From Kiritimatiellia bacterium (lineage in GTDB: Bacteria > Verrucomicrobiota > Kiritimatiellia > RFP12 > UBA1067): a stretch of 64,000 nt of DNA. The stretch covers positions 627-64,626 of the forward strand of contig JBAYXX010000008.1 of assembly GCA_041673345.1 (NCBI GenBank). The letters are read 5' to 3'. This document shows, in pieces, positions 1 to 64,000 of this stretch. The notes beneath the pieces were generated by a model. It worked only from the letters and a program-made list of their open reading frames with translations. It ran no database searches and had not been told where the DNA came from. Positions within the stretch are counted from its first letter, which is position 1, and every line of letters begins with the position of its first letter. Both the position numbers and the translations under genes were made by a program.

Positions 1-1
1 T

Positions 2-670
2 ATTCTGCGCGACGATGCCCTGCGCTTCAACCCCCGTGAGCCCAAAATTTATCGGGAGCTGGCGTGGCTCTATCAAAACAAGATCGGCTCTGATCTGGAC
101 AGCGCCCACTTGAGCTATAAATTCGATCTTGCAACCACCATGGCTCCTTTGCTCAATGGGAACGGCACCTTGAATGACACCCCTGAAAACCGACTTAAGC
201 TCAAAGCACTCAAACTGGATACAGAGTTGATGTTAAAGCTGGAGCGCGAGTTTTGTGTTCTGGACTGGCGTATGGCGGAAACCCACGCGCTGTATTGGGC
301 TAAGCAGGGAAGCTTCTACGCCACTGGCAATGAGAGTATGCTGGGACGCCGTGCCCTCTACCAACCATTGATGCTTATGACCTTCAACGGACGATTCACC
401 GGCGATCTGGATGCAAAAATCTGGAAAACTGCCCCCAATCACGCCCTTGCGATTCCCACCGCTGCTTACATGCAAGAAACACTGAAAATGTTGCCCAGCA
501 GAAATATGCACACTGTCTACCTGCGTTTTCTCGCTGTGGCTATAAAGGAGCTGGACAAGGCAGACCAAAAGGAGACGGCGCAGCAACTCTACGCCCAACT
601 GTGCGCTGCGCTACCCGCCGAAAACCCAGCCCCGTCCTACAGTGAACTCCTCTCCGAAGATCTTAAATGA
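2..670 (+). CDS. 5'-truncated conserved hypothetical protein (helical/TPR-like, PVC-type)
   Basis: Frame is open from base 2 (ILRDDALRFNPREPKIYRELAWLYQNKIGSDLD...) and runs into the 110..670 ORF; the true start lies before the window. Confidence 0.7.
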   Translation: MLRDDALRFNPREPKIYRELAWLYQNKIGSDLDSAHLSYKFDLATTMAPLLNGNGTLNDTPENRLKLKALKLDTELMLKLEREFCVLDWRMAETHALYWAKQGSFYATGNESMLGRRALYQPLMLMTFNGRFTGDLDAKIWKTAPNHALAIPTAAYMQETLKMLPSRNMHTVYLRFLAVAIKELDKADQKETAQQLYAQLCAALPAENPAPSYSELLSEDLK

Positions 671-701
671 CAACACAAAAATGTGCCCGTAACCAAGCCG
701 A

Positions 702-772
702 TCTCTCGATTAATTCGATTTCTCCCGACAATTTCCGCGAGTGAATCGAGTGAAATCGAATTAATCGAGAGA
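702..772. repeat. 21-bp perfect inverted repeat (REP-like or terminator-like hairpin)
   Basis: TCTCTCGATTAATTCGATTTC (702-722) and its exact reverse complement (752-772), 29-nt spacer, intergenic. Confidence 0.85.
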
Positions 773-844
773 ATCGAATCTAACTACCATCCCTCCCATC
801 CTAAATTTCACAGAGCCTTCCAAAAAATAACTGCTCTCTTCGGC

Positions 845-873
845 TTGCTATTCTCCGCGAATTCCTGTATATT
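845..873 (+). promoter_or_regulatory. sigma70-type promoter for rpsB-tsf
   Basis: TTGCTA-17 nt-TATATT with TG immediately upstream of the -10 box. Confidence 0.6.
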
Positions 874-879
874 TTTTTC

Positions 880-1032
880 TTTTACAGCACGGACTGTCGA
901 GTGACAGCACCGTGTGGAAGCGAAGACGCTCTGGAGATTCATGACTCCAGACGCCAAAGCGGATTAACTTGCAGGGTTTACTAAACCGCCTTTTCCGGGC
1001 GGAACTCTGTTTTAATGTTAAAGGATCATATC
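880..1032 (+). promoter_or_regulatory. structured rpsB 5' leader (candidate S2 autoregulatory element)
   Basis: About 150-nt leader with hairpins CTGGAG-8-CTCCAG and CCGCC-7-GGCGG; rpsB leaders are known S2-binding elements in other phyla. Confidence 0.4.
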
Positions 1033-2118
1033 ATGCAATTACCTGTTTCGGAACTCACCGGAATCACTCTCAAAGACCTCATTGACGCTGGTCTTCATTT
1101 TGGACATCAGACCAAACGCTGGAACCCCAAAATGCGCGACTATATCTTTGATAAGCGCAACGGTATACACATCATCGACCTCACTCAGACCATTCCTATG
1201 ATTGAGGAAGCAGCCAAGTTTCTGCGCGAAACCGTATTGAGCGGTAAAAAAATTCTCTTTGTCGCCACAAAAAAACAGGCCCAGGAGGCTGTTAAAGAGG
1301 CTGCGGAGTACTGCGGGCAGTACCACATGGCTGAGCGCTGGCTAGGCGGCACACTGACCAACAACCAGACGATCCGTATCAGCGTCAAGCGCATGCGTCA
1401 GATCGAAACCATGGGCCGCAACAATAACGGCGTTCTTTCAGTTCACAAAAAAGAGGCCGCCAGCCTGCGCCGCGAACTTGAAAAGCTCCAGAAAAATCTG
1501 GGGGGCATTGCCGATATGACCAAAATGCCGGGCGCTATCATCATTATTGATATCTGTCGCGAACAGAACGCGCTCAAAGAGGCGAAGCGCCTGAACATTC
1601 CTGTGGTGGCTCTAGTTGACACCAATGCCGACCCTGATCCGATTGATTACGTTATTCCCGGTAACGATGATGCCATCCGTGGCATCAAACTGGTGACCGA
1701 CGCATTCGCCAAAGTAATCAAAGCCGCCAACGATGAGTACTCACAGATCGCCGCTGAACGTCAGCTCCAAAAAGATGTAGAACGCGCCAAAGAGGATGCC
1801 GCCAACCGCGCCGCCCGCAAAACACGCAAAGACGACACCCGCGCCACAGACAAGAGCGATGAAGCTAAAGCCAAGCTCAATGAGAGCCGCAAACGTGCCG
1901 CTAAAGCCGCTAAAGAGGCTGTTGAGGCAAAAGTAGCATCGGTTGAGCCTGCGCCAGCTGCACCTGTCGCGGTTGACACTGCGGAGCCCGCCGAACCAAC
2001 CAAGATTGAGGCCCCTGTCGAAGCGCCCAAGGCCAAGGCCGCTAAAGAGCCGAAGGCCGAGGTTGTCGAGCCCAAGGTTGAGGCTGAGGCCCCTGTCGAA
2101 GCATCCAAAGCCGAATAA
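1033..2118 (+). CDS. rpsB: 30S ribosomal protein S2 with long Ala/Glu/Lys/Pro-rich C-terminal extension
   Basis: [45 protein letters not shown]; AAGGA SD precedes ATG 1033. Confidence 0.97.
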
Positions 2119-2206
2119 AATCGGCATCCTGATCTTGCCTTGAGGTCATATGACCGACCCAAGGCAATCTGAAATTCAATCAAAACATAATTTTTGGAGA
2201 AGAAGA

Positions 2207-3049
2207 ATGGCTGAAATTACAGTAGCAATGATTAACGACCTACGCAAACAGACTAGCGCGGGCATGATGGATTGCAAGCGAGCCCTTAACGAAACCAATG
2301 GCGATTTTACTGCCGCCATTAAGATTTTGCGCGAAAAAGGCGCTGTTATCCAGCAGAAGCGCGCCGACAAGGAGTCCAAACAGGGCATCATCAACGTTGT
2401 CGCCTCCGCGGATGGAAAAACTCTAGCGCTGACCGAGGTTAACACTGAGACCGATTTTGTGGCCAAAACAGACAACTTCAAAAATTTCGCCCTTGCCGTG
2501 ACCAACGAGGTTCTGGCTAAAGGCGAGGATGTCGCTGGGTCAATGAATGAAGCACTAATAACCATTGTCTCCCAGACCGGTGAGAATGTTAAAATCCGCC
2601 GTACCGCACGCATGACGCTGAACGGCTCGGGCAAGGTTGAGTCCTACATTCATATGGGTGGCAAGGTAGGCGTTCTGGTTGAAGTGGCTTGCGGCAAAGC
2701 CGCAACTGAGAGTAACGAGAAGTTCGCACAACTGGTGCATGATCTCACCCTTCAGATCGCAGCGGCTGCACCGGCCTATCTGGTTTCCGCTGAGGTGCCG
2801 GCCAATGTGATTGATGCCGAAAAGGACATCTATCGCAACCAGCTCAAAGGCGAGAACAAACCTGAGAATATCATCGAGAACATACTTAAAGGCAAGATCA
2901 ACAAGTTTTTCTCTGAGATTTGCCTGGTCAACCAGCCCTTTGTCAAAGAGCCCAAGTTGAACATTACAGACATTGTCAAAGCCTGTGAAAAAGAGTGCGA
3001 TGACACCATTGAAATCAAAAAATTTGTCCGTTTCCAGCTCGGTGCGTAA
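2207..3049 (+). CDS. tsf: translation elongation factor Ts
   Basis: LRKQTSAGMMDCKRAL, EVNTETDFVA, YIHMGGKVGVLVE; follows rpsB; GGAG SD before ATG 2207. Confidence 0.97.
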   Translation: MAEITVAMINDLRKQTSAGMMDCKRALNETNGDFTAAIKILREKGAVIQQKRADKESKQGIINVVASADGKTLALTEVNTETDFVAKTDNFKNFALAVTNEVLAKGEDVAGSMNEALITIVSQTGENVKIRRTARMTLNGSGKVESYIHMGGKVGVLVEVACGKAATESNEKFAQLVHDLTLQIAAAAPAYLVSAEVPANVIDAEKDIYRNQLKGENKPENIIENILKGKINKFFSEICLVNQPFVKEPKLNITDIVKACEKECDDTIEIKKFVRFQLGA

Positions 3050-3111
3050 AGCACCCTGACTGCAACGAATTAAGAAGGACCGGAATTCACACTCCCGGCG
3101 CAAGGAGAAAA

Positions 3112-4473
3112 ATGCAACTGGATCGAAGATCATTTATTAAAGCCGCCGCTCTGGTCGGGGGCGCGGCAAGTTTGGCGGCCGGGAGCGGGTGTCGAACCTT
3201 ACAGTTCAAAGGCATCACAGCCGCTGGATCAATGATGGGATTTAGAGCTGATCCTTTGCCGAAGCTGCGCGTTGGCATGATTGGCGTTGGACATCGCGGC
3301 CCCGCTGCGGTTAAGCGGCTCAGTCGGATTGCGGGGGTGCGGATTACCGCAGTGAGTGATCTACTCCAAGAAAAAGTTGACCGCCAGGTGCAGGTGCTGA
3401 AAGAGCGTGGCGCACCTGCGCCTGATCGCTACTTTGGAAACCCTTTGGAGTGGCGCAAGCTCTGCGAATCCGAACAAGTAGATTTAGTTTATCTGTGTAC
3501 ACCATGGCTCTGCCACACCCCTATGGCTGTTTACGCTATGGAATGTGGCAAGCATGTGGCGACTGAGGTGCCAGCCGCCATGACGCTCGAAGAGTGCTGG
3601 CAATTGGTCGAAACCGCCGAAAAAACCCGGCGCCACTGCATGATGCTGGAAAACTGCTGCTACGGGGAGAATGAGATGATGATGCTCAACCTGTGCCGTC
3701 AGGGTGTTTTGGGTGAGCTGGTGCATGGTGAAGCGGCTTACATCCACGATCTGAGTTCAGGGAAAATATCAAGAACAGGAAATCAGGTTCACTGGCGCTC
3801 GAAATGGTCGATCGCGCACACCGGCAACCCCTATCCAACCCACGGTCTGGGCCCAATCTGTCAGTATATGAACATAAACCGCGGCGACCGCTTCCAGTAC
3901 TTGAGTTCAATCAGCAGCGACCAGTTTGGCCTGACACTCAAGGCCAAGAGTGTGCATGGCGATAAGAGCGAACAAGCCAAAGCACGCTACGCGTTGGGTG
4001 ATATGAACACCACTGTGATAAAAACCTACCGCGGACGTACAATCATGGTGCAGCACGACACCACTTCGCCGCGTCCTTACAGTCGTTTGAATCTGATCTC
4101 GGGCACTAAGGGATTGGTGGCGGACTATCCGTTACGGGCTGCGCTGGAGCCGCAAGCGCATGCGTGGATGGGAGAAAAAGAACTAGCTGAAATGAAGGCG
4201 AAATACATTCACCCGCTGTGGGATAAGAGCGGTGAGGCCGCCAAAAAGGCGGGCGGTCATGGTGGCATGGATTTCATGATGGATTTACGGCTTTGTCACT
4301 GCCTGCAACATGGCCTGCCACTTGATATGGATGTGTATGATGCCGCGCTTTGGAGTTCAATTGTGGAATTGAGTGAGAGATCAGTACTCAGAAAAGGCGG
4401 ATCAGTGAAGGTCCCCGACTTCACCCGCGGCGGGTGGAAAAATGCTGAGCCTCTGGGAATCGTGAGTATGTGA
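3112..4473 (+). CDS. Tat-exported Gfo/Idh/MocA oxidoreductase, GH109 (alpha-N-acetylgalactosaminidase)-like
   Basis: DRRSFIK Tat motif; IGVGHRG Rossmann motif, TPWLCH, EVPAA, ENCCYG, YPTHGLGP, GGHGGMDF are typical of GH109. Confidence 0.85.
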   Translation: MQLDRRSFIKAAALVGGAASLAAGSGCRTLQFKGITAAGSMMGFRADPLPKLRVGMIGVGHRGPAAVKRLSRIAGVRITAVSDLLQEKVDRQVQVLKERGAPAPDRYFGNPLEWRKLCESEQVDLVYLCTPWLCHTPMAVYAMECGKHVATEVPAAMTLEECWQLVETAEKTRRHCMMLENCCYGENEMMMLNLCRQGVLGELVHGEAAYIHDLSSGKISRTGNQVHWRSKWSIAHTGNPYPTHGLGPICQYMNINRGDRFQYLSSISSDQFGLTLKAKSVHGDKSEQAKARYALGDMNTTVIKTYRGRTIMVQHDTTSPRPYSRLNLISGTKGLVADYPLRAALEPQAHAWMGEKELAEMKAKYIHPLWDKSGEAAKKAGGHGGMDFMMDLRLCHCLQHGLPLDMDVYDAALWSSIVELSERSVLRKGGSVKVPDFTRGGWKNAEPLGIVSM

Positions 4474-4514
4474 TTCGGAGCACCGAATTATTTCTGAAAG
4501 CGAGAGGATTTTCC

Positions 4515-4573
4515 GCATGATCCTAATCGTCCACCAACATCGTCGCACAGCATCGCCGGCCGAAGCCGCTCTA
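4515..4573. repeat. copy of modular intergenic repeat (ATCCTAATCGTC / GCCGAAGCCGC family)
   Basis: Matches the reverse complements of 57680-57726 and 53998-54035; lies between convergent genes. Confidence 0.8.
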
Positions 4574-4651
4574 CGTGTCGGGCATAGTTCCGCTTGCGGG
4601 ACGACGCCCGCATATTACGCAAACTCAATTTGGTTGTAATGGAAAGCTGCT

Positions 4652-5623
4652 TCAGGGTTTACCGGAAAAGTAAGCTATCGCCTTTGCCAGCCCTTCGCGC
4701 AGAGGAATACGGGGCGACCAGTTGAGCAGCTCTCCCGCAAGGGTGATATCCGGCTTGCGACGTTTGGGGTCATCTTTGGGCAATGGTCTGTAAACCAACT
4801 GGCTGGTGCTCTCTGGGATCTGACGCAACGTCTCTTCAGCCAGCTCTTTGATGGTGTACTCATCTGGGTTGCCGACATTGAGTACTGGCATATTCATCTG
4901 CTTGGAGTGAAAGAAGGCCGTAATCACGCTTTTCTCCAAATTCATAAAGGTGTGCATGGCCGCAATCAGGTCGTCTACAAACTGGAAACTGCGGGTTTGA
5001 GAGCCGTCACCATAGAGGGTGATCTCCCGATGATTGAGCGCCTGATTGATGAAATTGCTGATCACACGTCCGTCCTGGGGGTGCATGTTGGGTCCGTAGG
5101 TATTGAAAATACGAATCATCCGTACATCCACATGATACTCGCGGAGATAATCCGCGCAGAGTGTTTCAGCGGCGCGTTTGCCTTCATCATAGCAACTGCG
5201 TTGTCCAATGGTGTTGACATTGCCCCAGTAACTCTCTGGCTGCGGATGAACCTCAGGATCGCCGTAGATCTCCGAAGTGGAGGTGTAAAAGACCTTGGCT
5301 TTAGTTTTGAGGGCCAGCTCCAACACATTCATCATGCCCAGAAAGGAGGTTTTGATAGTTTCAACCGGATTGCGCTGGTAATGGATCGGAGAAGCAGGGC
5401 AGGCTAGGTTATAGATCTCATCAAACTGACCCCAGAAAGGCTGAGTCACATCGTGCAGGATGAATGTGAACCTCGGGTTATCCATCATCTCGTAAATATT
5501 GGCCTTCGTGCCGGTGAATAGATTGTCCATCACGGTTACCTCTAAGCCGTCAGCCAGCAACCGCCGCGCCAAATGTGAACCGATAAACCCGGCTCCGCCA
5601 GTAATCAAAACTTTTTTTGTCAT
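4652..5623 (-). CDS. UDP-glucuronate decarboxylase (UDP-xylose synthase), extended SDR
   Basis: [50 protein letters not shown]. Confidence 0.92.
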
Positions 5624-7413
5624 AATATTTCCTTGCTGGATTGTAACTCTTTCCCGCGGATCTTAATGTGCAGCTCGCGCAACTGACGCTCTGAGACCGT
5701 GGCGGGCGCGTTCATCATCAAATCCTGCGCCTTCTGGTTCATCGGGAATGCGATGACCTCACGGATATTATCCTGGTCTGCGATCAGCATCACCATACGG
5801 TCAACCCCCGGCGCGATGCCACCATGGGGCGGTGCCCCATATTTGAAGGCGTTCAACAGGCTTGAAAATTTTTCCTCAACCACCTCCGGTCCGTAACCGG
5901 CAATCTCAAAGGCCTTGTACATGATCTCCGGCAGATGGTTGCGGATGGCACCACTCGAGAGTTCAACTCCATTGCAGACAGCATCGTACTGGAAGGCCAG
6001 TATTTCCAGCGGCTCCTGGGTGAGCAGCGCCTCCATACCGCCTTGCGGCATGGAGAATGGGTTGTGCGAAAAGGCTGGCGCGCCGGTCTCCTCATCCAGT
6101 TCATACATCGGGAAGTCCACAATCCAGCAGAATTTAAAAACGTTTTTGTTGATCAACTCCAGATCGCGCCCCAGTTTAGTGCGGATCTCGCCAGCGATTT
6201 TAGCGGCACTGGCGGGTTTGTCGCAGACAAAAAAGATCACATCGCCGCTCTCCACCCCTCCAGCGGCGGCTAAAGCGGCCAGCTCCGCATCAGAGAGGAA
6301 TTTTTTAACCGGGCCTTTGATCTCATCATTATCCCACACCAAATAGGCCAGCCCTTTTGAGCCAATGGACTGGGCAAAAGCGACCAGCTTGTCGAAGAAA
6401 CTGCGGGATTTAGCAGCGATGCCTTTGACCGGGAGCGCGCGTACCACCGCGCCGCCCTTCACCGCGCCGGCAAAGGCGTTAAAACCGGAGTTCGCGAATA
6501 TTTCGGAGCAGTCGAAGATCTCAATTGGGTTGCGCAGATCCGGTTTGTCACACCCGTACTTGAGCATCGACTCTTTATAGGGAATCCGCACCCAGGGGGC
6601 ATCATCCACAATCTTGCAGGAAAACTTTCTAAAGGTGTTGACGCAGACATTTTCGACAACCTCGAAGATCTCATCCTGGGTGACAAACGACATCTCCATA
6701 TCAAGCTGATAGAATTCGCCGGGAGAACGGTCGGCGCGTGCGTCTTCATCGCGGAAACAGGGGGCGATCTGGAAATAGCGGTCAAAGCCAGCCACCATGA
6801 GCAGTTGTTTGAAGAGCTGCGGGGCCTGCGGCAGAGCGTAAAATTTACCGTGATGAACACGGCTGGGCACTAGGTAGTCACGCGCCCCCTCAGGCGAGCT
6901 ACATGTGAGAATAGGGGTCTGATATTCGTTGAAGCCCTGTTCCTCCATCTGCCGCCGCAGATAGGAGATAATTTTGGAACGCAGTACAATGTTGTTGTGC
7001 AGCGTTTCACGGCGCAGATCAAGGTAGCGGTATTTGAGACGCAGCTCCTCGGCGCACTCCTCATCACCCGGCAGATAAATCGGAGTCTGCTCCGACGCGC
7101 ACTCCACGATACACTCGTTGGCAACCAGCTCCACCTCACCGGTGGGCAGATCGGGGTTAATGGTTGATTCGTCACGCGGGGTGACTTCGCCTGTGACAGT
7201 TAACACGGTTTCGAGTTTGGCGTGGGTCAATTCGCCAAAGAAAGCGCGGGAGGGGTGAACTACCAGCTGTGTAAGTCCATAGTGGTCACGCAGGTCGATA
7301 AAGAGGATGCCGCCATGGTCACGCTTGCGGAATATCCATCCGGAGAGCTTGGCAGTGATGCCAGCATCTGCTGATCTGAGTTCATGGCATTTATGGGATC
7401 TGTATGGGTGCAT
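5620..7413 (-). CDS. aspS: aspartate--tRNA ligase, probably non-discriminating (Asp/Asn)
   Basis: YRSH-C, RDHGG (His typical of the ND type), [36 protein letters not shown]; ATGA overlap with the downstream gene. Confidence 0.96.
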
Positions 7414-7554
7414 GTGGTTATTCCTTAAAACGGCTGTGCAAAAAATGAAGTTATACTATATCAAACAATACACTAAAACACTACGCCTTAATTTTTGGTA
7501 AATTATCTTAAAAATTATAGCGCACTGAGCCTGTATCTCCGGCGATAATCGGCT

Positions 7555-8784
7555 TTAAGTATTGCTTTTATCTTTGACTACAGGTTTGAAGCCCACCGCC
7601 ATCAACACAGCCAGAACCAGCGAGATACCGATTGCAATCAGAAATGGTGTAGTCCAATTATGTGCGCCGGTTTCAGCGACAATGTTTTTACTGAGAATTT
7701 TATCAAAAATAAAGTTCGACAAAAAGGTACCAAGACTGAACATTATCAGCCCAATAAAACCCTGCGCCTGGCTACGCAGCTCCTTGGGTGCGGCCGCGTC
7801 AACATACATCTGGCTGCCAACAATCAACATGCCGAATATCAACCCATGAATCAAGATGCCTGCATAATCACCTACATTTACACCGGTACGGGTACCAATG
7901 TAGAACATGACATAACGGAAGACCAGCGCCATCAGGCCGATAACCATAGCCCACTTGTAGCCAGCTTTTCTCAAAATAAAGGGAATCATGAGCATAAACG
8001 CCAGCTCCAGCACCTGCCCGAGATTCATAACCGCAGTCAGGTACTCATAGCCACGCTCCTGCAGGTACATGCTATTATAAACGTTATACCATTGGAACGG
8101 CACCATGGCCAACAGGATTAACAGCGAGAAAACCAGGAAGTCCGGACGTTTAAGCAACACCAGCGCACGCAGACCCAAAGCATCAACCAGCGACATCTTC
8201 TGCCCCTTGGCTGGCGGTTTGGTAGGCGGCAGGAAGAAAGCCAGCAAGCCAGCGATCACAGCCGCGATTGCACCCCCGACAAAGATATAAGATGTACTGT
8301 CAAACTTTGCAATATTAAAAACCTTAGTTCCCACAACACTAAAGACCGCCGCCGCAACCCAGCCCAACGAGCCAAAGACGCGAATTTGCGGAAAGGCCTC
8401 GGTTGTGCTGTTCGCCATTGCGATTGTGGCGGTCAGAGACCAGGTCGGCATATAAAACACCATGACCAACAGCAGCGTCACAAATAAAGCCAGCGGTGAT
8501 TTAACGGTATAGGCATAGGCCAGCAGACCGGCCGAGACAAAATTACAAATTGCCAGCACCTTCTCGCTATTCATAAAGCGGTCAGCGAACATACCGACAA
8601 TAGGAGATGCCAAGGCACCAAATCCCATAATCATACCGCATAACAGAGGCAGATGACTACCCTCTGGTGCCATTTTTCTAATATACGGAAACATTGGTAT
8701 GAACCATACCGGAAGAATCATAAACTGCAAGAACATCATTGCGCTCAGTTTAACGCGTGTACTCATCGACATTTTATCCGACAT
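7555..8784 (-). CDS. MFS transporter, nucleoside:H+ symporter (NupG/XapB-like) family
   Basis: About 12 hydrophobic segments; GMFADRF, FPQIRVFGSLGW, ELRSQAQG motifs. Confidence 0.85.
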   Translation of the reverse strand: MSDKMSMSTRVKLSAMMFLQFMILPVWFIPMFPYIRKMAPEGSHLPLLCGMIMGFGALASPIVGMFADRFMNSEKVLAICNFVSAGLLAYAYTVKSPLALFVTLLLVMVFYMPTWSLTATIAMANSTTEAFPQIRVFGSLGWVAAAVFSVVGTKVFNIAKFDSTSYIFVGGAIAAVIAGLLAFFLPPTKPPAKGQKMSLVDALGLRALVLLKRPDFLVFSLLILLAMVPFQWYNVYNSMYLQERGYEYLTAVMNLGQVLELAFMLMIPFILRKAGYKWAMVIGLMALVFRYVMFYIGTRTGVNVGDYAGILIHGLIFGMLIVGSQMYVDAAAPKELRSQAQGFIGLIMFSLGTFLSNFIFDKILSKNIVAETGAHNWTTPFLIAIGISLVLAVLMAVGFKPVVKDKSNT

Positions 8785-8952
8785 TTCCGTACTCCTTTGT
8801 GGTGGCCGGCCGCAACAACGGCAAACCAGCTCCTTTGGTTAATAAAACAGCAGGGAATCACTCGAAATGATAAACAAACAGCACCAGCAAACAACGAAAG
8901 CCAGCGATATATTCACCTCCCTGCTACAGTGCTGATTATTTCAAGTATCCGG

Positions 8953-8981
8953 TTGACTTGTCAACACAAACCTTCTATACT
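8953..8981 (+). promoter_or_regulatory. sigma70 promoter of coaB (probably leaderless transcript), overlapped by a GTTGAC-TT-GTCAAC palindrome
   Basis: TTGACT(8953-8958)-17 nt-TATACT(8976-8981); ATG at 8989 is 7 nt after the -10 box and has no SD. Confidence 0.7.
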
Positions 8982-8988
8982 TTTAATT

Positions 8989-9621
8989 ATGAAAATTTTA
9001 ATCACTGCCGGACCTACTCGTGAGTATTTAGACCCCATCCGATTTCTGAGCAACCGCTCATCAGGAAAGATGGGTTTTGCAATCGCCAAAGCGGCTGCGT
9101 CGAAAGGACACAGTGTCACTTTGATCTCTGGACCTGTGATTCTTGACACCCCCGCAAACGTCAGGCGAGTTGAAATTGAGAGCGCGCGCGAGATGCTCGC
9201 CGCTGTTCAACAGGAGCTGCCAGAACAGGAGGTGCTGATTATGACCGCCGCTGTCTCTGATTTCCGCCCCAGAATAATGACCCACCACAAACTCAAGAAA
9301 GCAACTATGCCCGCTGTAATTGAGCTTCGAAAAAATCCAGATATCCTGAAAACAATTCAGCCGGAAAAAGGCAACCGGATCTTTGTAGGATTTGCTGCTG
9401 AAACCGACAATATTTTCCTTGAGGCAACGCGCAAGCTCAATGAAAAAGGGCTTGATATGATTGTCGCCAACGATATCACCCAAAGCGATGCCGGCTTTGG
9501 GATGGACACCAACCGCGTCACGCTCATCTACCCCGACAAAGAACCGGAACACCTGCCGCTGATGTCCAAAACCGATCTCGGTGTGAAACTGATCGAAATC
9601 ATTGAAACGATGCGAGCGTAG
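8989..9621 (+). CDS. coaB: phosphopantothenate--cysteine ligase (stand-alone CoaB domain)
   Basis: MKILITAGPTREYLDPIRFLSNRSSGKMG, AAVSDF, VGFAAET, DMIVAND; no CoaC domain. Confidence 0.9.
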   Translation: MKILITAGPTREYLDPIRFLSNRSSGKMGFAIAKAAASKGHSVTLISGPVILDTPANVRRVEIESAREMLAAVQQELPEQEVLIMTAAVSDFRPRIMTHHKLKKATMPAVIELRKNPDILKTIQPEKGNRIFVGFAAETDNIFLEATRKLNEKGLDMIVANDITQSDAGFGMDTNRVTLIYPDKEPEHLPLMSKTDLGVKLIEIIETMRA

Positions 9622-9627
9622 GGTGGC

Positions 9628-9762
9628 TCGCGACAAAGCTTACGACAAAGTTCGCGACAAAGCGTGACTATTGCCAAGAGTCAGGGTCGTTATCAGAATC
9701 GGTATCGAAAAGCGCATAGAATCGACTCCTATGCCGATTCCGACCCCGACCCCGACCCCGAG
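9628..9762. repeat. simple-sequence repeat module: (CGACAAAG) x3 with 12-bp period and (CCGAyy) x4-5
   Basis: CGACAAAG at 9631, 9643 and 9655; CCGATTCCGACCCCGACCCCGACCCCGA at 9734-9761; related sequence at 53581-53603. Confidence 0.8.
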
Positions 9763-9801
9763 TTGCGAGGCACCACATGTTGACTGCGGAGCCGACCTCT
9801 T

Positions 9802-9849
9802 GTAGGTCCGGTTTCCAACCGGATATGTCCGGTTGGAAACCGGACCTAC
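9802..9849. repeat. GTAG-type REP doublet (REPIN-like)
   Basis: GTAGGTCCGGTTTCCAACCGGA-tatg-exact reverse complement; each arm starts with GTAG and contains its own hairpin TCCGGTT-TCC-AACCGGA. Confidence 0.85.
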
Positions 9850-9916
9850 GTTGCTCCCGCGCCAGAGACGCGACCTTTTCACTTTAGAACTTCTTCACTC
9901 CGCGCCCGGTGCGGAT

Positions 9917-11191
9917 CTAGCCTTCTACCTTCAACAGAAAGTAGTTTTTCTTGCCGCTGCGCAGCACAATCAGGCGATTCTCGACCAGGTCATCTGTTGT
10001 GACCACCCGCGCCAGGCCAGAGGCCTTGACGTTATTGATACTCAAACCTCCCTGCTCCACCAGGCGGCGGGCTTCGCCCTTGCTGCTGACCATTCTGGCG
10101 GCGGCGATCACCTCAAAGGCTGGTTTTCCGACCACCTCAGCCTGGCTGAGGGTGCCCGAGGAGACATCAGCGAATATTTTCGCGAGATCATCCGCGCTCA
10201 TGCCTTCCATTGAGCCGCCAAACAGCACCTCAGTCGCCTGCAGTGCCGTGGTCAGCCCTCGCTCCCCATGCACACAGCGGGTCAACTCCGCTGCCAGCAC
10301 CTTCTGGGCCTCGCGCTTCTCAGGCTCGTTCGCCACACACTCGGCCAGCTCCGCGATACGCTCCTCTGAAAGAAATGTGAAAATTCTCAAATAGCGCACC
10401 GCATCGGCATCCAGCGAGCGCAAAAAGAACTGATAAAACTCGTAGTATGAGGTCTTATTCGCATCCAGATAGATCGCATTGCCCTCACTTTTGCCGAATT
10501 TTTTACCATTACTGTCGCAGACCAGCGGAAAGGTCATTCCGAAGACCTCCTGGCCGCTCAGTTTGCGCACCAGATCGGTTCCAGCCGTGATATTGCCCCA
10601 CTGATCTGAACCGCCGATCTGCACCCGGCAGCCGTAATTTTTGTACAGATGATAGAAATCATAGCCCTGAAGAATCTGATAGCAGAATTCTGTGAAGCTC
10701 ATGCCATCATCAGATTCGAGGCGCTTCTTGACACTGTCCTTGCCCAGCATCTGCGACATGCGGAAGTGACGTCCCACATCGCGCAGAATATCAATAAAAG
10801 AAAGATCCTTAAACCACTCATAGTTGTTAACCATGATGGCCGCATTCTCTGAACTGGGATTGAAATCCAGAAAGCGCGAGAGATTTTCCTTAATTCCCTC
10901 TAGATTTTGCTCCACCTGCTCCTTGGTGAGCAGATTACGTTCCTGCGATTTACCGGAGGGATCACCGATCAAACCAGTGGCGCCACCAACCAGGGCAATC
11001 ACCTTGTGGCCCTGACGCTGCAGATGCGCCAGCGCCATGATCGTCACGAAGTTGCCGGCTTGCAAGCTCTCGGCAGTAGGGTCGAAGCCGGCATAAACAG
11101 TTGTAGGACTATCAAATAACTGCTCCAGATCAGCGCTGGTCATATCCTCAAACAGATGGCGCGACTTGAATATACTTAAAACATTTTTCAT
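9917..11191 (-). CDS. tyrS: tyrosine--tRNA ligase
   Basis: YAGFDPTA, GGATGLIGDPSG, QIGGSDQWGNI, KFGKS motif, C-terminal S4 domain. Confidence 0.97.
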   Translation of the reverse strand: MKNVLSIFKSRHLFEDMTSADLEQLFDSPTTVYAGFDPTAESLQAGNFVTIMALAHLQRQGHKVIALVGGATGLIGDPSGKSQERNLLTKEQVEQNLEGIKENLSRFLDFNPSSENAAIMVNNYEWFKDLSFIDILRDVGRHFRMSQMLGKDSVKKRLESDDGMSFTEFCYQILQGYDFYHLYKNYGCRVQIGGSDQWGNITAGTDLVRKLSGQEVFGMTFPLVCDSNGKKFGKSEGNAIYLDANKTSYYEFYQFFLRSLDADAVRYLRIFTFLSEERIAELAECVANEPEKREAQKVLAAELTRCVHGERGLTTALQATEVLFGGSMEGMSADDLAKIFADVSSGTLSQAEVVGKPAFEVIAAARMVSSKGEARRLVEQGGLSINNVKASGLARVVTTDDLVENRLIVLRSGKKNYFLLKVEG

Positions 11192-11247
11192 TTTTTACTC
11201 TTTCTAGTCGCTTATGGATCGCGAATAACAATTCGATGCTAAAGCCC

Positions 11248-11280
11248 AAAAAAGGGCGTCTGTTGCCAGACGCCCTTTTT
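11248..11280 (-). terminator. Rho-independent terminator after rpsA (symmetrical, potentially bidirectional)
   Basis: AAAAAAGGGCGTCTG-TTGC-CAGACGCCCTTTTT, 10 nt past the rpsA stop. Confidence 0.9.
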
Positions 11281-11290
11281 CAGCGATAAA

Positions 11291-13036
11291 TTACTGATCG
11301 CCAGGATGCCACTCTTCGCTCTCACTCTGCGCGAAAGCGTCATCAAATGCAGCTGCCAGACCAACCAGATTTTCACCAGGCTTCAGATCAGAAACATTCA
11401 AGTCGCGGGTCAACTCTTCAATCTCTGTCTCATCCATGTTGACTGCCTTGATACTCAGACCAATACGGCGTTCCTCACTATCGATCTTCACGATACGCGC
11501 CTCAACCTCGTCATTGACTTTGAGCGCGTCTTTGACCTTCTCCACATGCTGATCAGAGATTTGCGAAATATGAACCAGACCGTCCACGCCGTCCTCCAGC
11601 TCAACAAACGCGCCGAAGGAAGCGATCTTGGAGACCGTGCCCTTAACAACCTGTCCGATTGCAAAGCGGGTGGTAATGGTGTTCCATGGGTCATCGCTCG
11701 CCTGCTTCAAACCAAGGCTGATACGCTGATCAGCAGGATTGACCTCAAGTACCACAGCATCAACCTGCTGGCCCTTCTGCAGGACCTCGCTCGGGTGATT
11801 GATCTTACGTGTCCAAGACATATCGGAGACGTGGATCATGCCGTCAATACCCTCTTCCAGCTCAACAAACGCGCCGTAAGTAGTGAAGTTCCGCACCTTG
11901 CCGCTGATGCGGCAGCCAACCGGGTAACGCTCCTGAACCGTATCCCAGGGGTTTTCCTCTGTCTGACGGATGCCGAGAGCGATCTTCTGGTTTTCCGCAT
12001 CAAGACTCAGAACAACCACATCCACCTCATCACCCACAGCCAGGACATCAGATGCGCGGGCAACACGTTTAGTCCAGGAAAACTCAGAAACGTGCACTAG
12101 GCCTTCAATGCCGGGCTGAATTTCAACAAACGCGCCATACGGCACCAGGTTGACGACCTTACCGCGCAGACGGCTGCCAATCGGGAAACTGCCACCAATA
12201 TCATCCCACGGATTCGGTGTGGCCTGCTTCAGCCCCAGGGAAACGCGCTCGCGCTCCATGTCAACATCCAAGATTATCACTTCCACTTCCTGGCCGACCT
12301 TCAGCATTTCACCTGGATGCTTGATGCGACCCCAGCTCATGTCAGTGATATGCAGCAGTCCATCCAAACCATCCAGATCAACAAAGGCGCCAAAGTCAGT
12401 GATATTTTTGACGCGTCCGACACGCTGTTGCCCCTTTTCAATGGAAGCCAGCAGATCATGCTTGCGGTCAGCCATGCGCTCTTCAATCAGTTCGCGACGA
12501 GAGACAATAATGTTCCTGCGCTCGTTGCTGATCTTAATGACTTTAAATTCAAAACTTTGACCAATCAAAGCGTCAACATCCGCAACAGGCGCAACATCAA
12601 TCTGTGATCCAGGCAGGAAGGAATCGATGCCATCCACATCCACAATCAGGCCGCCGCGCACTTTGCTGCAGATAATGCCGGTGACAACGCCGCCCTCGGT
12701 GTATTTTTCAAGAACTGAATCCCATCGTAACTTCTCGTCAGCGCGTCCTTTGCTGAGAACCACCATGCCGCTGTCGCTCTCAAGCTCTACCAGCAGCACA
12801 TCGATCACATCACCAACATGCACCGTCGAAACATCTTTAAACTCGTTGGCATTAACTGAGCCTTCCGATTTGTAGCCAATGTCAACCAATACTTCGTTGC
12901 CTTTGATACCGCTGACCTTACCCTTAATAATTGAATTTGCAGTGAATTGATGCATCTGCTCACTCAGTGCTGCCTCCATTGCCTCATACATTAAACCGGT
13001 TTTGGGTGTTGCAGCCTGGGGTTTGCGAATTGCCAT
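11291..13036 (-). CDS. rpsA: 30S ribosomal protein S1
   Basis: Six S1 repeats (VKNITDFGAFVDL, GLLHITDMSW, YGAFVE...); start moved to ATG 13036 (MAIRKPQ). Confidence 0.96.
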   Translation of the reverse strand: MAIRKPQAATPKTGLMYEAMEAALSEQMHQFTANSIIKGKVSGIKGNEVLVDIGYKSEGSVNANEFKDVSTVHVGDVIDVLLVELESDSGMVVLSKGRADEKLRWDSVLEKYTEGGVVTGIICSKVRGGLIVDVDGIDSFLPGSQIDVAPVADVDALIGQSFEFKVIKISNERRNIIVSRRELIEERMADRKHDLLASIEKGQQRVGRVKNITDFGAFVDLDGLDGLLHITDMSWGRIKHPGEMLKVGQEVEVIILDVDMERERVSLGLKQATPNPWDDIGGSFPIGSRLRGKVVNLVPYGAFVEIQPGIEGLVHVSEFSWTKRVARASDVLAVGDEVDVVVLSLDAENQKIALGIRQTEENPWDTVQERYPVGCRISGKVRNFTTYGAFVELEEGIDGMIHVSDMSWTRKINHPSEVLQKGQQVDAVVLEVNPADQRISLGLKQASDDPWNTITTRFAIGQVVKGTVSKIASFGAFVELEDGVDGLVHISQISDQHVEKVKDALKVNDEVEARIVKIDSEERRIGLSIKAVNMDETEIEELTRDLNVSDLKPGENLVGLAAAFDDAFAQSESEEWHPGDQ

Positions 13037-13283
13037 ATGAATCTGTTTCCAATCCAATTTAAGAGCACTGTGGTTTTTAAATTTACAAAACGCCGCTCTT
13101 GAATCAGATGTTTTTAGTGTTAATAAACAAGGAGCCTCCTGTTTGTCCCAGTCACCCGACCGGGAGAGCCTCGTTTTTCTATACCCTTTTTTAGGGCATA
13201 AAACTAAATATAATATCAAACCCCGCAGTTGATTACCACTTTAAACTTTAAAAAATTATCGTTTAGAAATTGTATAAAAACAG

Positions 13284-13336
13284 TGTTGACAGGTGCTTAT
13301 GATCTGTTGACAGATGATTATGATCTGTGCTATATT
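13284..13336 (+). promoter_or_regulatory. promoter with tandem 21-bp duplication containing TTGACA
   Basis: TGTTGACAGGTGCTTATGATC / TGTTGACAGATGATTATGATC; the second TTGACA is 18 nt from TATATT, which is preceded by TG-n. Confidence 0.6.
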
Positions 13337-13476
13337 TTTTTTAATTCGCAGGGATGGTGTCCACGCTCGGTTTGCTGATTAAAGATACAGGGCTGTAACT
13401 TCGCAAACCATCCTTCAAAGAAGTCACCGAGCAACGCGAGGTTGCCCTTGCCGTTTTGGAAAAGATTAGCTGTTCC

Positions 13477-13571
13477 AACGATGTTGCCGATAAACTACGT
13501 GCGTTGGCGGTCTCCGCCATTCTCGATCTACAGAAGGTGTTACAGTGAAACGACTTGTTATAATGATGAGT
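13477..13571 (+). repeat. 95-bp direct repeat, left copy
   Basis: 94/95 identical to 19044-19138; encodes the last 23 codons of the 16644..19115 gene and the first 9 codons of the 13545 gene. Confidence 0.95.
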
Positions 13572-14795
13572 ATAGTGGCATGGGGAGTCTTGCAGGCGGC
13601 AGAACTGTATCAATGCCCGGAAGCACCGGTTATTGATGGTATCGAAGATCCGTGCTGGAGTCAGGCGGAAGCTTTCCCTCTCGTTGATTGGAAAGACGGA
13701 AGCCCGTTGCATATGAAGACCGTTGCCCGGATTATGCGAGATAACCAGAGTCTCTATGTTTTCATGCACTGCCGTGAGGTCAATCTGGTGGAGGCGCGGG
13801 ACCAGGAAAAATTTAATCGGCACGATGCGCCGATTTGGAATAGTAACTGTGTAGAGTTCTTTTTTGACGTTCGCAATGACGGACGTGCCTTTTACCAATT
13901 CGTTGTTGATATCCACAACGATGCTGCAGACCTGCTGCACGATGATCCCGAGAGCCCGTCAAATGCGATTGACTGGAACGGTTTCTGGCGACATGCGGTT
14001 GGAACGTATGCTGACGGATGGACGGTAGAAATCGCAATTCCCTGGAGTACGCTAAAAATGCTTACAGGTCAACCTGTGCGTCTGGGCATGAATATTTCAC
14101 GTCCGCGACGCGTGGCTCCCTTTGAGCGTGGCTCCCTTGCACCGGGGGAAGGCGGTCTGTGCGATTTTTCCCAATTTCTGGTTTTCGATAACTTCAGTCT
14201 GGAAGAGTCGGAATTAACTGCTGATGTTTTGTCTAGTAAAGTTTTTCTTGGGTCAAACCGGATGACACTGCGCATGCGTAACCACACCGCACATAACTTG
14301 GTCGGACAACTTGAATTGACAGGTACTGCTTCGGATCATCGTGAAGTGCTGCGTATGGCGGTTCCGCTTGAAATGAAAGCCAACGAAGAACGCGACGTAT
14401 CGGTCGATTACCGGATTGACGAATCCGGACAGGTTATGCTGACGGCTGGTTTTATCCATGACAAGGAAAGATGCTTCTTAGCTCAAGCTGATTACATCTT
14501 TCGACAGCCACTTGAGTTTAACGACCCGCATCTGCTGGTTTTTGCCGGAGAAGATCATCCTGTCTACGTTCGTATTTTTTCGGATGCGCCGTCTTGGACA
14601 GTTGATGTAGAAATTCTCGACCATTTGGGTGAACGGTGCGCCAAAACGGATACGCTATCGCCGCCAGCCAATGCCTTTTTGGTGCTGCCGACCCGTCAGC
14701 TTGCGCCGGGTGCTTACACGGTACGGATCTTATTAAAGCACGGTAATAACCTGAGTAAGAACACAATGCCGCTCAAAGTGATCCCGCGACCGTGA
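13545..14795 (+). CDS. secreted CBM9/DOMON-like carbohydrate-binding protein with C-terminal Ig-like domains (copy A)
   Basis: Signal peptide; APVIDG, D..LYV..C, D.P.W...CVEFFFD, WTVEIAIPW are typical of the CBM9-like fold; paralog of 21633..22883. Confidence 0.75.
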   Translation: MKRLVIMMSIVAWGVLQAAELYQCPEAPVIDGIEDPCWSQAEAFPLVDWKDGSPLHMKTVARIMRDNQSLYVFMHCREVNLVEARDQEKFNRHDAPIWNSNCVEFFFDVRNDGRAFYQFVVDIHNDAADLLHDDPESPSNAIDWNGFWRHAVGTYADGWTVEIAIPWSTLKMLTGQPVRLGMNISRPRRVAPFERGSLAPGEGGLCDFSQFLVFDNFSLEESELTADVLSSKVFLGSNRMTLRMRNHTAHNLVGQLELTGTASDHREVLRMAVPLEMKANEERDVSVDYRIDESGQVMLTAGFIHDKERCFLAQADYIFRQPLEFNDPHLLVFAGEDHPVYVRIFSDAPSWTVDVEILDHLGERCAKTDTLSPPANAFLVLPTRQLAPGAYTVRILLKHGNNLSKNTMPLKVIPRP

Positions 14796-14844
14796 GGAAC
14801 ACTATTTTTTGACTGAGAATACGCAACAACTAAGGAGAAGAAAA

Positions 14845-16452
14845 ATGACCGTACGATTTTTTGCAACTCTTTGCACGGGGCTGCTTCTGACAGGTGTGGT
14901 AAACGGCGGCGTTTATGTCGCTCCCAACGGTCCCGGTCCAGCTCCCTTCGATAGCTGGGCGACAGCGGCATCGGATATTCAGACGGCCGTGACTGCTGCG
15001 TCGTCGGGTGATACGATTCTGATTTCCAATGGGGTTTATACGTTGACATCAACCATTTCCGTTGCCAAGAATTTGACCTTACGAGGAGTGCCAGCGAGTA
15101 CTCAACCGACGATTGACGGAAATCAACTTGTCCGCTGTTTAAAAGCGGAACAAGGTACAACTGTTTTTCTGGAAAACCTAAAAATCATCAAAGGTGTGGA
15201 TGCAGGCCTGAAAGGAGCGGGTGCGAGTCTAGTTAATGGAGGCGTCCGTGATTGTGTTTTTTCGAACAATGTCGCCACGTCGCACGGAGGCGGGCTCTAT
15301 ATCACCGGTTCCGGCACTGTAGAACGAACCACATTCATGTATAACGTTTCAGAATACGGCGGTGGCGGTCTCGCCTCGTACAGAAGTCCATTCCTGAGAA
15401 TCGACGATTGCCTTTTCCAGAAGAACTATGCGAAAGCGGCCGGCGGCGGCGGCTTGTCGCTGGATGGTGTGGCCGGTTTGGCGCTTGTCAACAGCCGGGT
15501 TCTTGATAATGTCACGACGAATCTGGGAAGCGGTGGCGGTATTTATGCCATCAGTACTCCCGTTTCGGAAACACCTAACTTAATCTCGAACTGCGTGATT
15601 GCCGGCAATATAGCGGGGTCTACAAACGAAACAGGCAATGGTTTTCATGGTGGCGGCATCCACATGCGTAGTGTAGGGAATTCCTATACGATTGCGAATT
15701 GCATTATTACGAACAATGCAGCCGCCAAACATGGGGGTGGAATCTCGCTTTGCGCGCCCTCTATGGTCAGGAATTGTTTGATTGCCTATAACCGGCAGAC
15801 ACCGGGAGTTGGCAATGCATACTATGGCGGCGGCGGTGTTTATATTGAACAAAATGGGCAATTGATCAACTGCCGGGTCAAGGGAAACAGCACGATTTAC
15901 GGAGGAGGGGGGGTCTTTAGCCCCAGCAGCAGCCTGATCCGCAATTGCCTGATTACCGACAACGTCGCGATGAATCCGGCAAACGGTGGCGGCATCCGCA
16001 ACCGTTTTGCCGGTCTCACAGTCGAGAACTGTACGATCACACGGAATGTATCAGGCGGTTATGGTGGCGGCCTGGATATTCGCGAAAAGGCCACGTTTTC
16101 AAACTGCATCATTTTCAGCAACGAATGTTCCTCTTCGGACAGTTTTCAAAACTACTACATAGCAGGAGCAGGCGCGAAGGAAACGGCTTTTTTGAACTGC
16201 TGTTTTACACCGGAACTTCACTCAGATTACGCTAACTATTCGTTCAGTAACATTCATGTCGATCCGCGCTTTGAGGGGGAAGACTATATTCTGCGCCCAT
16301 CCTCACCCTGCATCAACACCGGTACGAATCTGCTCTGGATGACGGGCGCGCTTGACTTGGCCAACTGCCCACGGATTGATAGAGGCAGTGGAAAAGTTGA
16401 CATGGGCTGCTTCGAGTATGTTCCGATAGGGACGGTGATACAGATTCAATAG
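14845..16452 (+). CDS. secreted right-handed parallel beta-helix (pectin-lyase-fold) repeat protein with choice-of-anchor-Q-like tail
   Basis: Repeated N-A...GGG / NC-I--N units; YILRPSSPCINTG...D--G--R---G-VDMGCFEY; ends GTVIQIQ; AAGGAG SD before ATG 14845. Confidence 0.8.
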   Translation: MTVRFFATLCTGLLLTGVVNGGVYVAPNGPGPAPFDSWATAASDIQTAVTAASSGDTILISNGVYTLTSTISVAKNLTLRGVPASTQPTIDGNQLVRCLKAEQGTTVFLENLKIIKGVDAGLKGAGASLVNGGVRDCVFSNNVATSHGGGLYITGSGTVERTTFMYNVSEYGGGGLASYRSPFLRIDDCLFQKNYAKAAGGGGLSLDGVAGLALVNSRVLDNVTTNLGSGGGIYAISTPVSETPNLISNCVIAGNIAGSTNETGNGFHGGGIHMRSVGNSYTIANCIITNNAAAKHGGGISLCAPSMVRNCLIAYNRQTPGVGNAYYGGGGVYIEQNGQLINCRVKGNSTIYGGGGVFSPSSSLIRNCLITDNVAMNPANGGGIRNRFAGLTVENCTITRNVSGGYGGGLDIREKATFSNCIIFSNECSSSDSFQNYYIAGAGAKETAFLNCCFTPELHSDYANYSFSNIHVDPRFEGEDYILRPSSPCINTGTNLLWMTGALDLANCPRIDRGSGKVDMGCFEYVPIGTVIQIQ

Positions 16453-16643
16453 CGTTGCAGTCTTCGTTTCATGCTCCGCGGGGAGCGGACGTCGAATACA
16501 GGGTTACTGGGTGTTTCGATACTGACCCCGATTAATGAAAATGTTAAACTGGCGACTTATTCGTGGACTTATTTGTAGTTGTTGATCGGCGGTTCTGTTG
16601 TTTTTCAAAACAGGGAGAGGCCTCATGTATGGAAGGAAAATCA

Positions 16644-19115
16644 ATGCGCACTTTCTTAGTATGGAATAAAAAAGAAGCGGTAAACGGAATAAAAACATTG
16701 TTTTGTATCAGCGTAGCGGTTTTTTCCCTATCGCTGATGGCATCGGAAAAAATTGTTCTCCACGATGAGTTTTACCCCGGGCTGCAGCGAAGCGTATGGA
16801 TTGTGACTGATAATCCCTCCGAACCGTGGCAACTTGAGGAGAAAATCCGTTTCTCGCATGAAAAGATGGGTTTTCGCTTTATATCCGGCAAAGCTCTGAT
16901 GCAGCGCGTGGATGTGGTAAATGCCGCCACGGGTGAGACAGTCTGGCAGACGAAAGCCTTTGGACAAACGCTCCAGACGCCAGTGCTTCCCGAAGCCGAT
17001 TACATCATTCGCGGCTCCGGTAAACCGGGCGCAGAAAAAGTGGTTATAGCCGTTGATTTTTCCCGGGACGGGTATCTGCTCCCCAGTTGGAAAATATCTC
17101 ATGCGGAGGTCAGCCAACTTCCAGAAGGTGGAATCGAACTTAAACCGTTGGCCCCTGATCAACATGCAGCTATTGACGGACGCATTTTAAAATTGTCTCG
17201 AGGACGCTATTACGAAGTTGAACTGGCGTTTGAAAGCGATCAGGTCAATGAGCTGCTGATGCGCTGTACGCAGCGGTTGGACGGCAAACGCCATTCCGAG
17301 ACGTCGACATTGACGACCGGAGTCGGTGAGCAGCAAGTCTGGCGAGTTGGCGTTGCGGCCATTTCCGTCGGAATGGGGGTCTCTATACAATCTTCCGGAG
17401 CGTTTCGTTTGCGCGCATTCACGGTCAAAGAGGTGCCGCCTCCTGCGCGTCGGAAGCAGGTGGGCGACAAGATTTTTACTTTTGAACCGCGCAATTCGGA
17501 ACCTGATCCACCCAACCCGGATATTTCTGGTCCTGTCGCCTTCAGGCGGCCACCCCGGCTGATTTATGAGGACAGTGTACCGCAACCGTTAGAGCTGACT
17601 GATGCGCTCGACACCTTCGCAACTCCGGGAACGTATGCTGTCTGGCATTTTGCTGTGCATAATCCGGATGCGCCGCGTCATTTGAAAGTATTGAACATCA
17701 GCGATCTGGAGGCGCAAGACGGCCATCGGATCCCCGCTGCCGCGCTGACTATCTCAACCGTCAAGTTCTGGGATTTTCCCCGTGGAACTTATACGTACTA
17801 CAACATTCCCGAGTTGATCTATCCGCAGGAGGAAGTGGAACTTGATGCAAACCGCAACCGTTTTTTCTGGATACAAACTCGATTGTCCAATACGTGCCCG
17901 GCCGGTGTCTATACCGGTATTGCCAGTGTTCAATGTGGCGAAACAGAACTTGACTTGTCTGTTCGGCTCCGTGTGCTGCCGTTTCGGCTGATGACGCCGA
18001 CGAACATGGTGTGGTCAGTTTACGGTGGCGCAAGACTTCCGCCGCAAAAATGGTACCCGGAAAAGCTTGTCGTCCGTTATCTGCGCGATATAATCGATTA
18101 CGGTGTTACATCGCTGGTCACGTCGCTGGGTACCGAAGACAGCGTGCGTAAATTCCAGTCGGAACGCCGACAGGCTGAGATGAAGGGACCAGTGATCGTT
18201 CGTAATTTTGCCGAGCGTTATGCTGCGAGGCGTTGCGGTATTACCGACAATTTTCCCGAGCGCTGGTTTGATCATCCAGAGATACGCCAGGCGTTTGTCG
18301 AATACTTGAAAGACTTCGACGACTGGTTCAAAAAATACGGCGGAGAAGGCTATGACGAATGGATGTACATGGGCGATGATGAGCCGCAGAACCACAGTAT
18401 GGAATCTGGTATTTGGCAGATTCGGCTGGCCCGCGAAGCAGGCATCCGCACAGCCTCCTGCGTTTACGCGCCACGTTACGTGACACAGATGGCTCCATGG
18501 CTGAACATCTCCTGCAACAGTTTTATTTCCCAGAGTGAAACGATGTTTGCCGATCTGATGAAGGTTGCCGCTGGCAAGCCCTTAGAATATTGGTATCTCG
18601 GCGGCGGCTGTTACTCAGGGCAGGAAGGCGGGGTGATGCCTGATCGCCTTGAAAGTGGTTTGATGAGTTTTAAACTCGGCGTAACAGGACACATCGCTTA
18701 CGGCTACCAGTCGTTTCGGCGGGGGCGGGGAGAAACTGAAGTCTCTCCCTATGATAACTTTACTCGCGGAAAATATAACGCCATGACTTATCCCGCCGAA
18801 GAGCCGACTGAAGCCAAGGTGACGGTTTTTTCGCTGGAATGGGAGGGAATCCGTGAGGGGATCGCTGACTATAAGTACTTATATACGTTGCGTGAGATGG
18901 GTAAGCAGGCACGCGGCCAGGGTCTGATCCGCGAGGCGGATGCGGCTCAAAAGAAAATTGAGGAAATTCTTGCCAGTGTTCCCTGGCGCGGTGACCAGCG
19001 CCATTATGTATCAGATAGCATTACAGAGAAGCAGTATTTCAATAACGATGTTGCCGATAAACTACGTGCGTTGGCGGTCTCCGCCATTCTCGATCTACAA
19101 AAGGTGTTACAGTGA
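16644..19115 (+). CDS. secreted GH123-like / DUF4091 protein (copy A)
   Basis: TPGTYAVWHF N-terminal GH123-like domain, YMGDDEP acidic pair, C-terminal SLEWEGIREGIADYKY; start chosen at ATG 16644 (SD GGAAGG), ATG 16629 is possible. Confidence 0.72.
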   Translation: MRTFLVWNKKEAVNGIKTLFCISVAVFSLSLMASEKIVLHDEFYPGLQRSVWIVTDNPSEPWQLEEKIRFSHEKMGFRFISGKALMQRVDVVNAATGETVWQTKAFGQTLQTPVLPEADYIIRGSGKPGAEKVVIAVDFSRDGYLLPSWKISHAEVSQLPEGGIELKPLAPDQHAAIDGRILKLSRGRYYEVELAFESDQVNELLMRCTQRLDGKRHSETSTLTTGVGEQQVWRVGVAAISVGMGVSIQSSGAFRLRAFTVKEVPPPARRKQVGDKIFTFEPRNSEPDPPNPDISGPVAFRRPPRLIYEDSVPQPLELTDALDTFATPGTYAVWHFAVHNPDAPRHLKVLNISDLEAQDGHRIPAAALTISTVKFWDFPRGTYTYYNIPELIYPQEEVELDANRNRFFWIQTRLSNTCPAGVYTGIASVQCGETELDLSVRLRVLPFRLMTPTNMVWSVYGGARLPPQKWYPEKLVVRYLRDIIDYGVTSLVTSLGTEDSVRKFQSERRQAEMKGPVIVRNFAERYAARRCGITDNFPERWFDHPEIRQAFVEYLKDFDDWFKKYGGEGYDEWMYMGDDEPQNHSMESGIWQIRLAREAGIRTASCVYAPRYVTQMAPWLNISCNSFISQSETMFADLMKVAAGKPLEYWYLGGGCYSGQEGGVMPDRLESGLMSFKLGVTGHIAYGYQSFRRGRGETEVSPYDNFTRGKYNAMTYPAEEPTEAKVTVFSLEWEGIREGIADYKYLYTLREMGKQARGQGLIREADAAQKKIEEILASVPWRGDQRHYVSDSITEKQYFNNDVADKLRALAVSAILDLQKVLQ

Positions 19116-19138
19116 AACGACTTGTTATAATGATGAGT
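19044..19138 (+). repeat. 95-bp direct repeat, right copy
   Basis: Matches 13477-13571 with one synonymous CAG/CAA difference. Confidence 0.95.
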
Positions 19139-19188
19139 GGAGGCTTAGCAAAAGCCGCTAAATACATTTAATCGTGAAGGAAATCAAT

Positions 19189-21633
19189 ATGTACCGAACA
19201 TGGGAAATCACGTTAGCTTCTTGGCTGAAGCGTGGGATGATGCTTGTAACGGCAGGTTTTTGTTTATCTGCATTGGCGTCGGAATCGATTGTTTTGCAGG
19301 ATGCCTTCCGTCCTTCGTTGCAACGGAGTTGGTGGTGGGTTGTTGATTCGCCGACAAAACCATGGCAGCGAGAAATGCGGCTTCAATTTGAGCAAGAGCA
19401 GATGCGCTTTCGTTTCATTTCGGGGCATACGTTGCTACAGAGCCTGGAGATTGTTGATGTGCTCACCGAGAAGACAGTCTGGGAAACGCAGTCGTTTGAA
19501 AGGGCTTTATTGACACCGGTTTTGCCGGAAGCCGAATATGTGGTGCGTTGTCGTGGCCGTATGGGAGGTGAGAAGGTTTCTGTAGCCGTTAATTCGTATC
19601 GAGACGGTTATCTCTTACCAACCTGGAAACCGAGTGACGTTGACATTGCCCATACCGTTGGCGGTGGAATTACGCTGACACCACAGACTCCCGGAAAAGC
19701 TGGTTCCATTTGCGGACATATTTTTAAGCTTGTGCCCGGTCGTTTTTATACGATTGATCTCAAATTTGAGTCCAACCAAGTGAATGAATTTTTCATGCGT
19801 TGCACGCAGCGCAAGGATGGGGCACGACGCGCTAAAACGGCGACACTGACAACTGGAGTTGGTGATGAGCTGAGTTGGAGCGTTGATGTTGCGGCCGTTG
19901 CCGCTTCGATCTCCCTTACGCTGGAGGTTTCAGATGCGTGCCATTTGCATGAATTGATCCTGAGAGAGGTTCCACCGCCGTCCGCTCGTAAAGAGGTGGC
20001 TGGCAAGACATTCACTTTCGAGCCTCGCAATTCAGAGCCAGAACCATTGAATCCCCGTCTCAGCGAACCCATTGCTTTTAGTCGTTCACCTCGGCAAACG
20101 TTCGAGTCGAGTATACCGCAGGATTTCGAACGAATTACAGATCTCAATACTTTTGTGACGCCGGGAGAATATGCCGTCTGGCATTTTACCGTTCACAATC
20201 CAAATGAATCGCGACGTTTGGAGCGATTAACAATTAGTGCGTTGGAAAGCGAGGATGGGCGCAAAATTCCAGCGTCAGACGTGAACATTTCTCACGTTCA
20301 ATTTTGGGATTATCCGAGTGGCCCCTATACCTACTACAACATCCCTGAGTTGATTGAGCCGCAGGAGTCTGCTGATCTCGGTGCAGGTGAAAATCGTATT
20401 TTCTGGCTTCAGTCTCGAATTTCTGAAACGACTCCGTCCGGTGTTTACACAGGAACAGCGCATGTCATGTGCGGGAAGACTGAACTTGAACTTCCTGTAA
20501 GATTGCGTGTTTTACCTTTTACATTACAGACACCGACAAATATGGTTTGGGCCGTCTATTCACGTCAGCACGTCCGTCCGCAAAGCCAATATCCGAAAAA
20601 ACTTGCCGTTCGCTACTATCGCGATATGGTCGATTACGGCGTTACTGCTTTGCACCGGACGCTAGGCTCGGAAGCGAGTGTGCGAATTTTTCAATCGGTG
20701 CGCCGCCAAGCTGAAATGAAAGGCCCGGTGATCGTTTACGGCATACGGGCTGAACATGTTGCGATGGAAAGGTGCGGCGTAACAAACGCTGTTCGTTGGT
20801 TCAACAATCCGGAAGTCCGTCAGACTTTTGTTGACTTTGTGAAGGAATTTGATGGCTGGTTTAAGAAGTATGGTGGCGAAGGCTATGAAGATTGGTATTA
20901 CATGGGCAATGATGAGCCTCATATCCGCAGTATGGAGGAGAGTGGTTGGCAGAACAGGCTGGCCCGCGAGGCGGGAGTCCGCACGGCCTCCTGCGTCTAC
21001 GCGCCGCGCTATGTTCGTGAACTCTCTCCCTGGCTTGATCTCTCCTGCAACAGCTTCATTTCGCAGAGTCCTGTGATGCGCGATGAATTGCTGGAAGTTG
21101 CTGAAGGTAAGCCCCTCGAATACTGGTATCTTGGCGGTGGCGTCTATGGGGGCCAAGAGGGCGGTCTGATGCCTGACCGGCTAGATAGCGGCTTTATGAG
21201 TTTCAAGCTTGGCGTGACTGGGCATCTTTCTTATACCTATCAGGCGTTTTCCAGCCGATCCAGTCCGGATCCCTATGACAATTTCACTGCCGGAAAATCC
21301 TATGGGATGACCTATCCCGCTCGGAATCCGACGGAAGAGAAAGTCAGTGTTTTCTCGCTGGAATGGGAAGGCATTCGTGAGGGAATCGTCGACTATAAGT
21401 ATCTTTATACGTTGCAGAAATTGGAGGCGCAAGCCCGTGCAAAGGGCTTTATCGAAGAAGCCAATGCTGCGCGAACAACACGGGAAGCGGTTCTTGCTCA
21501 CGTTCCCTGGCGTGATGACCGCAACTATATTTCGGATGGTATCACTCAGGTCCAAATGTTTAACAATGAAATTGCCGACAAGCTTCGTGCGCAAACGGCA
21601 CAGGCTATTCTTACTTTACTGGAGGTTTTATAA
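19189..21633 (+). CDS. secreted GH123-like / DUF4091 protein (copy B)
   Basis: Full-length paralog of copy A; YMGNDEP, SLEWEGIREGIVDYKY; stop overlaps the next start (TAATG). Confidence 0.72.
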   Translation: MYRTWEITLASWLKRGMMLVTAGFCLSALASESIVLQDAFRPSLQRSWWWVVDSPTKPWQREMRLQFEQEQMRFRFISGHTLLQSLEIVDVLTEKTVWETQSFERALLTPVLPEAEYVVRCRGRMGGEKVSVAVNSYRDGYLLPTWKPSDVDIAHTVGGGITLTPQTPGKAGSICGHIFKLVPGRFYTIDLKFESNQVNEFFMRCTQRKDGARRAKTATLTTGVGDELSWSVDVAAVAASISLTLEVSDACHLHELILREVPPPSARKEVAGKTFTFEPRNSEPEPLNPRLSEPIAFSRSPRQTFESSIPQDFERITDLNTFVTPGEYAVWHFTVHNPNESRRLERLTISALESEDGRKIPASDVNISHVQFWDYPSGPYTYYNIPELIEPQESADLGAGENRIFWLQSRISETTPSGVYTGTAHVMCGKTELELPVRLRVLPFTLQTPTNMVWAVYSRQHVRPQSQYPKKLAVRYYRDMVDYGVTALHRTLGSEASVRIFQSVRRQAEMKGPVIVYGIRAEHVAMERCGVTNAVRWFNNPEVRQTFVDFVKEFDGWFKKYGGEGYEDWYYMGNDEPHIRSMEESGWQNRLAREAGVRTASCVYAPRYVRELSPWLDLSCNSFISQSPVMRDELLEVAEGKPLEYWYLGGGVYGGQEGGLMPDRLDSGFMSFKLGVTGHLSYTYQAFSSRSSPDPYDNFTAGKSYGMTYPARNPTEEKVSVFSLEWEGIREGIVDYKYLYTLQKLEAQARAKGFIEEANAARTTREAVLAHVPWRDDRNYISDGITQVQMFNNEIADKLRAQTAQAILTLLEVL

Positions 21634-22883
21634 TGAAATCGATCCTACTGACTGCTCTTCTTTTTCTCATCTGTCCATTGATGGCGGCTGAGTTATATAA
21701 GTGTTCAAGTCCGCCGTTGATCGATGGGGCAGAGGATACAATTTGGCAAGAAGCGAGCGTATTTCCGTTGTTCAATATCAAGGCGGACCAGCCACTCGTT
21801 ATGGAAACGGTTGCTCGCATCATGTACGATGATCAAAATCTCTACGCCTTTGTTCATTGTCGCGAGGTCAATCTGGTTGAAGCCCGAGATCAGATGAAAT
21901 ACACCCGACACGACGCACCCGTTTGGGAAAATGGCTGCGTGGAGTTTTTTCTTGATGTTCGTAACGACGGACGCGCTTATTATCAGTTTGTCGTCGACGT
22001 TCACGGCAGTGCTGCGGACTTGCTGCGATACGACCCCGATGGTCCCCGAAAAGGGATAGAATGGAACGGTTTTTGGCGTCGTGCAGTCGGCACAAGCGCT
22101 GATGGCTGGACAGTTGAAGTTGCCATTCCTTGGCGTAGCCTGAACATGACACCTAGCGACCAGCGCCTGGGGTTGAATATTTCGCGCGTACGGCGCATTT
22201 CGCCCTTTGAGCGTGGCACGTTGGCTGCGGGAACGTCTTCAATTAGCGATTTGGCCCGTTTCCTGATTTTTGAGAACATCCGTCTTGAGGCACCTGAGGT
22301 CTCCGCCGAGATTCAGCCCGGCGCAGTTTTCCTCGGGAAAAACAGGATGCGGCTGCGGGTCCAGAATCATACTGAAGCGCCAGTTTCTGGTCAGTTGCAA
22401 CTCGTCGGCACAGCCGTGGCGGTTGCCGAAGTGATTATGCGGGAAAATCTGCCGCTGGAGCTGAAGGCTGGTGAGACGCGCGATGTGGCGGTTGATTACC
22501 GGAGCGACACACTGGGCCGAGTACAGGTGACCGCTAACTTAGTTCAGAATCAATCGGTACAGTTCCTCGATGTCGCAGATTATGTCTTCCGCCAGCCGAT
22601 CGAACTGAATGATCTTCATCCGCTTGCATTCGCCGGCAAAGATCATCCGGTTTACGTTCGGATATTCACTGATGCTTCCGAGTGGACGGTGGATGTCACG
22701 ATTAGTGACCGTCAAGGCAGCGTCTGCGCGGTGACCGAAAACCTCAGACCTTCTGCGAACGCTTTTCTGATGCTTCCAACGGCTCGTCTGGAGCCAGGTG
22801 ATTATAGCGTCAGGATTACGCTCAGACATGGTGGGGCGATCAGTGAAAGCGATGTGCCACTCACTGTGATTCGCCAGCCTTAG
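21633..22883 (+). CDS. secreted CBM9/DOMON-like protein (copy B)
   Basis: Same length (416 aa) and colinear with 13545..14795. Confidence 0.75.
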   Translation: MKSILLTALLFLICPLMAAELYKCSSPPLIDGAEDTIWQEASVFPLFNIKADQPLVMETVARIMYDDQNLYAFVHCREVNLVEARDQMKYTRHDAPVWENGCVEFFLDVRNDGRAYYQFVVDVHGSAADLLRYDPDGPRKGIEWNGFWRRAVGTSADGWTVEVAIPWRSLNMTPSDQRLGLNISRVRRISPFERGTLAAGTSSISDLARFLIFENIRLEAPEVSAEIQPGAVFLGKNRMRLRVQNHTEAPVSGQLQLVGTAVAVAEVIMRENLPLELKAGETRDVAVDYRSDTLGRVQVTANLVQNQSVQFLDVADYVFRQPIELNDLHPLAFAGKDHPVYVRIFTDASEWTVDVTISDRQGSVCAVTENLRPSANAFLMLPTARLEPGDYSVRITLRHGGAISESDVPLTVIRQP

Positions 22884-22992
22884 ATCGTTCGGTGCCGATG
22901 TTACTTTCGCTTGGAGGAGTGATAGCGATATACTTTACAAGTTTGATACGGGAAAATTCAGCTGACAGTTAATACATCAACAGGAGCATGTT

Positions 22993-23412
22993 ATGAAAAG
23001 AAAAGAGACGTTCATTATTTTTATCGGATTAGCCTTGGCAGTCTCGAGTCGTGGAGAGGTTTACGTTGCCCCGAATGGACCCGGTCCCGCTCCTTTTGCA
23101 AGCTGGGCGACAGCTGCGCCGGATATTCAGTCGGCTGTTACAGCGGCCGCCCCGGATGACACGATCTTGATTTCGAATGGTGTCTACGGGGGTGGCGGCA
23201 TCCGTATTCGTTACGATTTGGGGTTAAGGATTGAGAACTGCACGATTACTGGTAATTCTGCCGATAAGCCGGGCGGCGGTATTAATTTTTATGCTCCTAC
23301 CACCTTAGTTAACACCATCATCTATGGTAATACCTGCTCTTACTCGTCGACTTACAACAATTATTACCAACGTTACGATGGGACGAATGCGGTTTTCGAG
23401 AGCTCATTATAA
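22993..23412 (+). pseudogene. internally deleted and 3'-truncated beta-helix protein (copy B)
   Basis: N-terminus VYVAPNGPGPAPF-SWATAA-DIQ matches 14845..16452, then joins in frame to GGGIR...ENCTIT; about 310 codons and the C-terminal tail are missing. Confidence 0.8.
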
Positions 23413-23487
23413 CCGATGGAGGAGGAACCCCGTGAACGGGTTACATGGAATGTCAACGAAGGACAATCAATAAAAAGGAGATGAAAT

Positions 23488-24411
23488 ATGATAAATCGGC
23501 GTGAATTTCTTGAAAAGACAGCGGCACTTGCCGGAGTAAGCACATTGCCGGCATGGGGTCCGTTGGGCTGCGCAACGCAAGCCCGCTACCCAGCTTACGG
23601 GAATACTCTGCAGGACCGTCTCTGGATGTGGGGACATGACTCGGGGGTTTATGACGGAGCAAAGGGAAAATATAACATCCCGCTGAGCCCCCCGATCAGT
23701 ATGGCCGACGGCATCAAATACATGGGGATACCGAACGTCTGTGTGATTCGTCACAGAGTCGGGAACGACGAATACAACAAACAGTTCAAGGACGTGAAGC
23801 GGATTGCATGGACCCTCTCCATGGGCTCCAATCAGTCTTATCAGAGCTTGAAAAACTATGTCTTCGGTTTACGGGATACGATGCCCAACCTAACCGGCTA
23901 TTATTTAGATGACTTTTTCCGTTTCGGCGACAAGCCTGGGTTTGACCAGAATTCCGAGACTGTCCCCGCGCCAGCCTCACTTTCCTTGGATGAGCTAAAG
24001 CAGCTCCATGACGAAACGAAGGCCTACAAGCGCCGCCTTGATCTGGCAATCGTTTTGTACACCCATATGCTGTGCCCGGCGATCAAGCCTTACATGAAAT
24101 ACACCGATACTGTCTCGCTCTGGATCTGGAGCGGTAGCGACATCCAGAAAATTGAGGATAATTTCAAAAAATATCGTTCTCTGGTTCCTGACAAACCGAC
24201 CCTTCTCGGCATCTACATGTGGGACTTTGGGGGCAGAAAAGAGCTGAGTACAGAGTTTATGGGCAAACAACTTGACTATGCCTACAAGCTGTACAAGCAG
24301 GGACAAATCGAGGGGATGATTTTCCACTGCACACCGCTTTGCAACAAAAATCTTGCGGCTGTCGAATATGCGAAAAAATGGATTGCCGAGCATGGCGGGG
24401 AAAGCCGGTAG
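23488..24411 (+). CDS. Tat-exported hypothetical protein, possible (beta/alpha)8 fold
   Basis: NRREFLE Tat motif, possible lipoprotein Cys; GYYLDDFF and LGIYMWDFG motifs; GGAG SD. Confidence 0.65.
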   Translation: MINRREFLEKTAALAGVSTLPAWGPLGCATQARYPAYGNTLQDRLWMWGHDSGVYDGAKGKYNIPLSPPISMADGIKYMGIPNVCVIRHRVGNDEYNKQFKDVKRIAWTLSMGSNQSYQSLKNYVFGLRDTMPNLTGYYLDDFFRFGDKPGFDQNSETVPAPASLSLDELKQLHDETKAYKRRLDLAIVLYTHMLCPAIKPYMKYTDTVSLWIWSGSDIQKIEDNFKKYRSLVPDKPTLLGIYMWDFGGRKELSTEFMGKQLDYAYKLYKQGQIEGMIFHCTPLCNKNLAAVEYAKKWIAEHGGESR

Positions 24412-24425
24412 AAAAAATAACCGCT

Positions 24426-27227
24426 ATGCAATACTTCACGCCAATAACTACTCACACATTAGAACTGTCGAGGAAAGCCGTTTTGAAAACTGCCCTTGCG
24501 GTAAGCCTTTTACTAACAGCCAGCGGAGCCGATGCCGCAGTTTCAATGCGCACCATCGACGAAACCTGGCCCCCGCCTCCAGGGGAGGAGAGCTGGACAT
24601 TTGTAGAGGAGCTTAAGCAGCCTCTGCCCTTTGTTTTGTTCTGGAAGGAAGGCAGCTTGCCGCAGCCGGACCAGATCGATCTACGTGGTGGTTTGACTGT
24701 GAAACAAGCTTTCCCAGATGCGAAGGGCGTTCTTAAAACAGCGTATGCCGACCTCGACAACTTTATCGCCTTTGCGAAATTCGGCGGAGAGGGCAAACTG
24801 TCCATCATAACCGAAAAGGCCGCGACAGATGTCCCTGAGGCCTATTCGATCGCGATCTCGCCGGAAGGTATCCGACTGTTGGCCAGCGACACCGAGGGTA
24901 TTCGGCGTGCGATTTTCCACCTCGAAGAGTTGATCTCCACCGCAGACGGCCCCTTTCTCAACTCCGGAGTCATCCGGAAAAAGCCGTGGCTGAAGAATCG
25001 CATCACGCGCTGTTTCTTTGGGCCGATCAAGCGTCCCCCGCTGAACCGCGACGAACTGATGGATGATGTTGATTACTATCCCGATGCCTACCTCAACCGC
25101 CTGGCGCACGAAGGCGTGAACGGACTGTGGCTGAGCATCGAGTGGAAGGACATCACCAAGACCTCCTTCCGCGAGCCGAGCCCCGACATGGAGAAAAGGC
25201 TCGCGAAACTGCGCCGGACCGCCGAGAAATGCGGGCGCTACGGAATCAAACTGTGGCTCTACTCAAACGAGCCGGTGGGCTTCCATTCTGAGGACGATCC
25301 CATGCGTAAGGCGCATCCCGAGATGGTCGGAGCGGGCTGGGGCGCACGCCACTTTGTCTGCCCGAATTCCGAGGCCGGGCAGAAGTTCATCTATAAATCG
25401 ACCCGCTGGATCTTCTCCCAGGTTCCAGGGTTGGGCGGTATGATCAACATCTCGCTGGGCGAGGGCGGCTCCTCTTGTCTTGATTCGGTGGGTGTCCAGC
25501 GGGATGCGCGTCCGGCTTGTCCGCGCTGCGCTCTTGTTCCGAACTGGCAGACTCTCGCGGCAGGCCAGGGCGCGATGGCGAGAGGAGTCAAGGATGGCAA
25601 TCCGAATGCGGAGTACATCTGCTGGCTCTACATGCCGTCGTGGAAACCCTTTGCCCCTTGGGTGTATGAGCTTGGCTCCCACATGCCCAAGGATGTGACG
25701 CTGCAAGTGAACTTTGAATCAGGTGCTGTCAAGTACCAGTTGGACCGTCCGCGGGTGGGCGGCGACTACTGGCTGTCGTTCATCGGACCGTCCGAGCGTT
25801 TTGCTCGGATCGCCGGACAAGCGGCGGCCAACAAGACACCGATGGCTGCGAAGCTCCAGGTGGGATGCTCGCACGAAGCGGCGACCATTCCGTTTATGCC
25901 CGTGCCCTCGCTTCTCTACCGTAAGTACAAGGAGATGCCCAGCATGAACGTCACCTCTGTGATGCAGTGCTGGTACTTCGGCAACTATCCCGGCGTGATG
26001 AACCGTGCGGCAGGGCGGCTGGCTTTTGAAGACTTCTCGAAGACAGAGGAGGATTTCCTACAGACGTTGGCCCGTCCAGAGTGGGGCGGAGAGGCGGATC
26101 TCGTTGTGCGGGCATGGGGTCACTTCTCGGCAGGGTTCCAGCATTTCCCGCTCTCAACGCGCTTCCAATGGTGGGGTCCTATGCATGCGGCGCCAGTCTG
26201 GCCGCTGCATCTGAAGCCAGCTCTCAAACAGCTGCAGCCCACCTGGCTGGTCGGTGGCCCCTGCGGCGATGCCATTGGTGAAGTGCTAGACAACCACACC
26301 CTTGATGAGACCGTTATTTTGTCGCGGCAAATGTCGGAGGAGTGGAACAAGGGCGTTGCTCTCATGAAATCAATCGAACCCAAATTCAAGGGAAACCGTG
26401 AGCGTCTTCTTGATATCGGCCTGACAGAAGCGCTAGGCATCCAATTCGCGAGCGCGTACAACATGCAGAACTTCTACCTTATGCGCCGTCAGCTGTTCGA
26501 CCTCTCCCCTACTGACGCCTTGCAGCGTTTGGCAGAGATGGAAGAGCTCGTTCGCCTGGAAATCAAGAACAGCGAACGGCTGACAGTGCTCTGTGCTGCG
26601 GATTCGCGCCTAGGCTTCCACTCAGAAGCCGAGCGGCATCAGTATTCCGTCACGCGGCTCAAATGGCGCGTGGAGGTACTGAACGATCTGCTCGCGACCG
26701 AGTTCCCTGAATACCGGAGTGCCTTCCAGGCAGGGCAACAGGTGTCGCGGTTCGCCGAGGGGCGCGCGGTTTACACCTGCGGTGCGGGATGGGTCGATTG
26801 CAAGACCTACCAATGGCAGGCAGAGCGCGCTGGGGGTGATCTTGTCCTGAAGGTGGAGATGAAGGCTCCAAAGTCGGCAGGGTCCTTTACCCTCTATCTC
26901 TGCGATCCGTTTGTGACCGCACACTATTGGGAGATCAACCTCGCGACCTCTGGCTCCGTATCGGATTCCCGCGCAATCGGCTTGCGGGCTGAACCATACA
27001 CAACACCTACTGGCGCGAACGGCGTGACGCTGCGCATCCCGTCAGCTGGGTTGCAGGCCTTCGACCCTTCGGGGCGCGCGTATGCCTTCAACATCTTCAA
27101 CAGCGGCCTCGGCGCGGACAACTGGCCCACAGGCATGGGCGAATCAGACCTCAGCACCTACCGCCTGGCCCTCAGCCGCTTCAAACCCCAAAAAATGGGC
27201 TACATCCGCACAACCCCGTCCAAATAA
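24426..27227 (+). CDS. large secreted protein with GH20-type N-terminal (zincin-like) domain and unassigned catalytic-like domain
   Basis: PEAYSIAISPEGIRLLASDTEGIRRAIFHL; RK-type Tat-like leader; start set at ATG 24426. Confidence 0.65.
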   Translation: MQYFTPITTHTLELSRKAVLKTALAVSLLLTASGADAAVSMRTIDETWPPPPGEESWTFVEELKQPLPFVLFWKEGSLPQPDQIDLRGGLTVKQAFPDAKGVLKTAYADLDNFIAFAKFGGEGKLSIITEKAATDVPEAYSIAISPEGIRLLASDTEGIRRAIFHLEELISTADGPFLNSGVIRKKPWLKNRITRCFFGPIKRPPLNRDELMDDVDYYPDAYLNRLAHEGVNGLWLSIEWKDITKTSFREPSPDMEKRLAKLRRTAEKCGRYGIKLWLYSNEPVGFHSEDDPMRKAHPEMVGAGWGARHFVCPNSEAGQKFIYKSTRWIFSQVPGLGGMINISLGEGGSSCLDSVGVQRDARPACPRCALVPNWQTLAAGQGAMARGVKDGNPNAEYICWLYMPSWKPFAPWVYELGSHMPKDVTLQVNFESGAVKYQLDRPRVGGDYWLSFIGPSERFARIAGQAAANKTPMAAKLQVGCSHEAATIPFMPVPSLLYRKYKEMPSMNVTSVMQCWYFGNYPGVMNRAAGRLAFEDFSKTEEDFLQTLARPEWGGEADLVVRAWGHFSAGFQHFPLSTRFQWWGPMHAAPVWPLHLKPALKQLQPTWLVGGPCGDAIGEVLDNHTLDETVILSRQMSEEWNKGVALMKSIEPKFKGNRERLLDIGLTEALGIQFASAYNMQNFYLMRRQLFDLSPTDALQRLAEMEELVRLEIKNSERLTVLCAADSRLGFHSEAERHQYSVTRLKWRVEVLNDLLATEFPEYRSAFQAGQQVSRFAEGRAVYTCGAGWVDCKTYQWQAERAGGDLVLKVEMKAPKSAGSFTLYLCDPFVTAHYWEINLATSGSVSDSRAIGLRAEPYTTPTGANGVTLRIPSAGLQAFDPSGRAYAFNIFNSGLGADNWPTGMGESDLSTYRLALSRFKPQKMGYIRTTPSK

Positions 27228-27291
27228 CAAAATGAAATTTCACCATACAAATCCACAAAGCAAAAATGTAGAAAAAGGAGAAACCGACACT

Positions 27292-28812
27292 ATGAAAACT
27301 ATGACCTTTATCTTTGTCCTGTTTGCGGTTTCTTTTTTCTTTCCTATCAAGGCTGGCCATGCGGCCCAGCTTTATGCGGGAGTCGCCAAGGCCGATATAA
27401 CGGATTATACAGCGGGTCCCGTCAATGATCCGCTGTATGTCAAAGCCTTGGTACTGAAGAACAGTTCTAATACTGTTGTGCTGATTACGGTGGATGCGGT
27501 GGCCATCGGGAAACTCGGCAGGATCAGCAACGATTTTCTTCCAAACATACGCGCGCAACTGCAGAAGGACCTGAACATCCCGCCTTCGCATGTCCTGGTC
27601 AATGCCAGCCACTGCCATGGCGTGGTGCGTACAGACACCGCGCGGCTTGCAGTGCAGACCGTTGAGGCTGCCTGTAGCAATTGGGTGCCTGTGACGGTCG
27701 GCACTGGTATCGGCCGCGAGACCCGGATTATGGAAAATCGCCGCCTTAAGCTGAAGAACGGAGAGGAGGCGGATGTCCGCCGCGCTTACGCGCTGCCGCC
27801 GGACGAGGAGGTTGTTGCCAGCGGACCGGTTGATCCGGATATCGGCGTACTCAGGATCGACAAGAGAGACGGAAAACCGCTGGCAGTGGTTTACAACTTC
27901 GCATGCCATCCCATCATGGGGGTTCCGAGCGGAGGAAACACAGCGGACTATCCTGGGTTCGCTTCCAGTGTGATCGAAGAGACGATCGGGGACGGCGCTG
28001 TCGCGCTGTTTTTACAGGGATGCGCAGGAGACATCAACCCGGCGTTGTACAAAACAGACCACCAACTTCATGATGCGGAATCGCTGGGCAACCTGCTGGG
28101 CCTCAGCACAATGCGGGCAATGAAAAAAATAGAGACTCAAGATGATGGCGAGCTTAAGGTTATCAATGAAGTGATCGCGTTGCCGCGAGGAACGGATCTG
28201 GCACAACGAATCTCACGGCTGGAGAAAGCGCAGGCACGGCTGGTTCAATCTCTGAAAGGTACCAGCCTTAACCTCAAGGCCTTTATTCCATTGTATGTGC
28301 AATACGCCCTGTCCAGTAATTATCCCTCCTATTACTCTTACCGGTATCTGCAAAATCAGTCGCCTGGCAGAGATGAACTGACTAAACTCGACACCAAAAA
28401 CCGGGCGAACATGGAGAGCTACATTCAGAACGTGCATGTCATGGAACGCCTGACGAGAATTCAAGAAAACCTTCGTTTACTAAAGATGCATCACGCGCAA
28501 AACATGGCTTCCGGTCAGAAAACAGTCGATGCCGAAATCGTTGTCCTGAAAATCGGAGACTTTGTATTGGCCACGTTTCCAGGAGAGCCCTCCGCTGAAA
28601 TAGGACTGAACATCAAGCGCCACTCGCCCTATCCGTTCACCTTCGTGTCCGGCTGCTGCAACGGTTACCTCTACTATGCTCCGACCGCGCAGCAGCGCAA
28701 CAATCCGGGTTTTGCTCAAGAGGATTGCGATTGCCTTTTGGCGCCGGAATGGCAGAAGGCGTATGAAGAAAAGGTCGCGCTTCTCTTGGAAAAATTGTCA
28801 CATAAAAACTAG
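27292..28812 (+). CDS. secreted neutral/alkaline ceramidase-like amidohydrolase
   Basis: DPLYVKALVL, VNASHCHG, NFACHP, QGCAGDINP, FPGEPSAEIG, GYLYYAPT; AAGGAG SD before ATG 27292. Confidence 0.75.
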   Translation: MKTMTFIFVLFAVSFFFPIKAGHAAQLYAGVAKADITDYTAGPVNDPLYVKALVLKNSSNTVVLITVDAVAIGKLGRISNDFLPNIRAQLQKDLNIPPSHVLVNASHCHGVVRTDTARLAVQTVEAACSNWVPVTVGTGIGRETRIMENRRLKLKNGEEADVRRAYALPPDEEVVASGPVDPDIGVLRIDKRDGKPLAVVYNFACHPIMGVPSGGNTADYPGFASSVIEETIGDGAVALFLQGCAGDINPALYKTDHQLHDAESLGNLLGLSTMRAMKKIETQDDGELKVINEVIALPRGTDLAQRISRLEKAQARLVQSLKGTSLNLKAFIPLYVQYALSSNYPSYYSYRYLQNQSPGRDELTKLDTKNRANMESYIQNVHVMERLTRIQENLRLLKMHHAQNMASGQKTVDAEIVVLKIGDFVLATFPGEPSAEIGLNIKRHSPYPFTFVSGCCNGYLYYAPTAQQRNNPGFAQEDCDCLLAPEWQKAYEEKVALLLEKLSHKN

Positions 28813-31811
28813 CGTCTCAACGGAGTCTCCCCTTGGCTGATAACTGTCACATTTGCCCGTGAGCGTATGGCGGATGCGTCGCATCCAAATGTTATATTAT
28901 TGTCACCTGCCGCAATCACCGGGAGTTCGCCTTCCAGCTTCACTTGCTGAATCAACTCGCGCTTGGGTCCGTACAGCCGACAGTCGTCCCGTCCGTAAAG
29001 TTCGAGATAACACCCGCTTTCTATCTCCACTGGAAACATAATCGTCTGTCCCCCGACCGTAATCGTAGGCTTTCGAATCTTGTTATTAATCAAAGGCAGT
29101 GCCTTGACGGGGCTTAAGTAACAGGTGACTTGCTGGTGAACAGGAACATGGTTATACCAAAGATGCAACCATTCCACATTTTTAAAACTCAGCTTTTCAC
29201 GATACTGTGAATAAATGCAGCGGCCGTAGGGCCATGAGAAATCTTCAAACCTTTCGGATTCCGGCTCGACGAATTCGAAGTAACGCCAACCCGTGAAGTC
29301 TACAATCACGTAATGGTCGGCGTGGGCTTCAAAAGGTTTTGGTGAGCCGAGCTGGAAATTCATGACCTCACCCTTGCCGTCGCCGTGAATCCAGACCCCC
29401 ATTCCCTGATATTTGTCGAGATCCAAGGGGGTGGCGAAGGTTTTCCCTGTTCGAAGCCAGGATCCCTGCTGCGGCCGATAGATCCGTTCCGCATGATCAA
29501 ACAAAGAGTATCTATCCCCAGGATCCGAGGTGTACACGCGTTTTGATGAACCGGCATTCTTCGCACTCCAGCAACCGCTGACATCACCTACCTTAACTGG
29601 GTCTGATGCTGGCCTGATATCCCCGGTCAAACCAGGAGCCGCAGCCTGATACGAGTAAGTCTTCCCGCTATTCAGAATGATCTCAGTGGAATTACGCTCA
29701 TTAAACTCATCCGGCTTCTGGAAGTCAGCAAGGATGATGTTTTCCGCAGCATTATATGGCCCGGCGGACATTAACGCCTGGATACGAATCTTAAGAGGTT
29801 GAGTACCGAACTTGTTCTTGTAACGCCAGACATTGGTTACGCCGTCAACGGCCTCAACTTTGTGCCGGGCATATTGCCTCGGAAGAAACTCCCACTCGCC
29901 ATCCGCAGCCTGTCTCAGCGTAAATTCAGCACCTGGCTCGCGGAGCTTCGCCTTGACCGCTTCCGGGAAATATTTCTGCTGGCGCAGGGTTTCATATCTC
30001 TTGATGATCGGTGCCACCTGATGCAGCCATGGCTCTTTCGCATACATGTCAGGGTTGACGGTTTGCAACGAATAGCTGGAATCCGTGCCGAGTCCTTTGC
30101 ACCACATGTACTCGACATCGTCATCGAACGTGACATCATGCGCCGAGTCGACCCATGCCAGCACCCGGGACCAGCCCAGGTGTCGCGGCATAAAAATACG
30201 CCGACAACCCTCGTTTGAATCACAGTGAATATCGATAAATTTTTTATGCGCGCGAACCGCATGATCCCACGCTTGCAGACGGGAGCGCACAAACCACAGG
30301 TGGTGATGAAAGGTGGCCATTTCCATCATGGTCGGCCGAGTGAAGCACTTATAGACTTCAAAGGCAAACTTGGTGCCATAGTGCCACCGATTCTCTTCGC
30401 CTCCAATGACGTGCGCGCCATCGAGTCCGTCGAGGTAGGTGAAGTCAAAACCGCATTCGTTTATGACCGTTGAGATCCGGTTGGCCACCTCGCTGAACAG
30501 CGTAGAATCACCATCCGGCAGGAAACACCCCCAGCACTCTTTAAGATGGTGAACCTTCGCGCCTTTAGCGTGGGGCACGGGTTGGGTTCCGCAAGCGCCG
30601 CGCTTGCATTTGGCCACACCGTAAGGGCGGGTATCGTTGACGATGCTGTACTCAATCAATTCATCGTCGATCTGCAAGGTCATACTGCGGCGGATAAAAT
30701 AAGTGATATACTTTGGCAGATCAATGGTCGGTTCGTCCACTTGCAGGGCGGTATCGCCCGCGCCGATGGCGTTTGTAAGCGTGTAACTGCGTTCCTTGGC
30801 CAGCCGTGGATCCGGAACTGGCGTAACCCAGGCACAGCGCTTGTTGATTGAGAAGGACATAGTATGCAGCCCGGCAAGGATGCCGGCGGCGTGTAGTTTA
30901 TCGATCACGGCCTTCACGCTGCGGCGGCCCTTAGGATACAGTGCCGGAAAAGGTTCATAATCGCCGTAGTTCAGGGATCCGCAGAAATCGATCTGTGTGA
31001 AGCCCAAAGCGCGGCAGAGATCGATCCATGAATCGACCGTCTTTTCAGTGGGCACACCGAACAGGTAACTGCCATAGGGAAGGTTGCTGTCCATGGCCCA
31101 CGGCCCGCCCAGAGGCGAGTGCGGCATGCCCGGCGCGGCACCAACCATGACCTTCAGCGCCTCGCGCATATCCGCGTAAGGGCAGGCGACCAACCCGACC
31201 TGTGCGCCTGTCAAACCGAAACGACGATAACAAGCCGCCCACAGATGCTGCTGCGGTCCGGGAAGCTCTTCAACATTGGTTAGAAGATTGAGTGCCAGCG
31301 TTCCAGCCGAAAACACCTCATCGGCCTTGACCTGCAGAGTGGTCGGAAGGTTTACAAACACCAGCTCATCGACCGCGCCCGCGATGGATTCGACCTCAAA
31401 AATAAAGTAATGGGAGTGGATCTCGACCTTGATGACCGCGCTGGTTCTGGAGTGCCCGAATTTAATGGTTATCCGGCCATCGGCATATGAAACAGCTGTG
31501 GCATCGTAGACACGCCCATTTTTCTTTATCTGTGCGCAGGCTGACCGTGGACAGCCCTCAATATAATCAATGCCCGTTTGTTTGCTGGTGAACGTCAGAT
31601 TGCGTCCATCACTGCCAATAACATATTTAACGAACTGGTTCTCAAGAGTGAGAGCCTTGTTGCTAAAAGATGGCAGGGCAAATCCGCCAACCGTGACCGC
31701 ACCGAAACTCAGCATGAACCTGCGGCGGCTGATCCCGCCTAAAGAAGCATCGGGGCCGGAATAGTTGTAGAGCAAAGTGTTGTCCTGTTGTGTATCTGTA
31801 AGCATAACCAT
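28809..31811 (-). CDS. Tat-exported ~1000-aa hypothetical glycoside-hydrolase-like protein (paralog of 39741..42698)
   Basis: SRRRFML; YGSYL, KLHAAGI..GLHT, INECGFDFTYLDGLDG, RSRLQAWD shared with the paralog. Confidence 0.7.
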   Translation of the reverse strand: MVMLTDTQQDNTLLYNYSGPDASLGGISRRRFMLSFGAVTVGGFALPSFSNKALTLENQFVKYVIGSDGRNLTFTSKQTGIDYIEGCPRSACAQIKKNGRVYDATAVSYADGRITIKFGHSRTSAVIKVEIHSHYFIFEVESIAGAVDELVFVNLPTTLQVKADEVFSAGTLALNLLTNVEELPGPQQHLWAACYRRFGLTGAQVGLVACPYADMREALKVMVGAAPGMPHSPLGGPWAMDSNLPYGSYLFGVPTEKTVDSWIDLCRALGFTQIDFCGSLNYGDYEPFPALYPKGRRSVKAVIDKLHAAGILAGLHTMSFSINKRCAWVTPVPDPRLAKERSYTLTNAIGAGDTALQVDEPTIDLPKYITYFIRRSMTLQIDDELIEYSIVNDTRPYGVAKCKRGACGTQPVPHAKGAKVHHLKECWGCFLPDGDSTLFSEVANRISTVINECGFDFTYLDGLDGAHVIGGEENRWHYGTKFAFEVYKCFTRPTMMEMATFHHHLWFVRSRLQAWDHAVRAHKKFIDIHCDSNEGCRRIFMPRHLGWSRVLAWVDSAHDVTFDDDVEYMWCKGLGTDSSYSLQTVNPDMYAKEPWLHQVAPIIKRYETLRQQKYFPEAVKAKLREPGAEFTLRQAADGEWEFLPRQYARHKVEAVDGVTNVWRYKNKFGTQPLKIRIQALMSAGPYNAAENIILADFQKPDEFNERNSTEIILNSGKTYSYQAAAPGLTGDIRPASDPVKVGDVSGCWSAKNAGSSKRVYTSDPGDRYSLFDHAERIYRPQQGSWLRTGKTFATPLDLDKYQGMGVWIHGDGKGEVMNFQLGSPKPFEAHADHYVIVDFTGWRYFEFVEPESERFEDFSWPYGRCIYSQYREKLSFKNVEWLHLWYNHVPVHQQVTCYLSPVKALPLINNKIRKPTITVGGQTIMFPVEIESGCYLELYGRDDCRLYGPKRELIQQVKLEGELPVIAAGDNNITFGCDASAIRSRANVTVISQGETPLRR

Positions 31812-31895
31812 TTTCCTTGTTTAAAAACTAATGATTACTCATGTAATCAGAATTCATATTACTTCTCTGCTTGAAATATAGAAGCGCTAACATCG

Positions 31896-32147
31896 TCAAA
31901 CAGGAACGCACTGTCACTGATCCTGCTCATGCCAGCCGTTAATTGAGTAGAGTCCCCAGTGAACGAACATCCCGAAGCGTTTCTGAAACCATCAATCGCG
32001 TCCGTCACCAAAACGCGGCACCCGTGCTGCTGGCCCAGAGTTGAAAAATAACGGTGCCGCTGACGAGGCGGTCGAAACAGCGGAGAGTAAACTTATTGCA
32101 GGTAAACTTCCGGCTGCCTTCAGGAATCTTCGTCTATTCAAAGTCAT
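31896..32147 (-). pseudogene. GH29 alpha-L-fucosidase 5' remnant with Tat signal
   Basis: AAGGAG SD, MTLNRRRFLK...PRFGDGRD*WFQKRFGMFVHWGLYSINGWHEQDQ*; TGA at 31994-31992 and 31916-31914; similarity is lost afterwards. Confidence 0.85.
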
Positions 32148-32164
32148 ATCTCCTTCTGATTTTC

Positions 32165-33028
32165 TCAGACAGTGAGGCGAGTAAGGAATGCGCGAGCTTT
32201 AGCCGCTTCGGCGGCTAAGTGTGGCAATTCGCCTGGGGAGAGGCACTCTACCACCAAAGGACCCTGGGTGAACCCGCCTTGTTTAAGGCGGGCGAATACC
32301 TTGGCGAAATTGACGATACCGGTGCCGGGCGTGATGGAAACCTCCTTTGGTGGACGGAAGTCTTTGACGCTCATACCAGCCACAACGCCGTCAACCGCGG
32401 CGGCATCATTGACCGGATCGAGGGCGCCATCAGAGTAATAAAAGATGTTGCCAGGATCATACCAGAGACGGAAGCTCTTGTGGTTGATCTGGTCGATAAT
32501 CCTCCGACAAAGGGAGCCGTTAGCGTTGTTTCCGCCGTGCGGCTTGACGCTCAAGACAACTCGCTTCTCAGCCGCGTAATCGCAACAGTCAGCCACGATG
32601 CCATAATAAGCCTTGGAACGCTCTTCATTCGTGCCTCCGAGCAGCAAGTGCGGACAGCCGCATGCGGCGCAGTTATCGACCAGACGTTTGAGCCCGTCGG
32701 GGTTGTCCAGCGGAAATCTCCCGCCCCAGAGCGAAAGCAAGCCTAATCCGCGCTGTTTGGCCTCAGCACCGACCGAAGCGGCCTCTTCCAACGTGGAGTC
32801 AACACTGAGAACAAGCTTGTTTTTACTCTTGGTGGTCATCAGTCCCGCGTACTTGAAGCCCGCGGCGGCAATCGCGTCAAGCGCGACACGGTAGTCATAC
32901 TCAGCCCACGGACGGGTATAACAGCCGATTTGGAAAAGAGAAGCACCAGATGACGGGGGTGCGCTCTGTACGGGTAGTGAAGCCAAGGCGGCGGATAGAC
33001 CGCCCAAAAAATGACGTCGTGTGTTCAT
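32165..33028 (-). CDS. Tat-exported sugar-phosphate isomerase/epimerase-family (xylose isomerase-like TIM barrel) protein
   Basis: MNTRRHFL; KPHGG, WYDPGN, SVKD, TPGTG-VNF, VVEC metal-site motifs. Confidence 0.82.
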   Translation of the reverse strand: MNTRRHFLGGLSAALASLPVQSAPPSSGASLFQIGCYTRPWAEYDYRVALDAIAAAGFKYAGLMTTKSKNKLVLSVDSTLEEAASVGAEAKQRGLGLLSLWGGRFPLDNPDGLKRLVDNCAACGCPHLLLGGTNEERSKAYYGIVADCCDYAAEKRVVLSVKPHGGNNANGSLCRRIIDQINHKSFRLWYDPGNIFYYSDGALDPVNDAAAVDGVVAGMSVKDFRPPKEVSITPGTGIVNFAKVFARLKQGGFTQGPLVVECLSPGELPHLAAEAAKARAFLTRLTV

Positions 33029-33098
33029 GAAAATACCTTTCTTGCAGGGAGGGATGTCCCGAACTGTTCCTAGCATATCCGGGAAGACCACACCTCTT

Positions 33099-34367
33099 TT
33101 ATGCTGTTGTGATTTTGCGTTTCAGTGGATCGTAAATGGTCTTGCGCCCGGTTTCGTAAGATTCCATGGCCATGAGTACAGCCACGGCGTGCTGGTAACC
33201 AGCATCGATGGATGCGTTGGGTGTCTCGCCGCTGCGTAAACACTGGAGCCAGTTGAGGTAGTGGTCCGGATGGTCTACGGGCTTAACGTCGTTCTTGCCG
33301 CGAATGGTGCCATCGCGGCGCGGCGAGCCCTCGCAGTTATAAGTTGGCGCGGCCCAGTTATCCACACTGAGCACACCCTTATCGCCATAAAACTTACGGG
33401 TGTTTCCGCCACTGTTTCCCATGTTGTTGGCGACACTGACAAGAAATCCTTCGGGATAAACCCATGTGGCCTGGATACAGTCGGGGTTGGTGAACTTGTG
33501 TTCATCCTTCCATGTATAGGTCCCGCCGAGGCAGACGCACGACAAAGGAAATTTGGTGCCGGTGATAAAATGCATCATGTCAATGAAGTGGGCGCCGAAG
33601 CCGGGGGTTGGGCCTTTTGAGAATTCATAATACCCGTACCACCCTGAATAGAGATCAGCGCGGAACAGGCGCATGGGGCGTCCGTTCAGAAACTCCTTCC
33701 AGTCAACGTCTTCCTCTTTGACATCTTTGAGGTAGCGGTACCAGTAGGGTTTTTCGCTGTTGCGACACTCCTCAACGCGCGAGAGCTGACCGAAAATACC
33801 GGTGCGGAAAAGGTCACGCGCGCCGACGATGCCAGGGAGGCTGCGAAGCTGGGTGCCGACCTGAACAACAGTTCCCGCCGCTTTGACGGCATCGACCGCT
33901 CGCACAAGGCCGTCGAAGTCGTAGGCCATCGGTTTTTCAACATAGATGTGTTTGCCAGCGCGGGCAGCGGCCTCGAGGTGCAGCGTATGCACATGGTCGG
34001 GCGAAGCGATGGTGACTGCATCCAACTCTTTGCAATCAAGCAACTGACGGTATGAGACGCACTGGAGTGCGTCACGACCAAACCACTCTTTAGCCATACC
34101 GTTGGCCTCTTCGCGGGCGATGCGCCATGGGTCTGCGACTGCGACAACCTCGAAGTTCATCGCCTCAAGATGTTTATAGAGGCCCTTCATGTGGGCGTTG
34201 CGTCCGCGGTCGCCGCAGCCGATAATGCCGATACGGATACGATCATTGGCACCGATTGAACGACGCCGGGTGGCGGCGGAAACGCACGAAGACAGTGCAG
34301 TTGCCGCGGCCGTCGCACCTGCGGTTTTCAGTAAATTCCGACGGGATATCTGATCTTTCATACTCAT
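33099..34367 (-). CDS. Tat-exported Gfo/Idh/MocA family oxidoreductase
   Basis: SRRNLLK; IGIIGCGDRG, ASPDHVH, YVEKP, QVGTQ-RS, GAHFID. Confidence 0.88.
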   Translation of the reverse strand: MSMKDQISRRNLLKTAGATAAATALSSCVSAATRRRSIGANDRIRIGIIGCGDRGRNAHMKGLYKHLEAMNFEVVAVADPWRIAREEANGMAKEWFGRDALQCVSYRQLLDCKELDAVTIASPDHVHTLHLEAAARAGKHIYVEKPMAYDFDGLVRAVDAVKAAGTVVQVGTQLRSLPGIVGARDLFRTGIFGQLSRVEECRNSEKPYWYRYLKDVKEEDVDWKEFLNGRPMRLFRADLYSGWYGYYEFSKGPTPGFGAHFIDMMHFITGTKFPLSCVCLGGTYTWKDEHKFTNPDCIQATWVYPEGFLVSVANNMGNSGGNTRKFYGDKGVLSVDNWAAPTYNCEGSPRRDGTIRGKNDVKPVDHPDHYLNWLQCLRSGETPNASIDAGYQHAVAVLMAMESYETGRKTIYDPLKRKITTA

Positions 34368-34412
34368 TTCCTTACTGTTTGCGATTAATATATTTTTAAA
34401 CTGTTGACAGGG

Positions 34413-34450
34413 ATATAACCAGAAATCTCGGAATTGCGCAAGATGTTTTT
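34413..34450 (-). promoter_or_regulatory. 38-bp promoter-like element, left arm of an inverted pair
   Basis: Minus strand AAAAACATCTTGCGCAATTCCGAGATTTCTGGTTATAT; 33/38 identical to 35873-35910; TTGCGC-18-TATAT. Confidence 0.7.
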
Positions 34451-34535
34451 GTGAATATTTTTTAGAGGCTGACCAGTTTTTATCTAAAAAATATCGCGTG
34501 CATAGATGAACTCTTCTTTTAGGTATGTTTTAAGA

Positions 34536-35645
34536 TCATCCAGATCCGGGATTTTCACGCGCTGTGACAATCACATTCTCCGGGGCCACCCACGCCTGAG
34601 CCGGTGCCCCTGCTTGCAATACGCCCTGGCGTGGATTCAGCTCAAACCCCCTCATCGCATAGCTTCCACCGCCTGCTAAAGGCAATACGATCTGATGCTC
34701 GGCAACCTCGCCCAGATAAACGCTCTCTTGAAAAACGCCGCGCAACAAATTGGCAGCATCCAATGCTGGTTGATCAAAGCGCAGCGATTCTGGACGCAGA
34801 CAGACCGAGACCTGATCACCACACTTCAGCTTGGGAGAAAATGTGGTTGAGGCAAGTTTGCCGAGCAGAGTCTGAATCTTAGCGCAGCCATTGCTCTGCT
34901 CTGTAATCTTTCCCTCGATAAAGTTCGCCTCGCCCATAAATCCAGCGACAAAGCGGTTGGCAGGATGGCGATACACCTGCTGCGGCGTACCGATCTGCTC
35001 AATCATTCCGTTACGCATCACAGCCATACGGTCGGCAATCGAGAGCGCCTCCTTCTGATCGTGAGTCACATAGATCGCGGTCAACCCCGCCTCCTTGCAG
35101 ATACGCCGGATCTCAATCCGCATCTCCAAACGCAGCTTGGCATCCAGATTAGAGAGCGGTTCATCCAGCAGCAGACACTGCGGCTCAACCACCAGCGCCC
35201 GAGCGAGCGCGACCCGCTGTTGCTCGCCACCGGAGAGTTCATTGGGCTTTGTTTTAGCCCGGTCAGCGAGATGCACCAGCTCCAGTGCCCGCCGCACCCG
35301 TTTTCTGGTTTCCACCCGTGAGAACCGTCGCATCTCAAGTCCGAACGCGACATTCTCTTCAAGGGTCATATGCGGCCAAAGCGCATAGCTTTGAAACATC
35401 ATACCTGTATCACGTTTGTAAGGCGGCAGCTGCGTAACATCACGCCCCCCAATCAGGATGCGCCCACTCTCCGGCATGTGGAAGCCAGCCACGCAACGCA
35501 GCAAAGTTGTCTTGCCACACCCGCTGGGACCTAACAGAAAAAAAAGCTCCCCTGGTTCAACCTCCAAGGAGACATCCCGCAGGGCTGTGAAACCCCCAAA
35601 TCTTTTAACAACCCGATCAACAACAACTGCAACGGCAACTGACAT
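34536..35645 (-). CDS. ABC transporter ATP-binding protein (PotA/FbpC/MalK-like, C-terminal TOBE domain)
   Basis: Walker A GPSGCGKT, signature LSGGEQQR, Walker B LLLDEP, YVTHDQ; no permease or binding protein nearby. Confidence 0.92.
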   Translation of the reverse strand: MSVAVAVVVDRVVKRFGGFTALRDVSLEVEPGELFFLLGPSGCGKTTLLRCVAGFHMPESGRILIGGRDVTQLPPYKRDTGMMFQSYALWPHMTLEENVAFGLEMRRFSRVETRKRVRRALELVHLADRAKTKPNELSGGEQQRVALARALVVEPQCLLLDEPLSNLDAKLRLEMRIEIRRICKEAGLTAIYVTHDQKEALSIADRMAVMRNGMIEQIGTPQQVYRHPANRFVAGFMGEANFIEGKITEQSNGCAKIQTLLGKLASTTFSPKLKCGDQVSVCLRPESLRFDQPALDAANLLRGVFQESVYLGEVAEHQIVLPLAGGGSYAMRGFELNPRQGVLQAGAPAQAWVAPENVIVTARENPGSG

Positions 35646-35872
35646 ACAATCTATCTCCTAGTGCGGACAGAACCCTAAACACCTATAGCCGAAAAACCTA
35701 AACTCCTGTATCCCTTGGGATACTAGTGATATTCATCTCAAAGGTGGTGAAAGTATAGCAAAGGTGTTTGAGCAATGTCACTCTTTCACGCCCAGAAACT
35801 AACAATTCTCTACCTTTCCCGTCGCTTATTCGCCGCAATACCGCGCTTTATTCTGGCTAAGTCAAAGACGTG

Positions 35873-35910
35873 AAAAACATCTTGCGCAATTTCGTAATTT
35901 TTGTTTATAT
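35873..35910 (+). promoter_or_regulatory. 38-bp promoter-like element, right arm of an inverted pair
   Basis: AAAAACATCTTGCGCAATTTCGTAATTTTTGTTTATAT; first 19 nt exactly match the left arm. Confidence 0.7.
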
Positions 35911-36084
35911 GATTTATTAACGAATGCCTTATGTGTATCTTACGAAACTGGTGGACAGTAAAATTAACATTCAATTTTGCTTTCACCTCGACAAGAAAGT
36001 TATGGCTATGCGGGATTGTTTAAGGTATAAATGCCGGACTTGTACGCGAAAGGGTTTTGAGCCATCCTTGATAAAAAAGACATT

Positions 36085-36843
36085 TTGTTGATTACGGACT
36101 TTGACGGCACCTTATACCGGGGCTCCTGTCCGTTTTTATTCAGAGGGATTGCCAATGCCGACCTCATGGTGGTATTGTGCCTGCTCAACGTTTTCAAGAT
36201 AAAAAGATTCTTTCACCTTATGCTCGGAGTAGCCAAACTCCAGCGGCTTGAACGCCGATTGCGCCGTGAGTACAGGACAGGGGAAATGGCTCTCTCCTAT
36301 GCTGATCAACAGCTGGTTCAGTTTTTTGTGGCCCATATTCTGGCGCACGTTGAAAAGCCGGATATTGACCGAGCCGCCCGTGTGGTTTCTGGCCTGTGTT
36401 ACAAGGCGGCTTGGCACTGTTTCGGTATGCTAAAAGCCCGCTGTGATTTTGTCATTATCAGCAAATCATTTGAGTTCGTGCTGGCGAAAGTGAGCCAAAG
36501 GGCTTCAGGGTACGGAATTGAAATGGGTTATTACGGCAATAAGTCAGGAGATGGTGATGACATGACCCCGCCGCAAGGTTCTGTGCGGGTGAAAGCGGAT
36601 AAGCAAGTCAGGGTCCAAGCCCTGCTGGCAAGCCGGAGCTATAAGAAAGCCATCGTCATCGGAGACACAGAGGATGACATTGTCATGAGGGACACGGCGG
36701 TGGAGGTGCTTGGCAAGTCTAACGTAGTGTTCATTTGCATGTACGCGAAAGACCAGAAGATTGCTGACGCCGCTGATCAATCCTTCACCTCTTGGCAAGC
36801 TGCGGGCACTTATCTTATAAAAATATTCAGTTTGGGACATTGA
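36085..36843 (+). CDS. HAD-superfamily hydrolase (start uncertain)
   Basis: Motif I DFDGT and motif IV GDTEDD; an upstream in-frame ATG (36031) is separated from it by TGA at 36058. Confidence 0.7.
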   Translation: MLITDFDGTLYRGSCPFLFRGIANADLMVVLCLLNVFKIKRFFHLMLGVAKLQRLERRLRREYRTGEMALSYADQQLVQFFVAHILAHVEKPDIDRAARVVSGLCYKAAWHCFGMLKARCDFVIISKSFEFVLAKVSQRASGYGIEMGYYGNKSGDGDDMTPPQGSVRVKADKQVRVQALLASRSYKKAIVIGDTEDDIVMRDTAVEVLGKSNVVFICMYAKDQKIADAADQSFTSWQAAGTYLIKIFSLGH

Positions 36844-36987
36844 CAGGCTCAGCACCCTTTGCTGTTTATGATGTGCATCACCACCGCTGTCTACCAGACG
36901 GCCTGTCCATTGAAGAGGTCACAGAGCTGGCAGTCGCACAACTGCAGAAGCTGGCTGAATTTTTGACTTCTGGGCATTTACAATTTT

Positions 36988-38157
36988 TCAGTAGAAATCC
37001 AGCCCCCGGATTTTGGCCAGCAGCGGCTCCCTTGCGCCTTCAATCTCCACGCGCGTGGAAGCAAACTGCCGCCGCATGGGATAGGTGTTACGCAGCGCGT
37101 CAAAGGCCACAATGCGCTCGGCGCGCCTAGCCGCGCAGGAGACACGCAGACGCTCGGAGTCGGCCTCAATATCGTAAACCTTTAAAACCAGTTCACGCAG
37201 CACATCTTCGTCGCTCCGCCAGACAGGAGACAGTAATGAACCGGCAACCAGCGCATCGACTTTGAGCAAAGGCACCGGCGGCTCGGGGAGTGTGAAGGGG
37301 TAAGAAGGTTCCACGCCCAGAAAATCACAGGCCGCTCGGTAAACCATCGCGGTGCCGTTGACCTTGCCCTCATAGGCATGTCCCGCAATGTGAGGTGTAC
37401 CTAGATCAACCCGCGCCAACAGATCAGCGCGGTAATCGGGCTCCCCCTCCCAGCAGTCAAGTACCGCATACGCGATGCGGTGGCCCAGCACCTCCAGCAG
37501 TGCTTGATTGTCAACCACCTCGCCGCGGGCGGCATTGATCAGAAGTATCCCTGTTTTAACCCGCGCCAGCTCAGCGGCACCCAGTAGATGCACACTCCGG
37601 TCAGCCCCCTCCCGATTGAGTGGCACATGACATGAGATTATATCCGCCTCTGCTAGAATCTGATCCAACGTCACAAAAGAGCGGGCCGCAACGTCCGTCG
37701 TATCACGCTGCCGCGGCGGATCATTAGCTAGTACCCGCATGCCCAGTGCCGTGCAGAATCGGCAAACCTGACGGCCCACATTGCCAATGCCAATAACACC
37801 AATTGTCTTGCCTGCCAGCTCAAAGCCATATCGACCGCCCAGCCACAGCAGAGCGGCGGTCACATAATTACCGACACTGACCGCATTGCAGCCAGGTGCC
37901 GTAGCCCACCGGATTCCCATACGCTCAAGCACCCTAAAATCGATATGGTCTGTACCGATCACCCCGGAACCACAAAACTTGAGCGCGCTGCCCTCCAATA
38001 GAGCCGCGTTGATTTGAGTTGTGGAGCGCGTGACCAGAAGCTCCGCATCCCGCACATCCGCAGCACTGATCTCACGCCCAGGGATCAAAGTCACATCACC
38101 CAGGGTCGAAAATGACTCCAAAGCGTAGGGCATATTTTTATCACAGACAATCTTCAT
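36988..38157 (-). CDS. pdxB: 4-phosphoerythronate dehydrogenase
   Basis: MKIVCDKNMP, LLVTRS, IGTDHID, APGCNA, GIIG-GNVG, HVPL, NAARG, LDCWEGEP, TPHIAGH. Confidence 0.9.
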   Translation of the reverse strand: MKIVCDKNMPYALESFSTLGDVTLIPGREISAADVRDAELLVTRSTTQINAALLEGSALKFCGSGVIGTDHIDFRVLERMGIRWATAPGCNAVSVGNYVTAALLWLGGRYGFELAGKTIGVIGIGNVGRQVCRFCTALGMRVLANDPPRQRDTTDVAARSFVTLDQILAEADIISCHVPLNREGADRSVHLLGAAELARVKTGILLINAARGEVVDNQALLEVLGHRIAYAVLDCWEGEPDYRADLLARVDLGTPHIAGHAYEGKVNGTAMVYRAACDFLGVEPSYPFTLPEPPVPLLKVDALVAGSLLSPVWRSDEDVLRELVLKVYDIEADSERLRVSCAARRAERIVAFDALRNTYPMRRQFASTRVEIEGAREPLLAKIRGLDFY

Positions 38158-38194
38158 AATGAGCTCCAAGCTTTTGGAATTGGGAGAAGCCCAG

Positions 38195-39625
38195 TCACTC
38201 CCCCGTTTGTAACCGACTGAACATGCCCAGCAATTGTTCGATCATCTTGGGAGCAGCCTCAAATTCGAGTCGGCTGGTGCCGAGCCATGTTTCGTAGCCA
38301 CCCAGTTTGTGCTGCTCGACAGTCGGTAAGTAACCGAAATAACCGTGCGCCAAAGAGACCACAAACGTGGGTTTAAAGGGGCTCCGAGCTTTTAACTCCA
38401 ATCCGATTTCGCTGAAGACCTCAACCGGCATAGTTGCGATGCCAACCTCGCCGATACGAAAGGTCTGCAACGGAAAACTCCAGCGTTCCGGCAATGTGGC
38501 CATTTCTAAGGCACGGCTAGCGTAACTCTTCTCCATCACGTTTGGTTTGGCATTAGGATCATTTTTAGCAAGAACATCTTTGGCCCATTCGATCTGTTCC
38601 TGATTCGGACGACGGAGCTGCAGATTGATCTGCTCAAATGAAACACTGAGCGGTACGCTGTCGTGCCATTGGATCGTTTTATAGGCAGCATGGACTGCCT
38701 GAGCCACATCGTTAGCGACCTCCCGCATCCTCACATAAGGCTCTCTTTTCACGGGTTTTTTGGTGAAATCAATATTGTTGATATTGCCACTCGTGCCGTT
38801 GCTCATTATGGCCACAAACGGCGGGTCTTGGTGTTCGGCCTCCAGCAACTGTCGCATACGGTCGTCAAACATTCCAAAGTAATCAGCTGAGATGTCTGCA
38901 CCGCGTACGCCACCAACATAATGCAGTGAATAATTGGACAGCAGCCCAATGGGGCGGCCTTCAAGCGACTTTACAGCAATCAAGCAGACTTGGGGATCCG
39001 TCGGCCCTGCTGGTCGATCCAGATTGACATTGCCCTGCCCTGGATTCATCCTCACCAGATCGTTCGTGCTTCCAAAGGGATTCATCGGCATCGTGCCGGG
39101 TTTCATGTACCAGCGGCGGCAAAAAACATGCTGCGGCACCGACGCAGTCGCCCAACCGATGCGGGCTGGCTCGAGGTTGTTGATCGCGCAACGCACTGCA
39201 TCGGCGATGCGGCGCACCATAAATTTCTGGTAGTCATCCAACTCAGGTTTATGGTTCCAGCGATCACCAATTGCGCTGATCGCAGAGTGCGAGTGTACGG
39301 CGGAAACGAGTATATTCGCGGCTGGCATCCCAGTCTCTTTTTCGACCCGCCGCCTCGCCTCATCGCTTACCGCCCCCGAAATACCCAACACGTCGCACAC
39401 AACAAACGCAACGCGTGTCTTGCCGTTATCCAAAACAAGACACTTCGCCCACAGATCGTCATGCACATGCGTGGCCGGATAGGGGCTAAACCCACCAATA
39501 ATCATTGCGCCCAAGTCTGGTGTGATATTACCCTTTGCCACACCCGCACGAAATGTGTCGGCTGCACTAACAAACATTCCGAAAACCATCATGATACTTG
39601 CTGCGATCATTCCTAACCGTTTCAT
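38195..39625 (-). CDS. secreted neutral/alkaline ceramidase-like amidohydrolase
   Basis: Signal peptide; HDDLWAKCLVL, SAVHSHS, NYSLHY, NGTSGNINN, PVEVFSEIG, GYLPT...GGYET. Confidence 0.78.
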   Translation of the reverse strand: MKRLGMIAASIMMVFGMFVSAADTFRAGVAKGNITPDLGAMIIGGFSPYPATHVHDDLWAKCLVLDNGKTRVAFVVCDVLGISGAVSDEARRRVEKETGMPAANILVSAVHSHSAISAIGDRWNHKPELDDYQKFMVRRIADAVRCAINNLEPARIGWATASVPQHVFCRRWYMKPGTMPMNPFGSTNDLVRMNPGQGNVNLDRPAGPTDPQVCLIAVKSLEGRPIGLLSNYSLHYVGGVRGADISADYFGMFDDRMRQLLEAEHQDPPFVAIMSNGTSGNINNIDFTKKPVKREPYVRMREVANDVAQAVHAAYKTIQWHDSVPLSVSFEQINLQLRRPNQEQIEWAKDVLAKNDPNAKPNVMEKSYASRALEMATLPERWSFPLQTFRIGEVGIATMPVEVFSEIGLELKARSPFKPTFVVSLAHGYFGYLPTVEQHKLGGYETWLGTSRLEFEAAPKMIEQLLGMFSRLQTGE

Positions 39626-39740
39626 ATACTCTTTTTCCTTCTTGCTTTTAATTATGTTGAAATTAAAACGAAACAGATTTCTTAAAAGTATAGCTGAAAA
39701 GGCGCTTTTAGTTTTCTAACTACTTGCGCGCCTTTTATCG

Positions 39741-42698
39741 CTACAGAGGTTTGCCTTCACCAATCAAGGTGACCTGTACCCGAGCATCCTCTTTGCCGGG
39801 GTTTTCGCACTGAAAGAAAACATCGTTTCTGCCGCTCTTCAAGGTGGGAATCTCTCCCTCCGGCACGATGCCACAAACGAGTTTGCCGTCCTTGTCATAA
39901 AGTTTGCAGTTGTCCTTTGATTTCAGCTCCACATACATGCCGGATTCCATTGTAACAGGGAAGGTGAGTTTTGAGCCGTTGATCGCAATAGTCGGATTTT
40001 TGGTTTTCTTAGCGACAATGTTCAGTGCCCTGACCGGACCGATTTTGCAGGTGACGGTTTTGTTCGCCGGAAGATTGTTGAACCAGATTTCAAAGGAAGT
40101 GATCCTATCGTAGGAGGCTCTTCCAGAGTAATGGTCGTAGACGAAATAGCCGCCGGATTCCGGCCAGATATAATCACTGCTGCGAGTTGATTCCGACTCC
40201 ACAAGCTCAACGTATTTCCAGCCGGTAAAATCAAGCGGGACGTAATGGTTGCTCATGCGCCAATGCGGAAGACGGGTGATGGTGCGGAAATTAAGGAGCG
40301 CGCCGCTGCCGTCGCCGTAAAGCCAGACACCAATCGCCAATTTTTTATCGAGGTTGAGGGGCGGTTCGAAGGATTTACCCAAAGAGACATAGGTGCCTTC
40401 CCGGGGAGAGGCGCCAGTGCTCCGTCCAGTGAATTCGACGGCGGTTTCCCCAGTGGCGGGCACAGTGGCACTGCCTGGCTTTAAGGAGCAGGTCACCCCG
40501 TCGGCTGCATTGGAGGGGCGAAACTCTGCAGTGTTTTTAGCGTCAAGCAAGATTGCCTGATCTGAATCCACAGCCACGGAAACAAGAGATTCAAGGCGCA
40601 GTTTAACCGGCTGGGCCGCATACTCATTTTTCACGTTCCACTTGGCCGACGGATGGGCGAGGCCGCAAACCTTATGTTTCTTGTAGAAAACCGGTTTAAA
40701 ATTCCACCGGCCATCCACCTCACGAAACAGGGTGAAATCCTTTCCGACCTGCCGCAATTGGGCGCGGACAGAGTCGCCGAAGTAGCTCTGGTGCCGTAGC
40801 TCCTCATATTGTTTAATCATCGCTAGAAAATCCCGATAGACAGGATGGGCCTGCAGTTTGTCTTCGTCAATGCTGCAGTTCAGGGACAACCCTGCGTTGT
40901 TACCGATCATTTTGCAGCAGAGGTATTCGATGTCGTCGAAATAGGTCGGTTCCTTTTTCGGGCCGTCCCATGCGTGGAAAGACCACCAGCCGATCTGGAG
41001 GGGGAGAAATAGCGGGTAAGTTTCCATGGGGGCGTATTTTTCGATCAGCGGCAGGTGCCCGCTCCAGCAACCATGTTGGTATTCCGAGTTGGCTTTCATG
41101 GAGGCGATGTGAATGTCAATAAAACGCTTGTAACCTTGGGTCGCTGAGTCCCAGGCCTGATAACGGGAGCGGTAGAACCACCAGCCGTGCGTCATGCCGG
41201 CGTATTCCATCCCGATCGGTTTTTTGAGATTCCTTGCGATTTCAAAGACGAACTTGTCGCCGTAATACCAATAGTTTTCCTCTCCCCACATGCTGCGGAT
41301 ACCCTCAATGGCATCGAGATAAACTCCGTCGAAGCCACACTCGTTAATTACATCGGCGGTGTTTTTCGCAATTTCATTGAAAAGCGGAGAGTCTGGGTTC
41401 GGTACGTATCGGCCACCCCAGAACGTCTTGAGAAGGAAGGCGCTCACCCCTGTCTTGTGCGCCGCGATTTTCGTCCCGTGAAATCCGCGCTGGCAGCCGG
41501 TGAACGTGAACGGCGCTTCGGATGTGACCCCTTTGTATTTGATGATCTCGTCGCCAATCCTCAACGTCTGGTTGTTCGTAATCCTAATTCCGAACTCCAG
41601 AGAATTCCCCGCCGTCGATTCCCGGACCACGACCTCCTTTGCCGTTTCGGAAAGTGGCTCGACGAGCGTGTACGTCGCGACAGTGTCCAGCCCTGGGTGC
41701 GGAACCGGCGTCACGTATTTCGAGGATGGAGCAATATAGCACGCATAGGTGTGCAAGATCGAGGAAATTCCCGCCGCGTGAAGTTTGTCCACAATCTTCT
41801 TGAACGACCTCCATCCTTCCGGAAATTTCTTCTTGTCCAGCTCAAAACTGCCGAACAGGAAAAAGTTTTTGCCGCCGCCATGGTTGTTGATCTGATTAAA
41901 GCCAATGCGTTTACAGTTTTCGATCCACTCATCGGTCGTTTCCTCTGTCAGGGTACCGAAATTCATGAGATAAGAACCGTAACCTTCCTTTGCGGAGATA
42001 GCCCAGGCGCCGCCCTGGTCACTGAACGGGATATCCGGGGCGGCTTTCGTCAGGATGTCGCGGATGACCGGGAGAATTTGTTTTTGCGGAACCCCGATAA
42101 AGGCCGCCTTTGCCCCGTTGATCCCGAATTTGTTATAGCAGGTCGCCCAAAGTTCGGTCTGAAGGGCGGGAAGCTGGTGTACATGCGTAAAGAGGTTGAG
42201 TTTGAGCGCGCAGGCCGCAAACGGCTCCCAAGGCATTGCCACTAAGCTCAGAGGAATATTCAGAAACGTCAGCGATTCAGGATTCCCGGTGACGCTTTGG
42301 ACTTCGTAAAGAACTCGTCCCTCCTGTTTCATCACCTTAATTACGGCTGAAAGGTCGGTGTCCTCAAATTGAATTGAGAGAATGTTATCCTGGACAGAAA
42401 CAGTGGAGGGAGAAAAAGTTTTCCCATCCTTCTTTGCATAGGCGCAGTATGAATCTCCGCTTTTAAGATAATCCTTTCCAGATGCCTTATCAATGAAACG
42501 GACGTTCTTGCCCCCGGCTGTAAACTCATAGGTAAAGGTATCGCATCCGATGGTCACGTTTCCAGCTGGCTTCGGCTTCATCGCCATTGCTGAAGCGTCC
42601 GTTGAAAGGAGCAGCAAGGGCACAGTGATCGCCATGGTTGCGCTAAGCGCCCTGATGTTAGAAAATTGCTTTTCCACCTTCACCCTATTTGTTTTCAT
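39741..42698 (-). CDS. secreted ~985-aa hypothetical glycoside-hydrolase-like protein (paralog of 28809..31811)
   Basis: YGSYL, KLHAAGISSILHT, INECGFDGVYLDAIEG, RSRYQAWD, DFTGWKY-E-VE-ES shared with the paralog. Confidence 0.7.
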   Translation of the reverse strand: MKTNRVKVEKQFSNIRALSATMAITVPLLLLSTDASAMAMKPKPAGNVTIGCDTFTYEFTAGGKNVRFIDKASGKDYLKSGDSYCAYAKKDGKTFSPSTVSVQDNILSIQFEDTDLSAVIKVMKQEGRVLYEVQSVTGNPESLTFLNIPLSLVAMPWEPFAACALKLNLFTHVHQLPALQTELWATCYNKFGINGAKAAFIGVPQKQILPVIRDILTKAAPDIPFSDQGGAWAISAKEGYGSYLMNFGTLTEETTDEWIENCKRIGFNQINNHGGGKNFFLFGSFELDKKKFPEGWRSFKKIVDKLHAAGISSILHTYACYIAPSSKYVTPVPHPGLDTVATYTLVEPLSETAKEVVVRESTAGNSLEFGIRITNNQTLRIGDEIIKYKGVTSEAPFTFTGCQRGFHGTKIAAHKTGVSAFLLKTFWGGRYVPNPDSPLFNEIAKNTADVINECGFDGVYLDAIEGIRSMWGEENYWYYGDKFVFEIARNLKKPIGMEYAGMTHGWWFYRSRYQAWDSATQGYKRFIDIHIASMKANSEYQHGCWSGHLPLIEKYAPMETYPLFLPLQIGWWSFHAWDGPKKEPTYFDDIEYLCCKMIGNNAGLSLNCSIDEDKLQAHPVYRDFLAMIKQYEELRHQSYFGDSVRAQLRQVGKDFTLFREVDGRWNFKPVFYKKHKVCGLAHPSAKWNVKNEYAAQPVKLRLESLVSVAVDSDQAILLDAKNTAEFRPSNAADGVTCSLKPGSATVPATGETAVEFTGRSTGASPREGTYVSLGKSFEPPLNLDKKLAIGVWLYGDGSGALLNFRTITRLPHWRMSNHYVPLDFTGWKYVELVESESTRSSDYIWPESGGYFVYDHYSGRASYDRITSFEIWFNNLPANKTVTCKIGPVRALNIVAKKTKNPTIAINGSKLTFPVTMESGMYVELKSKDNCKLYDKDGKLVCGIVPEGEIPTLKSGRNDVFFQCENPGKEDARVQVTLIGEGKPL

Positions 42699-42798
42699 AT
42701 CCGGTTTGTCCCTTGTTTTGCTTTAGAAACGCCGTGCTGTCACTGGAACAAAGATCTTTCACAAAGTTAACACTTTGGAAGAATGACCAGGCGCAAGA

Positions 42799-44679
42799 TC
42801 ACTTCCCCTTTACCGCCGCCTCTTCCTTCGCGCGGAAAGCTCTGGCTTCCTTGCGAGCCTTGCGCCGGGCGTCGAACTTCTTCACTGGTTCGGGAATCTC
42901 CTCAGGCGCCACCTTGTAGAGATGCTTCTTCATCCCGCAGAGGTCGTTGTAGTAGTTCTCATGGTAGGAGATTAGAGTGATACCGCGCGCCTTACGGAAC
43001 TGGCGGAGTTTCTCCGTATTCACTTCGCTTTTGTGGACCACTGCTTCGTAAAAGAGCTTGCCGTGCTCGTTCACGTCCTTCAGCTGCTCCACGCGGTCAC
43101 GATCAGCGGGATCGAGATCCGACTTCGCAAGGGCGTGATCGAGGAACATGCCGGCCTTTTCAAAGTCTTCTGATTTATAATGCTTTCCGAGATTTGTGAG
43201 AAACGGACGGCCGAAATCGAAGCCCTTCCATGTGTATTCGTAAACGTGCGGCTGGAGGCGCTCCGTCCACACGTCGCGCCAGTAGCGGTAAAACGCTTTC
43301 ACATCCTCCTTCGCCTTACCGAACGCTTCCATATAATGGCCTTCCCAGTATTCGAAGGACTTGTCCGGTTCCTGCATGCCCTTGTAGATGACATAGTCCT
43401 TGAAAAACTCCTGAATGCCGTTCTGACCGGCCGAGTCGTAGTCGTAACCCACCGGATCCTCAGACTTAACCAGCTTGAAAATGTCAAAGAAATACTTCTC
43501 GTTACCGCATACGAGAGGTGTTGTCTTGTAATAATGGTGACGGTTCGGACGGTGGAAAAACTGCGTGAAACCAGCCTTCTTCCAGTTTTTAATGTACTTC
43601 GAGATGTGCTCCGGCGTGAGCACTGTCGGCACCAGACCGACAGAAAGACCTTCACTCGCTTTCTCGCGCAGGGGTGCCCTTTCCATCGCGTTGTAGCCGT
43701 AGAAGCAGGCCTTCGCGTCCGGACGGATCTTCCGGGCTTTCACGAGTACGCGGTTCGCGAAATTAACATAGCGGTCCGCATACCAGTTGATCCACCAGTC
43801 GTGTCCATCCGCGGGGCGAGGTTCGTCGAGCGCTTTGCACCTCTCGCAGTGGCACACGTTGTCGCCCGTCGCGTCGTTTTCGCAGATGTTCACGTATTCG
43901 TTCGTCCCCTTCGCGCACCAGTCCGCAATCACCTGATCAACGAGACTGTCCGATGAAACGCACATCGAAATGGCCGTACCCATGTTGCCGGCGTAGACCG
44001 CGGGGTTCATCAAGTTCGACGGCGCATCCGGCGGCAGACGCTTTCCGTCCTTGCGCATGCCGAAGAACTCTTGGTGAGTCGAGGCGAAGCGCTTCCAGTA
44101 ACTTCCGAACGCATGACCGTAACGCGGCACATCGTGTCGGCCGTCGCGCATGCGCGCGCGCCACTCTTCATAGCGTCCGCGTGAACGGATCGCGCGGAGC
44201 TTGATCGTCGGGTACCAGCCGCCCTTCGTGTTTTTTACAATAATCGGATTCCGCGCGCGGAAAGCGATGTTAGTCGTCCACGGCCAGCGCGTCCCGAGTT
44301 CGTCCTCAAGAAAGTCGTAAACGGCCATGTCTATACCCGTCTTCGCCATCGATTCATTGCAAACGTTCGTGTCACCGTAAAACCATGTGCCCTCTTTTGT
44401 GACGAGCCACCGGCCTTCCTCCGGCTTGAACGGGCCATGATCGCCCATGGGAGCCATGCCGACGCGCCACACATATGCGCCTTCCTTCACGTTCGCCGCT
44501 TTCATGATCGGAATCTTCTCGCCCGTGATGAGTTCCAGATGGAGCTTCAGATCCTCCGCCGCAGCATCCGCGTATTTGCCGCCGGAAACGATCACGCTTT
44601 CTTCCGGTTTCACCGTCACATCGGACAAAAGCCCGCCTGCGAGGCCACAAACGAACATCAGTATCAGTGTTTTTTTTAT
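42799..44679 (-). CDS. secreted DUF4838-like protein with zincin-like (GH20/GH67-type) N-terminal domain
   Basis: AAEDLKLHLELITG, MAVYDFLE--LG-RW, C-S------V, C-C--C; best-fitting start is ATA at 44679 behind a GAGGA SD (ATG 44658 is the alternative). Confidence 0.7.
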   Translation of the reverse strand: MKKTLILMFVCGLAGGLLSDVTVKPEESVIVSGGKYADAAAEDLKLHLELITGEKIPIMKAANVKEGAYVWRVGMAPMGDHGPFKPEEGRWLVTKEGTWFYGDTNVCNESMAKTGIDMAVYDFLEDELGTRWPWTTNIAFRARNPIIVKNTKGGWYPTIKLRAIRSRGRYEEWRARMRDGRHDVPRYGHAFGSYWKRFASTHQEFFGMRKDGKRLPPDAPSNLMNPAVYAGNMGTAISMCVSSDSLVDQVIADWCAKGTNEYVNICENDATGDNVCHCERCKALDEPRPADGHDWWINWYADRYVNFANRVLVKARKIRPDAKACFYGYNAMERAPLREKASEGLSVGLVPTVLTPEHISKYIKNWKKAGFTQFFHRPNRHHYYKTTPLVCGNEKYFFDIFKLVKSEDPVGYDYDSAGQNGIQEFFKDYVIYKGMQEPDKSFEYWEGHYMEAFGKAKEDVKAFYRYWRDVWTERLQPHVYEYTWKGFDFGRPFLTNLGKHYKSEDFEKAGMFLDHALAKSDLDPADRDRVEQLKDVNEHGKLFYEAVVHKSEVNTEKLRQFRKARGITLISYHENYYNDLCGMKKHLYKVAPEEIPEPVKKFDARRKARKEARAFRAKEEAAVKGK

Positions 44680-44689
44680 AAAAGAATCC

Positions 44690-46126
44690 TCATTCAGCTG
44701 GCAGCGGTGTAATCTCACCGACCTTAGGCGTCACGCCGTTCGGGAAGCAGACGAGACGGTATCCGTAAATTCCGTTTGCAGTGGAAGGCGCCGTCGCATA
44801 ACGATAAGCCGGCGTCGAATAGGTGGCAGTTTGAAGATGGTTGCCACCGTGCAGGATGCGGCTGGTGCCACTGGCGCAGCCAGCGTAATCGGCGGCGTCA
44901 ACCCGGAACATCTGGAGCGAGGTATCGTACTCGACGCCAGAGAGCGTACCCGACATCCGTCCGACTGGAGCCCAGTCAAGACACCACTCGCAGACATTGC
45001 CGTGCATATCGTAGAGCCCCCATGCGTTCGGTTTGAAAAGGCCCACAATGTCCGTCAGATCGCCGGTACGGGAGTTTGAGAAGCAACCGTATGCGACAAC
45101 AGCGTTATTGAAATCCGTAACCGCTTGACCAATGGCAACGGTCCCAACGGTTGCGAGAATGGTGTCGAAGGTACGGCTGATCCCGTCGCTCCAGAGCGTT
45201 GTTGTCCCAGCACGACAGGCATATTCCCATTGCGCGTCAGTAGGAATGTCGACATCAAAACCAAGTGCATCGCGGTACTTCTTCATCTGAGAACCCGCAC
45301 TGATCTGGTACCCAGTCGCCGGCCAATTGATCGACGGATTGTCCATAACCGCACCGCGCAGGGCATCGTAAGTGCGGTATTCTGTTGGAAGTTTCGGATC
45401 CATTTTGTTGCGGCTTACATTGCCTCCGCCCATTTTTACAGCCTGCGACTGGGTGAGCAGAAAAATGCCGATATAATAGGGTTGGCTTAGGGTGATGGTG
45501 TTCGTGGCTGGATATGCGCCCGGCAACAACCAGTTGGAACCACTGAAGCGATACCCGCAGCCGCCGGTCTTGAACGAGCCGGGATTGATACGACGGAAGA
45601 CAAGCTTGTCAGTCTTATAGATGTCGTTGGTCACGCCTGTCCAGACGATGGAATTTACGCCCGCCACCGGATTGGTCTCGACTGTGCCGTAAACGCCGCT
45701 GGCCAGATCCGCTTCATACACGTACGTGATCTGTCCCTCCGCACCGGCGGTCTTGGTCAGGTCCACGATCATGTAGAGCGGCGGCGTTATCGGTGCGAGC
45801 GTCACGCGGAACTTGGTCAGCACCTCTTCATTGGTGTACTGGCTTTGAGTGGGATCCCAGATGATCCGGCGCATGCCTTGGCCTGTCACCCCATATAGAT
45901 CGCCCGAGAGACCGACATCCAACGTGAGCGGCTGCGCGCCGTTGAAGGCCTGCACCGCGATATCCACGGCTGGCGTCGCGTCCGTTATCACGTAATCGAT
46001 ATCCACGAGCCGGCTCCACGGCCAGCGCTGCCGCACCGTGACACCGCTGATTGTCGGATCGTCCGCCATGGCACTCATTGACACAAACATCGCCATCATT
46101 CCAATCAAAACTTTCTTCGTTTTCAT
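44690..46126 (-). CDS. secreted formylglycine-generating-enzyme (SUMF1)/C-type-lectin-fold protein
   Basis: Signal peptide; TVRQRWPW---VDIDY N-domain, YKTDKLVFRRI, PTDAQWEYACRAGT, NAWGLYDMHGNVCEWCLD, GYRL. Confidence 0.85.
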   Translation of the reverse strand: MKTKKVLIGMMAMFVSMSAMADDPTISGVTVRQRWPWSRLVDIDYVITDATPAVDIAVQAFNGAQPLTLDVGLSGDLYGVTGQGMRRIIWDPTQSQYTNEEVLTKFRVTLAPITPPLYMIVDLTKTAGAEGQITYVYEADLASGVYGTVETNPVAGVNSIVWTGVTNDIYKTDKLVFRRINPGSFKTGGCGYRFSGSNWLLPGAYPATNTITLSQPYYIGIFLLTQSQAVKMGGGNVSRNKMDPKLPTEYRTYDALRGAVMDNPSINWPATGYQISAGSQMKKYRDALGFDVDIPTDAQWEYACRAGTTTLWSDGISRTFDTILATVGTVAIGQAVTDFNNAVVAYGCFSNSRTGDLTDIVGLFKPNAWGLYDMHGNVCEWCLDWAPVGRMSGTLSGVEYDTSLQMFRVDAADYAGCASGTSRILHGGNHLQTATYSTPAYRYATAPSTANGIYGYRLVCFPNGVTPKVGEITPLPAE

Positions 46127-46150
46127 TTCGTCCCTCCGTCACTCTCGCAC

Positions 46151-46172
46151 TCTAGTCGCTTTGGCGACTAGA
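46151..46172. repeat. CTAGTCGC-N4-GCGACTAG hairpin
   Basis: Perfect 9-bp stem; a near-identical hairpin followed by A-tract is at 57565-57590. Confidence 0.65.
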
Positions 46173-46272
46173 AAAAACGTAACCGTTCACGGGGTATAAA
46201 CTTCCCCAACAATGTTTGGATCATATCATTGTCGTTGTAGCAAAGCCCAGCAGAAAAATCGTTTTTTTTTCA

Positions 46273-48048
46273 TCAGTGGGCGAGGATCGCCGCCGCCAAC
46301 TCCCGGCGGGCATCTAATATGGCCTTAGGATCGCGCGTGTACCCCCACCACGTCGGAGCAATCCGATCAACAATTTTCCGCACGGCTGCGGCTCCGGCGC
46401 GTTGCTCAAGCAGGGCGAAATATTCATAGTCTTCCAGACCATCGCGAATGTTCTTCAGTCGCATGCTGGCGACTGGTCCCTGGATTCCACATGGAACGCC
46501 GGGATAAAAAAGATATCCCCCTCCGTTGAAGTGCTTGGGATGCGCAAATGCCGGGTTGCACCACGGCTCAATCACCTTGGTGATGGTGCTCCAGTAGAGC
46601 AGGCCCGTGATACCGTACTGCCGATTAATCCAAGTCGGCACGCGGTAAACCAGCAATGGCCGGTCAATGTGCCAATAAGGCGGATCTTTCTCGCGCATCT
46701 CTTCGTACTTGGGGTGATAATGCGGCGACCGCTGAACCAGTGCGGTATACGACCAGACCGCATCACCGTGCTTGAGTTTCTGATTGATCGTATCACGGTC
46801 GATAAACGACCAGAGCGGGCACCAGATATCGACCGCCGGATCAATGTCGGCCCAAGCAGGATCGTGGGGGTAGGTCTGCTCAGAGACAAGGCGTTTCAAC
46901 TCGGGAGCGGCCTGGTGTACGATGTCGCCTAAAACGATCACCTGCTCGTAATTCTCCGCAGTGTTGGGTTCGTCAATAAGGTAGGTGTGAGCTATGTCCG
47001 CCCAGCCGTTTGTCTTGACATACTGGTAGTAATCGCGGTAATAACGCAGGGCTTTTTCGCGCTGTTCAGGCAGAACAGTCTTGTAATTGACGTTTGTGGT
47101 GGAGTGAGGCAGGCGGTCGAAGGGCGAACGTGGAATTCGAAAATCTTTCACATGCAGCTTTTCGATGAACGCGCACAGCGCCGCGTGCCGATTCGTGTCG
47201 ATGTTCAGCGAGCCATCCGGATTAGCCTGCGGCAACAGGTGGCTTGGGATAGGCGGGTTGAGGCGGTGATCGGACATGGCTTGGCTGTAGCGCGCTTCTA
47301 TTTCAAGGCATTCAGCCGAGCCGCGTTTAACGCCGAAAAGTGAGGCTATACCCGAAAGGGTACCGAAACGATTGCGATGAGTCGCGCCGTCAGGCAGTTC
47401 AAAGTCCCACACGGTCAGCGTGACCGGGAGCTCGGCTTTACCCTTGTCCGCAGAGACTCGGAGCGTACCTCGATAGATGCCGGCCGGCACGCCCTTGGGC
47501 ACATGAACGTCGATCCAAACAGGCTGGTTCTGTCCCTCGAACACATCGAACGGCACAGCGTACATGTCGTGCCCGGTAGTGACCAGCGGTTCGCCCCAGC
47601 GCTCGCGCCTCTGGGCGCGCGGCTGGATGGGTTTGCCGGTGACCGGATCAATGAACGGAACGAGCGCGTCTGGATACAGCCCTGGCGGCAGCTCTGCCCG
47701 CGGCGTGGATATGCGGACGCGCACGTACTCCTCCCGATACAGCTTAATGCTGTCACCGGAAATTTTCGCGCCCCCTTCACCCACCAATTCGGAAAGTGCT
47801 ACTGAACTCACCTTCAAGCTTCCCTTCCCGGCGGCCACAACCACCTGGAACGACTCGACCTCGTTACGTGCGGCGGCGATCTCCACCGCAGGTGTTCCGA
47901 AGGGAGCTTCGTTTTGGAGAATGCGTTCCATGGCGTGGAGCGCAGTGAGCCCGATAACAGGTCGTTCAACAGCCAGAGCCGGGGCTGTCAGCAAAACCGA
48001 TGAGAGAACCAGAGTCAGTGTTGACACCAGAGCATTTGTTGTCTTCAT
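46273..48048 (-). CDS. secreted GH123-like / DUF4091 protein (tandem paralog 1)
   Basis: AARNEVESFQV, YPDALVPF, NQPVWIDVHVP, YLIDEPN, GYLFYPG, SMRLKNIRDGLEDYEY; GAGGAG SD before ATG 48048. Confidence 0.8.
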   Translation of the reverse strand: MKTTNALVSTLTLVLSSVLLTAPALAVERPVIGLTALHAMERILQNEAPFGTPAVEIAAARNEVESFQVVVAAGKGSLKVSSVALSELVGEGGAKISGDSIKLYREEYVRVRISTPRAELPPGLYPDALVPFIDPVTGKPIQPRAQRRERWGEPLVTTGHDMYAVPFDVFEGQNQPVWIDVHVPKGVPAGIYRGTLRVSADKGKAELPVTLTVWDFELPDGATHRNRFGTLSGIASLFGVKRGSAECLEIEARYSQAMSDHRLNPPIPSHLLPQANPDGSLNIDTNRHAALCAFIEKLHVKDFRIPRSPFDRLPHSTTNVNYKTVLPEQREKALRYYRDYYQYVKTNGWADIAHTYLIDEPNTAENYEQVIVLGDIVHQAAPELKRLVSEQTYPHDPAWADIDPAVDIWCPLWSFIDRDTINQKLKHGDAVWSYTALVQRSPHYHPKYEEMREKDPPYWHIDRPLLVYRVPTWINRQYGITGLLYWSTITKVIEPWCNPAFAHPKHFNGGGYLFYPGVPCGIQGPVASMRLKNIRDGLEDYEYFALLEQRAGAAAVRKIVDRIAPTWWGYTRDPKAILDARRELAAAILAH

Positions 48049-48118
48049 GTTGTTTGTCTCCTCTTTGTTTGTTGTTTTCATGTTATTTGCCCCCGCGATC
48101 AAATAAGCAGCACTGTCA

Positions 48119-49906
48119 TCAGTGGGCGAGGATCGCCGCGGCCAACTCCCGGCGGGCATCGAATATGGCCTTAGGATCACGCGTATACCCCCACCACGTC
48201 GGAGCGACGCGGTCAACAACTTTCCGCACGGCTGCGGCTCCGGCGCGCTGCTCAAGCAGGGTGAGGTATTCGTAGTCTTCCATGCCGTCGCGAATGTTCT
48301 TCAGCCGCATACTGGCAACCGGCCCCCGGATTCCGCACGGAGTGCCGGGATAAAACAAATACCCTCCACCATTGAAATTCAAGTGCCGAGGATGCACAAA
48401 CGTAAACGCCGGATTGGACCACGGCTCAAGCACCGAAGTGATGGTACTCCAGTAGAGCAGGCCCGTGATGCCGTACTGACGGTTGATCCAGGTCGGCACA
48501 CGGTAAAACAGCAGCGGCTGGTCGATGTGCCAATAAGGTGGGTCCTTCTCGCGCACCTCTTCGTAGTTGGGGTGACAACTCGGTGATCGCTGGGCCAGCG
48601 CGGTGTACGACCAGACAGCATCACCTTGCTTGAGTTTCTGATTGATTGTCTCACGGTCGATAAACGACCAGAGTGGGCACCAGATATCAACCGCCGGATC
48701 AATGTCGGCCCAGTCAGGCTTATCAGGGTAGGTCTGTTCAATGACGAGACATTTCAACTCGGGAGCGGCCTGATGCACGACATCGGCTAAAACGATCACC
48801 TGCTCATACCTCTCCGCGGAGTTGGGTTCGTCGACGAGACAAACATACGCCCGATCCGCCCAGCCGTTTGACTTGACATATTGGTAGTAATCGCGGTAAT
48901 AGCGCAAGGATTTTTCGCGCTGGTCAGGCGGAATGGTCTTGTAGTTGGCATCTGTGGCGGAGCGCGGCAGACCACCGAAAGGAGAGCGCGGAATTGGAAA
49001 ATCAGTCACATGCAGCTTTTCGATGAACATGCGCAGCGCCGCATGCCGATTTGTGTCAATGGTCAGCGAACCATCCGAATTCGCCTGCGGCAACAGATTG
49101 CTGGGCAGAGGCGGGTTGAGGCGGTGCTCGGCCAAGGCTTGGCAGTAGCGGGCTTCTATTTCACGGAATTCGCCCGAGTTGTGTTTAACGTCGAAAAGCG
49201 AGGCTACACCCGAAAAGCCGCCGAAATGATTACAATGGGTCGGGCCATCAGGCAGATCAAAGTCCCACACGGTCAGCTTGACCGGAAGCTCGGCTTTGCC
49301 CTTATCGCCCGAAACCCGGAGCGTGCCGTGATAGATACCGGCCGACACACCCTTGGACACATGAACATCGATCCAAAGGGGCTGGTTCTGCCCCTCGAAC
49401 ACCTCAAACGGAACAGCGTACATGTTGTGTCCGATAGTGGTCAACGGTCCGCCCGAATGCTCGCGCCGCCGGGAGGGTGTCTGGATGGGTTTGCCTGTGA
49501 CCGGATCAATGAATGGAACGAGCGCATCAGGATAAAGCCCCGGTGGCAGCTCCGCATATAGCGTAGACATGCGGACCCGCACGTACTCCTCCCGATAAAG
49601 CCTGATGCTGTCACCGGAAATTTTCGCGCCACCTTCGCCCACTAGTTCGGAAAGCCCTGCCGAGGTTATCCGTATGTTCCCCCCCTGTGCGGCCACGACC
49701 ACCTGGAACGACTCGACCTCATTACGTGCGGCGGTGATCTCCGCCGTCGGCGTCCCGAAAGGAGCTTCGTGCTGGAGAATGCGCTCCATGGCGTGCAGCG
49801 CGGTGAGCCCGATAACAGGTCGCTCAACAGCCAGTGCCGGGGCTGTCAGCAAAACCGATGAGAGCACCAGAATCAATGTGAACACCAGAGCATTTGTTGT
49901 TTTCAT
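48119..49906 (-). CDS. secreted GH123-like / DUF4091 protein (tandem paralog 2)
   Basis: Colinear and highly similar to 46273..48048 at protein and DNA level; CLVDEPN, SMRLKNIRDGMEDYEY. Confidence 0.8.
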   Translation of the reverse strand: MKTTNALVFTLILVLSSVLLTAPALAVERPVIGLTALHAMERILQHEAPFGTPTAEITAARNEVESFQVVVAAQGGNIRITSAGLSELVGEGGAKISGDSIRLYREEYVRVRMSTLYAELPPGLYPDALVPFIDPVTGKPIQTPSRRREHSGGPLTTIGHNMYAVPFEVFEGQNQPLWIDVHVSKGVSAGIYHGTLRVSGDKGKAELPVKLTVWDFDLPDGPTHCNHFGGFSGVASLFDVKHNSGEFREIEARYCQALAEHRLNPPLPSNLLPQANSDGSLTIDTNRHAALRMFIEKLHVTDFPIPRSPFGGLPRSATDANYKTIPPDQREKSLRYYRDYYQYVKSNGWADRAYVCLVDEPNSAERYEQVIVLADVVHQAAPELKCLVIEQTYPDKPDWADIDPAVDIWCPLWSFIDRETINQKLKQGDAVWSYTALAQRSPSCHPNYEEVREKDPPYWHIDQPLLFYRVPTWINRQYGITGLLYWSTITSVLEPWSNPAFTFVHPRHLNFNGGGYLFYPGTPCGIRGPVASMRLKNIRDGMEDYEYLTLLEQRAGAAAVRKVVDRVAPTWWGYTRDPKAIFDARRELAAAILAH

Positions 49907-49924
49907 ATTGCTTTTCTCCTCCTG

Positions 49925-52066
49925 TTACGGCAGAGCGCGGGTTGCAGTTTCAACCGCCAACCGCGCACGCTGCACAAGGTCCTCCAGCGCAGCATTATTA
50001 ACCTTAGCGTCCGGTTTAAAATCGAACTCCTCCAGCACATTGGACAACGCTTGGCCAACGGCACCCCGATCCCGCAAAAACCTGATCTTCTCAGCCTCCT
50101 CAATGCCGTCGCGCAACATCTCCCAACGCATGGAAGAACGCGGCCCGGGATAGAGTAAAAAAGTGTCTCCAGCGCGCCACACACCGAAACTCGAATCAAA
50201 GAGCGGGTCGCGAGGCCAATTCACAAACGCCCAGCGCAGAAGACCATCCAACCCTTTTGCCGCCGCATAGTAGCCGAGCCACACCTGCTCACCCGTAGGG
50301 CTGGCAGCAAAGGTGTTCGGGTGGTGCGGGACGCAACAAATATAAAACGTTGTCACCTTGCCCTGTTTACGGCGCTCTTTGGCCTCAGCGATGAAAGAAT
50401 CATCGATGTGAGAGATGAACTGACAGTAGTTCGGGATATCGATATCCTTTAAGTGCTTAAGTGAAAGGTGGCCGACCATGGCGATCTTGAGACGCGGCGC
50501 GAATTTTTTGGCGCAGTCGGCAATGGCCTTGGTGTTCTCTGGACTCTGTTCGTCCATCGCGATATAAGTATCGTCCACCCATCCCTTTTTCTTTAGGTGG
50601 CGCTGGAAATCTTTCAGAAAAGGCCCCCAATAAGCCTCGTACTCCGGCGAACCGGGCTTAATTTTAATTCCCAGTCGATCGCCAGACGCACCGTCGGTGT
50701 AGAACACTTTACCCCATGGCACTGCGGAGAAACAGTGAATCTGCGGCCCGATGCCGCATTTCTTGCCGAAAGCCACATACGCGTCGAAGGTCGAATAGTC
50801 AAACGACCATGAGCCGTCGGCGTTTTTCAGGTTCTGAATCATCGTGTGGTACGCATCGAAGTTCTGATGCCCCCACGGCAGATCAGTGATGGTCGTGGTC
50901 AGCGTCTTCTGACCTGCATTCGCCAGCTCGCGATAGATTGGCTCCAAGAGCTGGTAATGCTCTTTCGAAAATGGTTTAACTCCGTGGTAACGCGCCACAG
51001 CCCACGGGTGCTGCCACAGATCGAGAAAGAAAGCCCACTTTGCCGGGTCAGGCAGCTTCGCGTCAAGTACTTCCAGCTCCAGCGGGAAAGTCACAGTTTG
51101 TCCGCCCTCTCCCGTCACAGTCAGCGTCCCGCGATAGAGTCCCGCTTTGGCTGAAGCAGGCACGGTGACAGTCAGCCACACCGGACGAAAACCGTTCGGC
51201 GGCAGATCGACCCGCTCCGCCGTGTCGAGAATGTCGCCCACCATCTGCCTGTTAGCGATCACGTAACGCACAAAACGCGTCTGTATCGCTGCGGCCTGGA
51301 TCTCCGCGCCCTTTTCGGTGCGCAGTCCGTCACAGACCATGCGAAGCTGAGGCACCGCACTGGATGCCCAGACCACAAACTGTCCATGCACACGTTCGTT
51401 GCGCCACGCCGTGGCCTGCCACTTTTTGAGTGACTCGTCGCCAAGCGCGTTCCTGGCATTGATACGCTCAGTCGGCACGTTGCGTCCATGAATCCCCGGT
51501 GAGATCTCAAACAAAAAGCTCTGAAACTCGAAGACCTGAAACTCGACGATATGCGCGCCTGAGCCCCGTGAACTACTGTCGGTAACCGTCACACGCAAAA
51601 AACGGGCTGCGGTCGGTTTTTTAAAAGGAACGGCAAAACCCTCCGCCGTTGCGGGCTTCTCGCTTTTCGTCCAATCCGCGACACGCTCCCATACCTCTCC
51701 GTCTGCCGAGGCCTCTATGAAAAATTTATATACGCGCGGTTCGCCAAAGTAAAACCAGATGTGGCTGGATGAAAGCGTTTGTTTTTTTTGCATCTCGATA
51801 GTGAGAACCGCAGGCAACTCCTCGCAGGCCCAATGATTGTTTGCCTCGATTTTTCCGTCCGTGATGAAGTGCGGCCCGCGGTTGCTCCATTGCCCCGACA
51901 CCGACAGTTTGGCGTTCTTCAGCGGATTTGCCAACATGGGCGTTTCAGCTTCATAGGTGTCGTAACGCCAATTCAGCGCGAACTGTTCAGAAGCCCCTAA
52001 AACCCTACCCGCCGCTAGCAGTATGACTGCCGCCAGCTTAACTGTTCTACGACTCGCACATCTCAT
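49925..52066 (-). CDS. GH123 family beta-N-acetylgalactosaminidase-like enzyme with N-terminal F5/8 type C (discoidin/CBM32-like) domain
   Basis: AWRNERVHGQ, FFLDLWQHPWAVARYHG, IAMDE, TFYICC, GLDGLLRWA, GDTFLLYPG, SMRWEMLRDGI. Confidence 0.85.
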   Translation of the reverse strand: MRCASRRTVKLAAVILLAAGRVLGASEQFALNWRYDTYEAETPMLANPLKNAKLSVSGQWSNRGPHFITDGKIEANNHWACEELPAVLTIEMQKKQTLSSSHIWFYFGEPRVYKFFIEASADGEVWERVADWTKSEKPATAEGFAVPFKKPTAARFLRVTVTDSSSRGSGAHIVEFQVFEFQSFLFEISPGIHGRNVPTERINARNALGDESLKKWQATAWRNERVHGQFVVWASSAVPQLRMVCDGLRTEKGAEIQAAAIQTRFVRYVIANRQMVGDILDTAERVDLPPNGFRPVWLTVTVPASAKAGLYRGTLTVTGEGGQTVTFPLELEVLDAKLPDPAKWAFFLDLWQHPWAVARYHGVKPFSKEHYQLLEPIYRELANAGQKTLTTTITDLPWGHQNFDAYHTMIQNLKNADGSWSFDYSTFDAYVAFGKKCGIGPQIHCFSAVPWGKVFYTDGASGDRLGIKIKPGSPEYEAYWGPFLKDFQRHLKKKGWVDDTYIAMDEQSPENTKAIADCAKKFAPRLKIAMVGHLSLKHLKDIDIPNYCQFISHIDDSFIAEAKERRKQGKVTTFYICCVPHHPNTFAASPTGEQVWLGYYAAAKGLDGLLRWAFVNWPRDPLFDSSFGVWRAGDTFLLYPGPRSSMRWEMLRDGIEEAEKIRFLRDRGAVGQALSNVLEEFDFKPDAKVNNAALEDLVQRARLAVETATRALP

Positions 52067-52214
52067 CTGAACTCCATTCTAATTTGAGCGCGGTTTTTAA
52101 TGCCGCGTTTATTAAACTATCACGAACAAATGTGTACTATATGTAATGAGGTGATGAAAATCAAGTGCTTCTTAAAACTATTTTATTCACCATTCAAAAA
52201 ATCTGTTTGGATGG

Positions 52215-52243
52215 TTGACATTTTCCGCCCCCCATTGCATAAT
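52215..52243 (+). promoter_or_regulatory. sigma70 promoter of uxaE
   Basis: TTGACA-17 nt-CATAAT with TG before the -10 box. Confidence 0.65.
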
Positions 52244-52308
52244 TCTTTTCAGTTAGAGAGTGTCATAATTGATAAAATCTGCTAAGCGCAGACGCATAAG
52301 GAGAGTCT

Positions 52309-53568
52309 ATGAGTTCACAAGTTATAAATACGCTTGGATGCGGTGATCGTTTCGGGCATCAGGGCAAGGCGCAGCTGGCAGCCTATGTAGAAGCAGCCAG
52401 GCGGGGAATTACCGTGAGTCCGGTTTGGAATAAGTCGCATCGCGAGCATACAACGGTTCACACAAAACCCGCCTCCGTCCGCGCCGAGGCCGATGCCGCT
52501 GTTCGGGCGCTGGGCTGGGACCAACCCTATTTCGTGGACGCCGACCACATTTCGATTGCGAATGTGGATGGCTTTATCGATTCATCCGACTTCTTCACGC
52601 TTGATGTTGCCAACTGTATTGGCAAGCCCTCGTCAGCCAAGGATGTTGATGATTTTGTTTCGGCCATGGGCGGGGTTACCGGTGAAATCACCCTGCCAGG
52701 TATCGACGATCCGTTACTGGTTTCTGAAGACGAAATCCGCACTATTGCTGAAAAATATTTGTTCGCAGTGCAGCAAGCCGGGCGAATTTATCGCCATATC
52801 GCAGGACAGAAAAAAGGCGAGTTTAAAATCGAAGTATCGATGGACGAAACCGATGATCCGCAGACCCCTGTTGAAATGCTTTTCATCCTGGCTATGATCG
52901 CACGCGAGTCGATTCCAATTGATACCATTGCACCGAAATTCAGCGGGCGATTCAATAAAGGAGTCAACTATGTGGGGGATATCGCGCAATTCGGGAAGGA
53001 GTTTGAGCTTGATATCGCCGCGTTACGGTTTGCATCAAAACAATTTGGGTTGAAGGGGTCCTTGCGGCTCAGCGTCCACTCCGGGAGTGATAAGTTCGCA
53101 ATTTACCCAATCATGAATCGCATCCTTAAAAAGTTCAATACCGGATTGCATTTAAAGACTGCTGGAACCACTTGGCTGGAGGAGGTGATTGGCCTTGCGG
53201 AAGCCGGAGGCGACGGACTGGCTGTTGCCAAAAAAATATACGCCGAAGCATTGAATCGCTACGACGAGCTAGCCGCGCCTTATGCCGCAGTGATCGATAT
53301 TGATCTGGAACAGCTTCCGTCCGCTGACGTGGTAAACAGCTGGAGCAGCGAAGAGTATGTGAAGGTGTTGCGCCACGATCTGGATTGTCCAGAGTACAAT
53401 TCGAGCTTCCGCCAGTTGATCCATGTGGCCTACAAAGTGGCTTTTGAACTGGGAGATGAATATACTCATGCGTTGGAGAAACATGCGGATATCGTGGGCA
53501 AAAACGTGACGTATAATCTGCTTGAACGGCACATTCTCCCAATCTTCGGGCCAACAGAGAAATCATAA
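52309..53568 (+). CDS. uxaE: tagaturonate/fructuronate epimerase (UxaE family)
   Basis: LGCGDRFG, FVDADHI, EVSMDET, SVHSGSDKF, HLKTAGTTWLE. Confidence 0.85.
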   Translation: MSSQVINTLGCGDRFGHQGKAQLAAYVEAARRGITVSPVWNKSHREHTTVHTKPASVRAEADAAVRALGWDQPYFVDADHISIANVDGFIDSSDFFTLDVANCIGKPSSAKDVDDFVSAMGGVTGEITLPGIDDPLLVSEDEIRTIAEKYLFAVQQAGRIYRHIAGQKKGEFKIEVSMDETDDPQTPVEMLFILAMIARESIPIDTIAPKFSGRFNKGVNYVGDIAQFGKEFELDIAALRFASKQFGLKGSLRLSVHSGSDKFAIYPIMNRILKKFNTGLHLKTAGTTWLEEVIGLAEAGGDGLAVAKKIYAEALNRYDELAAPYAAVIDIDLEQLPSADVVNSWSSEEYVKVLRHDLDCPEYNSSFRQLIHVAYKVAFELGDEYTHALEKHADIVGKNVTYNLLERHILPIFGPTEKS

Positions 53569-53580
53569 CTGCGCAGGAGC

Positions 53581-54090
53581 CTTTTCGATACCGACACCGA
53601 GTTATAGGTACGAAACTACGACCAAGCGATCAAGTTATAGGCAAGCCCGCCGCACAGCGCGCTGCGGAAAAACGATGGGGTAACTTGACCAAGAGAGCAA
53701 ATTACATGCGCAAAGCCTGTCGTTCGGTGTCGCTCATAGAGCGACTACTACACATGCGCTGCACTTTGAAATGCAAGCCGGCTTGCAAGCCTTGCCATTC
53801 GGTGTCGCTCATAGAGCGACTACTACACATGCGCTGCACTTTGAAATGCAAGCCGGCAAAGCGACAGTGCAGCGCAATGCGAGCCGTACACGTTCAGAAG
53901 GCGCTCCATAAACGAGCCCCCCGCGGTCACGGCCCGCGGCTACAGTGCTGCGCAAGCCTGAAAGGACACGCCAGCTGAGTTACCGACGGCATAGGTTGGC
54001 GATGATGTGCGACGATAGCGGATGACGATTAGGATGCGCATTCCTCCTAATCACAATCTTAATCATAATCATACTCTTAATCAAATATTG
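53581..54090. repeat. mosaic of intergenic repeats including a 60-bp tandem direct repeat with a GTAG-REP hairpin
   Basis: Identical 60-mers at 53723-53782 and 53798-53857; GTCGCTC-ATA-GAGCGAC-TACTAC hairpin; other modules are shared with 4515, 9697 and 57646. Confidence 0.85.
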
Positions 54091-54207
54091 GTGATTTTTA
54101 GTTATACGTAAGTATGTCCTCCGCTATGCGGTGGACAACATTGATTTTTAAGGCTATCCGGTAATATGCGCCAATTCACAACTTAAAAATTTTAATCCGG
54201 CTGTCGC

Positions 54208-54236
54208 TTGACTTCCTGTGCGTAATTGTTTATATT
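54208..54236 (+). promoter_or_regulatory. sigma70 promoter of rpsO-pnp
   Basis: TTGACT-17 nt-TATATT. Confidence 0.7.
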
Positions 54237-54242
54237 GCTGTT

Positions 54243-54395
54243 TTTCCTGCGGCGTGTCTAAGGATACACTCCCCGTTGCGGGTCAATCTGACCTTCCGGT
54301 CCGATTTCGCTTTACAAGCAGCGGGGATGTATATATATTGTGCGCCGGAAAGTTAACAGAAATAAAACCGCGGAACAAGGACCGCTAAGCATATT
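54243..54395 (+). promoter_or_regulatory. structured rpsO 5' leader (candidate S15-binding RNA)
   Basis: TCCCCGTTGC(54270-79) pairs with GCAGCGGGGA(54318-27), enclosing smaller hairpins; further GCGG/CCGC stem near the start codon. Confidence 0.5.
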
Positions 54396-54659
54396 ATGAG
54401 TCAGATTGATAAAAAACCCATTCGGGAAAAGTTCGAGCGCCACGAGCGTGACACTGGTTCCAGCGAAGTTCAAATCGCTGTTCTCACACGTGAAATTGAG
54501 ATGCTTACCGAGCACCTCAAAATCAACAAAAAGGATCACAGCTCCCGTTATGGCTTGATCCGCAAGGTCAACACCAGACGCAAGCTTCTTGATTATCTCA
54601 AGCGTACGAACAATGAACTCTACAAGAAAGCTCTTGCAGATCATAAGCTGCGCCGTTAA
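54396..54659 (+). CDS. rpsO: 30S ribosomal protein S15
   Basis: DTGSSEVQIAVLT, HLKINKKDHSSRYGL, RRKLLDYLK. Confidence 0.97.
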   Translation: MSQIDKKPIREKFERHERDTGSSEVQIAVLTREIEMLTEHLKINKKDHSSRYGLIRKVNTRRKLLDYLKRTNNELYKKALADHKLRR

Positions 54660-54666
54660 CAAGCAT

Positions 54667-54710
54667 GTGAAATTGGCCATGTCAACGGATGTTGTATGGC
54701 CACAATTTAC
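54667..54710 (+). promoter_or_regulatory. rpsO-pnp intergenic stem-loop
   Basis: GTGAAATTGGCCATGTCAAC-GGAT-GTTGTATGGCCACAATTTAC folds as an irregular ~18-bp hairpin. Confidence 0.55.
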
Positions 54711-54803
54711 TTTAATTATTTTTCCATTCCTAAAATGGAACATCTTTCTTAGAATTTTCTGACATATCGCTTTCCGGTCCTTGATCTGTCAAAAAGGAAA
54801 AAC

Positions 54804-56921
54804 ATGAAAGATACTACCTCTGTATCCGCCACAATCGGCGGAAATGAGATTACATTTGAAACCGGACTCCTGGCCCGCCAGGCAGCAGGCGCTGTGATGT
54901 GCCGTCTGGGCGACTCCATGGTGTTCTGCGCTGTCACTAACACTGACACCCCGCGCGAAGGCATCGACTTCTTCCCAATGCAAGTTGAATATCGCGAGAA
55001 ATTCTATGCGGCCGGGCGTTTTCCGGGCGGCTACTTCAAACGCGAAGCGCGCCCCTCCGAAAAGGAGATCCTGACCGCCCGCAACATCGACCGCCCTATC
55101 CGCCCGCTTTTCCCGGACGGATACCGCAATGACGTTCAGATCAATAGCATGGTGCTCTCCTGCGACACCATCAACGACACCGATGTTTTGGCTGTCAATA
55201 CCGCCTCTGCGGCACTACACATCTCCGAGGTGCCTTTCATGGGTCCAATCGGCTGTGTGCGCGTCGGACGCGTTGATGGCGAGTTTGTGATAAACCCAAC
55301 CAACGAGCAGCGCCAGCAGAGCGATCTGGATCTGATCTATGCCGGCACCCGCGAGCGCTTCCTGATGATGGAGGGCAGTGCCGAAGAGATCAGCGAAGAA
55401 GATTTCCTGGCCGCCATGAAAGCTGGCCAAACCGAGGTTGTGAAACTGGTTGACGCGCAGATCGAGTTACGCCGCGCACTGGGCAAGGCTGACAAAGTAA
55501 TCGTGGAAGAGAAGCCTGATCAGGAGAAGATGGCGTTCCTTTACCAGCAGAGCGGAGCCGCTCTCAAGCAGGCGCTGCTGATTGCCGATAAACTTGAGCG
55601 TCAGAGCGCTGTGAGTGCCATTAAAGAGGATCTGCTAGCCAAATCTATGGAAAAATGGCCGGAAGAAATTACAGCAGAGAACTTCATCACCTTCTTTGAC
55701 GCAATGGAAATTGATCTGGTTCGCGAAAATATTCTGGTCGATGGCAAACGCATCGACGGACGGGATTGTGAAACAATCCGCGAGCTGCATGCCCAGATCG
55801 GCATCCTGCCACGGGCACACGGCTCAGCGGTCTTTGACCGCGGCGAAACATCCGCTCTGGGCACCATCACGCTGGGCACCAAAAAAGATGCTCAGACCAT
55901 GGACGCAGTCACAGGTGGCGACACTAGCAAGAGCTTCATCCTGCACTACAACTTCCCCCCGTACTGCGTGGGCGAATGCGGACGTCTCGGGTCCACAAGC
56001 CGTCGCGAGATCGGCCACGGCAACTTGGCGGAGCGCTCACTGGCCAAGGTTGTGCCAGATGACTACCCCTACTCCATCCGTATTGTCTCGGACATCATGG
56101 GCTCCAATGGCTCCTCTTCGATGGCCTCAATCTGTGCGGGCGCACTGGCGATGATGGATGCGGGCATTCCGATCAAAGCGCCGGTCGCCGGGGTCTCGGT
56201 GGGACTCTTCACCAATGCGGACCAGAGCCAGAAACTGCTCGTAACTGACATCCTCGGCTCAGAGGATCACTGCGGTGACATGGACTTCAAGGTGGCGGGA
56301 ACACACAAAGGGATCACTGGTTTCCAGGTTGACCTAAAACTGCGTGGTCTGCCATGGGATGTGGTCGAAGCATCGCTGGCACGCGCCAAAGAGGGGCGCT
56401 TGCAGATTCTGGAGTTTATGTCCACGATCATCGCCGCCCCGCGCGAAGATCTGTCAGAGCATGCGCCGCGCATCACAACCATCAATATTCCGGTTGATAA
56501 AATCGGCGCTTTGATTGGCCCGGGCGGCTCCAACATCCGCCGGATCTGTGAGATCTCAGGGGCGCAGATTGATATTGAGGAGGACGGCACAGTCAGCGTG
56601 TTCGCATCCGATGCCGCCGCACTGGCGATCGCCAAACATGAGATTGAATCGATCTCTGCCGAAGCGGAAGAGGGCAAGCTCTATCAAGGCACTGTAACCG
56701 GAATCAAGGATTTCGGTTGCTTTGTTGAGATTATGCCAGGTAAGGACGGGCTCTGCCATATCAGTGAGCTCGCTGACCGCCGCATTGGATCGGTTGACGA
56801 AGTCTGCAAAGTTGGCGACAAGATGTGGGTCAAGTGCATTGCGGTCGATGACCGTGGACGCATCAAACTCAGCCGCCGCGAAGCAATGGCTGAACTCGAC
56901 CAGGAGAAGAACGAAGATTAA
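54804..56921 (+). CDS. pnp: polyribonucleotide nucleotidyltransferase (PNPase)
   Basis: [58 protein letters not shown] and S1 domains. Confidence 0.98.
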
Positions 56922-56938
56922 TCCGGCAATTGCCGGAT
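56921..56938. terminator. perfect 18-bp palindrome at the pnp stop (possible terminator or stabiliser)
   Basis: ATCCGGCAATTGCCGGAT between convergent pnp and GNAT genes; no clear U-tract. Confidence 0.4.
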
Positions 56939-57031
56939 GTTCATTGAATACTTCGTATTATTAATCTTTCGGGGTCAATTGCCATGCAGTTGGCCCCGAA
57001 AATTTGTTATATATTTTTACGCTCTCATATG

Positions 57032-57541
57032 TCAGCATAAGTGCGATAACCTTTTCGTCATCTTAAAATCATCCATCACAAATCCGCCGCCGATATCGGC
57101 CACCAGAGTGCCGGCATTCACAAACCCGCTGCGCTCATACCAGGCAATCGAATTGCTGTTGTGCTTGTTGACCGTCAGCCAGAGAGATGTCAACCCGCGC
57201 TCAGCACAGAGCCTCTCCGCCAAGGCCAGCATCTTGCTCCCAATGCGCTGACCGCGCAAACCGCGCTTCACGTAGATCTTGCTTATCATCAGAGTCGATG
57301 CCGCAACATCAGGAACAAGCGCCAGATAACCGGCGGGTACTTCTTGATTCACTGCCAGATAATATTCGTAACCCTCGGCTATCTGCCCTGTTATGGCAGG
57401 CACACTCTGGTGTTTACCCAGCATATAATCGACCTGTTCCTGACCTATAATCGGCAGGTAGTGCTGACTCCATATCTCACGCGCCAAATCAGCGACCTCA
57501 GCCACATCCTGCTCAGTGACAACTCTTCGTATCTTAAACAT
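57032..57541 (-). CDS. GNAT family N-acetyltransferase
   Basis: ISKIYV...RGQRIG acetyl-CoA motif; LWLTVNKHN--SIAWYERSGF. Confidence 0.9.
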   Translation of the reverse strand: MFKIRRVVTEQDVAEVADLAREIWSQHYLPIIGQEQVDYMLGKHQSVPAITGQIAEGYEYYLAVNQEVPAGYLALVPDVAASTLMISKIYVKRGLRGQRIGSKMLALAERLCAERGLTSLWLTVNKHNSNSIAWYERSGFVNAGTLVADIGGGFVMDDFKMTKRLSHLC

Positions 57542-57564
57542 AATCTTGGTTCCTTTAGAAAAAA

Positions 57565-57726
57565 CTGGTCGCTTAAGCGACTAGAAAAAACAATTAATTG
57601 TTCTTTCCAAAAAGTTGTTTGTTTGCGAAATCGTCTAACTCTAATGTAGTAGTCGCCCTGTGAGCGACATATGCCGCTCATAGGGCGGCTTCGGCTGACG
57701 ATGCTGGTGGACGATTGGGATCATGC
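57565..57726. repeat. composite repeat: CTAGTCGC hairpin, GTAG-REP doublet and ATCCTAATCGTC module
   Basis: 57646-57668 matches the reverse complement of the 53728-53751 REP; partner hairpin at 57673-57689; 57697-57726 is 28/30 identical to the reverse complement of 4515-4544. Confidence 0.85.
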
Positions 57727-57783
57727 TGTAAATCGTCCACCAGCATCGTCGCCGTTATCGTCAACCAGAGGCGCAGCCGAACT

Positions 57784-60210
57784 TCAGTCGTTCCCGATTG
57801 CATCTGAGCCGGAGCAGAGGTGCAGATCCATCTGCGGGAATGCTATAACAATGTTGTTTTCGCGGAAACGCTGATCAATGATCTGATGAAGCGCACTCCG
57901 GACTTCCAGCCGGTAGTCTGCATCGACAATTGAGACCCTAAGTTCAAAACCGAGTGAACTCGGCCCAAACTCCATAAACAGAACCTGCGGCTTAGGGCTC
58001 TGGCAGATATTATCGGTGGCTGCCGCACACTCAGCCAGGGTTTTCATAACCAGAGCTATGTCAGAGCCGTAAGCCACTCCCACGGTGATGTTCAGCCGCA
58101 CCTGACGGTTGCTTAGAGTCCAGTTGGTCACCTGGGTGTTGATCAGCTCGGCATTAGGAATGATGACATCCGCCTTATATGAAGTATGAACTGTGGTTGC
58201 CCGCAAACCGATTGTTTTGATTTCGGCCCATGTTCCACTGATTTCCACGGTATCCCCTACTCGTACCGGACGTTCAAAGAGCAATATTAATCCGCATACG
58301 AAATTATTGACAACTCCTTGCAAACCAAAACCAATACCGATTCCCAGAGCACCCAGCATGAGGGTCAGCTTTGAAAGTTCGAATCCCAAGGCGGAGAGTG
58401 CGATTAACACGCCAATACAAATGATGGCATAATGCAGTAGCTGGGCAATTGAATGACGAACCCCTCTTTCCATCTTACGCTTGAGCAGCACATCAGTCAT
58501 CAGCATTTTTCTCAGTACCCAGGATGTCAAAACTGAACCGTAAATAATACCGGCCGAGATCATGACGAGACCGATTGTGATGCGGCGAGATCCGAACGTC
58601 ACACCGGCTTGCAGCAGATGGCTGGTTGCATCCTTGAGGTTGGGGTAAACGCCCCAGATAATCAATACCGAAGGGAGAACGAGTATCCCCCAGACGAGAA
58701 ATTCAATCAGGTGTGAGAAGGTGCGCACAAAAGAATGTGTCTCCGATTTACTAAAAGCCCCCTTCCATTTCAGAGCAGAGTTTTGAAATGCCCATTCCAT
58801 CCCGCCATTAATAATATTGATGAACAGCCGAAAGATTAAAACGATGATAACAGAATCAACCGATGCGACAAAAACATGCGAGGTTGCGTTTTTGCCGCCC
58901 CACATCTCTACAATCAGGATAACAAAAAAAGCAAACGCACCTGCATAAAACAGTGCGGCATAGATATTACGGCGGGCTTTTCGTGCGTTAAGGATGGCCT
59001 GTCTCAGGCAGAAGAGAAATCCTGTCAAGGCTGCCAAAAAGGTGAAGAGCCGGAATATCGGGAGAGAAATGTTAAGAAATTTCATGACTTTGGTGATAAT
59101 CAGAATAGTGATCAACCCATTCAGCAGTTGGTTTATCCAGGCGCTTTTCTGCTGTATGTTGCAGATCCTGGCAAAGCTGATTCCACCGGTTATGATATTG
59201 ACTAACGCCCAAATAGCGGGAGCGGGCATATAGTTATAGATCAACAACGATGTGAGGGTTCCAAAAAACCACCCCGAGGCCAAGGGTCTTTTGGCGAGAA
59301 AAGACCAGCGTTTCGATTCGATTAAAATTTTCCGCTTCTGATAAAAGACCATCATGAAAAACAGGCAGACAGAAATATCAATCATGATTATCCACCCCTG
59401 CTGGCGCATTAACCGATTTTCCTGCTGATAGATGGAACTCCACTCTGTGACTATCCCGTGCCACATCGACCGGTCGCTAAATTGTAAGTAATATTTCTCA
59501 GATAGGATAGGAGGGGATGTGGTCAGAAAAACGTCGCGCCGCTCGGTGCTGATCATATTACCGGCGGCTGTACTTAAAGCCAGAATCCTGCGTTTGACGG
59601 CTGCGGCGTTCTGCTGGGCGGTCAGCATGGCATTCAGCCTGGGACGGATGAGGTTTAGAACTGCTTCAATCGTCTCACCGGCCTGATCAAAGGCCGCGGT
59701 TAGCGGAATGGGAGCATCCTCTGTGATAAATAACTTTCTCCACTGCGACCAGTTGTTCTTCTGCTCCAGCCACTCCCCTCTCCATCTCTCCAGCTCTCGG
59801 ATGGCTGCGGCATTGCCCTTGTTGACATCTTCAAACAAAAGACTCTGTTGTCTGATAGCCTCAAGCAGCCCTTCCACCTGCACGCCCGAGTATCTGTTTG
59901 CGGCTCTGATAATTTCCAGACGCTGGGTGGGCTCACTGAGATTTGAATCTATCTCGGCATACTGTTTTTCTATTGTTGGAATATCCGGAAGTCCCTTGAT
60001 CTGGCTTTCCAGAGCTACCTGCTGTCCGGCCAACTGGGTTGCCAGGGGAATAATTTTTTCCAGAGAGGGGGCTTTGCTCTGGGGCGTTACCGCAGGGACA
60101 GTTTCGGGCACAGGGTCTGGAAGCACATCAATAGCCGCAGAGCTACACGGCTTCAGTGAGATAGACACCAATAACAGGAAGATTAATATTTTGGATATAT
60201 AAGTTCGCAT
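57784..60210 (-). CDS. large mechanosensitive ion channel (MscS family, MscK-like) with periplasmic coiled-coil region
   Basis: GALGIGIGFGLQGVVNNFVCGLILLFERPVRVGD, IGLRAT, IPN-EL---VTNWT, IAFPQ. Confidence 0.9.
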   Translation of the reverse strand: MRTYISKILIFLLLVSISLKPCSSAAIDVLPDPVPETVPAVTPQSKAPSLEKIIPLATQLAGQQVALESQIKGLPDIPTIEKQYAEIDSNLSEPTQRLEIIRAANRYSGVQVEGLLEAIRQQSLLFEDVNKGNAAAIRELERWRGEWLEQKNNWSQWRKLFITEDAPIPLTAAFDQAGETIEAVLNLIRPRLNAMLTAQQNAAAVKRRILALSTAAGNMISTERRDVFLTTSPPILSEKYYLQFSDRSMWHGIVTEWSSIYQQENRLMRQQGWIIMIDISVCLFFMMVFYQKRKILIESKRWSFLAKRPLASGWFFGTLTSLLIYNYMPAPAIWALVNIITGGISFARICNIQQKSAWINQLLNGLITILIITKVMKFLNISLPIFRLFTFLAALTGFLFCLRQAILNARKARRNIYAALFYAGAFAFFVILIVEMWGGKNATSHVFVASVDSVIIVLIFRLFINIINGGMEWAFQNSALKWKGAFSKSETHSFVRTFSHLIEFLVWGILVLPSVLIIWGVYPNLKDATSHLLQAGVTFGSRRITIGLVMISAGIIYGSVLTSWVLRKMLMTDVLLKRKMERGVRHSIAQLLHYAIICIGVLIALSALGFELSKLTLMLGALGIGIGFGLQGVVNNFVCGLILLFERPVRVGDTVEISGTWAEIKTIGLRATTVHTSYKADVIIPNAELINTQVTNWTLSNRQVRLNITVGVAYGSDIALVMKTLAECAAATDNICQSPKPQVLFMEFGPSSLGFELRVSIVDADYRLEVRSALHQIIDQRFRENNIVIAFPQMDLHLCSGSDAIGND

Positions 60211-60373
60211 AATAACTCTCGGATCTAAAGCAACTTCCAACCGCCTGGCTGCGTGCCGCGCACAGACAAGCAACCAAACTGAGCCGATGTGATATGCGAA
60301 AGCTCTCCGCTCTCATTACAAAACACGGCGCATGGCACACTTATACACAAAACCCAGGAGGTTATCAACGGCT

Positions 60374-62740
60374 TTATTTCGATAGTTCATCAGTAACAAG
60401 CTTCCAGCTTTTACCTGCATCAGGAGAGGTGATCATTACACGCTGCCGCCTGCGAACATCGTTACGATAGAACCAGGAGGTGGCCCACGCGTCGTAAGAG
60501 ATGAAGAGATTGCCTTTTCGATCAATCGTAAGGCGGTGGTAATAGACGCCGTATGAGCTGAAGGGCGCAACAACCAGAGATTTCGGCTGCGACCACTCTT
60601 CACCGGGACGCTTACTCATCAGAGCCAACTCTGCATGTCGGGATGCGGGAAAGTAATTAGCGTTTTGCTGCCAGATACGAAAGACAAGATGCAGAGTATC
60701 ATCAGGATCACACACAAGGCCCACATAGGTTTGGCGTAATTTGTCGCCAGCTTCAATCACCTTGGTAAATCCGGCGGAGATATCGTCGGGCTTCACAGAA
60801 CAAGCATACTTAAAGGTGTTGCCATGGGTGCCTACAATAACATGAAGAGTACCTTTGCTATCAATGGTGACACTGGGCGAGTTGTGAATGTCGTTGGCGG
60901 GCGGTCCATAGCCTATTAAAACTTTGTCGCTGAGCTTTTTTGTTTTACGGTTATAGCAAGCGACGTATGCGGGCAAGCCCGGGATAGTTTTGTCTTCAGG
61001 ATCGGTGGCTTCGCCCCAGACCACATATATATTCTCGCCATGCGAAACCACAGTTGAGGGTATACCGGAGTGCGCCGACAAGCCAATGCCGGTATCGGTG
61101 ATCCGAATGGCTTCACCCATCTCTATGATGCCCTTACTGTTTATCTCCGGCACAAACAAATCGAGATAATTCTCGCTGCGCCACATTAGTCTTGGATTAC
61201 TTGATTTTGGTTTGCTGCTATTCCCCGTGAACACAACTAAGGGTGGTGGCCCAGCCGGTTGATTGTGACCAGAGAACTGCTCTATATCATAGGCACCTCT
61301 CGTTGTAAGGTGATAAGCTGTAAATGTTTTTCCTCCATCACGGGAGCAAACCAGTGAATCTTTACCGCCCACTTGTGCCAGCGCATACATATTATTGTGG
61401 CTATCAAATGCAATTTTTGACTTACGGCGCAGTGAGATTGAGGTGCCGTTAATGGATGAAGTCTCGATCCACTTCGCACCGTTAAATGCTGCAATCTTTG
61501 TTTGCAGCAATTCTGCCGGCTTGTTATTGATGTCAAAATACACCTCCTGCTCAAGCGGATAATCCGGATCATACCCGAACTGGAAATTCTCGTGACGGTA
61601 GGGTTTCAAGACTATCGGCATATCGAGCGCTCTCTCAGCCGGAGCTGATCCTTTGATCAGATGCAGGGTGCTGTAGTTTGAAAACTCCGGTGTCGCCACA
61701 GGTGTGGCCTGAAGCGCAAGCGCCCACAACTCCCCCGCCTTTGGCACTGTATATGAGAGGGTTAACTTAACTGCCGATTTTGCAGGTATAGCAATTGTGC
61801 CCCCAGGTTCCACAGTAGCTTTAAGTGCCTTGGATGGATCGAGAATCTCCACGTTAAACTCACGTTTTACACTGGCATTATTGTGCATCTCAAATGTGGC
61901 TGTGCCTTGCGTCTCCGACTTTACATATTGCTTGTGTGAGTACGGTGCCAACAGCCACCGATTGGGATGTAAAGGGAACCAAGAGCTCAGATCAGGTGTC
62001 CATATCGAAAAATTATTAAATGTTTCACCTGATTTCCAACGCGTGACTCCATCAATATGCAGGGTTCCATAAAAAGAGGTGAAATGCAATCGCCATGGTT
62101 GATCGGGATTGATCTCCTTTGCCTCAAACCGGCCCTTTGCAACCCCATCTTTCACAGGCAGCTCAGAGATTAAATTGCCCGCGCCATCAAACAGGGTCAC
62201 ATTTGTGACGCTCTTTATAAGCTCCGACACTTCAATCGTAAACTTGCCCTTGCGTGGCAGAAAACACACATCACCTTGAACATCACCATTGCGCAGCCAT
62301 AAAGGCTCTTCGTGGGCCGAATCTTTATGACCACGTGAGGTTTCAATGAGATATTTACCACTATTAGTTTTTATCGACCAGCTAACGCCATGACCATAGC
62401 GATCAGGGATCTCCGTAAGGTTCAGTACATATACTCCCCGGCGCAGAACATCCACATCAAAAGATAGACGATATGTATTTGCCCGGTCGGAAACAGAGAG
62501 GCTTTTATCTTTAGATGAAATATATTGGTCATGCAAAACCGCCCTGTCAGGAGCAACCAGTATCGCACGCACCAAGGCTTCGGGTTTCAGCAGTTGAATG
62601 TCCAGCTCAACCTTGAATTGGCCAGGTTCTACCAGAAAATAGACTCCCCCAGGACCACCGACCTGCCATGAATCAGCCTTGGTCGCGTGAACATTAATAT
62701 ACAAAAAAACAGCTGTTAAAAAAATAAATAAACCGCACAT
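60374..62740 (-). CDS. secreted protein with BNR-4/sialidase-like beta-propeller
   Basis: Asp-box SRDGGKTF and SPDAGKSW; DIHNSPSVTIDSKGTLHVIVGTH, TYVGL, YYHRLTID. Confidence 0.75.
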   Translation of the reverse strand: MCGLFIFLTAVFLYINVHATKADSWQVGGPGGVYFLVEPGQFKVELDIQLLKPEALVRAILVAPDRAVLHDQYISSKDKSLSVSDRANTYRLSFDVDVLRRGVYVLNLTEIPDRYGHGVSWSIKTNSGKYLIETSRGHKDSAHEEPLWLRNGDVQGDVCFLPRKGKFTIEVSELIKSVTNVTLFDGAGNLISELPVKDGVAKGRFEAKEINPDQPWRLHFTSFYGTLHIDGVTRWKSGETFNNFSIWTPDLSSWFPLHPNRWLLAPYSHKQYVKSETQGTATFEMHNNASVKREFNVEILDPSKALKATVEPGGTIAIPAKSAVKLTLSYTVPKAGELWALALQATPVATPEFSNYSTLHLIKGSAPAERALDMPIVLKPYRHENFQFGYDPDYPLEQEVYFDINNKPAELLQTKIAAFNGAKWIETSSINGTSISLRRKSKIAFDSHNNMYALAQVGGKDSLVCSRDGGKTFTAYHLTTRGAYDIEQFSGHNQPAGPPPLVVFTGNSSKPKSSNPRLMWRSENYLDLFVPEINSKGIIEMGEAIRITDTGIGLSAHSGIPSTVVSHGENIYVVWGEATDPEDKTIPGLPAYVACYNRKTKKLSDKVLIGYGPPANDIHNSPSVTIDSKGTLHVIVGTHGNTFKYACSVKPDDISAGFTKVIEAGDKLRQTYVGLVCDPDDTLHLVFRIWQQNANYFPASRHAELALMSKRPGEEWSQPKSLVVAPFSSYGVYYHRLTIDRKGNLFISYDAWATSWFYRNDVRRRQRVMITSPDAGKSWKLVTDELSK

Positions 62741-63114
62741 AAGATTATTACCCCAAGAATCGATTACAGTTAAATCTATTTACAAAAAACTTTAATTTAT
62801 ATTATCACTCTCCCCCGTAAAACGCAATAACAACATAACAAAAACAAAAACCCTGTACCGCCAAATTGTAATATGAAATGCGACAACACATTGGACAAAG
62901 AAATCAGCTGCGCACCCCTGTCGTGATTTTCGGGATTTTCGCGGTAACAAAATAAAGGGGTGGAAAAATTGAGGGGTAAAAAAATCTGTTGCAGCGGTGT
63001 TTTTTAGGTAAAAAATGTAGTGGTAAAAAATGGGGGCAACCTGATCGGGCTGAGCACTGGCGCGGCTCTTTGCGCTTTGTAGTATTAAACATTTAGAACT
63101 TTACCACAGAGACA

Positions 63115-63187
63115 GTAGAGTTGCACACGGGAGTCTAATCCCGGGGCCCTCATCGAACCGTAGATAGAGATTTCCACTATACGGCTC
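63115..63187 (-). mobile_element. group II intron domain V-VI remnant (3' end)
   Basis: Minus strand GAGCCGTATAGTG-GAAA-TCTCTATCTACGGTTC (AGC triad, 8-bp lower stem, bulge, GAAA loop), then a DVI hairpin ending ...AACTCTAC. Confidence 0.75.
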
Positions 63188-63295
63188 TCCCGTTATCCTC
63201 GTAGTAAGGCATTTTGACGCTTCGCGTCTGTATATTGTTGCGTATCAAGTTGTTAGCTGTAAAAAGGGCCTGTTTTTGGCACTTAGAAGGCGATT

Positions 63296-63990
63296 TTGAG
63301 TGTGCTAGAAATGGCGTCTCTTCAGCAGAACCTTAAAAAGGTAGGCACAGTTAGCGTGGACGGCACTAAAATCAATGCCAACGCGAGTAAGCACTCTGCG
63401 GTGAGCTATGCTAAAGCCGGTGAGATGCTTGACGTGCTGAGACGGGAAGTGGATGAGCTGAACGCAAAAGCCGATGCGGCGGAGTAAAGTGAAAAGTCAA
63501 CTGGGCTGGATATTCCGGCGGAGATAACAAGGAGGGAAGACCGGATAGCAAAGCTGCGGAAAGCCAGGGAGATAATAAAGGAACGCCACCTGCTGGATCA
63601 GGAAAAGAAGCGTCCAGGGAAAGAGCCGACTGAGGTTCCCGCAAAAAAACAGAGGCTGAAAATGGTCCGACCGTGTACGCTGCGGTAGGCCGGGTATCGC
63701 ACCACAAAAGTGTACAGGACCTTGAAGAGGCCCTGCAGTATTCAGAACCCGAGGAAAGCGGAGGCGAGGATACCCCGAAAGAGAGCATGAGCAAGCGGTT
63801 AAAAACAAGCGAGGGACGAACTCTTTACAAACTTCGAAAGCAGACAGTTGAACCGGTTTTCGGAATAATAAAAGAAGTGATGGGTTTCCGCAGGTTTCTA
63901 ACGAGAGGCATTGAGTCAGTATGCACTGAATGGGATCTTGTCACTCTTTCATATAACTGTAAACGGCTTTTTAACATCATCAATGCTTAA
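63296..63990 (+). pseudogene. degraded IS1182-family transposase
   Basis: VSVDGTKINANASK and RKQTVEPVFGIIK...GFRRF..RG...EW...YN; in-frame TAA at 63485-63487, a frame change, and the N-terminal and central DDE segments are missing. Confidence 0.85.
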
Positions 63991-64000
63991 AAAAGGGCAT

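Follow-up and report, generated by a model that had tools for sequence, protein, structure and literature searches.

A three-gene cassette bounded by 95-bp direct repeats as a probable scar of gene-order rotation in a Kiritimatiellia genome

Rotated gene orders and repeat-bounded blocks

Proteins can be permuted by duplication, as in the circularly permuted DNA methyltransferases. The locus described here, a three-gene cassette from a Kiritimatiellia bacterium, resembles them in that a head-to-tail duplicate, once trimmed on both sides, would be circularly permuted, but it permutes genes in an operon rather than domains in one protein. Amplifiable units bounded by direct repeats are known from bacterial tandem gene amplification and from the "gene accordions" of poxviruses. 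The cassette shares this direct-repeat-flanked geometry, which is able to expand by unequal exchange and to collapse, although its repeats are only 95 bp long and are neither IS nor rRNA copies.

For gene order, the tandem-duplication/random-loss (TDRL) model is known mainly from animal mitochondrial genomes (e.g., PMC5745709, PMC4223735). As in TDRL, the order of the cassette is a cyclic rotation, and short non-functional remnants of lost copies lie at the block edges. In contrast, the cassette resides in a bacterial chromosome, inside one putative operon, its remnants measure just 72 and 27 nt and jointly rebuild exactly one gene junction, and no two-copy intermediate is known. In complex class 1 integrons, a partial duplication of the 3′ conserved segment flanks ISCR1 and captured genes, with POUT promoters at the oriIS side (PMC6218425). 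Here too, an IS91-related end with an outward promoter lies directly upstream of variable genes and a direct repeat brackets the block. The duplicated segment, however, comes from the cassette and not from the platform; the copy of the element in the window (the whole 64-kb stretch of DNA that was analyzed) is present without a transposase or an integron; the host belongs to the PVC group; and the genes carried code for exported glycan-related proteins.

The 95-bp repeat and the genes of module A

A repeat search of the window found a 95-bp sequence in direct orientation at positions 13477–13571 (copy 1) and 19044–19138 (copy 2) with 94/95 identity, and BLAST against the whole 4.6-Mb assembly found these two copies only. 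The initial annotation had placed the repeat exactly and had noted one synonymous mismatch. This mismatch (G at 13533 vs. A at 19100) splits the repeat into perfect blocks of 56 and 38 nt; it falls at a third codon position of GH123A, where CAG and CAA both encode Gln, and sits 1 nt 5′ of AAGGTG, the Shine-Dalgarno (SD) core of CBM9A. Chance cannot explain a 95-nt match with a single mismatch within 64 kb. Both edges are sharp, with no homology in the flanks: the left edge reads ...GCTGTTCC/AACGATG in copy 1 vs. ...TATTTCAAT/AACGATG in copy 2, and the right edge reads ...GATGAGT/ATAGTGG vs. ...GATGAGT/GGAGGCT.

Each copy is the GTGA stop/start overlap that joins the end of GH123A to the start of CBM9A, and reading the sequence bore out the 23 orphan codons described earlier. 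Copy 1 consists of the last 23 codons of GH123A plus TGA (13477–13548), fused to the first 27 nt of CBM9A. Its GH123A-derived part contains the SD of CBM9A, and the GTG start of CBM9A (13545) overlaps its stop. Copy 2 carries the true 3′-end of GH123A (stop at 19113–19115) and a 27-nt 5′ stub of CBM9A. The edge remnants, the 72-nt GH123A 3′ stub (13477–13548) and the 27-nt CBM9A 5′ stub (19112–19138), are ∼99–100% identical to the intact genes. The "19-codon stub" reported for CBM9A exists as an open reading frame (19112–19171, TAA at 19169–19171), but only 9 of its codons derive from CBM9, and the remaining 10 come from reading on into spacer of unrelated sequence. Its end is 17 nt short of the GH123B ATG and just 5′ of the SD of that gene (GAAGGA, 19176–19181).

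Module A runs here, on the forward strand like all features below, as CBM9A, a beta-helix gene (bhA) and then GH123A. CBM9A (13545–14795, 416 aa), which now heads the operon, has a Pfam CBM9_1 match (E 1.2e-10) and a signal peptide-like N-terminus, and is 57% identical to CBM9B. The bhA gene (14845–16452, 535 aa) gave weak NosD, parallel beta-helix and Chlam_PMP matches, and its start was confirmed by exact protein look-up. GH123A (16644–19115), an exported protein of ∼820 aa and putative family, is 59% identical to its counterpart B. The gene starts of the initial annotation were corrected on SD support for bhA (14845), GH123A (16644) and GH123B (19189). As to the "GH123-like" label, GH123A has no Pfam, NCBIfam or PDB sequence match, and gene B, without an NCBIfam or PDB sequence match, provides the one line of evidence, a Glyco_hydro_123_N_2 match of 19.6 bits that is below the cut-off of 27. 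We consider the GH123 assignment of the ∼820-aa protein to be weak.

Three spacers are unique in the assembly: L′ (26 nt, 13451–13476), between the IS-derived leader and copy 1; a 191-nt segment (16453–16643) between bhA and GH123A; and R′ (50 nt, 19139–19188), upstream of GH123B. L′ has no similarity to the GH123A sequence upstream of 19044, and the 191-nt spacer has no promoter or terminator match. No Rfam family was found in 12900–19400, and no IS sequence inside the cassette. The composition of module A is genome-like, its tetranucleotide distance and GC3 resembling those of module B and of the rpsA region. A foreign origin of the cassette was rejected on these values and on the lack of any plasmid match.

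Ancestral order and the upstream IS91-family end

Module B (19189–23412) shows the order described in the initial annotation, with the qualification that its third gene is a shortened relic. Gene B (19189–21633, ∼814 aa) and the CBM9-like gene B (21633–22883) are joined by a TAATG overlap, and the beta-helix relic (bhB′, 22993–23412) codes for 139 aa. An ∼800-aa gene lies directly upstream of a CBM9-like gene in all five related contigs of other organisms (L031–L035), with a stop/start overlap of 1 or 4 nt in L032–L035 and a short gap in L031. Because these relatives and module B keep the ∼800-aa gene ahead of the CBM9-like gene, the order CBM9A-bhA-GH123A is, by comparison of sequences, a derived cyclic rotation of the ancestral one. 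Cluster member P0024 proved unrelated.

Module B has orthologues in other metagenomes (87% and 72% identical), and in the trees of both proteins A falls outside the clade of B and its orthologues, while the repeats differ by ∼1%. The rearrangement is therefore far younger than the A/B split; as read from these trees, module A is an old paralogue whose repeats are recent. Metagenome and genome scans revealed no close relatives of CBM9A, and module A was not found outside this species in any searched genome or contig. The same-genus genomes are without module A, synteny with them stops at the rpsA leader, and no empty site or intermediate was found among them. A search of other contigs for fragments (the GH123A C-terminal and CBM9A N-terminal pieces) found nothing. 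The CBM9A, bhA, GH123A, GH123B and bhB′ proteins recur on a 67,750-bp contig of a second (NCBI/ENA) deposit, the exact GH123A protein included, although their order is not thereby proven. Exact-protein look-ups also returned two short contigs of JGI sample 3300044572 (L029, L036), neither of which extends to a junction.

The cassette begins 26 nt behind a lone 3′-end (13262–13450) of an IS91-family element family, that is, the transposase-downstream, oriIS-side end, comprising a promoter, a leader and one 70-nt unit. The predicted promoter (score 11/12) has a −35 TTGACA (13307–13312), an 18-nt spacer with TG and a −10 TATATT (13331–13336). The 70-nt unit (13381–13450) terminates in CTTG, and its folding is no better than that of shuffled sequences (z = −0.94). 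The assembly has ∼21 loci with this end. In long copies, remnants of Zn_Tnp_IS91 (26.4 bits vs. a cut-off of 26.3) and of Y2_Tnp (77 bits in the copy on contig C60) are present, so that a Y2 HUH transposase with an N-terminal zinc domain precedes the end in long copies only; copies of 950 nt are internally deleted. The window copy is incomplete: its homology starts at ∼13262, just past the expected transposase stop, and upstream of it lies the rpsA leader shared with the same-genus genome G004, with which synteny stops at ∼13260. The repeat search also found a 21-nt tandem duplication of the −35 region (13284–13325, TGTTGACAGGTGCTTATGATC / TGTTGACAGATGATTATGATC) that is not seen in other copies of the element.

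At 19 of 19 element loci, an ORF in the same orientation begins 8–130 nt downstream of the end. Within 13.2–23.4 kb, the IS91-derived promoter is the single strong promoter match (13307–13336), and no terminator-like sites were found between genes. CBM9A-bhA-GH123A-GH123B-CBM9B-bhB′ are thus probably one operon read from this promoter. Relative to the initial annotation, the follow-up adds that (i) module A is an old paralogue with recent repeats; and (ii) an IS91-family end with a near-consensus outward promoter lies upstream.

Origin of the rearrangement

We favor, with a probability of roughly 0.6, that the cassette is a real, fixed rearrangement scar, ordinary and clean, of a module that was once head-to-tail. 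The initial annotation had proposed an integrated circle or a tandem amplification that later collapsed, and this historical claim is supported: the junction is ancestral in relatives, and the rotation requires a head-to-tail form. Since the 95 bp are the ancestral gene-gene junction and the order is rotated, a head-to-tail stage, tandem or circular, must logically have existed, and its own junction (module end to the upstream region of GH123A) must lie inside 16453–16643.

The ancestral module would have comprised the ∼820-aa exported protein, a GTGA-coupled CBM9-like protein and the beta-helix protein, and would have become head-to-tail through tandem duplication or circularization. A 5,662-bp excerpt of 1.017 units would remain, beginning 72 nt short of the 3′-end of the first gene and reaching 23 nt beyond that point on the next turn. 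The 95-bp self-overlap of such an excerpt would leave both genes at the break intact, CBM9A retaining its native ribosome-binding site, which lies in the orphan stub, and the 3′-end of GH123A being the genuine one. Upstream, the excerpt is separated by 26 nt from the leader of the IS91-derived outward promoter, and downstream by 50 nt from module B, the older paralogue. Two routes are conceivable: the excerpt may have arisen in place, by tandem duplication of A and then two deletions ("duplication-random loss"), or a copy longer than one unit may have been inserted into the leader (76 nt) ahead of module B. The first would place both deletion end points within 100 bp of one gene junction, an unlikely outcome if deletions are random. 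The second is compatible with the 8–130 nt from leader to ATG at 19 other loci with the promoter element (26 + 50 = 76 nt), but neither a donor copy nor a Ku end-joining gene was found in the 88.8%-complete metagenome-assembled genome (MAG). Similarity between the joined spacers (26 + 50 nt) and the 191-nt spacer upstream of GH123A was no better than with shuffled sequence. Two other origins were rejected: Campbell-type integration of a circle by homology would need a 95-bp junction relic already in the chromosome, and independent small duplications are at odds with two stubs that jointly rebuild the exact conserved GTGA junction.

The same repeats could instead mark a live amplicon or a collapsed array, with the 5,567-bp unit present in at least two tandem copies or as excised circles through RecA exchange at the repeats and the assembler giving the minimal path. 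We regard this as unlikely. The minimal efficient processing segment of E. coli is roughly 25–50 bp. By these published E. coli values, perfect blocks of 56 and 38 nt are enough for RecA-dependent exchange, and the edges of the assembly graph would be no different for a tandem array. An array or circle junction would read ...TATTTCAAT + 95 bp + ATAGTGGC..., and an excised allele ...GCTGTTCC + 95 bp + GGAGGCTT...; an alternative-junction contig is absent from the bin, in which the 95-mer matches contig C8 only, twice. The single mismatch shows that frequent exchange has not homogenized the copies, and the 3,049-bp size gap between the contigs of the two deposits is not a multiple of 5,567. Contig L036 of the JGI sample is too short to cover the array question. 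The earlier suggestion of an "accordion" for enzyme dosage is generic rather than specific to this locus, since any 95-bp direct repeat can recombine at low frequency.

An assembly artefact, in which the repeat was wrongly threaded, the true chromosome reading L′-95-R′ and the cassette lying elsewhere or in another strain, appears less probable still. The source is a short-read MAG of 312 contigs, and if no k-mer reached 95, read threading would have decided how the repeat was traversed. Either alternative configuration, however, would have to contain the unique junction sequences as well, a 5.6-kb circle with no gene for its replication could not be maintained, composition does not differ between cassette and flanks, and in the second deposit a single long contig encodes every one of these proteins at full length. 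The three novel junctions (13476/13477, one within 16453–16643, and 19138/19139) are unique in the assembly and without common homology; they therefore reflect sequenced reads rather than an ambiguous graph, and no assembler could make them up.

At the bottom of the range, marginally below the artefact, we place rolling-circle capture, in which an IS91/ISCR-like transposase over-copied a circular module and pasted the product beside the oriIS-side end. Terminal redundancy would be a natural outcome of over-replicating a circle, the lone IS91-family end lies 26 nt ahead of the cassette, and the genome contains one IS91-family transposase gene that is intact but unrelated, besides partial copies of this element's own. 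In ISCR1, variable captured genes and outward promoters lie on the oriIS side, and replication in IS91-family transposition starts at oriIS, crosses the transposase gene and reaches terIS (PMC6218425). This direction points away from the cassette, the window copy is without a transposase, and the cassette is without IS sequence; on direction and IS content, capture by the adjacent end was rejected as the main reading. The 26-nt spacer and both cassette edges are also without the terminal sequence of the element, and nearby GTTC/CTTG tetramers are too short to mean anything. Equally doubtful, with the same low weight, is an ISCR-like "capture and amplify" process tied to the IS91 promoter, of which the cassette would be a product or a live substrate and which would act on glycan-degradation modules in Kiritimatiellia. 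By rolling-circle copying or recombination, such a process would over-replicate gene modules in circular form and set them downstream of a portable promoter that points outward.

As a fixed scar, the locus is an unusually clean natural record of gene-order rotation inside an operon, its 95-bp self-overlap keeping the old gene junction at both ends and recording the head-to-tail intermediate. A translationally coupled pair was split with neither gene lost, because the orphan stub bears a ribosome-binding site. Should the cassette vary in copy number, it would act as a natural "accordion" that sets the dosage of enzymes secreted by an uncultured lineage from the gut or the environment. The IS91-derived promoter family may be of broader interest, as it appears to drive ∼20 genes for exported proteins in this genome.

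Gene order and the duplicated junction of module A

Module A, the permuted cassette at 13477-19138, carries the genes for a CBM9-like protein (CBM9A, 13545-14795), a beta-helix protein (bhA, 14845-16452) and, after a 191-nt spacer (16453-16643), an ~820-aa exported protein (GH123A, 16644-19115). A stub open reading frame (ORF) and a 50-nt spacer separate GH123A from module B, its paralogous resident counterpart, which encodes the ~814-aa GH123B (19189-21633), CBM9B (21633-22883, TAATG overlap with GH123B) and a shortened beta-helix relic of 139 aa (22993-23412). All six genes lie on the + strand. The ~800-aa proteins of A and B are 59% identical and the CBM9-like proteins 57%. Here, "GH123" is used as a mere label, because its support is a single sub-threshold Pfam match, in B, and NCBIfam and PDB sequence searches with these proteins gave no match. 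Of the beta-helix protein, the relic has kept 77 N-terminal residues, which are 60% identical to bhA, and a single repeat unit, indicating a large internal deletion; an independent JGI contig (L029) carries the same short ORF. Further downstream, GC rises from ~0.50 in the modules to 0.58-0.60 in 24500-27500, over a 962-aa ORF (24339-27227); this ORF and the preceding 307-aa ORF matched nothing in Pfam or NCBIfam.

A repeat search of 11000-22000 found a 95-nt direct repeat whose two copies differ by one mismatch (13477-13571 and 19044-19138). BLAST against the assembly (4.63 Mb, 312 contigs), in which the window corresponds to C8:627-64626, found these two copies only, and the sequences flanking both copies share no homology past either edge. 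The mismatch (13533 G vs. 19100 A) falls on a third codon position of the ~820-aa gene, where it is synonymous (CAG/CAA), and lies one base 5′ of the CBM9A ribosome-binding site (SD, AAGGTG). Copy 1 begins with an orphan stub (13477-13548), the final 23 codons and TGA of the ~820-aa gene, which shares a GTGA overlap with the CBM9A GTG start (13545). Copy 2 is the genuine 3′-end of that gene (stop 19113-19115) followed by CBM9A codons 1-9, after which the stub ORF continues for 10 codons of unrelated sequence and stops at TAA (19169-19171). The initial annotation was thus right in its coordinates and description of this repeat, some details apart.

A search of 5.8 billion proteins yields just 17 relatives of the CBM9-like protein. 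In all contigs read for comparison (L031-L035 and L062/L063) an ~800-aa gene lies immediately 5′ of the CBM9-like gene, with a stop/start overlap of 1 or 4 nt in L032-L035 and L062/L063 and a short gap instead in L031. Since relatives keep this order, that of module A is a derived rotation and the 95 bp are the ancestral junction. The stubs cannot stem from two separate small duplications, because the exact GTGA junction is rebuilt at both ends. It follows logically from the observed structure that module A was once head to tail, as a tandem duplicate or a circle, and this conclusion is secure; the remaining 5,662 bp are an excerpt 1.017 times as long as the 5,567-bp unit. The circle or tandem past proposed earlier is thus supported by both the duplicated ancestral junction and the rotated gene order.

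The maximum-likelihood tree of the CBM9-like proteins agrees with that of the ~800-aa proteins. B forms a highly supported clade with its metagenomic orthologues from elsewhere (it is 87% identical to L062 and 72% to L031), and A branches outside this clade, being just 59-61% identical to any member. This position indicates that A is an old paralogue or xenologue, and no recent copy of B. None of the other sampled genomes carries module A. In tetranucleotide make-up and GC3, module A equals B and the adjacent rpsA-tyrS region, so its composition does not hint at recent acquisition from a foreign source. With a divergence of ~1% between the repeats, the rearrangement is far more recent than the split of A and B.

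An IS91-family end upstream of module A

The segment at 13307-13450 is a member of a repeat family found at about 21 loci of the assembly (C17:44228-45175, C60:24065-25050, C5:72157-72436, C27:44950-45303 and about 16 more besides the window copy). Many of these loci are at contig ends, and a single same-genus genome has one locus. Conserved in the alignment are a near-consensus outward promoter, a leader of ~45 nt and one to four 70-nt units in tandem, each ending in CTTG. At most loci homology extends ~750 nt more upstream, into the remains of an IS91-family Y2 (HUH) transposase gene that has lost its middle but still encodes the N-terminal zinc domain and the C-terminal end; a fuller copy (Y2_Tnp, 77 bits) is cut off by the end of contig C60. 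These remnants identify the repeat as the IS91-family end that lies downstream of the transposase gene. The oriIS side of ISCR1, which likewise is the transposase-downstream side, bears outward POUT promoters driving variable downstream genes (PMC6218425). At all 19 loci with downstream sequence, a same-orientation ORF (138-1957 aa) starts 8-130 nt past the last unit. Most of these ORFs have signal-peptide-like N-termini, and those matching Pfam include an FGE-sulfatase domain protein, an FAD-dependent oxidoreductase and a GFO/IDH/MocA oxidoreductase.

The window copy is a lone end (about 13262 to 13450), beginning where synteny with the nearest same-genus relative (G004) stops. A 21-nt tandem duplication (13284-13325), absent from the element's other copies, doubles its -35 box. 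The repeat breaks many contigs and has no Rfam match. On C17, an IS66-family transposase fragment (43431-44048; L055 1431-2048, minus strand) adjoins a 950-nt IS91-type derivative. The same BLAST also revealed several other short repeat families (e.g., C17:42972-43105, 134 nt, 97-98%, at least six contigs). Upstream of rpsA in G004 (C79 37560-37650; L049 about 7550-7650), a REP-like repeat matching dozens of loci in our assembly stands where the window has the IS91-type end.

Routes to the present structure

Two candidate routes require the same novel junctions (13476/13477, one within 16453-16643, and 19138/19139). In the first, the GH123-CBM9-beta-helix unit would have been tandemly duplicated in place, and most of the first GH123 gene and the second CBM9-beta-helix pair then deleted; this invokes common events only and is compatible with the genome-like composition of A, but both deletion end points must fall within 100 bp of one gene junction. 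Alternatively, a single copy longer than the unit, derived from a circle or tandem array, would have entered the module B leader. The small self-overlap would be a direct outcome of insertion, the joined spacers (26 + 50 = 76 nt) are in keeping with the leader-to-ATG distance at the promoter element's other loci, and B-type orthologues from elsewhere lack an A-type module on their 5′ side (L031 alone being informative). However, a donor copy and a Ku gene are absent from the MAG, and the spacers have no informative similarity. A one-step replication error with multiple template switches would yield an identical product. A rolling-circle mechanism in which the adjacent IS91-type end captured the cassette is a poor fit, because IS91-family replication proceeds from oriIS to the transposase, away from the cassette (PMC6218425).

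All novel junctions are unique sequences and must therefore be present in the reads. A second deposit (67,750-bp contig) encodes identical proteins, and contigs from a second sample stop short of the cassette junctions. Searches of other contigs with GH123A C-terminal and CBM9A N-terminal fragments found nothing. The cassette may exist at higher copy number, or integrated and excised forms may coexist. By published E. coli values, which are not from the host, the length of the repeats suffices for RecA-type exchange, so the unit should in principle be lost or duplicated now and then; this applies to any such repeat, however, and does not point to the dosage mechanism envisaged in the "accordion" of the initial annotation.

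Predicted expression of modules A and B

Between 13000 and 24500, the one strong match to a sigma-70-like promoter lies at 13307-13336 (11/12, extended -10), and a scan of the same interval found no terminator-like sites between the module A and B genes, suggesting that both modules are likely one long operon. The rearrangement would have made CBM9A the promoter-proximal gene, uncoupled from its partner's translation, with its own SD retained within the orphan stub. GTGA coupling to GH123A would persist in the 19-codon stub ORF, which stops 17 nt 5′ of the GH123B start; as its end lies just before the GH123B SD, it may hand ribosomes on to module B.

Gene-order rotation via a head-to-tail duplicate is an already known type of event, and the present case is a new example, in an uncultured PVC-group, Kiritimatiellia-like genome. 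The neighbouring IS91-derived portable promoter family is of interest in its own right.

Follow-up and report, generated by a model that had tools for sequence, protein, structure and literature searches.

The substrates of GH123-type enzymes are GalNAc-terminated glycolipids, mucin-type glycans and certain exopolysaccharides, and the family has recently been enlarged (PMC11087588, PMC13738339). The enlarged family includes NgaP, CpNga123 (5fqe), BvGH123 (5l7r), NgaCa (8k2f), NgaDssm (8k2j) and NgaLy (8k2n), and nine residues are invariant across the GH123 groups (D95, W115, D327, E328, Y392, G427, W431, Y466 and R478 in NgaLy); the same study also sets out what the DE motif does (Sumida et al. 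2024, PMC11087588). CBMs are reported to be rare in GH123, with only two GH123 sequences in CAZy that carry a CBM9 (PMC13738339). Described CBM9 modules include CBM9-2 of Thermotoga maritima Xyn10A (1i82) and a Caldicellulosiruptor CBM9 (7nwn).

A different kind of precedent is the heterodimeric GH2 β-galactosidase LacL/LacM of lactobacilli, in which the catalytic protein itself is split and the heterodimer is proven. Here we describe a pair of genes, C (encoding a GH123-like enzyme) and A (encoding a CBM9-like protein), from a 64,000-nt stretch of a Kiritimatiellia bacterium genome (the window). Like LacL/LacM, C and A are adjacent or overlapping genes for parts that form one chain in other species; they differ in that the split falls between catalytic core and binding module and that association of the two proteins is putative. 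We place the C–A unit within a known enzyme family, as a variant yet to be characterised, and do not regard it as a novel type of machine. The explanation that we consider likely is that this two-gene unit is a split multidomain glycosidase, with predicted HexNAc cleavage by C, glycan targeting by A, a facultative third gene (B), and an old duplication followed by permutation of one copy.

Gene organization of the locus

The window contains a row of six genes in the order A1–B1–C1–C2–A2–B2, all on the + strand, as are the motifs, repeats and relics described below. This order departs from the two C–A–B units of the preliminary description. A1 (13545..14795) encodes a secreted protein of 416 aa with a CBM9-like domain at about residues 28–185 followed by two Ig-like β-sandwich domains, and A2 (21633..22883; 416 aa) likewise encodes a secreted CBM9-like protein with two Ig-like domains. 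C1 (16563..19115) is an 850-aa ORF with a likely start at ATG 16644, which gives an 823-aa enzyme (P0005), and C2 (19174..21633) is an 819-aa ORF with a likely start at ATG 19189, which gives 814 aa (P0001). B1 (14809..16452) is a 547-aa ORF, with a likely start at ATG 14842, for a secreted right-handed β-helix protein with PMP-type GGG repeats. B2 (22993..23412; 139 aa) is the relic of a β-helix gene with internal and C-terminal deletions. In keeping with the earlier claim of signal peptides throughout, all six N-termini (A1, B1, C1, C2, A2 and B2) look like Sec signal peptides on inspection by eye. C1 and C2 share 59% identity over 808 aa and A1 and A2 57% over 417 aa, so that the proposal of two diverged copies of each component holds for C and A and fails for B, of which B2 is a 139-aa relic.

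Upstream of the entire co-directional row is a promoter-like site (13307..13336) consisting of TTGACA, an 18-nt spacer and TATATT, with TG ahead of the −10 element. It is a consensus match only (11 of 12 positions) and lies within a 21-nt tandem duplication (13284–13325).

Fold and family of the C proteins

Neither C1 nor C2 matches Pfam GH123_cat (PF13320, formerly DUF4091) at E<0.01 or any NCBIfam entry, and C2 scores 19.6 bits against Pfam GH123_N_2, under the cut-off of 27. Searches of PDB, Pfam and NCBIfam with the single C2 sequence gave nothing usable; matches were obtained only with family profiles. The C-family profile matches NgaCa (8k2f) at 1e-7, and a wider profile of 61 sequences matches NgaDssm (8k2j) at 1.2e-26 over positions 249–689. 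Among these 61 wider relatives, 40 match GH123_N_2 and 18 match GH123_cat. An AF2 model of C2 (pLDDT 80.9) comprises an N-terminal β domain, a GH123-type β-sandwich, a (β/α)8 barrel and a helical tail, and the best 20 Foldseek matches of this model in the PDB are all GH123-type (E 6e-19 to ~1e-13, target-normalised TM 0.57–0.67).

These profile and fold matches, for which the enlarged GH123 family is the closest described relative, indicate that C is a remote branch of that family, in agreement with its initial reading as GH123-like. The resemblance extends to the β-sandwich, the (β/α)8 barrel, the DUF4091-type region, the helical tail and an Asp-Glu pair at the same aligned position. C differs in being only 10–17% identical to GH123 enzymes in structural alignments, in the scores of C1 and C2 below the GH123_cat threshold, in changes to three of the nine invariant residues (by motif-context mapping), and in having its binding module encoded by a separate, translationally coupled gene. 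A further difference, already noted from the sequence, is an extra N-terminal region, which we resolve into an all-β domain of ~230 aa and a ~30-aa linker ahead of the GH123-like core.

The acidic pair also reported previously (GDDEP/GNDEP) occurs as YMGDDEP in C1 (codons at 18378..18383, D606-E607 in the numbering of the 850-aa ORF) and as YMGNDEP in C2 (20911..20916, D575-E576 in P0001 numbering). In the C2 model it comes after strand 569–572, directly past barrel strand 4. In alignment, the DEP of the C family falls on ADEP in NgaDssm and on MDERP in BvGH123, which contain the catalytic DE. Conservation of D575 and E576 is 90% or higher in the 14-sequence alignment as in the 61-sequence one, and the larger alignment, with a mean identity of 22%, shows almost no variation at these two positions or at P577. 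We infer that C would release β-linked N-acetylhexosamine, with GalNAc the likeliest sugar, from a glycan of exported or host type, probably by substrate-assisted, retaining catalysis.

Mapping by motif context, not by alignment to NgaLy itself, places six of the nine invariant GH123 residues in C (W406, D575, E576, Y653, G678 and Y709) and three changes: E387 stands at the position of D95, Y682 of the close clade at that of the substrate-side W431, and E/Q725 at that of R478, with an invariant R730 nearby. The Trp equivalent to W431 is retained in P0014 and in wider relatives. Because three of the nine residues differ, the substrate could differ from that of the known GalNAc-ases. A stronger version of this argument is that C is not a hexosaminidase at all, and is instead a GH123-fold enzyme shifted to another (non-acetylated or anionic) sugar or a non-hydrolytic binding protein. 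The substitutions in the close clade (Tyr for W431, Glu/Gln for R478 and Glu for D95) and the failure of C1 and C2 to match GH123_cat fit such a shift, and the Arg-rich conserved face on the CBM9 of A (NISRVRR..PFER) could suit anionic glycans. We nevertheless judge it unlikely, given the near-invariance of D575, E576 and P577 in alignment with the catalytic DE, the retained Tyr (Y653) and Gly (G678) equivalents, and the GH20-like genes among the neighbours. Other neighbours at loci outside the window are DUF4838, MFS and GntR genes, and the window itself holds three classical GH123 genes; together, the neighbouring genes point to amino-sugar glycans, consistent with the predicted HexNAc cleavage.

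The C–A branch is unannotated, with all database names reading 'hypothetical protein' and neither Pfam nor NCBIfam providing an assignment. In a set of 5.8 billion proteins, C has 14 close homologues and A has 17. A profile search with a limit of E≤1e-3 retrieves ~4000 related clusters (50% identity), making the wider unannotated group large.

A is a predicted CBM9 protein with Ig-like domains

A1 and A2 score 42.1 and 47.2 bits against Pfam CBM9_1 (cut-off 23.4), and the A-family profile matches T. maritima CBM9-2 (1i82) at E 4.6e-11. Invariant W98 and E104 of A align with the Trp and Glu of NPWEQDSVE in 1i82, and the alignment ends before the second Trp. In CBM9-2, the ligand-clamping residues are this Trp and Glu together with the second Trp near the C-terminus. 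An AF2 model of A2 (pLDDT 86.2) matches the CBM9 structure 7nwn in Foldseek at a target-normalised TM of 0.71, and the tail of the model matches Ig-like β-barrel domains. Sequence and model thus agree that A has a true CBM9 fold with two Ig-like domains behind it. The protein shares with the described CBM9 modules the fold, the CBM9_1 score and the Trp and Glu of NPWEQDSVE, and differs from them in being secreted on its own, with two additional Ig-like domains, and not as a xylanase module, and in having a GH123-like partner. The predicted role of A is glycan binding or targeting.

Neither Pfam nor Foldseek with the A2 model detected a catalytic domain or fold in A. The view that the CBM9-like protein is non-catalytic is therefore upheld, and A as a catalytic protein was ruled out, because the model consists of a CBM9 fold and two Ig-like sandwiches. 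CBM9_1 belongs to the DOMON-like clan. A haem-binding, DOMON-type A was also rejected: M57 and H124, which might have served as ligands, are not conserved in L003, a distant homologue, whereas the CBM9 sugar site keeps its Trp and Glu without exception.

C and A are linked across genomes

Co-location of the homologues in other genomes was the test that the preliminary description had set itself, and the outcome does not refute its proposal. In every one of the 13 distinct loci for which downstream DNA is available, A lies behind C; these include branches that are only 30–35% identical (L003, L025 and L028), and in 10 of the 13 the two genes overlap by 4 nt. Every supported clade is common to the trees of C and A. 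A point against our preferred explanation is that none of the 40 nearest species has the unit. Its named relatives are all Lentisphaerota. This phylum is not known to have Sus-type systems, so the earlier remark that the unit occurs without SusC/D is uninformative.

The two parts also occur as natural fusions. In P0074, P0092, P0098 and P0129 (1332–1374 aa), GH123_N and CBM9_1 domains are present in a single chain, as they are in P0182, a 1369-aa ORF on contig C39 of the same genome as the window. The A-family profile aligns with residues 960–1339 of P0182 over A residues 23–398 (hhalign probability 99.6%, E 2.4e-24), and P0182 retains the DE pair as GTDEA. The fused proteins (1330–1374 aa) thus have the same core and CBM9-plus-tail module as C and A together, with the A profile covering the whole mature length of A. 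They differ in being single chains with a galactose-binding-like N-terminal domain and an inserted barrel domain, and in being only ~25–30% identical to C and A. We regard these fusions as independent support for a shared function of C and A. Because C and A together correspond to the parts joined as a 1330–1374-aa chain in relatives, the pair would be the split form of a multidomain glycosidase. The occurrence of the same catalytic core and CBM9 module in split and fused form, even within one genome, constitutes a natural experiment that allows a direct test of tethered versus free binding modules in a glycosidase. Recognition of the unit also improves the annotation of glycan-degrading loci in Lentisphaerota.

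Linkage, congruent trees and fusions support a functional unit of enzyme and binding partner. In the split glycosidase that we favour, C would be an exported enzyme of ~800 aa and A a separately exported sugar-binding protein of ~415 aa, of CBM9 type with two Ig-like domains. A would be translated right after C, usually through the 4-nt stop/start overlap and from a ribosome-binding site in the last C codons, and because translation is coupled the amount of A may roughly equal that of C.

A physical association of the two proteins would go further. At its strongest, C and A would form an obligate stoichiometric heteromeric enzyme in which the A subunit shapes the substrate site or aids the folding or stability of C. 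The preservation of 4-nt overlaps and the embedded ribosome-binding site across deep divergence, the congruence of the trees, the occurrence of both parts as one chain in relatives and the equal rarity of the proteins (14 versus 17 close homologues) would all be expected of such a complex. Set against these are the signal peptide on each protein, the uncoupled state of copy 1, where B1 lies between A1 and C1, and the long linker of the fused relatives. The latter measures ~45 aa between the two parts, a length more in keeping with a tethered module than with a tight interface. On balance we lean against the obligate heteromer while considering it possible. Rather doubtful, in our view, is the most far-reaching proposal, in which C and A form the first two-subunit GH123-type glycosidase: the exported CBM9/Ig protein would dock and complete the substrate site, the pair would represent a new GH123 subfamily for a host or exopolysaccharide glycan that contains GalNAc and may be anionic, and C/A fission or fusion would be a recurrent switch between tethered and untethered forms in Lentisphaerota.

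At the other extreme, C and A could be mere operon neighbours, with A capturing glycan in free or surface-bound form in the manner of SusE/F, C acting as a soluble enzyme, and neither physical nor kinetic cooperation between them. That each protein has its own signal peptide is compatible with this, as are the tolerance of the permuted copy 1 and the frequency in this genome of stand-alone CBM9_1 proteins and of CBM9 within other large proteins. The invariant adjacency of C and A, the preserved stop/start overlap and the fusions that span the full length of A make such independence quite improbable, since the combination is difficult to account for unless the two proteins share a function on one substrate.

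Copy 1 is circularly permuted

In copy 2, the C2 stop and the A2 start have a single nucleotide in common (TAATG), and GGAGG lies within the final C2 codons. Copy 1 has a different arrangement. DNA alignment reveals a 95-bp direct repeat, the first copy of which (13477..13571) holds the end of C1 and the first 26 nt of A1 and is identical at 94 of 95 positions to the second (19044..19138). The GTGA at 13545–13548 in front of A1 contains the stop of a 30-codon relic ORF (13456..13548) that overlaps the A1 start, and the last 69 coding nt (13477–13545) and stop of this ORF duplicate the 3′ end of C1. We dropped the entire 13341–13548 stretch as a candidate C1 remnant, because the alignment is homologous only from 13477 on. 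The intact C1 stop lies in an identical GTGA at 19112–19115, downstream of which all that is left of A1 is 26 nt from its start. The reading frame that overlaps the C1 stop there (19112..19171) encodes MKRLVIMMS and then unrelated sequence, for 19 codons and a stop.

Since C1 is followed by a mere 26-nt relic of A1, and A1 is preceded by a relic of C1, coupling between C1 and A1 has been lost. Translational coupling, proposed for both copies, is therefore confirmed for C2–A2, the sole intact coupled pair, and not for copy 1, where the GTGA links A1 to a 69-nt C1 relic. Copy 1 is circularly permuted to A1–B1–C1. An ancient duplication of the C–A unit in this genome, consistent with the 57–59% identity between copies, would have been followed by the permutation of copy 1, which left the 95-bp junction repeats behind, and by decay of B2.

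The permuted order could in principle be an artefact of metagenome assembly, with a true order of C1–A1–B1. The genome is a draft of 312 contigs that is 88.8% complete, and common assembler k-mers exceed the 95 bp of the repeat, making mis-threading possible. However, the contig path is the sole linear path through all four junctions, the alternative leaving a free 5.6-kb circle; one base differs between the two repeat copies; and unique sequence lies beyond both outer junctions. An artefact is accordingly very unlikely, and we retain the permutation as a genuine rearrangement.

One observation about this copy runs against our preferred explanation of the pair: both copy 1 genes are intact despite the broken coupling, which indicates that the pair can do without close translational coupling.

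B accompanies the pair only facultatively

B1 contains one PMP repeat above the Pfam threshold (Chlam_PMP, 27.1 bits against a cut-off of 20.6). The β-helix protein also gives partial NosD-like and beta_helix matches and a choice-of-anchor Q score of 21.1, under the cut-off of 25. No autotransporter domain was detected in B1 in Pfam or NCBIfam, and its sequence has no matches in the PDB. A 307-aa ORF with a Tat signal further downstream also has no PDB sequence matches. B1 is, as far as its sequence indicates, a β-helix protein with PMP-like repeats only, not an autotransporter Pmp of the chlamydial type. It resembles the PMP-repeat/choice-of-anchor Q β-helix proteins of the PVC group in its GGG-type repeats and differs from them in lacking an autotransporter barrel, in scoring below the choice-of-anchor Q cut-off and in its facultative link to C–A.

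The extent of decay in B2 is apparent from comparison with an intact 539-aa orthologue at the locus of a close relative (L006): residues 1–66 and 69–138 of B2 match residues 1–66 and 388–457 of the orthologue, B2 having lost ~320 internal and ~80 C-terminal residues. A β-helix gene follows the C–A pair only in the window and in this one relative, ruling out B as a fixed third member and reducing the previously proposed three-protein module to a unit of two genes. At two other loci (L026 and L027) a B-like gene lies behind a distant C-like gene with no A present. B would thus be a facultative add-on to the pair, confined to one sub-lineage.

Organization of the two gene copies

A co-directional gene row on the forward strand encodes two copies of a GH123-like enzyme (C), a CBM9-like protein (A) and a β-helix protein (B), in the order A1 (13545–14795; 416 aa), B1 (14809–16452; 547 aa), C1 (16563–19115; an 850-aa ORF, or 823 aa from the likely start at 16644), C2 (19174–21633; 819 aa, likely start 19189), A2 (21633–22883; 416 aa) and B2 (22993–23412; 139 aa). 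The two C proteins share 59% identity across 808 residues and the two A proteins 57% across 417. The preliminary description saw here a duplicated three-protein module, an observation that is confirmed in part; its interpretation as an enzyme and binding-partner complex is supported in part. The genes rpsA and tyrS lie upstream on the opposite strand, and a promoter-like site with 11 of 12 consensus matches (13307–13336, forward strand) precedes the row. A 21-nt tandem duplication is present at 13284–13325 (units TGTTGACAGGTGCTTATGATC and TGTTGACAGATGATTATGATC), and its second unit contributes the −35 box of the region's best promoter-like site.

The A1–B1–C1 segment is bounded by a 95-bp direct repeat (13477–13571 and 19044–19138; 94 of 95 bases identical) that comprises the final 69 coding nucleotides of C1, its stop and the initial 26 nt of A1, and so preserves the C1-stop/A1-start junction. 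The first repeat copy runs into intact A1 and the second closes intact C1. DNA alignment detects no C1 similarity 5′ of 13477. The GTGA overlap reported for copy 1 therefore joins A1 to a 30-codon relic mini-ORF (13456–13548, forward strand), not to intact C1, which itself overlaps a 19-codon relic of the A1 start (19112–19171, forward strand). Because locus L006, from the closest relative that carries the complete trio, has the order C–A–B, copy 1 appears from sequence comparison to have been C1–A1–B1 ancestrally and to have been circularly permuted later to A1–B1–C1. This order could have arisen by tandem duplication with subsequent loss of the outer halves or, alternatively, by template switching; it is unlikely to be an artefact of assembly.

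Conservation of the C–A pair

A homologue of A follows C at all 13 distinct homologue loci with downstream DNA (L001, L002, L003, L005, L006, L007, L017, L019, L020, L023, L024, L025 and L028), so the co-location noted in the preliminary description extends to other genomes. The pairing reaches branches with just 30–35% identity to C2. At 10 of the 13 loci the two genes overlap by 4 nt (ATGA, GTGA or TTGA; nine cases from the junction table and L005 from gene calls), and in closer relatives the codons that specify the C-terminal L-E-V/A of C contain GGAGG. In maximum-likelihood analysis the C and A trees have every supported clade in common, and in both trees C1/A1 branch outside the group of C2/A2, L006 and L007. 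This congruence argues for duplication of the pair as a unit, or for its acquisition as a unit on two occasions, before the C2/A2, L006 and L007 lineages split.

All named genomes carrying the C family are Lentisphaerota MAGs. The 40 nearest species, among them 5 from the same genus and 19 from the same family, yielded no C homologue at E ≤ 1e-50, and in a phylum-wide sample of 400 species the C family occurs in only 7, each of which belongs to another family. This patchy distribution suggests transfer or frequent loss.

B1 is a right-handed β-helix protein whose GGG repeats are of PMP type. It partially matches a NosD-like model and, below threshold, choice-of-anchor Q; a sequence search of the PDB returned no match. 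Residues 1–66 and 69–138 of B2 correspond to residues 1–66 and 388–457 of an intact 539-aa orthologue in L006, a pattern which indicates that B2 is not a diverged β-helix copy but a relic that has lost ~320 internal and ~80 C-terminal residues. Behind the C–A pair in L006 lies a B orthologue (53% identical). In L026 and L027 a distant C-like gene (P0024), with two GH42-like genes upstream and no A or other CBM9 gene, is followed by a B-like PMP-repeat β-helix gene (L026:7402–8814 and L027:5990–7402) 28% identical to B1. At other C–A loci, genes of GH20-like, DUF4838, MFS, GntR and small prepilin-like types are found instead. B is thus a recurrent but facultative neighbour, which leaves two genes as the core of the supposed three-protein module. 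A ~215-aa protein, absent from the window's locus, recurs beside or near the pair at other Lentisphaerota loci (L002:6490–7125, L005:4386–5036, L017:2600–3238, L023:1481–2128 and L001:15067–15747); its L005 version weakly matches prepilin-type N_methyl. Directly downstream of B2 are a gene for a 307-aa protein whose leader is of Tat type (RREFL; 23488–24411) and then a 962-aa ORF (24339–27227), both on the forward strand; Pfam and NCBIfam gave no match for either, and a sequence search of the PDB with the 307-aa protein found none.

Relationship of C to GH123 enzymes

Single-sequence searches with C gave no usable match in the PDB, Pfam or NCBIfam, and a collection of 5.8 billion proteins contains just 14 close homologues, all of which lack a functional name. 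The profile of these 14 matches GH123-type GalNAc-ases in the PDB (8k2f at 1e-7) and, in a library of 1.84 billion representatives, 4079 clusters at E ≤ 1e-3 (244 at E ≤ 1e-30), most of which align to the core only (profile positions ~280–800). A profile of 61 wider relatives matches NgaDssm (8k2j; 1.2e-26; positions 249–689), NgaCa, BvGH123, CpNga123 and a Niabella enzyme, and aligns the C-family DEP with ADEP of NgaDssm and MDERP of BvGH123. Pfam detects GH123_N_2 in 40 of these 61 relatives and the catalytic domain, GH123_cat, in 18; C itself fails the GH123_cat model.

The AF2 model of C2 (pLDDT 80.9) comprises a β domain (residues 34–262), a poorly ordered yet conserved linker, a β-sandwich (295–441) and an eight-stranded barrel with a helical tail, in which D575 and E576 directly follow strand 569–572. 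Its 20 best Foldseek matches in the PDB are all GH123-type enzymes (E ~6e-19 to 2e-13; target-normalised TM 0.57–0.67).

The DE motif of GH123 enzymes supplies the stabiliser of the 2-acetamido group and the acid/base, and nine residues are invariant across all GH123 groups (Sumida et al., PMC11087588). Mapping by motif context suggests that six of the nine are kept in C, that D95 (NgaLy numbering) becomes Glu, that the close clade has Tyr in place of the substrate-side Trp (W431), and that the R478 position is Glu or Gln. C is accordingly a remote branch of the enlarged GH123 family, or sister to that family. Its substrate may differ from that of known GH123 enzymes.

The A protein and fused relatives

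A exceeds the Pfam threshold for CBM9_1, and an 18-sequence profile of its family matches T. maritima CBM9-2 (1i82; 4.6e-11), aligning the invariant W98 and E104 with the Trp and Glu of NPWEQDSVE. Its AF2 model (pLDDT 86.2) has a CBM9 fold (7nwn, TM 0.71) and, after it, two Ig-like sandwiches similar to transglutaminase or macroglobulin β-barrel domains. Foldseek found no catalytic fold in the model, in keeping with the earlier view of A as non-catalytic. A conserved Arg-rich face (NISRVRR..PFER) is, speculatively, compatible with an anionic ligand.

The representative library also holds proteins of 1332–1374 aa that combine GH123_N, GH123_cat and CBM9_1 in a single chain, and in one of them, P0129, the CBM9 part starts exactly at the position of the mature A start. 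The window's own genome encodes a fused paralogue on another contig (a 1369-aa ORF at C39:16108–20217, equivalent to L029:1109–5218) with galactose-binding-like, GH123-like core (with an inserted domain), CBM9_1 and A-like tail regions. The paralogue retains the DE pair as GTDEA, and the A-family profile aligns A residues 23–398 to its residues 960–1339 (hhalign probability 99.6%, E = 2.4e-24). Such chains unite the core, CBM9 and the A-like tail. C and A are therefore a longer multidomain enzyme divided between two genes, and the fusions constitute the strongest evidence for C and A acting on the same substrate. CBMs are reported to be rare in GH123, with two CAZy entries containing CBM9 (PMC13738339), which is consistent with the fused GH123-like/CBM9 proteins found here. 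Whether the two proteins also form a physical complex is more doubtful, given the long linker in the fused relatives, the separate signal peptide on each protein and the tolerance of uncoupling in copy 1.

Proposed function and genomic context

C is most likely an exported retaining β-HexNAc-ase, probably GalNAc-specific, that would use substrate-assisted catalysis via D575/E576; coupled translation would yield A in amounts matching C, and A would provide glycan binding. The pair represents an uncharacterised, split form of an enzyme family already known, accompanied by a conserved partner of CBM9 type, and not a categorically new system.

Support from context for this mechanism comes from GH123 and ceramidase-like genes in the window, together with one DUF4838 gene and one FGE-sulfatase-like gene. 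Three classical GH123 genes lie in tandem on the reverse strand (46273–48255, 48119–49906 and 49925–52066). The third combines a GH123_cat match of 1.6e-90 with an F5/8 type C domain; matches are far weaker for the first two, whose ORFs share ~137 nt. The two ceramidase-like genes (27082–28812, forward strand; 38195–39625, reverse strand), which sit amid many GalNAc-type glycosidase genes, partially match the N-terminal domain of neutral/alkaline ceramidase, one at 28.7 bits and the other at 50.2 bits, which fall respectively below and above the Pfam cut-off of 32.1.

Follow-up and report, generated by a model that had tools for sequence, protein, structure and literature searches.

Two large open reading frames stand 7.9 kb apart on the minus strand of the window, by which we mean the whole 64,000-nucleotide stretch of DNA that was analysed, and they raise the question of what kind of protein they encode. 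The original prediction described them as an unassigned exported family present as two paralogs and as a candidate new glycoside hydrolase family. The two genes and the first leader are as follows.

28809..31811, minus strand: P0001 (paralog 1), full gene including the stop codon, 1000 aa (open reading frame list and translation)
31656..31811, minus strand: P0001 leader, residues 1-52, Tat-type by sequence and disordered in the model
39741..42698, minus strand: P0002 (paralog 2), 985 aa, with a Sec-like leader

The two collinear frames of about 1000 aa are present exactly as had been described. BLASTP aligned them over nearly their full length with 344 identities in 969 positions (36%, E = 0), and both proteins contain the motifs YGSYL, DKLHAAGI..LHT, VTPVP.P.L, C.RG..GT....H..G, INECGFD..YLD...G, RSR.QAWD, DD[IV]EY..CK, and DFTGW.Y.E.VE.ES. 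The paralogy is real but the count of two is not, because this genome has six further paralogs besides P0001 and P0002. Of the eight, one has 764 aa and the other seven are close to full length, and their mutual identities are 20-61%.

That one leader is Tat-type and the other Sec-type, as had been proposed, agrees with the sequences. The P0001 leader has ISRRRFML followed by a hydrophobic stretch, which is of the twin-arginine type, and the RR motif is kept in its closest homologs (VSRRDFML, VSRRDFLI, and LNRREFVV). The Pfam and NCBIfam scans returned no match of P0001 to the TAT_signal HMM, and residues 1-50 have a pLDDT below 50 in the AF2 model. The P0002 leader is Sec-like, with a hydrophobic stretch and ASA-MA. 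Export leaders were recognized on all eight paralogs, and so the description as an exported family holds in this genome; it does not hold for the family as a whole because 32 of 108 divergent members have no leader at all, their first conserved strand being the beginning of the protein, and about 27 of the 42 members of the P0001 clade are of this kind. Many of these leaderless members belong to Planctomycetota and Armatimonadota of soils, groundwater, and fresh water, and therefore the hexosaminidase context found in the window may not generalise to the family.

The family itself is large. Searches gave more than 1,184 homologous matches, all named 'hypothetical' in every source, and the family comprises 1,732 clusters at 50% identity (E <= 1e-3). 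At least 530 loci were found in GTDB genomes, mainly in Planctomycetota, Verrucomicrobiota, Lentisphaerota, Kiritimatiellia, and Armatimonadota. A full-text search of the literature found no paper on the family; a paper on GH176 that it returned was set aside as irrelevant because that enzyme is an (alpha/alpha)6 protein.

Domain architecture and searches against named families

The AF2 model of P0001 has a pLDDT of 88.2 and a pTM of 0.85, and the model of its barrel domain has a pLDDT of 90.3 and a pTM of 0.88. In these models, with strands assigned by DSSP, an N-terminal beta-sandwich is followed by a (beta/alpha)8 barrel with an inserted beta-domain and then by C-terminal beta-sandwiches, which is the order that had been foreseen when the proteins were likened to GH36 and GH129. 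The domains of P0001 are the following.

31182..31652, minus strand: N-terminal all-beta domain, residues 54-210 (model DSSP and full-length Foldseek alignments)
29934..31136, minus strand: (beta/alpha)8 catalytic barrel with insert, residues 226-626 (domain model, Foldseek)
30504..30857, minus strand: beta-rich insert, residues 319-436 (DSSP, conservation counts)
28812..29927, minus strand: three C-terminal beta-sandwich domains, residues 629-1000 (DSSP)
29112-29459, minus strand: CBM11-like domain, residues 785-900, which carries the DFTGWRYFE motif

The insert of about 118 aa lies between barrel strand 3 and helix 3, which is the position of 'domain B' in GH13. Foldseek searches of the AlphaFold models, which had been suggested as a check, placed the whole protein nearest to GH101, GH31, GH36, and GH129 (E from 7e-16 to 6e-8), and in these full-length alignments the architecture of the N-terminal domain is common to GH101, GH36, and GH31. 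When the barrel alone was used, GH36 came first with an E-value of about 3e-9 and a TMq of 0.50 despite the unalignable insert; the top matches, 8x1b, 9awt, 1zy9, and 4fnp, are all GH36 enzymes, and the same search also gave pyruvate kinase and GH13.

Sequence searches placed neither protein in a named family, in agreement with the original prediction. Pfam and NCBIfam scans of P0001 and P0002 gave no named-family match, and Pfam Melibiase (PF02065) did not match either of them at E <= 1. What was left over from the scans was CBM_11 at E = 0.1, DUF3244 over 44 aa in P0002, and GlgX at E = 0.04. The Pfam models of GH101 (PF12905) and GH129 (PF11308) matched nothing in this genome, a reciprocal search of the family HMM against genuine GH101 and GH129 frames gave no match at E <= 10, and hhalign against both families gave probabilities below 1%. 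Searches of the PDB with P0001 and P0002 as single proteins found nothing, and a profile search of its 2026 copy gave no chain better than E = 0.02. At E 0.02-0.05 PDB-wide, this profile search did give a 52-aa ungapped match to the GH36 enzyme FpGalNase that covers helix 1, strand 2, helix 2, and strand 3. The same segment was aligned by hhalign against 24 genuine GH36 proteins (77 columns, 41% probability, E = 2.8e-4), and the best local hhalign alignment, which is not significant, puts D461 on the Asp of the GH36 KWD motif.

The CBM_11 score is 12.9 bits in P0001 and 12.5 bits in P0002 against a Pfam cut-off of 27 bits, and at the equivalent position in the homolog P0073 CBM_11 scores above the cut-off with 36.7 bits. 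Fusions among the homologs include this above-threshold CBM_11, an SGNH esterase (in P0126), and Laminin_G_3.

On balance, we think it probable that P0001, P0002, and their six diverged and exported sister copies belong to a large multidomain carbohydrate-active family with a GH-D-type barrel that is closest to GH36. Since the predicted structure is most like that of the GH36 alpha-galactosidases, there is a good case for treating the family as a candidate new glycoside hydrolase family; the link to glycoside hydrolases rests on predicted structure and sub-threshold sequence signals. It is unlikely, but worth keeping in mind, that the family is already in CAZy, either as a recent family that has no Pfam model or structure or as a distant subgroup of GH36, and is thus unannotated and not new. 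Several families are added to CAZy each year, and the weak but consistent GH36 signals might suffice for its curators. Arguing against this are the null Pfam and NCBIfam scans, the best PDB E-value, the name 'hypothetical' in all sources, and the literature search, which had no match on the family.

Invariant residues and the proposed active site

Conservation was counted over the 108 divergent members, which share 24-45% identity. E384, R404, Y459, D461, D516, and G546 are invariant (108/108), and C402 (94/108), H414 (104/108), and H316 (103/108) are nearly so. The insert carries E384, R404, T409, and H414, all of which are conserved. The verified codons of the carboxylates and the counterparts in P0002 are listed below.

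30660..30662, minus strand: P0001 E384, third invariant carboxylate, in the inserted subdomain
30429..30431, minus strand: P0001 D461 (YLD), proposed catalytic nucleophile
30264..30266, minus strand: P0001 D516 (AWD), proposed general acid/base
41313-41315 (D462) and 41148-41150 (D517), minus strand: P0002 counterparts, together with E384, R404, H414, and Y460

The YLD aspartate had been singled out as the nucleophile and its position supports this choice: D461 ends barrel strand 4 (residues 457-461 by DSSP of the AF2 model), and the C-terminal end of this strand is the nucleophile position of clan GH-D. D516 follows a short strand (509-513), apparently strand 6, where the local pLDDT is only 72-83. 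In the model, D461 and D516 apparently form the nucleophile plus acid/base layout of clan GH-D. We infer the catalytic roles and the stereochemistry as follows. The enzyme would act on a glycoside with an axial (alpha-D-type) linkage by a retaining double-displacement mechanism that ends in hydrolysis or transglycosylation, with D461 as nucleophile and D516 as general acid/base. The beta-subdomain would cover the mouth of the barrel, E384, R404, and H414 from it would probably shape the -1/+1 subsites, and Y459 would take the place of the Lys that binds sugar in the K-x-D motif of GH27 and GH36. The two window copies would be exported to the periplasm, P0001 through Tat and P0002 through Sec, and would act there.

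That the sugar chemistry is not hydrolytic and that these proteins are transglycosidases or synthases, glycoside phosphorylases, or eliminases like alpha-glucan lyase is rather improbable. Clan GH-D families do include such activities; raffinose synthases are members of GH36, and alpha-glucan lyase belongs to GH31. About a third to two thirds of the members are leaderless and therefore reside in the cytoplasm, a compartment in which transglycosylation and phosphorolysis are often found, and R404 and H414 could bind phosphate or another anion. All eight copies here are exported to where hydrolysis is the usual chemistry, however, and the CBM11, SGNH esterase, and lectin-like fusions fit polysaccharide degradation.

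More doubtful still is a pair of the GH101/GH129/GH13 type on the same fold, in which D461 would be the nucleophile and E497 the acid/base. E497 is on strand 5 (495-498), 36 residues after D461, and is kept in all eight paralogs of this genome; GH101 has the best full-length Foldseek E-values and the insertion that follows strand 3 recalls GH13. Of the 108 members, however, 80 have E at position 497 and others have Q (12), D (9), or G (3), whereas D516 is invariant, and E497 was rejected as the acid/base on these grounds. Moreover, neither the Pfam GH101 and GH129 models nor hhalign show a relationship, and the barrel alone ranks GH36 first. Finally, although C402, H414, and H316 could bind a metal, it is very improbable that the proteins are not enzymes or use unrelated chemistry, for example as glycan-binding or scaffold proteins on a decayed barrel or as metal-dependent enzymes using the Cys and His of the insert, because invariance of two carboxylates at what appear to be the canonical strand-4 and strand-6 positions at 24-45% identity is typical of live enzymes and not of decayed ones.

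Gene neighbourhood and substrate

The neighbours in the window are GH123-like and GH20-like (DUF4838) hexosaminidases and FGE-sulfatase-like, CBM9, and amidase-like proteins. Given the GH123-like, DUF4838, FGE-sulfatase-like, and amidase-like neighbourhood, we infer a complex glycan rich in hexosamine as the probable substrate. Across 48 loci with 177 flanking genes there is no conserved gene partner, since no family recurs more than 7 times; the commonest are GFO_IDH_MocA (7), AP_endonuc_2 (4), and Ceramidase_alk (2). Because the immediate neighbours are not conserved across these loci, context says little about the substrate.

Ceramidase-like amidases adjoin both window copies, and ceramidase-like genes were found within 10 kb at 7 of 49 long loci, whereas the frequency of such genes in this genome would predict about 4%. 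Since none of them lies beside the other six paralogs of this genome, an obligate pairing was rejected. Neither the ceramidase-like neighbour nor a 962-aa neighbour gave a match when searched against the PDB.

By analogy, one may speculate, at long odds, that this is a new clan GH-D family in which the insert builds a -1 subsite for a charged sugar, for example an amino sugar, a uronate, or a sulfated sugar. The conserved Glu, Arg, and His of the insert would form this site together with the Tyr that replaces the GH27/GH36 Lys, and the enzyme would act once a deacylase that is encoded nearby or fused to it has removed an acyl group. Candidates for the deacylase are the ceramidase-like amidases that adjoin P0001 and P0002 and the SGNH esterase that is part of the P0126 fusion, and a route of deacylation and then cleavage would be analogous to the FpGalNAc-deacetylase and FpGalNase pair.

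If the activity is confirmed, more than 1,700 'hypothetical' clusters, with up to eight copies per genome, would gain a function, and a gap in models of how PVC-group bacteria break down glycans would be closed. The genomes of this group have many unassigned large secreted proteins. The family is a solid target for enzyme discovery rather than a conceptual surprise.

Comparison with known glycoside hydrolase families

The best full-length Foldseek E-value, 7e-16, is to GH101 (SpGH101, 5a59, and EngBF, 2zxq) and to the GH129 enzyme NagBb (5wzq). These E-values are due to the similar order of a long multidomain protein, namely, a beta-sandwich, a barrel, and several beta-sandwiches; the global TM-scores are only 0.27-0.30 with an rmsd of about 28 A. 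GH101 enzymes are endo-alpha-N-acetylgalactosaminidases, and GH101 and GH129 use a strand-5 Glu as acid/base, whereas this Glu is not conserved in the P0001 family. Two features are shared with GH13 of clan GH-H, namely, a subdomain placed between strand 3 and helix 3 and a His that ends strand 3, and GH13 is among the barrel matches at E about 1e-7, below GH36. There is, however, no sequence signal to GH13, and since E497 varies, the family does not reproduce the Asp/Glu/Asp triad of GH13.

GH36 is the only family with a sequence-level signal, which is sub-threshold and runs from helix 1 to strand 3. The nearest single protein is the GH36 alpha-galactosaminidase FpGalNase of Flavonifractor plautii (8x1b, 9awt, 9ayu), and TmGalA (1zy9) and AgaA (4fnp) are other close GH36 enzymes. 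Both families have an N-terminal beta-sandwich, a (beta/alpha)8 barrel, and a C-terminal beta-sandwich, and in both an Asp ends strand 4; in the P0001 family, another Asp follows the apparent strand 6. On the other hand, identity to GH36 is 8-12% with no Pfam Melibiase match, the CxxGGGR motif of GH36 has no counterpart in the P0001 family, and the invariant Y459 of Y-L-D replaces the Lys of K-x-D, which binds sugar in GH27 and GH36 enzymes (the consensus of the GH36 nucleophile motif is k-w-D). The P0001 family is also longer, about 950 aa against about 530-740 aa in GH36, and it adds the beta-subdomain of about 118 aa after strand 3 and two extra C-terminal sandwiches, one of them CBM11-like. 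If the proposal is true, the alpha-galactosidase superfamily would gain a family that, unusually, joins a barrel like that of GH36 to an inserted subdomain in the style of GH13.

The two paralogs and their family

The window encodes two members of the family, P0001 and P0002, and both genes are intact ORFs:

28809-31811, minus strand: P0001, 1000 aa
39741-42698, minus strand: P0002, 985 aa

Pairwise alignment showed that the two proteins are collinear with 36% identity across 969 residues (E = 0), and the motifs quoted in the original prediction were all found in both. Two paralogs had been predicted, and this pair is real, but the number for the genome is eight: the whole assembly (4.63 Mb in 312 contigs, 88.8% complete) was searched with the family profile, which gave eight paralogs with mutual identities of 20-61%. 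All eight carry leader peptides. The leader of P0001 has ISRRRFML ahead of a hydrophobic stretch, and the twin arginine is retained among the nearest homologs of P0001; Pfam-A and NCBIfam scans returned no TAT_signal HMM match for this leader. The P0002 leader is Sec-like. The description of the family as exported holds for the eight paralogs of this genome. Among 108 divergent members 32 are leaderless, as are about 27 of the 42 members of the P0001 clade. Because these leaderless proteins begin at the first conserved strand they are presumably cytoplasmic.

P0001 has more than 1,184 matching proteins, all with the source name "hypothetical protein". An exhaustive HMMER search with P0002 gave 1,732 clusters (50% identity) at E <= 1e-3, 1,176 of them at E <= 1e-10. 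At least 530 family loci are present in GTDB species genomes, mostly in Planctomycetota, Verrucomicrobiota, Lentisphaerota/Victivallales, Kiritimatiellia, Armatimonadota, Hydrogenedentota, and Acidobacteriota, and Oligosphaera ethanolica DSM 24202 is the sole cultured organism within the best 80 of these at least 530 loci; its homolog (locus L027) is one of those that naturally lack a leader. At six loci (L028, L051, L053, L074, L078, and L089), all on MAG contigs whose label is Bathyarchaeia, Bifidobacterium sp. or Nitrospiraceae, the family genes have 44-50% identity to P0001. It is likely that these contigs were mis-binned or mislabelled because the labels sit badly with the remaining distribution (PVC group, Planctomycetota).

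Gene neighbourhood and domain fusions

The following genes lie around the two paralogs:

24339-27227, plus strand: 962-aa ORF
27082-28812, plus strand: ceramidase-like gene abutting P0001 (N-terminal domain of neutral/alkaline ceramidase, E 7e-7)
32165-34367, minus strand: Tat-signal GFO_IDH_MocA oxidoreductase, then AP_endonuc_2 (xylose-isomerase-like TIM barrel), directly upstream of P0001
38195-39625, minus strand: ceramidase-like gene abutting P0002 (N-terminal domain of neutral/alkaline ceramidase, E 2e-13)
46273-48255 and 48119-49906, minus strand: two adjacent GH123-like genes, ~80% identical, a tandem duplicate
49925-52066: third GH123 gene, with a strong GH123 match and an F5/8 type C domain

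P0002 is in a co-directional run of the three GH123-like genes, an FGE-sulfatase-like gene, a DUF4838 (GH20-like) gene, P0002 itself, the ceramidase-N-terminal-like gene, and a PdxB-like dehydrogenase gene. The longest ORFs of the tandem GH123-like genes share a 137 nt overlap. FGE-sulfatase-like genes (formylglycine-generating-enzyme fold) are much expanded, with ~70 tblastn places in the genome when the window copy at 44690-46126 was the query, and GFO_IDH_MocA has ~35 places. The 962-aa ORF, for which no match was found in Pfam or by sequence in the PDB, has ~11 paralogous places in the genome, and a Lentisphaerae MAG (L016, 77% identity) shows it in synteny with the P0001 ortholog.

The two ceramidase-like genes of the window share 24% identity, the genome has ~10 such genes, and no PDB relative was found by sequence. 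Of 49 other long loci, 7 have such a gene <=10 kb from the family gene, only about 3 times the expected density, and none lies next to the remaining six paralogs of the genome. No neighbour is conserved across 48 other family loci; among their 177 flanking genes the commonest families are GFO_IDH_MocA (7), AP_endonuc_2 (4), and sugar-type regulators. GFO_IDH_MocA and AP_endonuc_2 are met again close to family genes at other loci such as L002, and this pair resembles two steps, oxidoreductase and lyase, in the oxidative 3-keto-glycoside cleavage route. Among longer homologs CBM_11 was detected above the Pfam cut-off at the place of the family's own C-terminal jelly-roll. Fusions to a C-terminal SGNH esterase (GxDLY with Lipase_GDSL_3) or to Laminin_G_3 lectin-like domains were found among the homologs P0126 (45% identical to P0002), P0160, P0203, and P0265, which hints at acylated glycan substrates. 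Context and fusions together support a carbohydrate-active role without pinpointing the substrate.

Predicted structure and relation to named GH families

The AlphaFold2 model of P0001 (pLDDT 88.2, pTM 0.85), for which 42 sequences were aligned, is confident, with disorder confined to the leader, and has these parts (P0001 residues):

54-210: N-terminal all-beta domain
~226-626: (beta/alpha)8 barrel; strands 1-4 at 249-252, 273-277, 312-318, and 457-461; strands 5-8 at 495-498, ~509-513, 543-549, and 579-583
319-436: beta-rich subdomain of ~118 residues, inserted between strand 3 and helix 3
629-1000: three C-terminal beta-sandwiches

In Foldseek against the PDB the whole model matched GH101 endo-alpha-N-acetylgalactosaminidases (E 7e-16) and further a GH31 sulfoquinovosidase, GH36 enzymes, and the GH129 enzyme NagBb, all at 8-11% sequence identity. 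The GH36/GH129-like barrel with an inserted beta-domain and a C-terminal sandwich that had been proposed is supported by the models. With a barrel-only model from a 62-sequence alignment, which is also confident (pLDDT 90.3, pTM 0.88), the top matches were GH36 enzymes, namely, FpGalNase (8x1b/9awt), TmGalA (1zy9), and AgaA (4fnp), at E ~3e-9 and a TMq of 0.50 that was reached despite the unalignable insert. Ranked below them were GH13, GH27, GH31, and GH66, and pyruvate kinase was also among the matches.

In a search of the whole PDB, the family profile matched GH36 FpGalNase without gaps over 52 residues (E 0.02-0.05), from helix 1 through strand 2 and helix 2 to strand 3. The same helix 1-strand 3 segment was aligned by hhalign, at 41% probability and E = 2.8e-4, when the 108-member alignment was compared with 24 genuine GH36 proteins from related genomes. 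A non-significant local alignment downstream of the insert (E = 0.46), the best one obtained there, pairs D461, the Asp of the YLD motif, with the Asp of k-w-D, the nucleophile motif of GH36, and Y459 with the Lys of that motif. These sequence signals, which are limited to GH36, agree with the structural ranking. Sequence kinship to GH101 and GH129 was rejected: Pfam models of both gave zero matches over this genome, the family HMM recovered no genuine GH101/GH129 members even at E <= 10, and hhalign probabilities were <1%.

Scans of P0001 and P0002 found no model for the family in Pfam-A or NCBIfam, PDB searches with the single sequences gave no match, the 2026 PDB copy holds no solved structure of it, and a literature search found no papers on it. 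As originally predicted, these searches gave no assignment to a named family. The family is a candidate new GH family inside a known superfamily; a rival explanation is that it is already classified in CAZy.

Conserved residues and proposed catalytic layout

Conservation was examined across 108 full-length members with 24-45% identity to P0001. E384, R404, Y459, D461, D516 (the Asp of AWD), and G546 are invariant, and W547 (107), T409 (106), W506 (105), H414 (104), H316 (103), and Y249 (103) nearly so; D564 is acidic in all but two. The key residues are kept in all eight paralogs of this genome. In the AlphaFold2 model D461 is at the close of strand 4 and D516 comes after what appears to be strand 6 (pLDDT of only 72-83 around D516). 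E384, R404, T409, and H414 are all within the subdomain inserted after strand 3, which, if it is analogous to domain B of GH13, should roof the active site.

The best-supported interpretation is that the family consists of uncharacterised clan-GH-D-like retaining glycosidases, possibly transglycosidases, that are nearest to GH36. In such an enzyme D461 would be the nucleophile, as had been predicted for the YLD Asp and as its invariance and its position at the close of strand 4 suggest, D516 would be the acid/base, and the inserted subdomain may reshape the sugar-binding site. A rival to this is that the same scaffold carries out non-hydrolytic chemistry. A GH101-type Asp/Glu catalytic pair is disfavoured because position 497 on strand 5 is variable (E in 80 members, Q in 12, D in 9, and G in 3), and a non-enzyme is disfavoured by the invariant carboxylates.

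The insertion after strand 3 is at the same point as the B domain of pyruvate kinase. In GH101, GH129, and GH13 a strand-4 Asp acts with a strand-5 Glu, and the family differs from this layout. In clan GH-D (GH27/31/36), according to the literature on its families, the nucleophile is at the end of strand 4 and the acid/base after strand 6, and it is this layout that the placement of D461 and D516 resembles.
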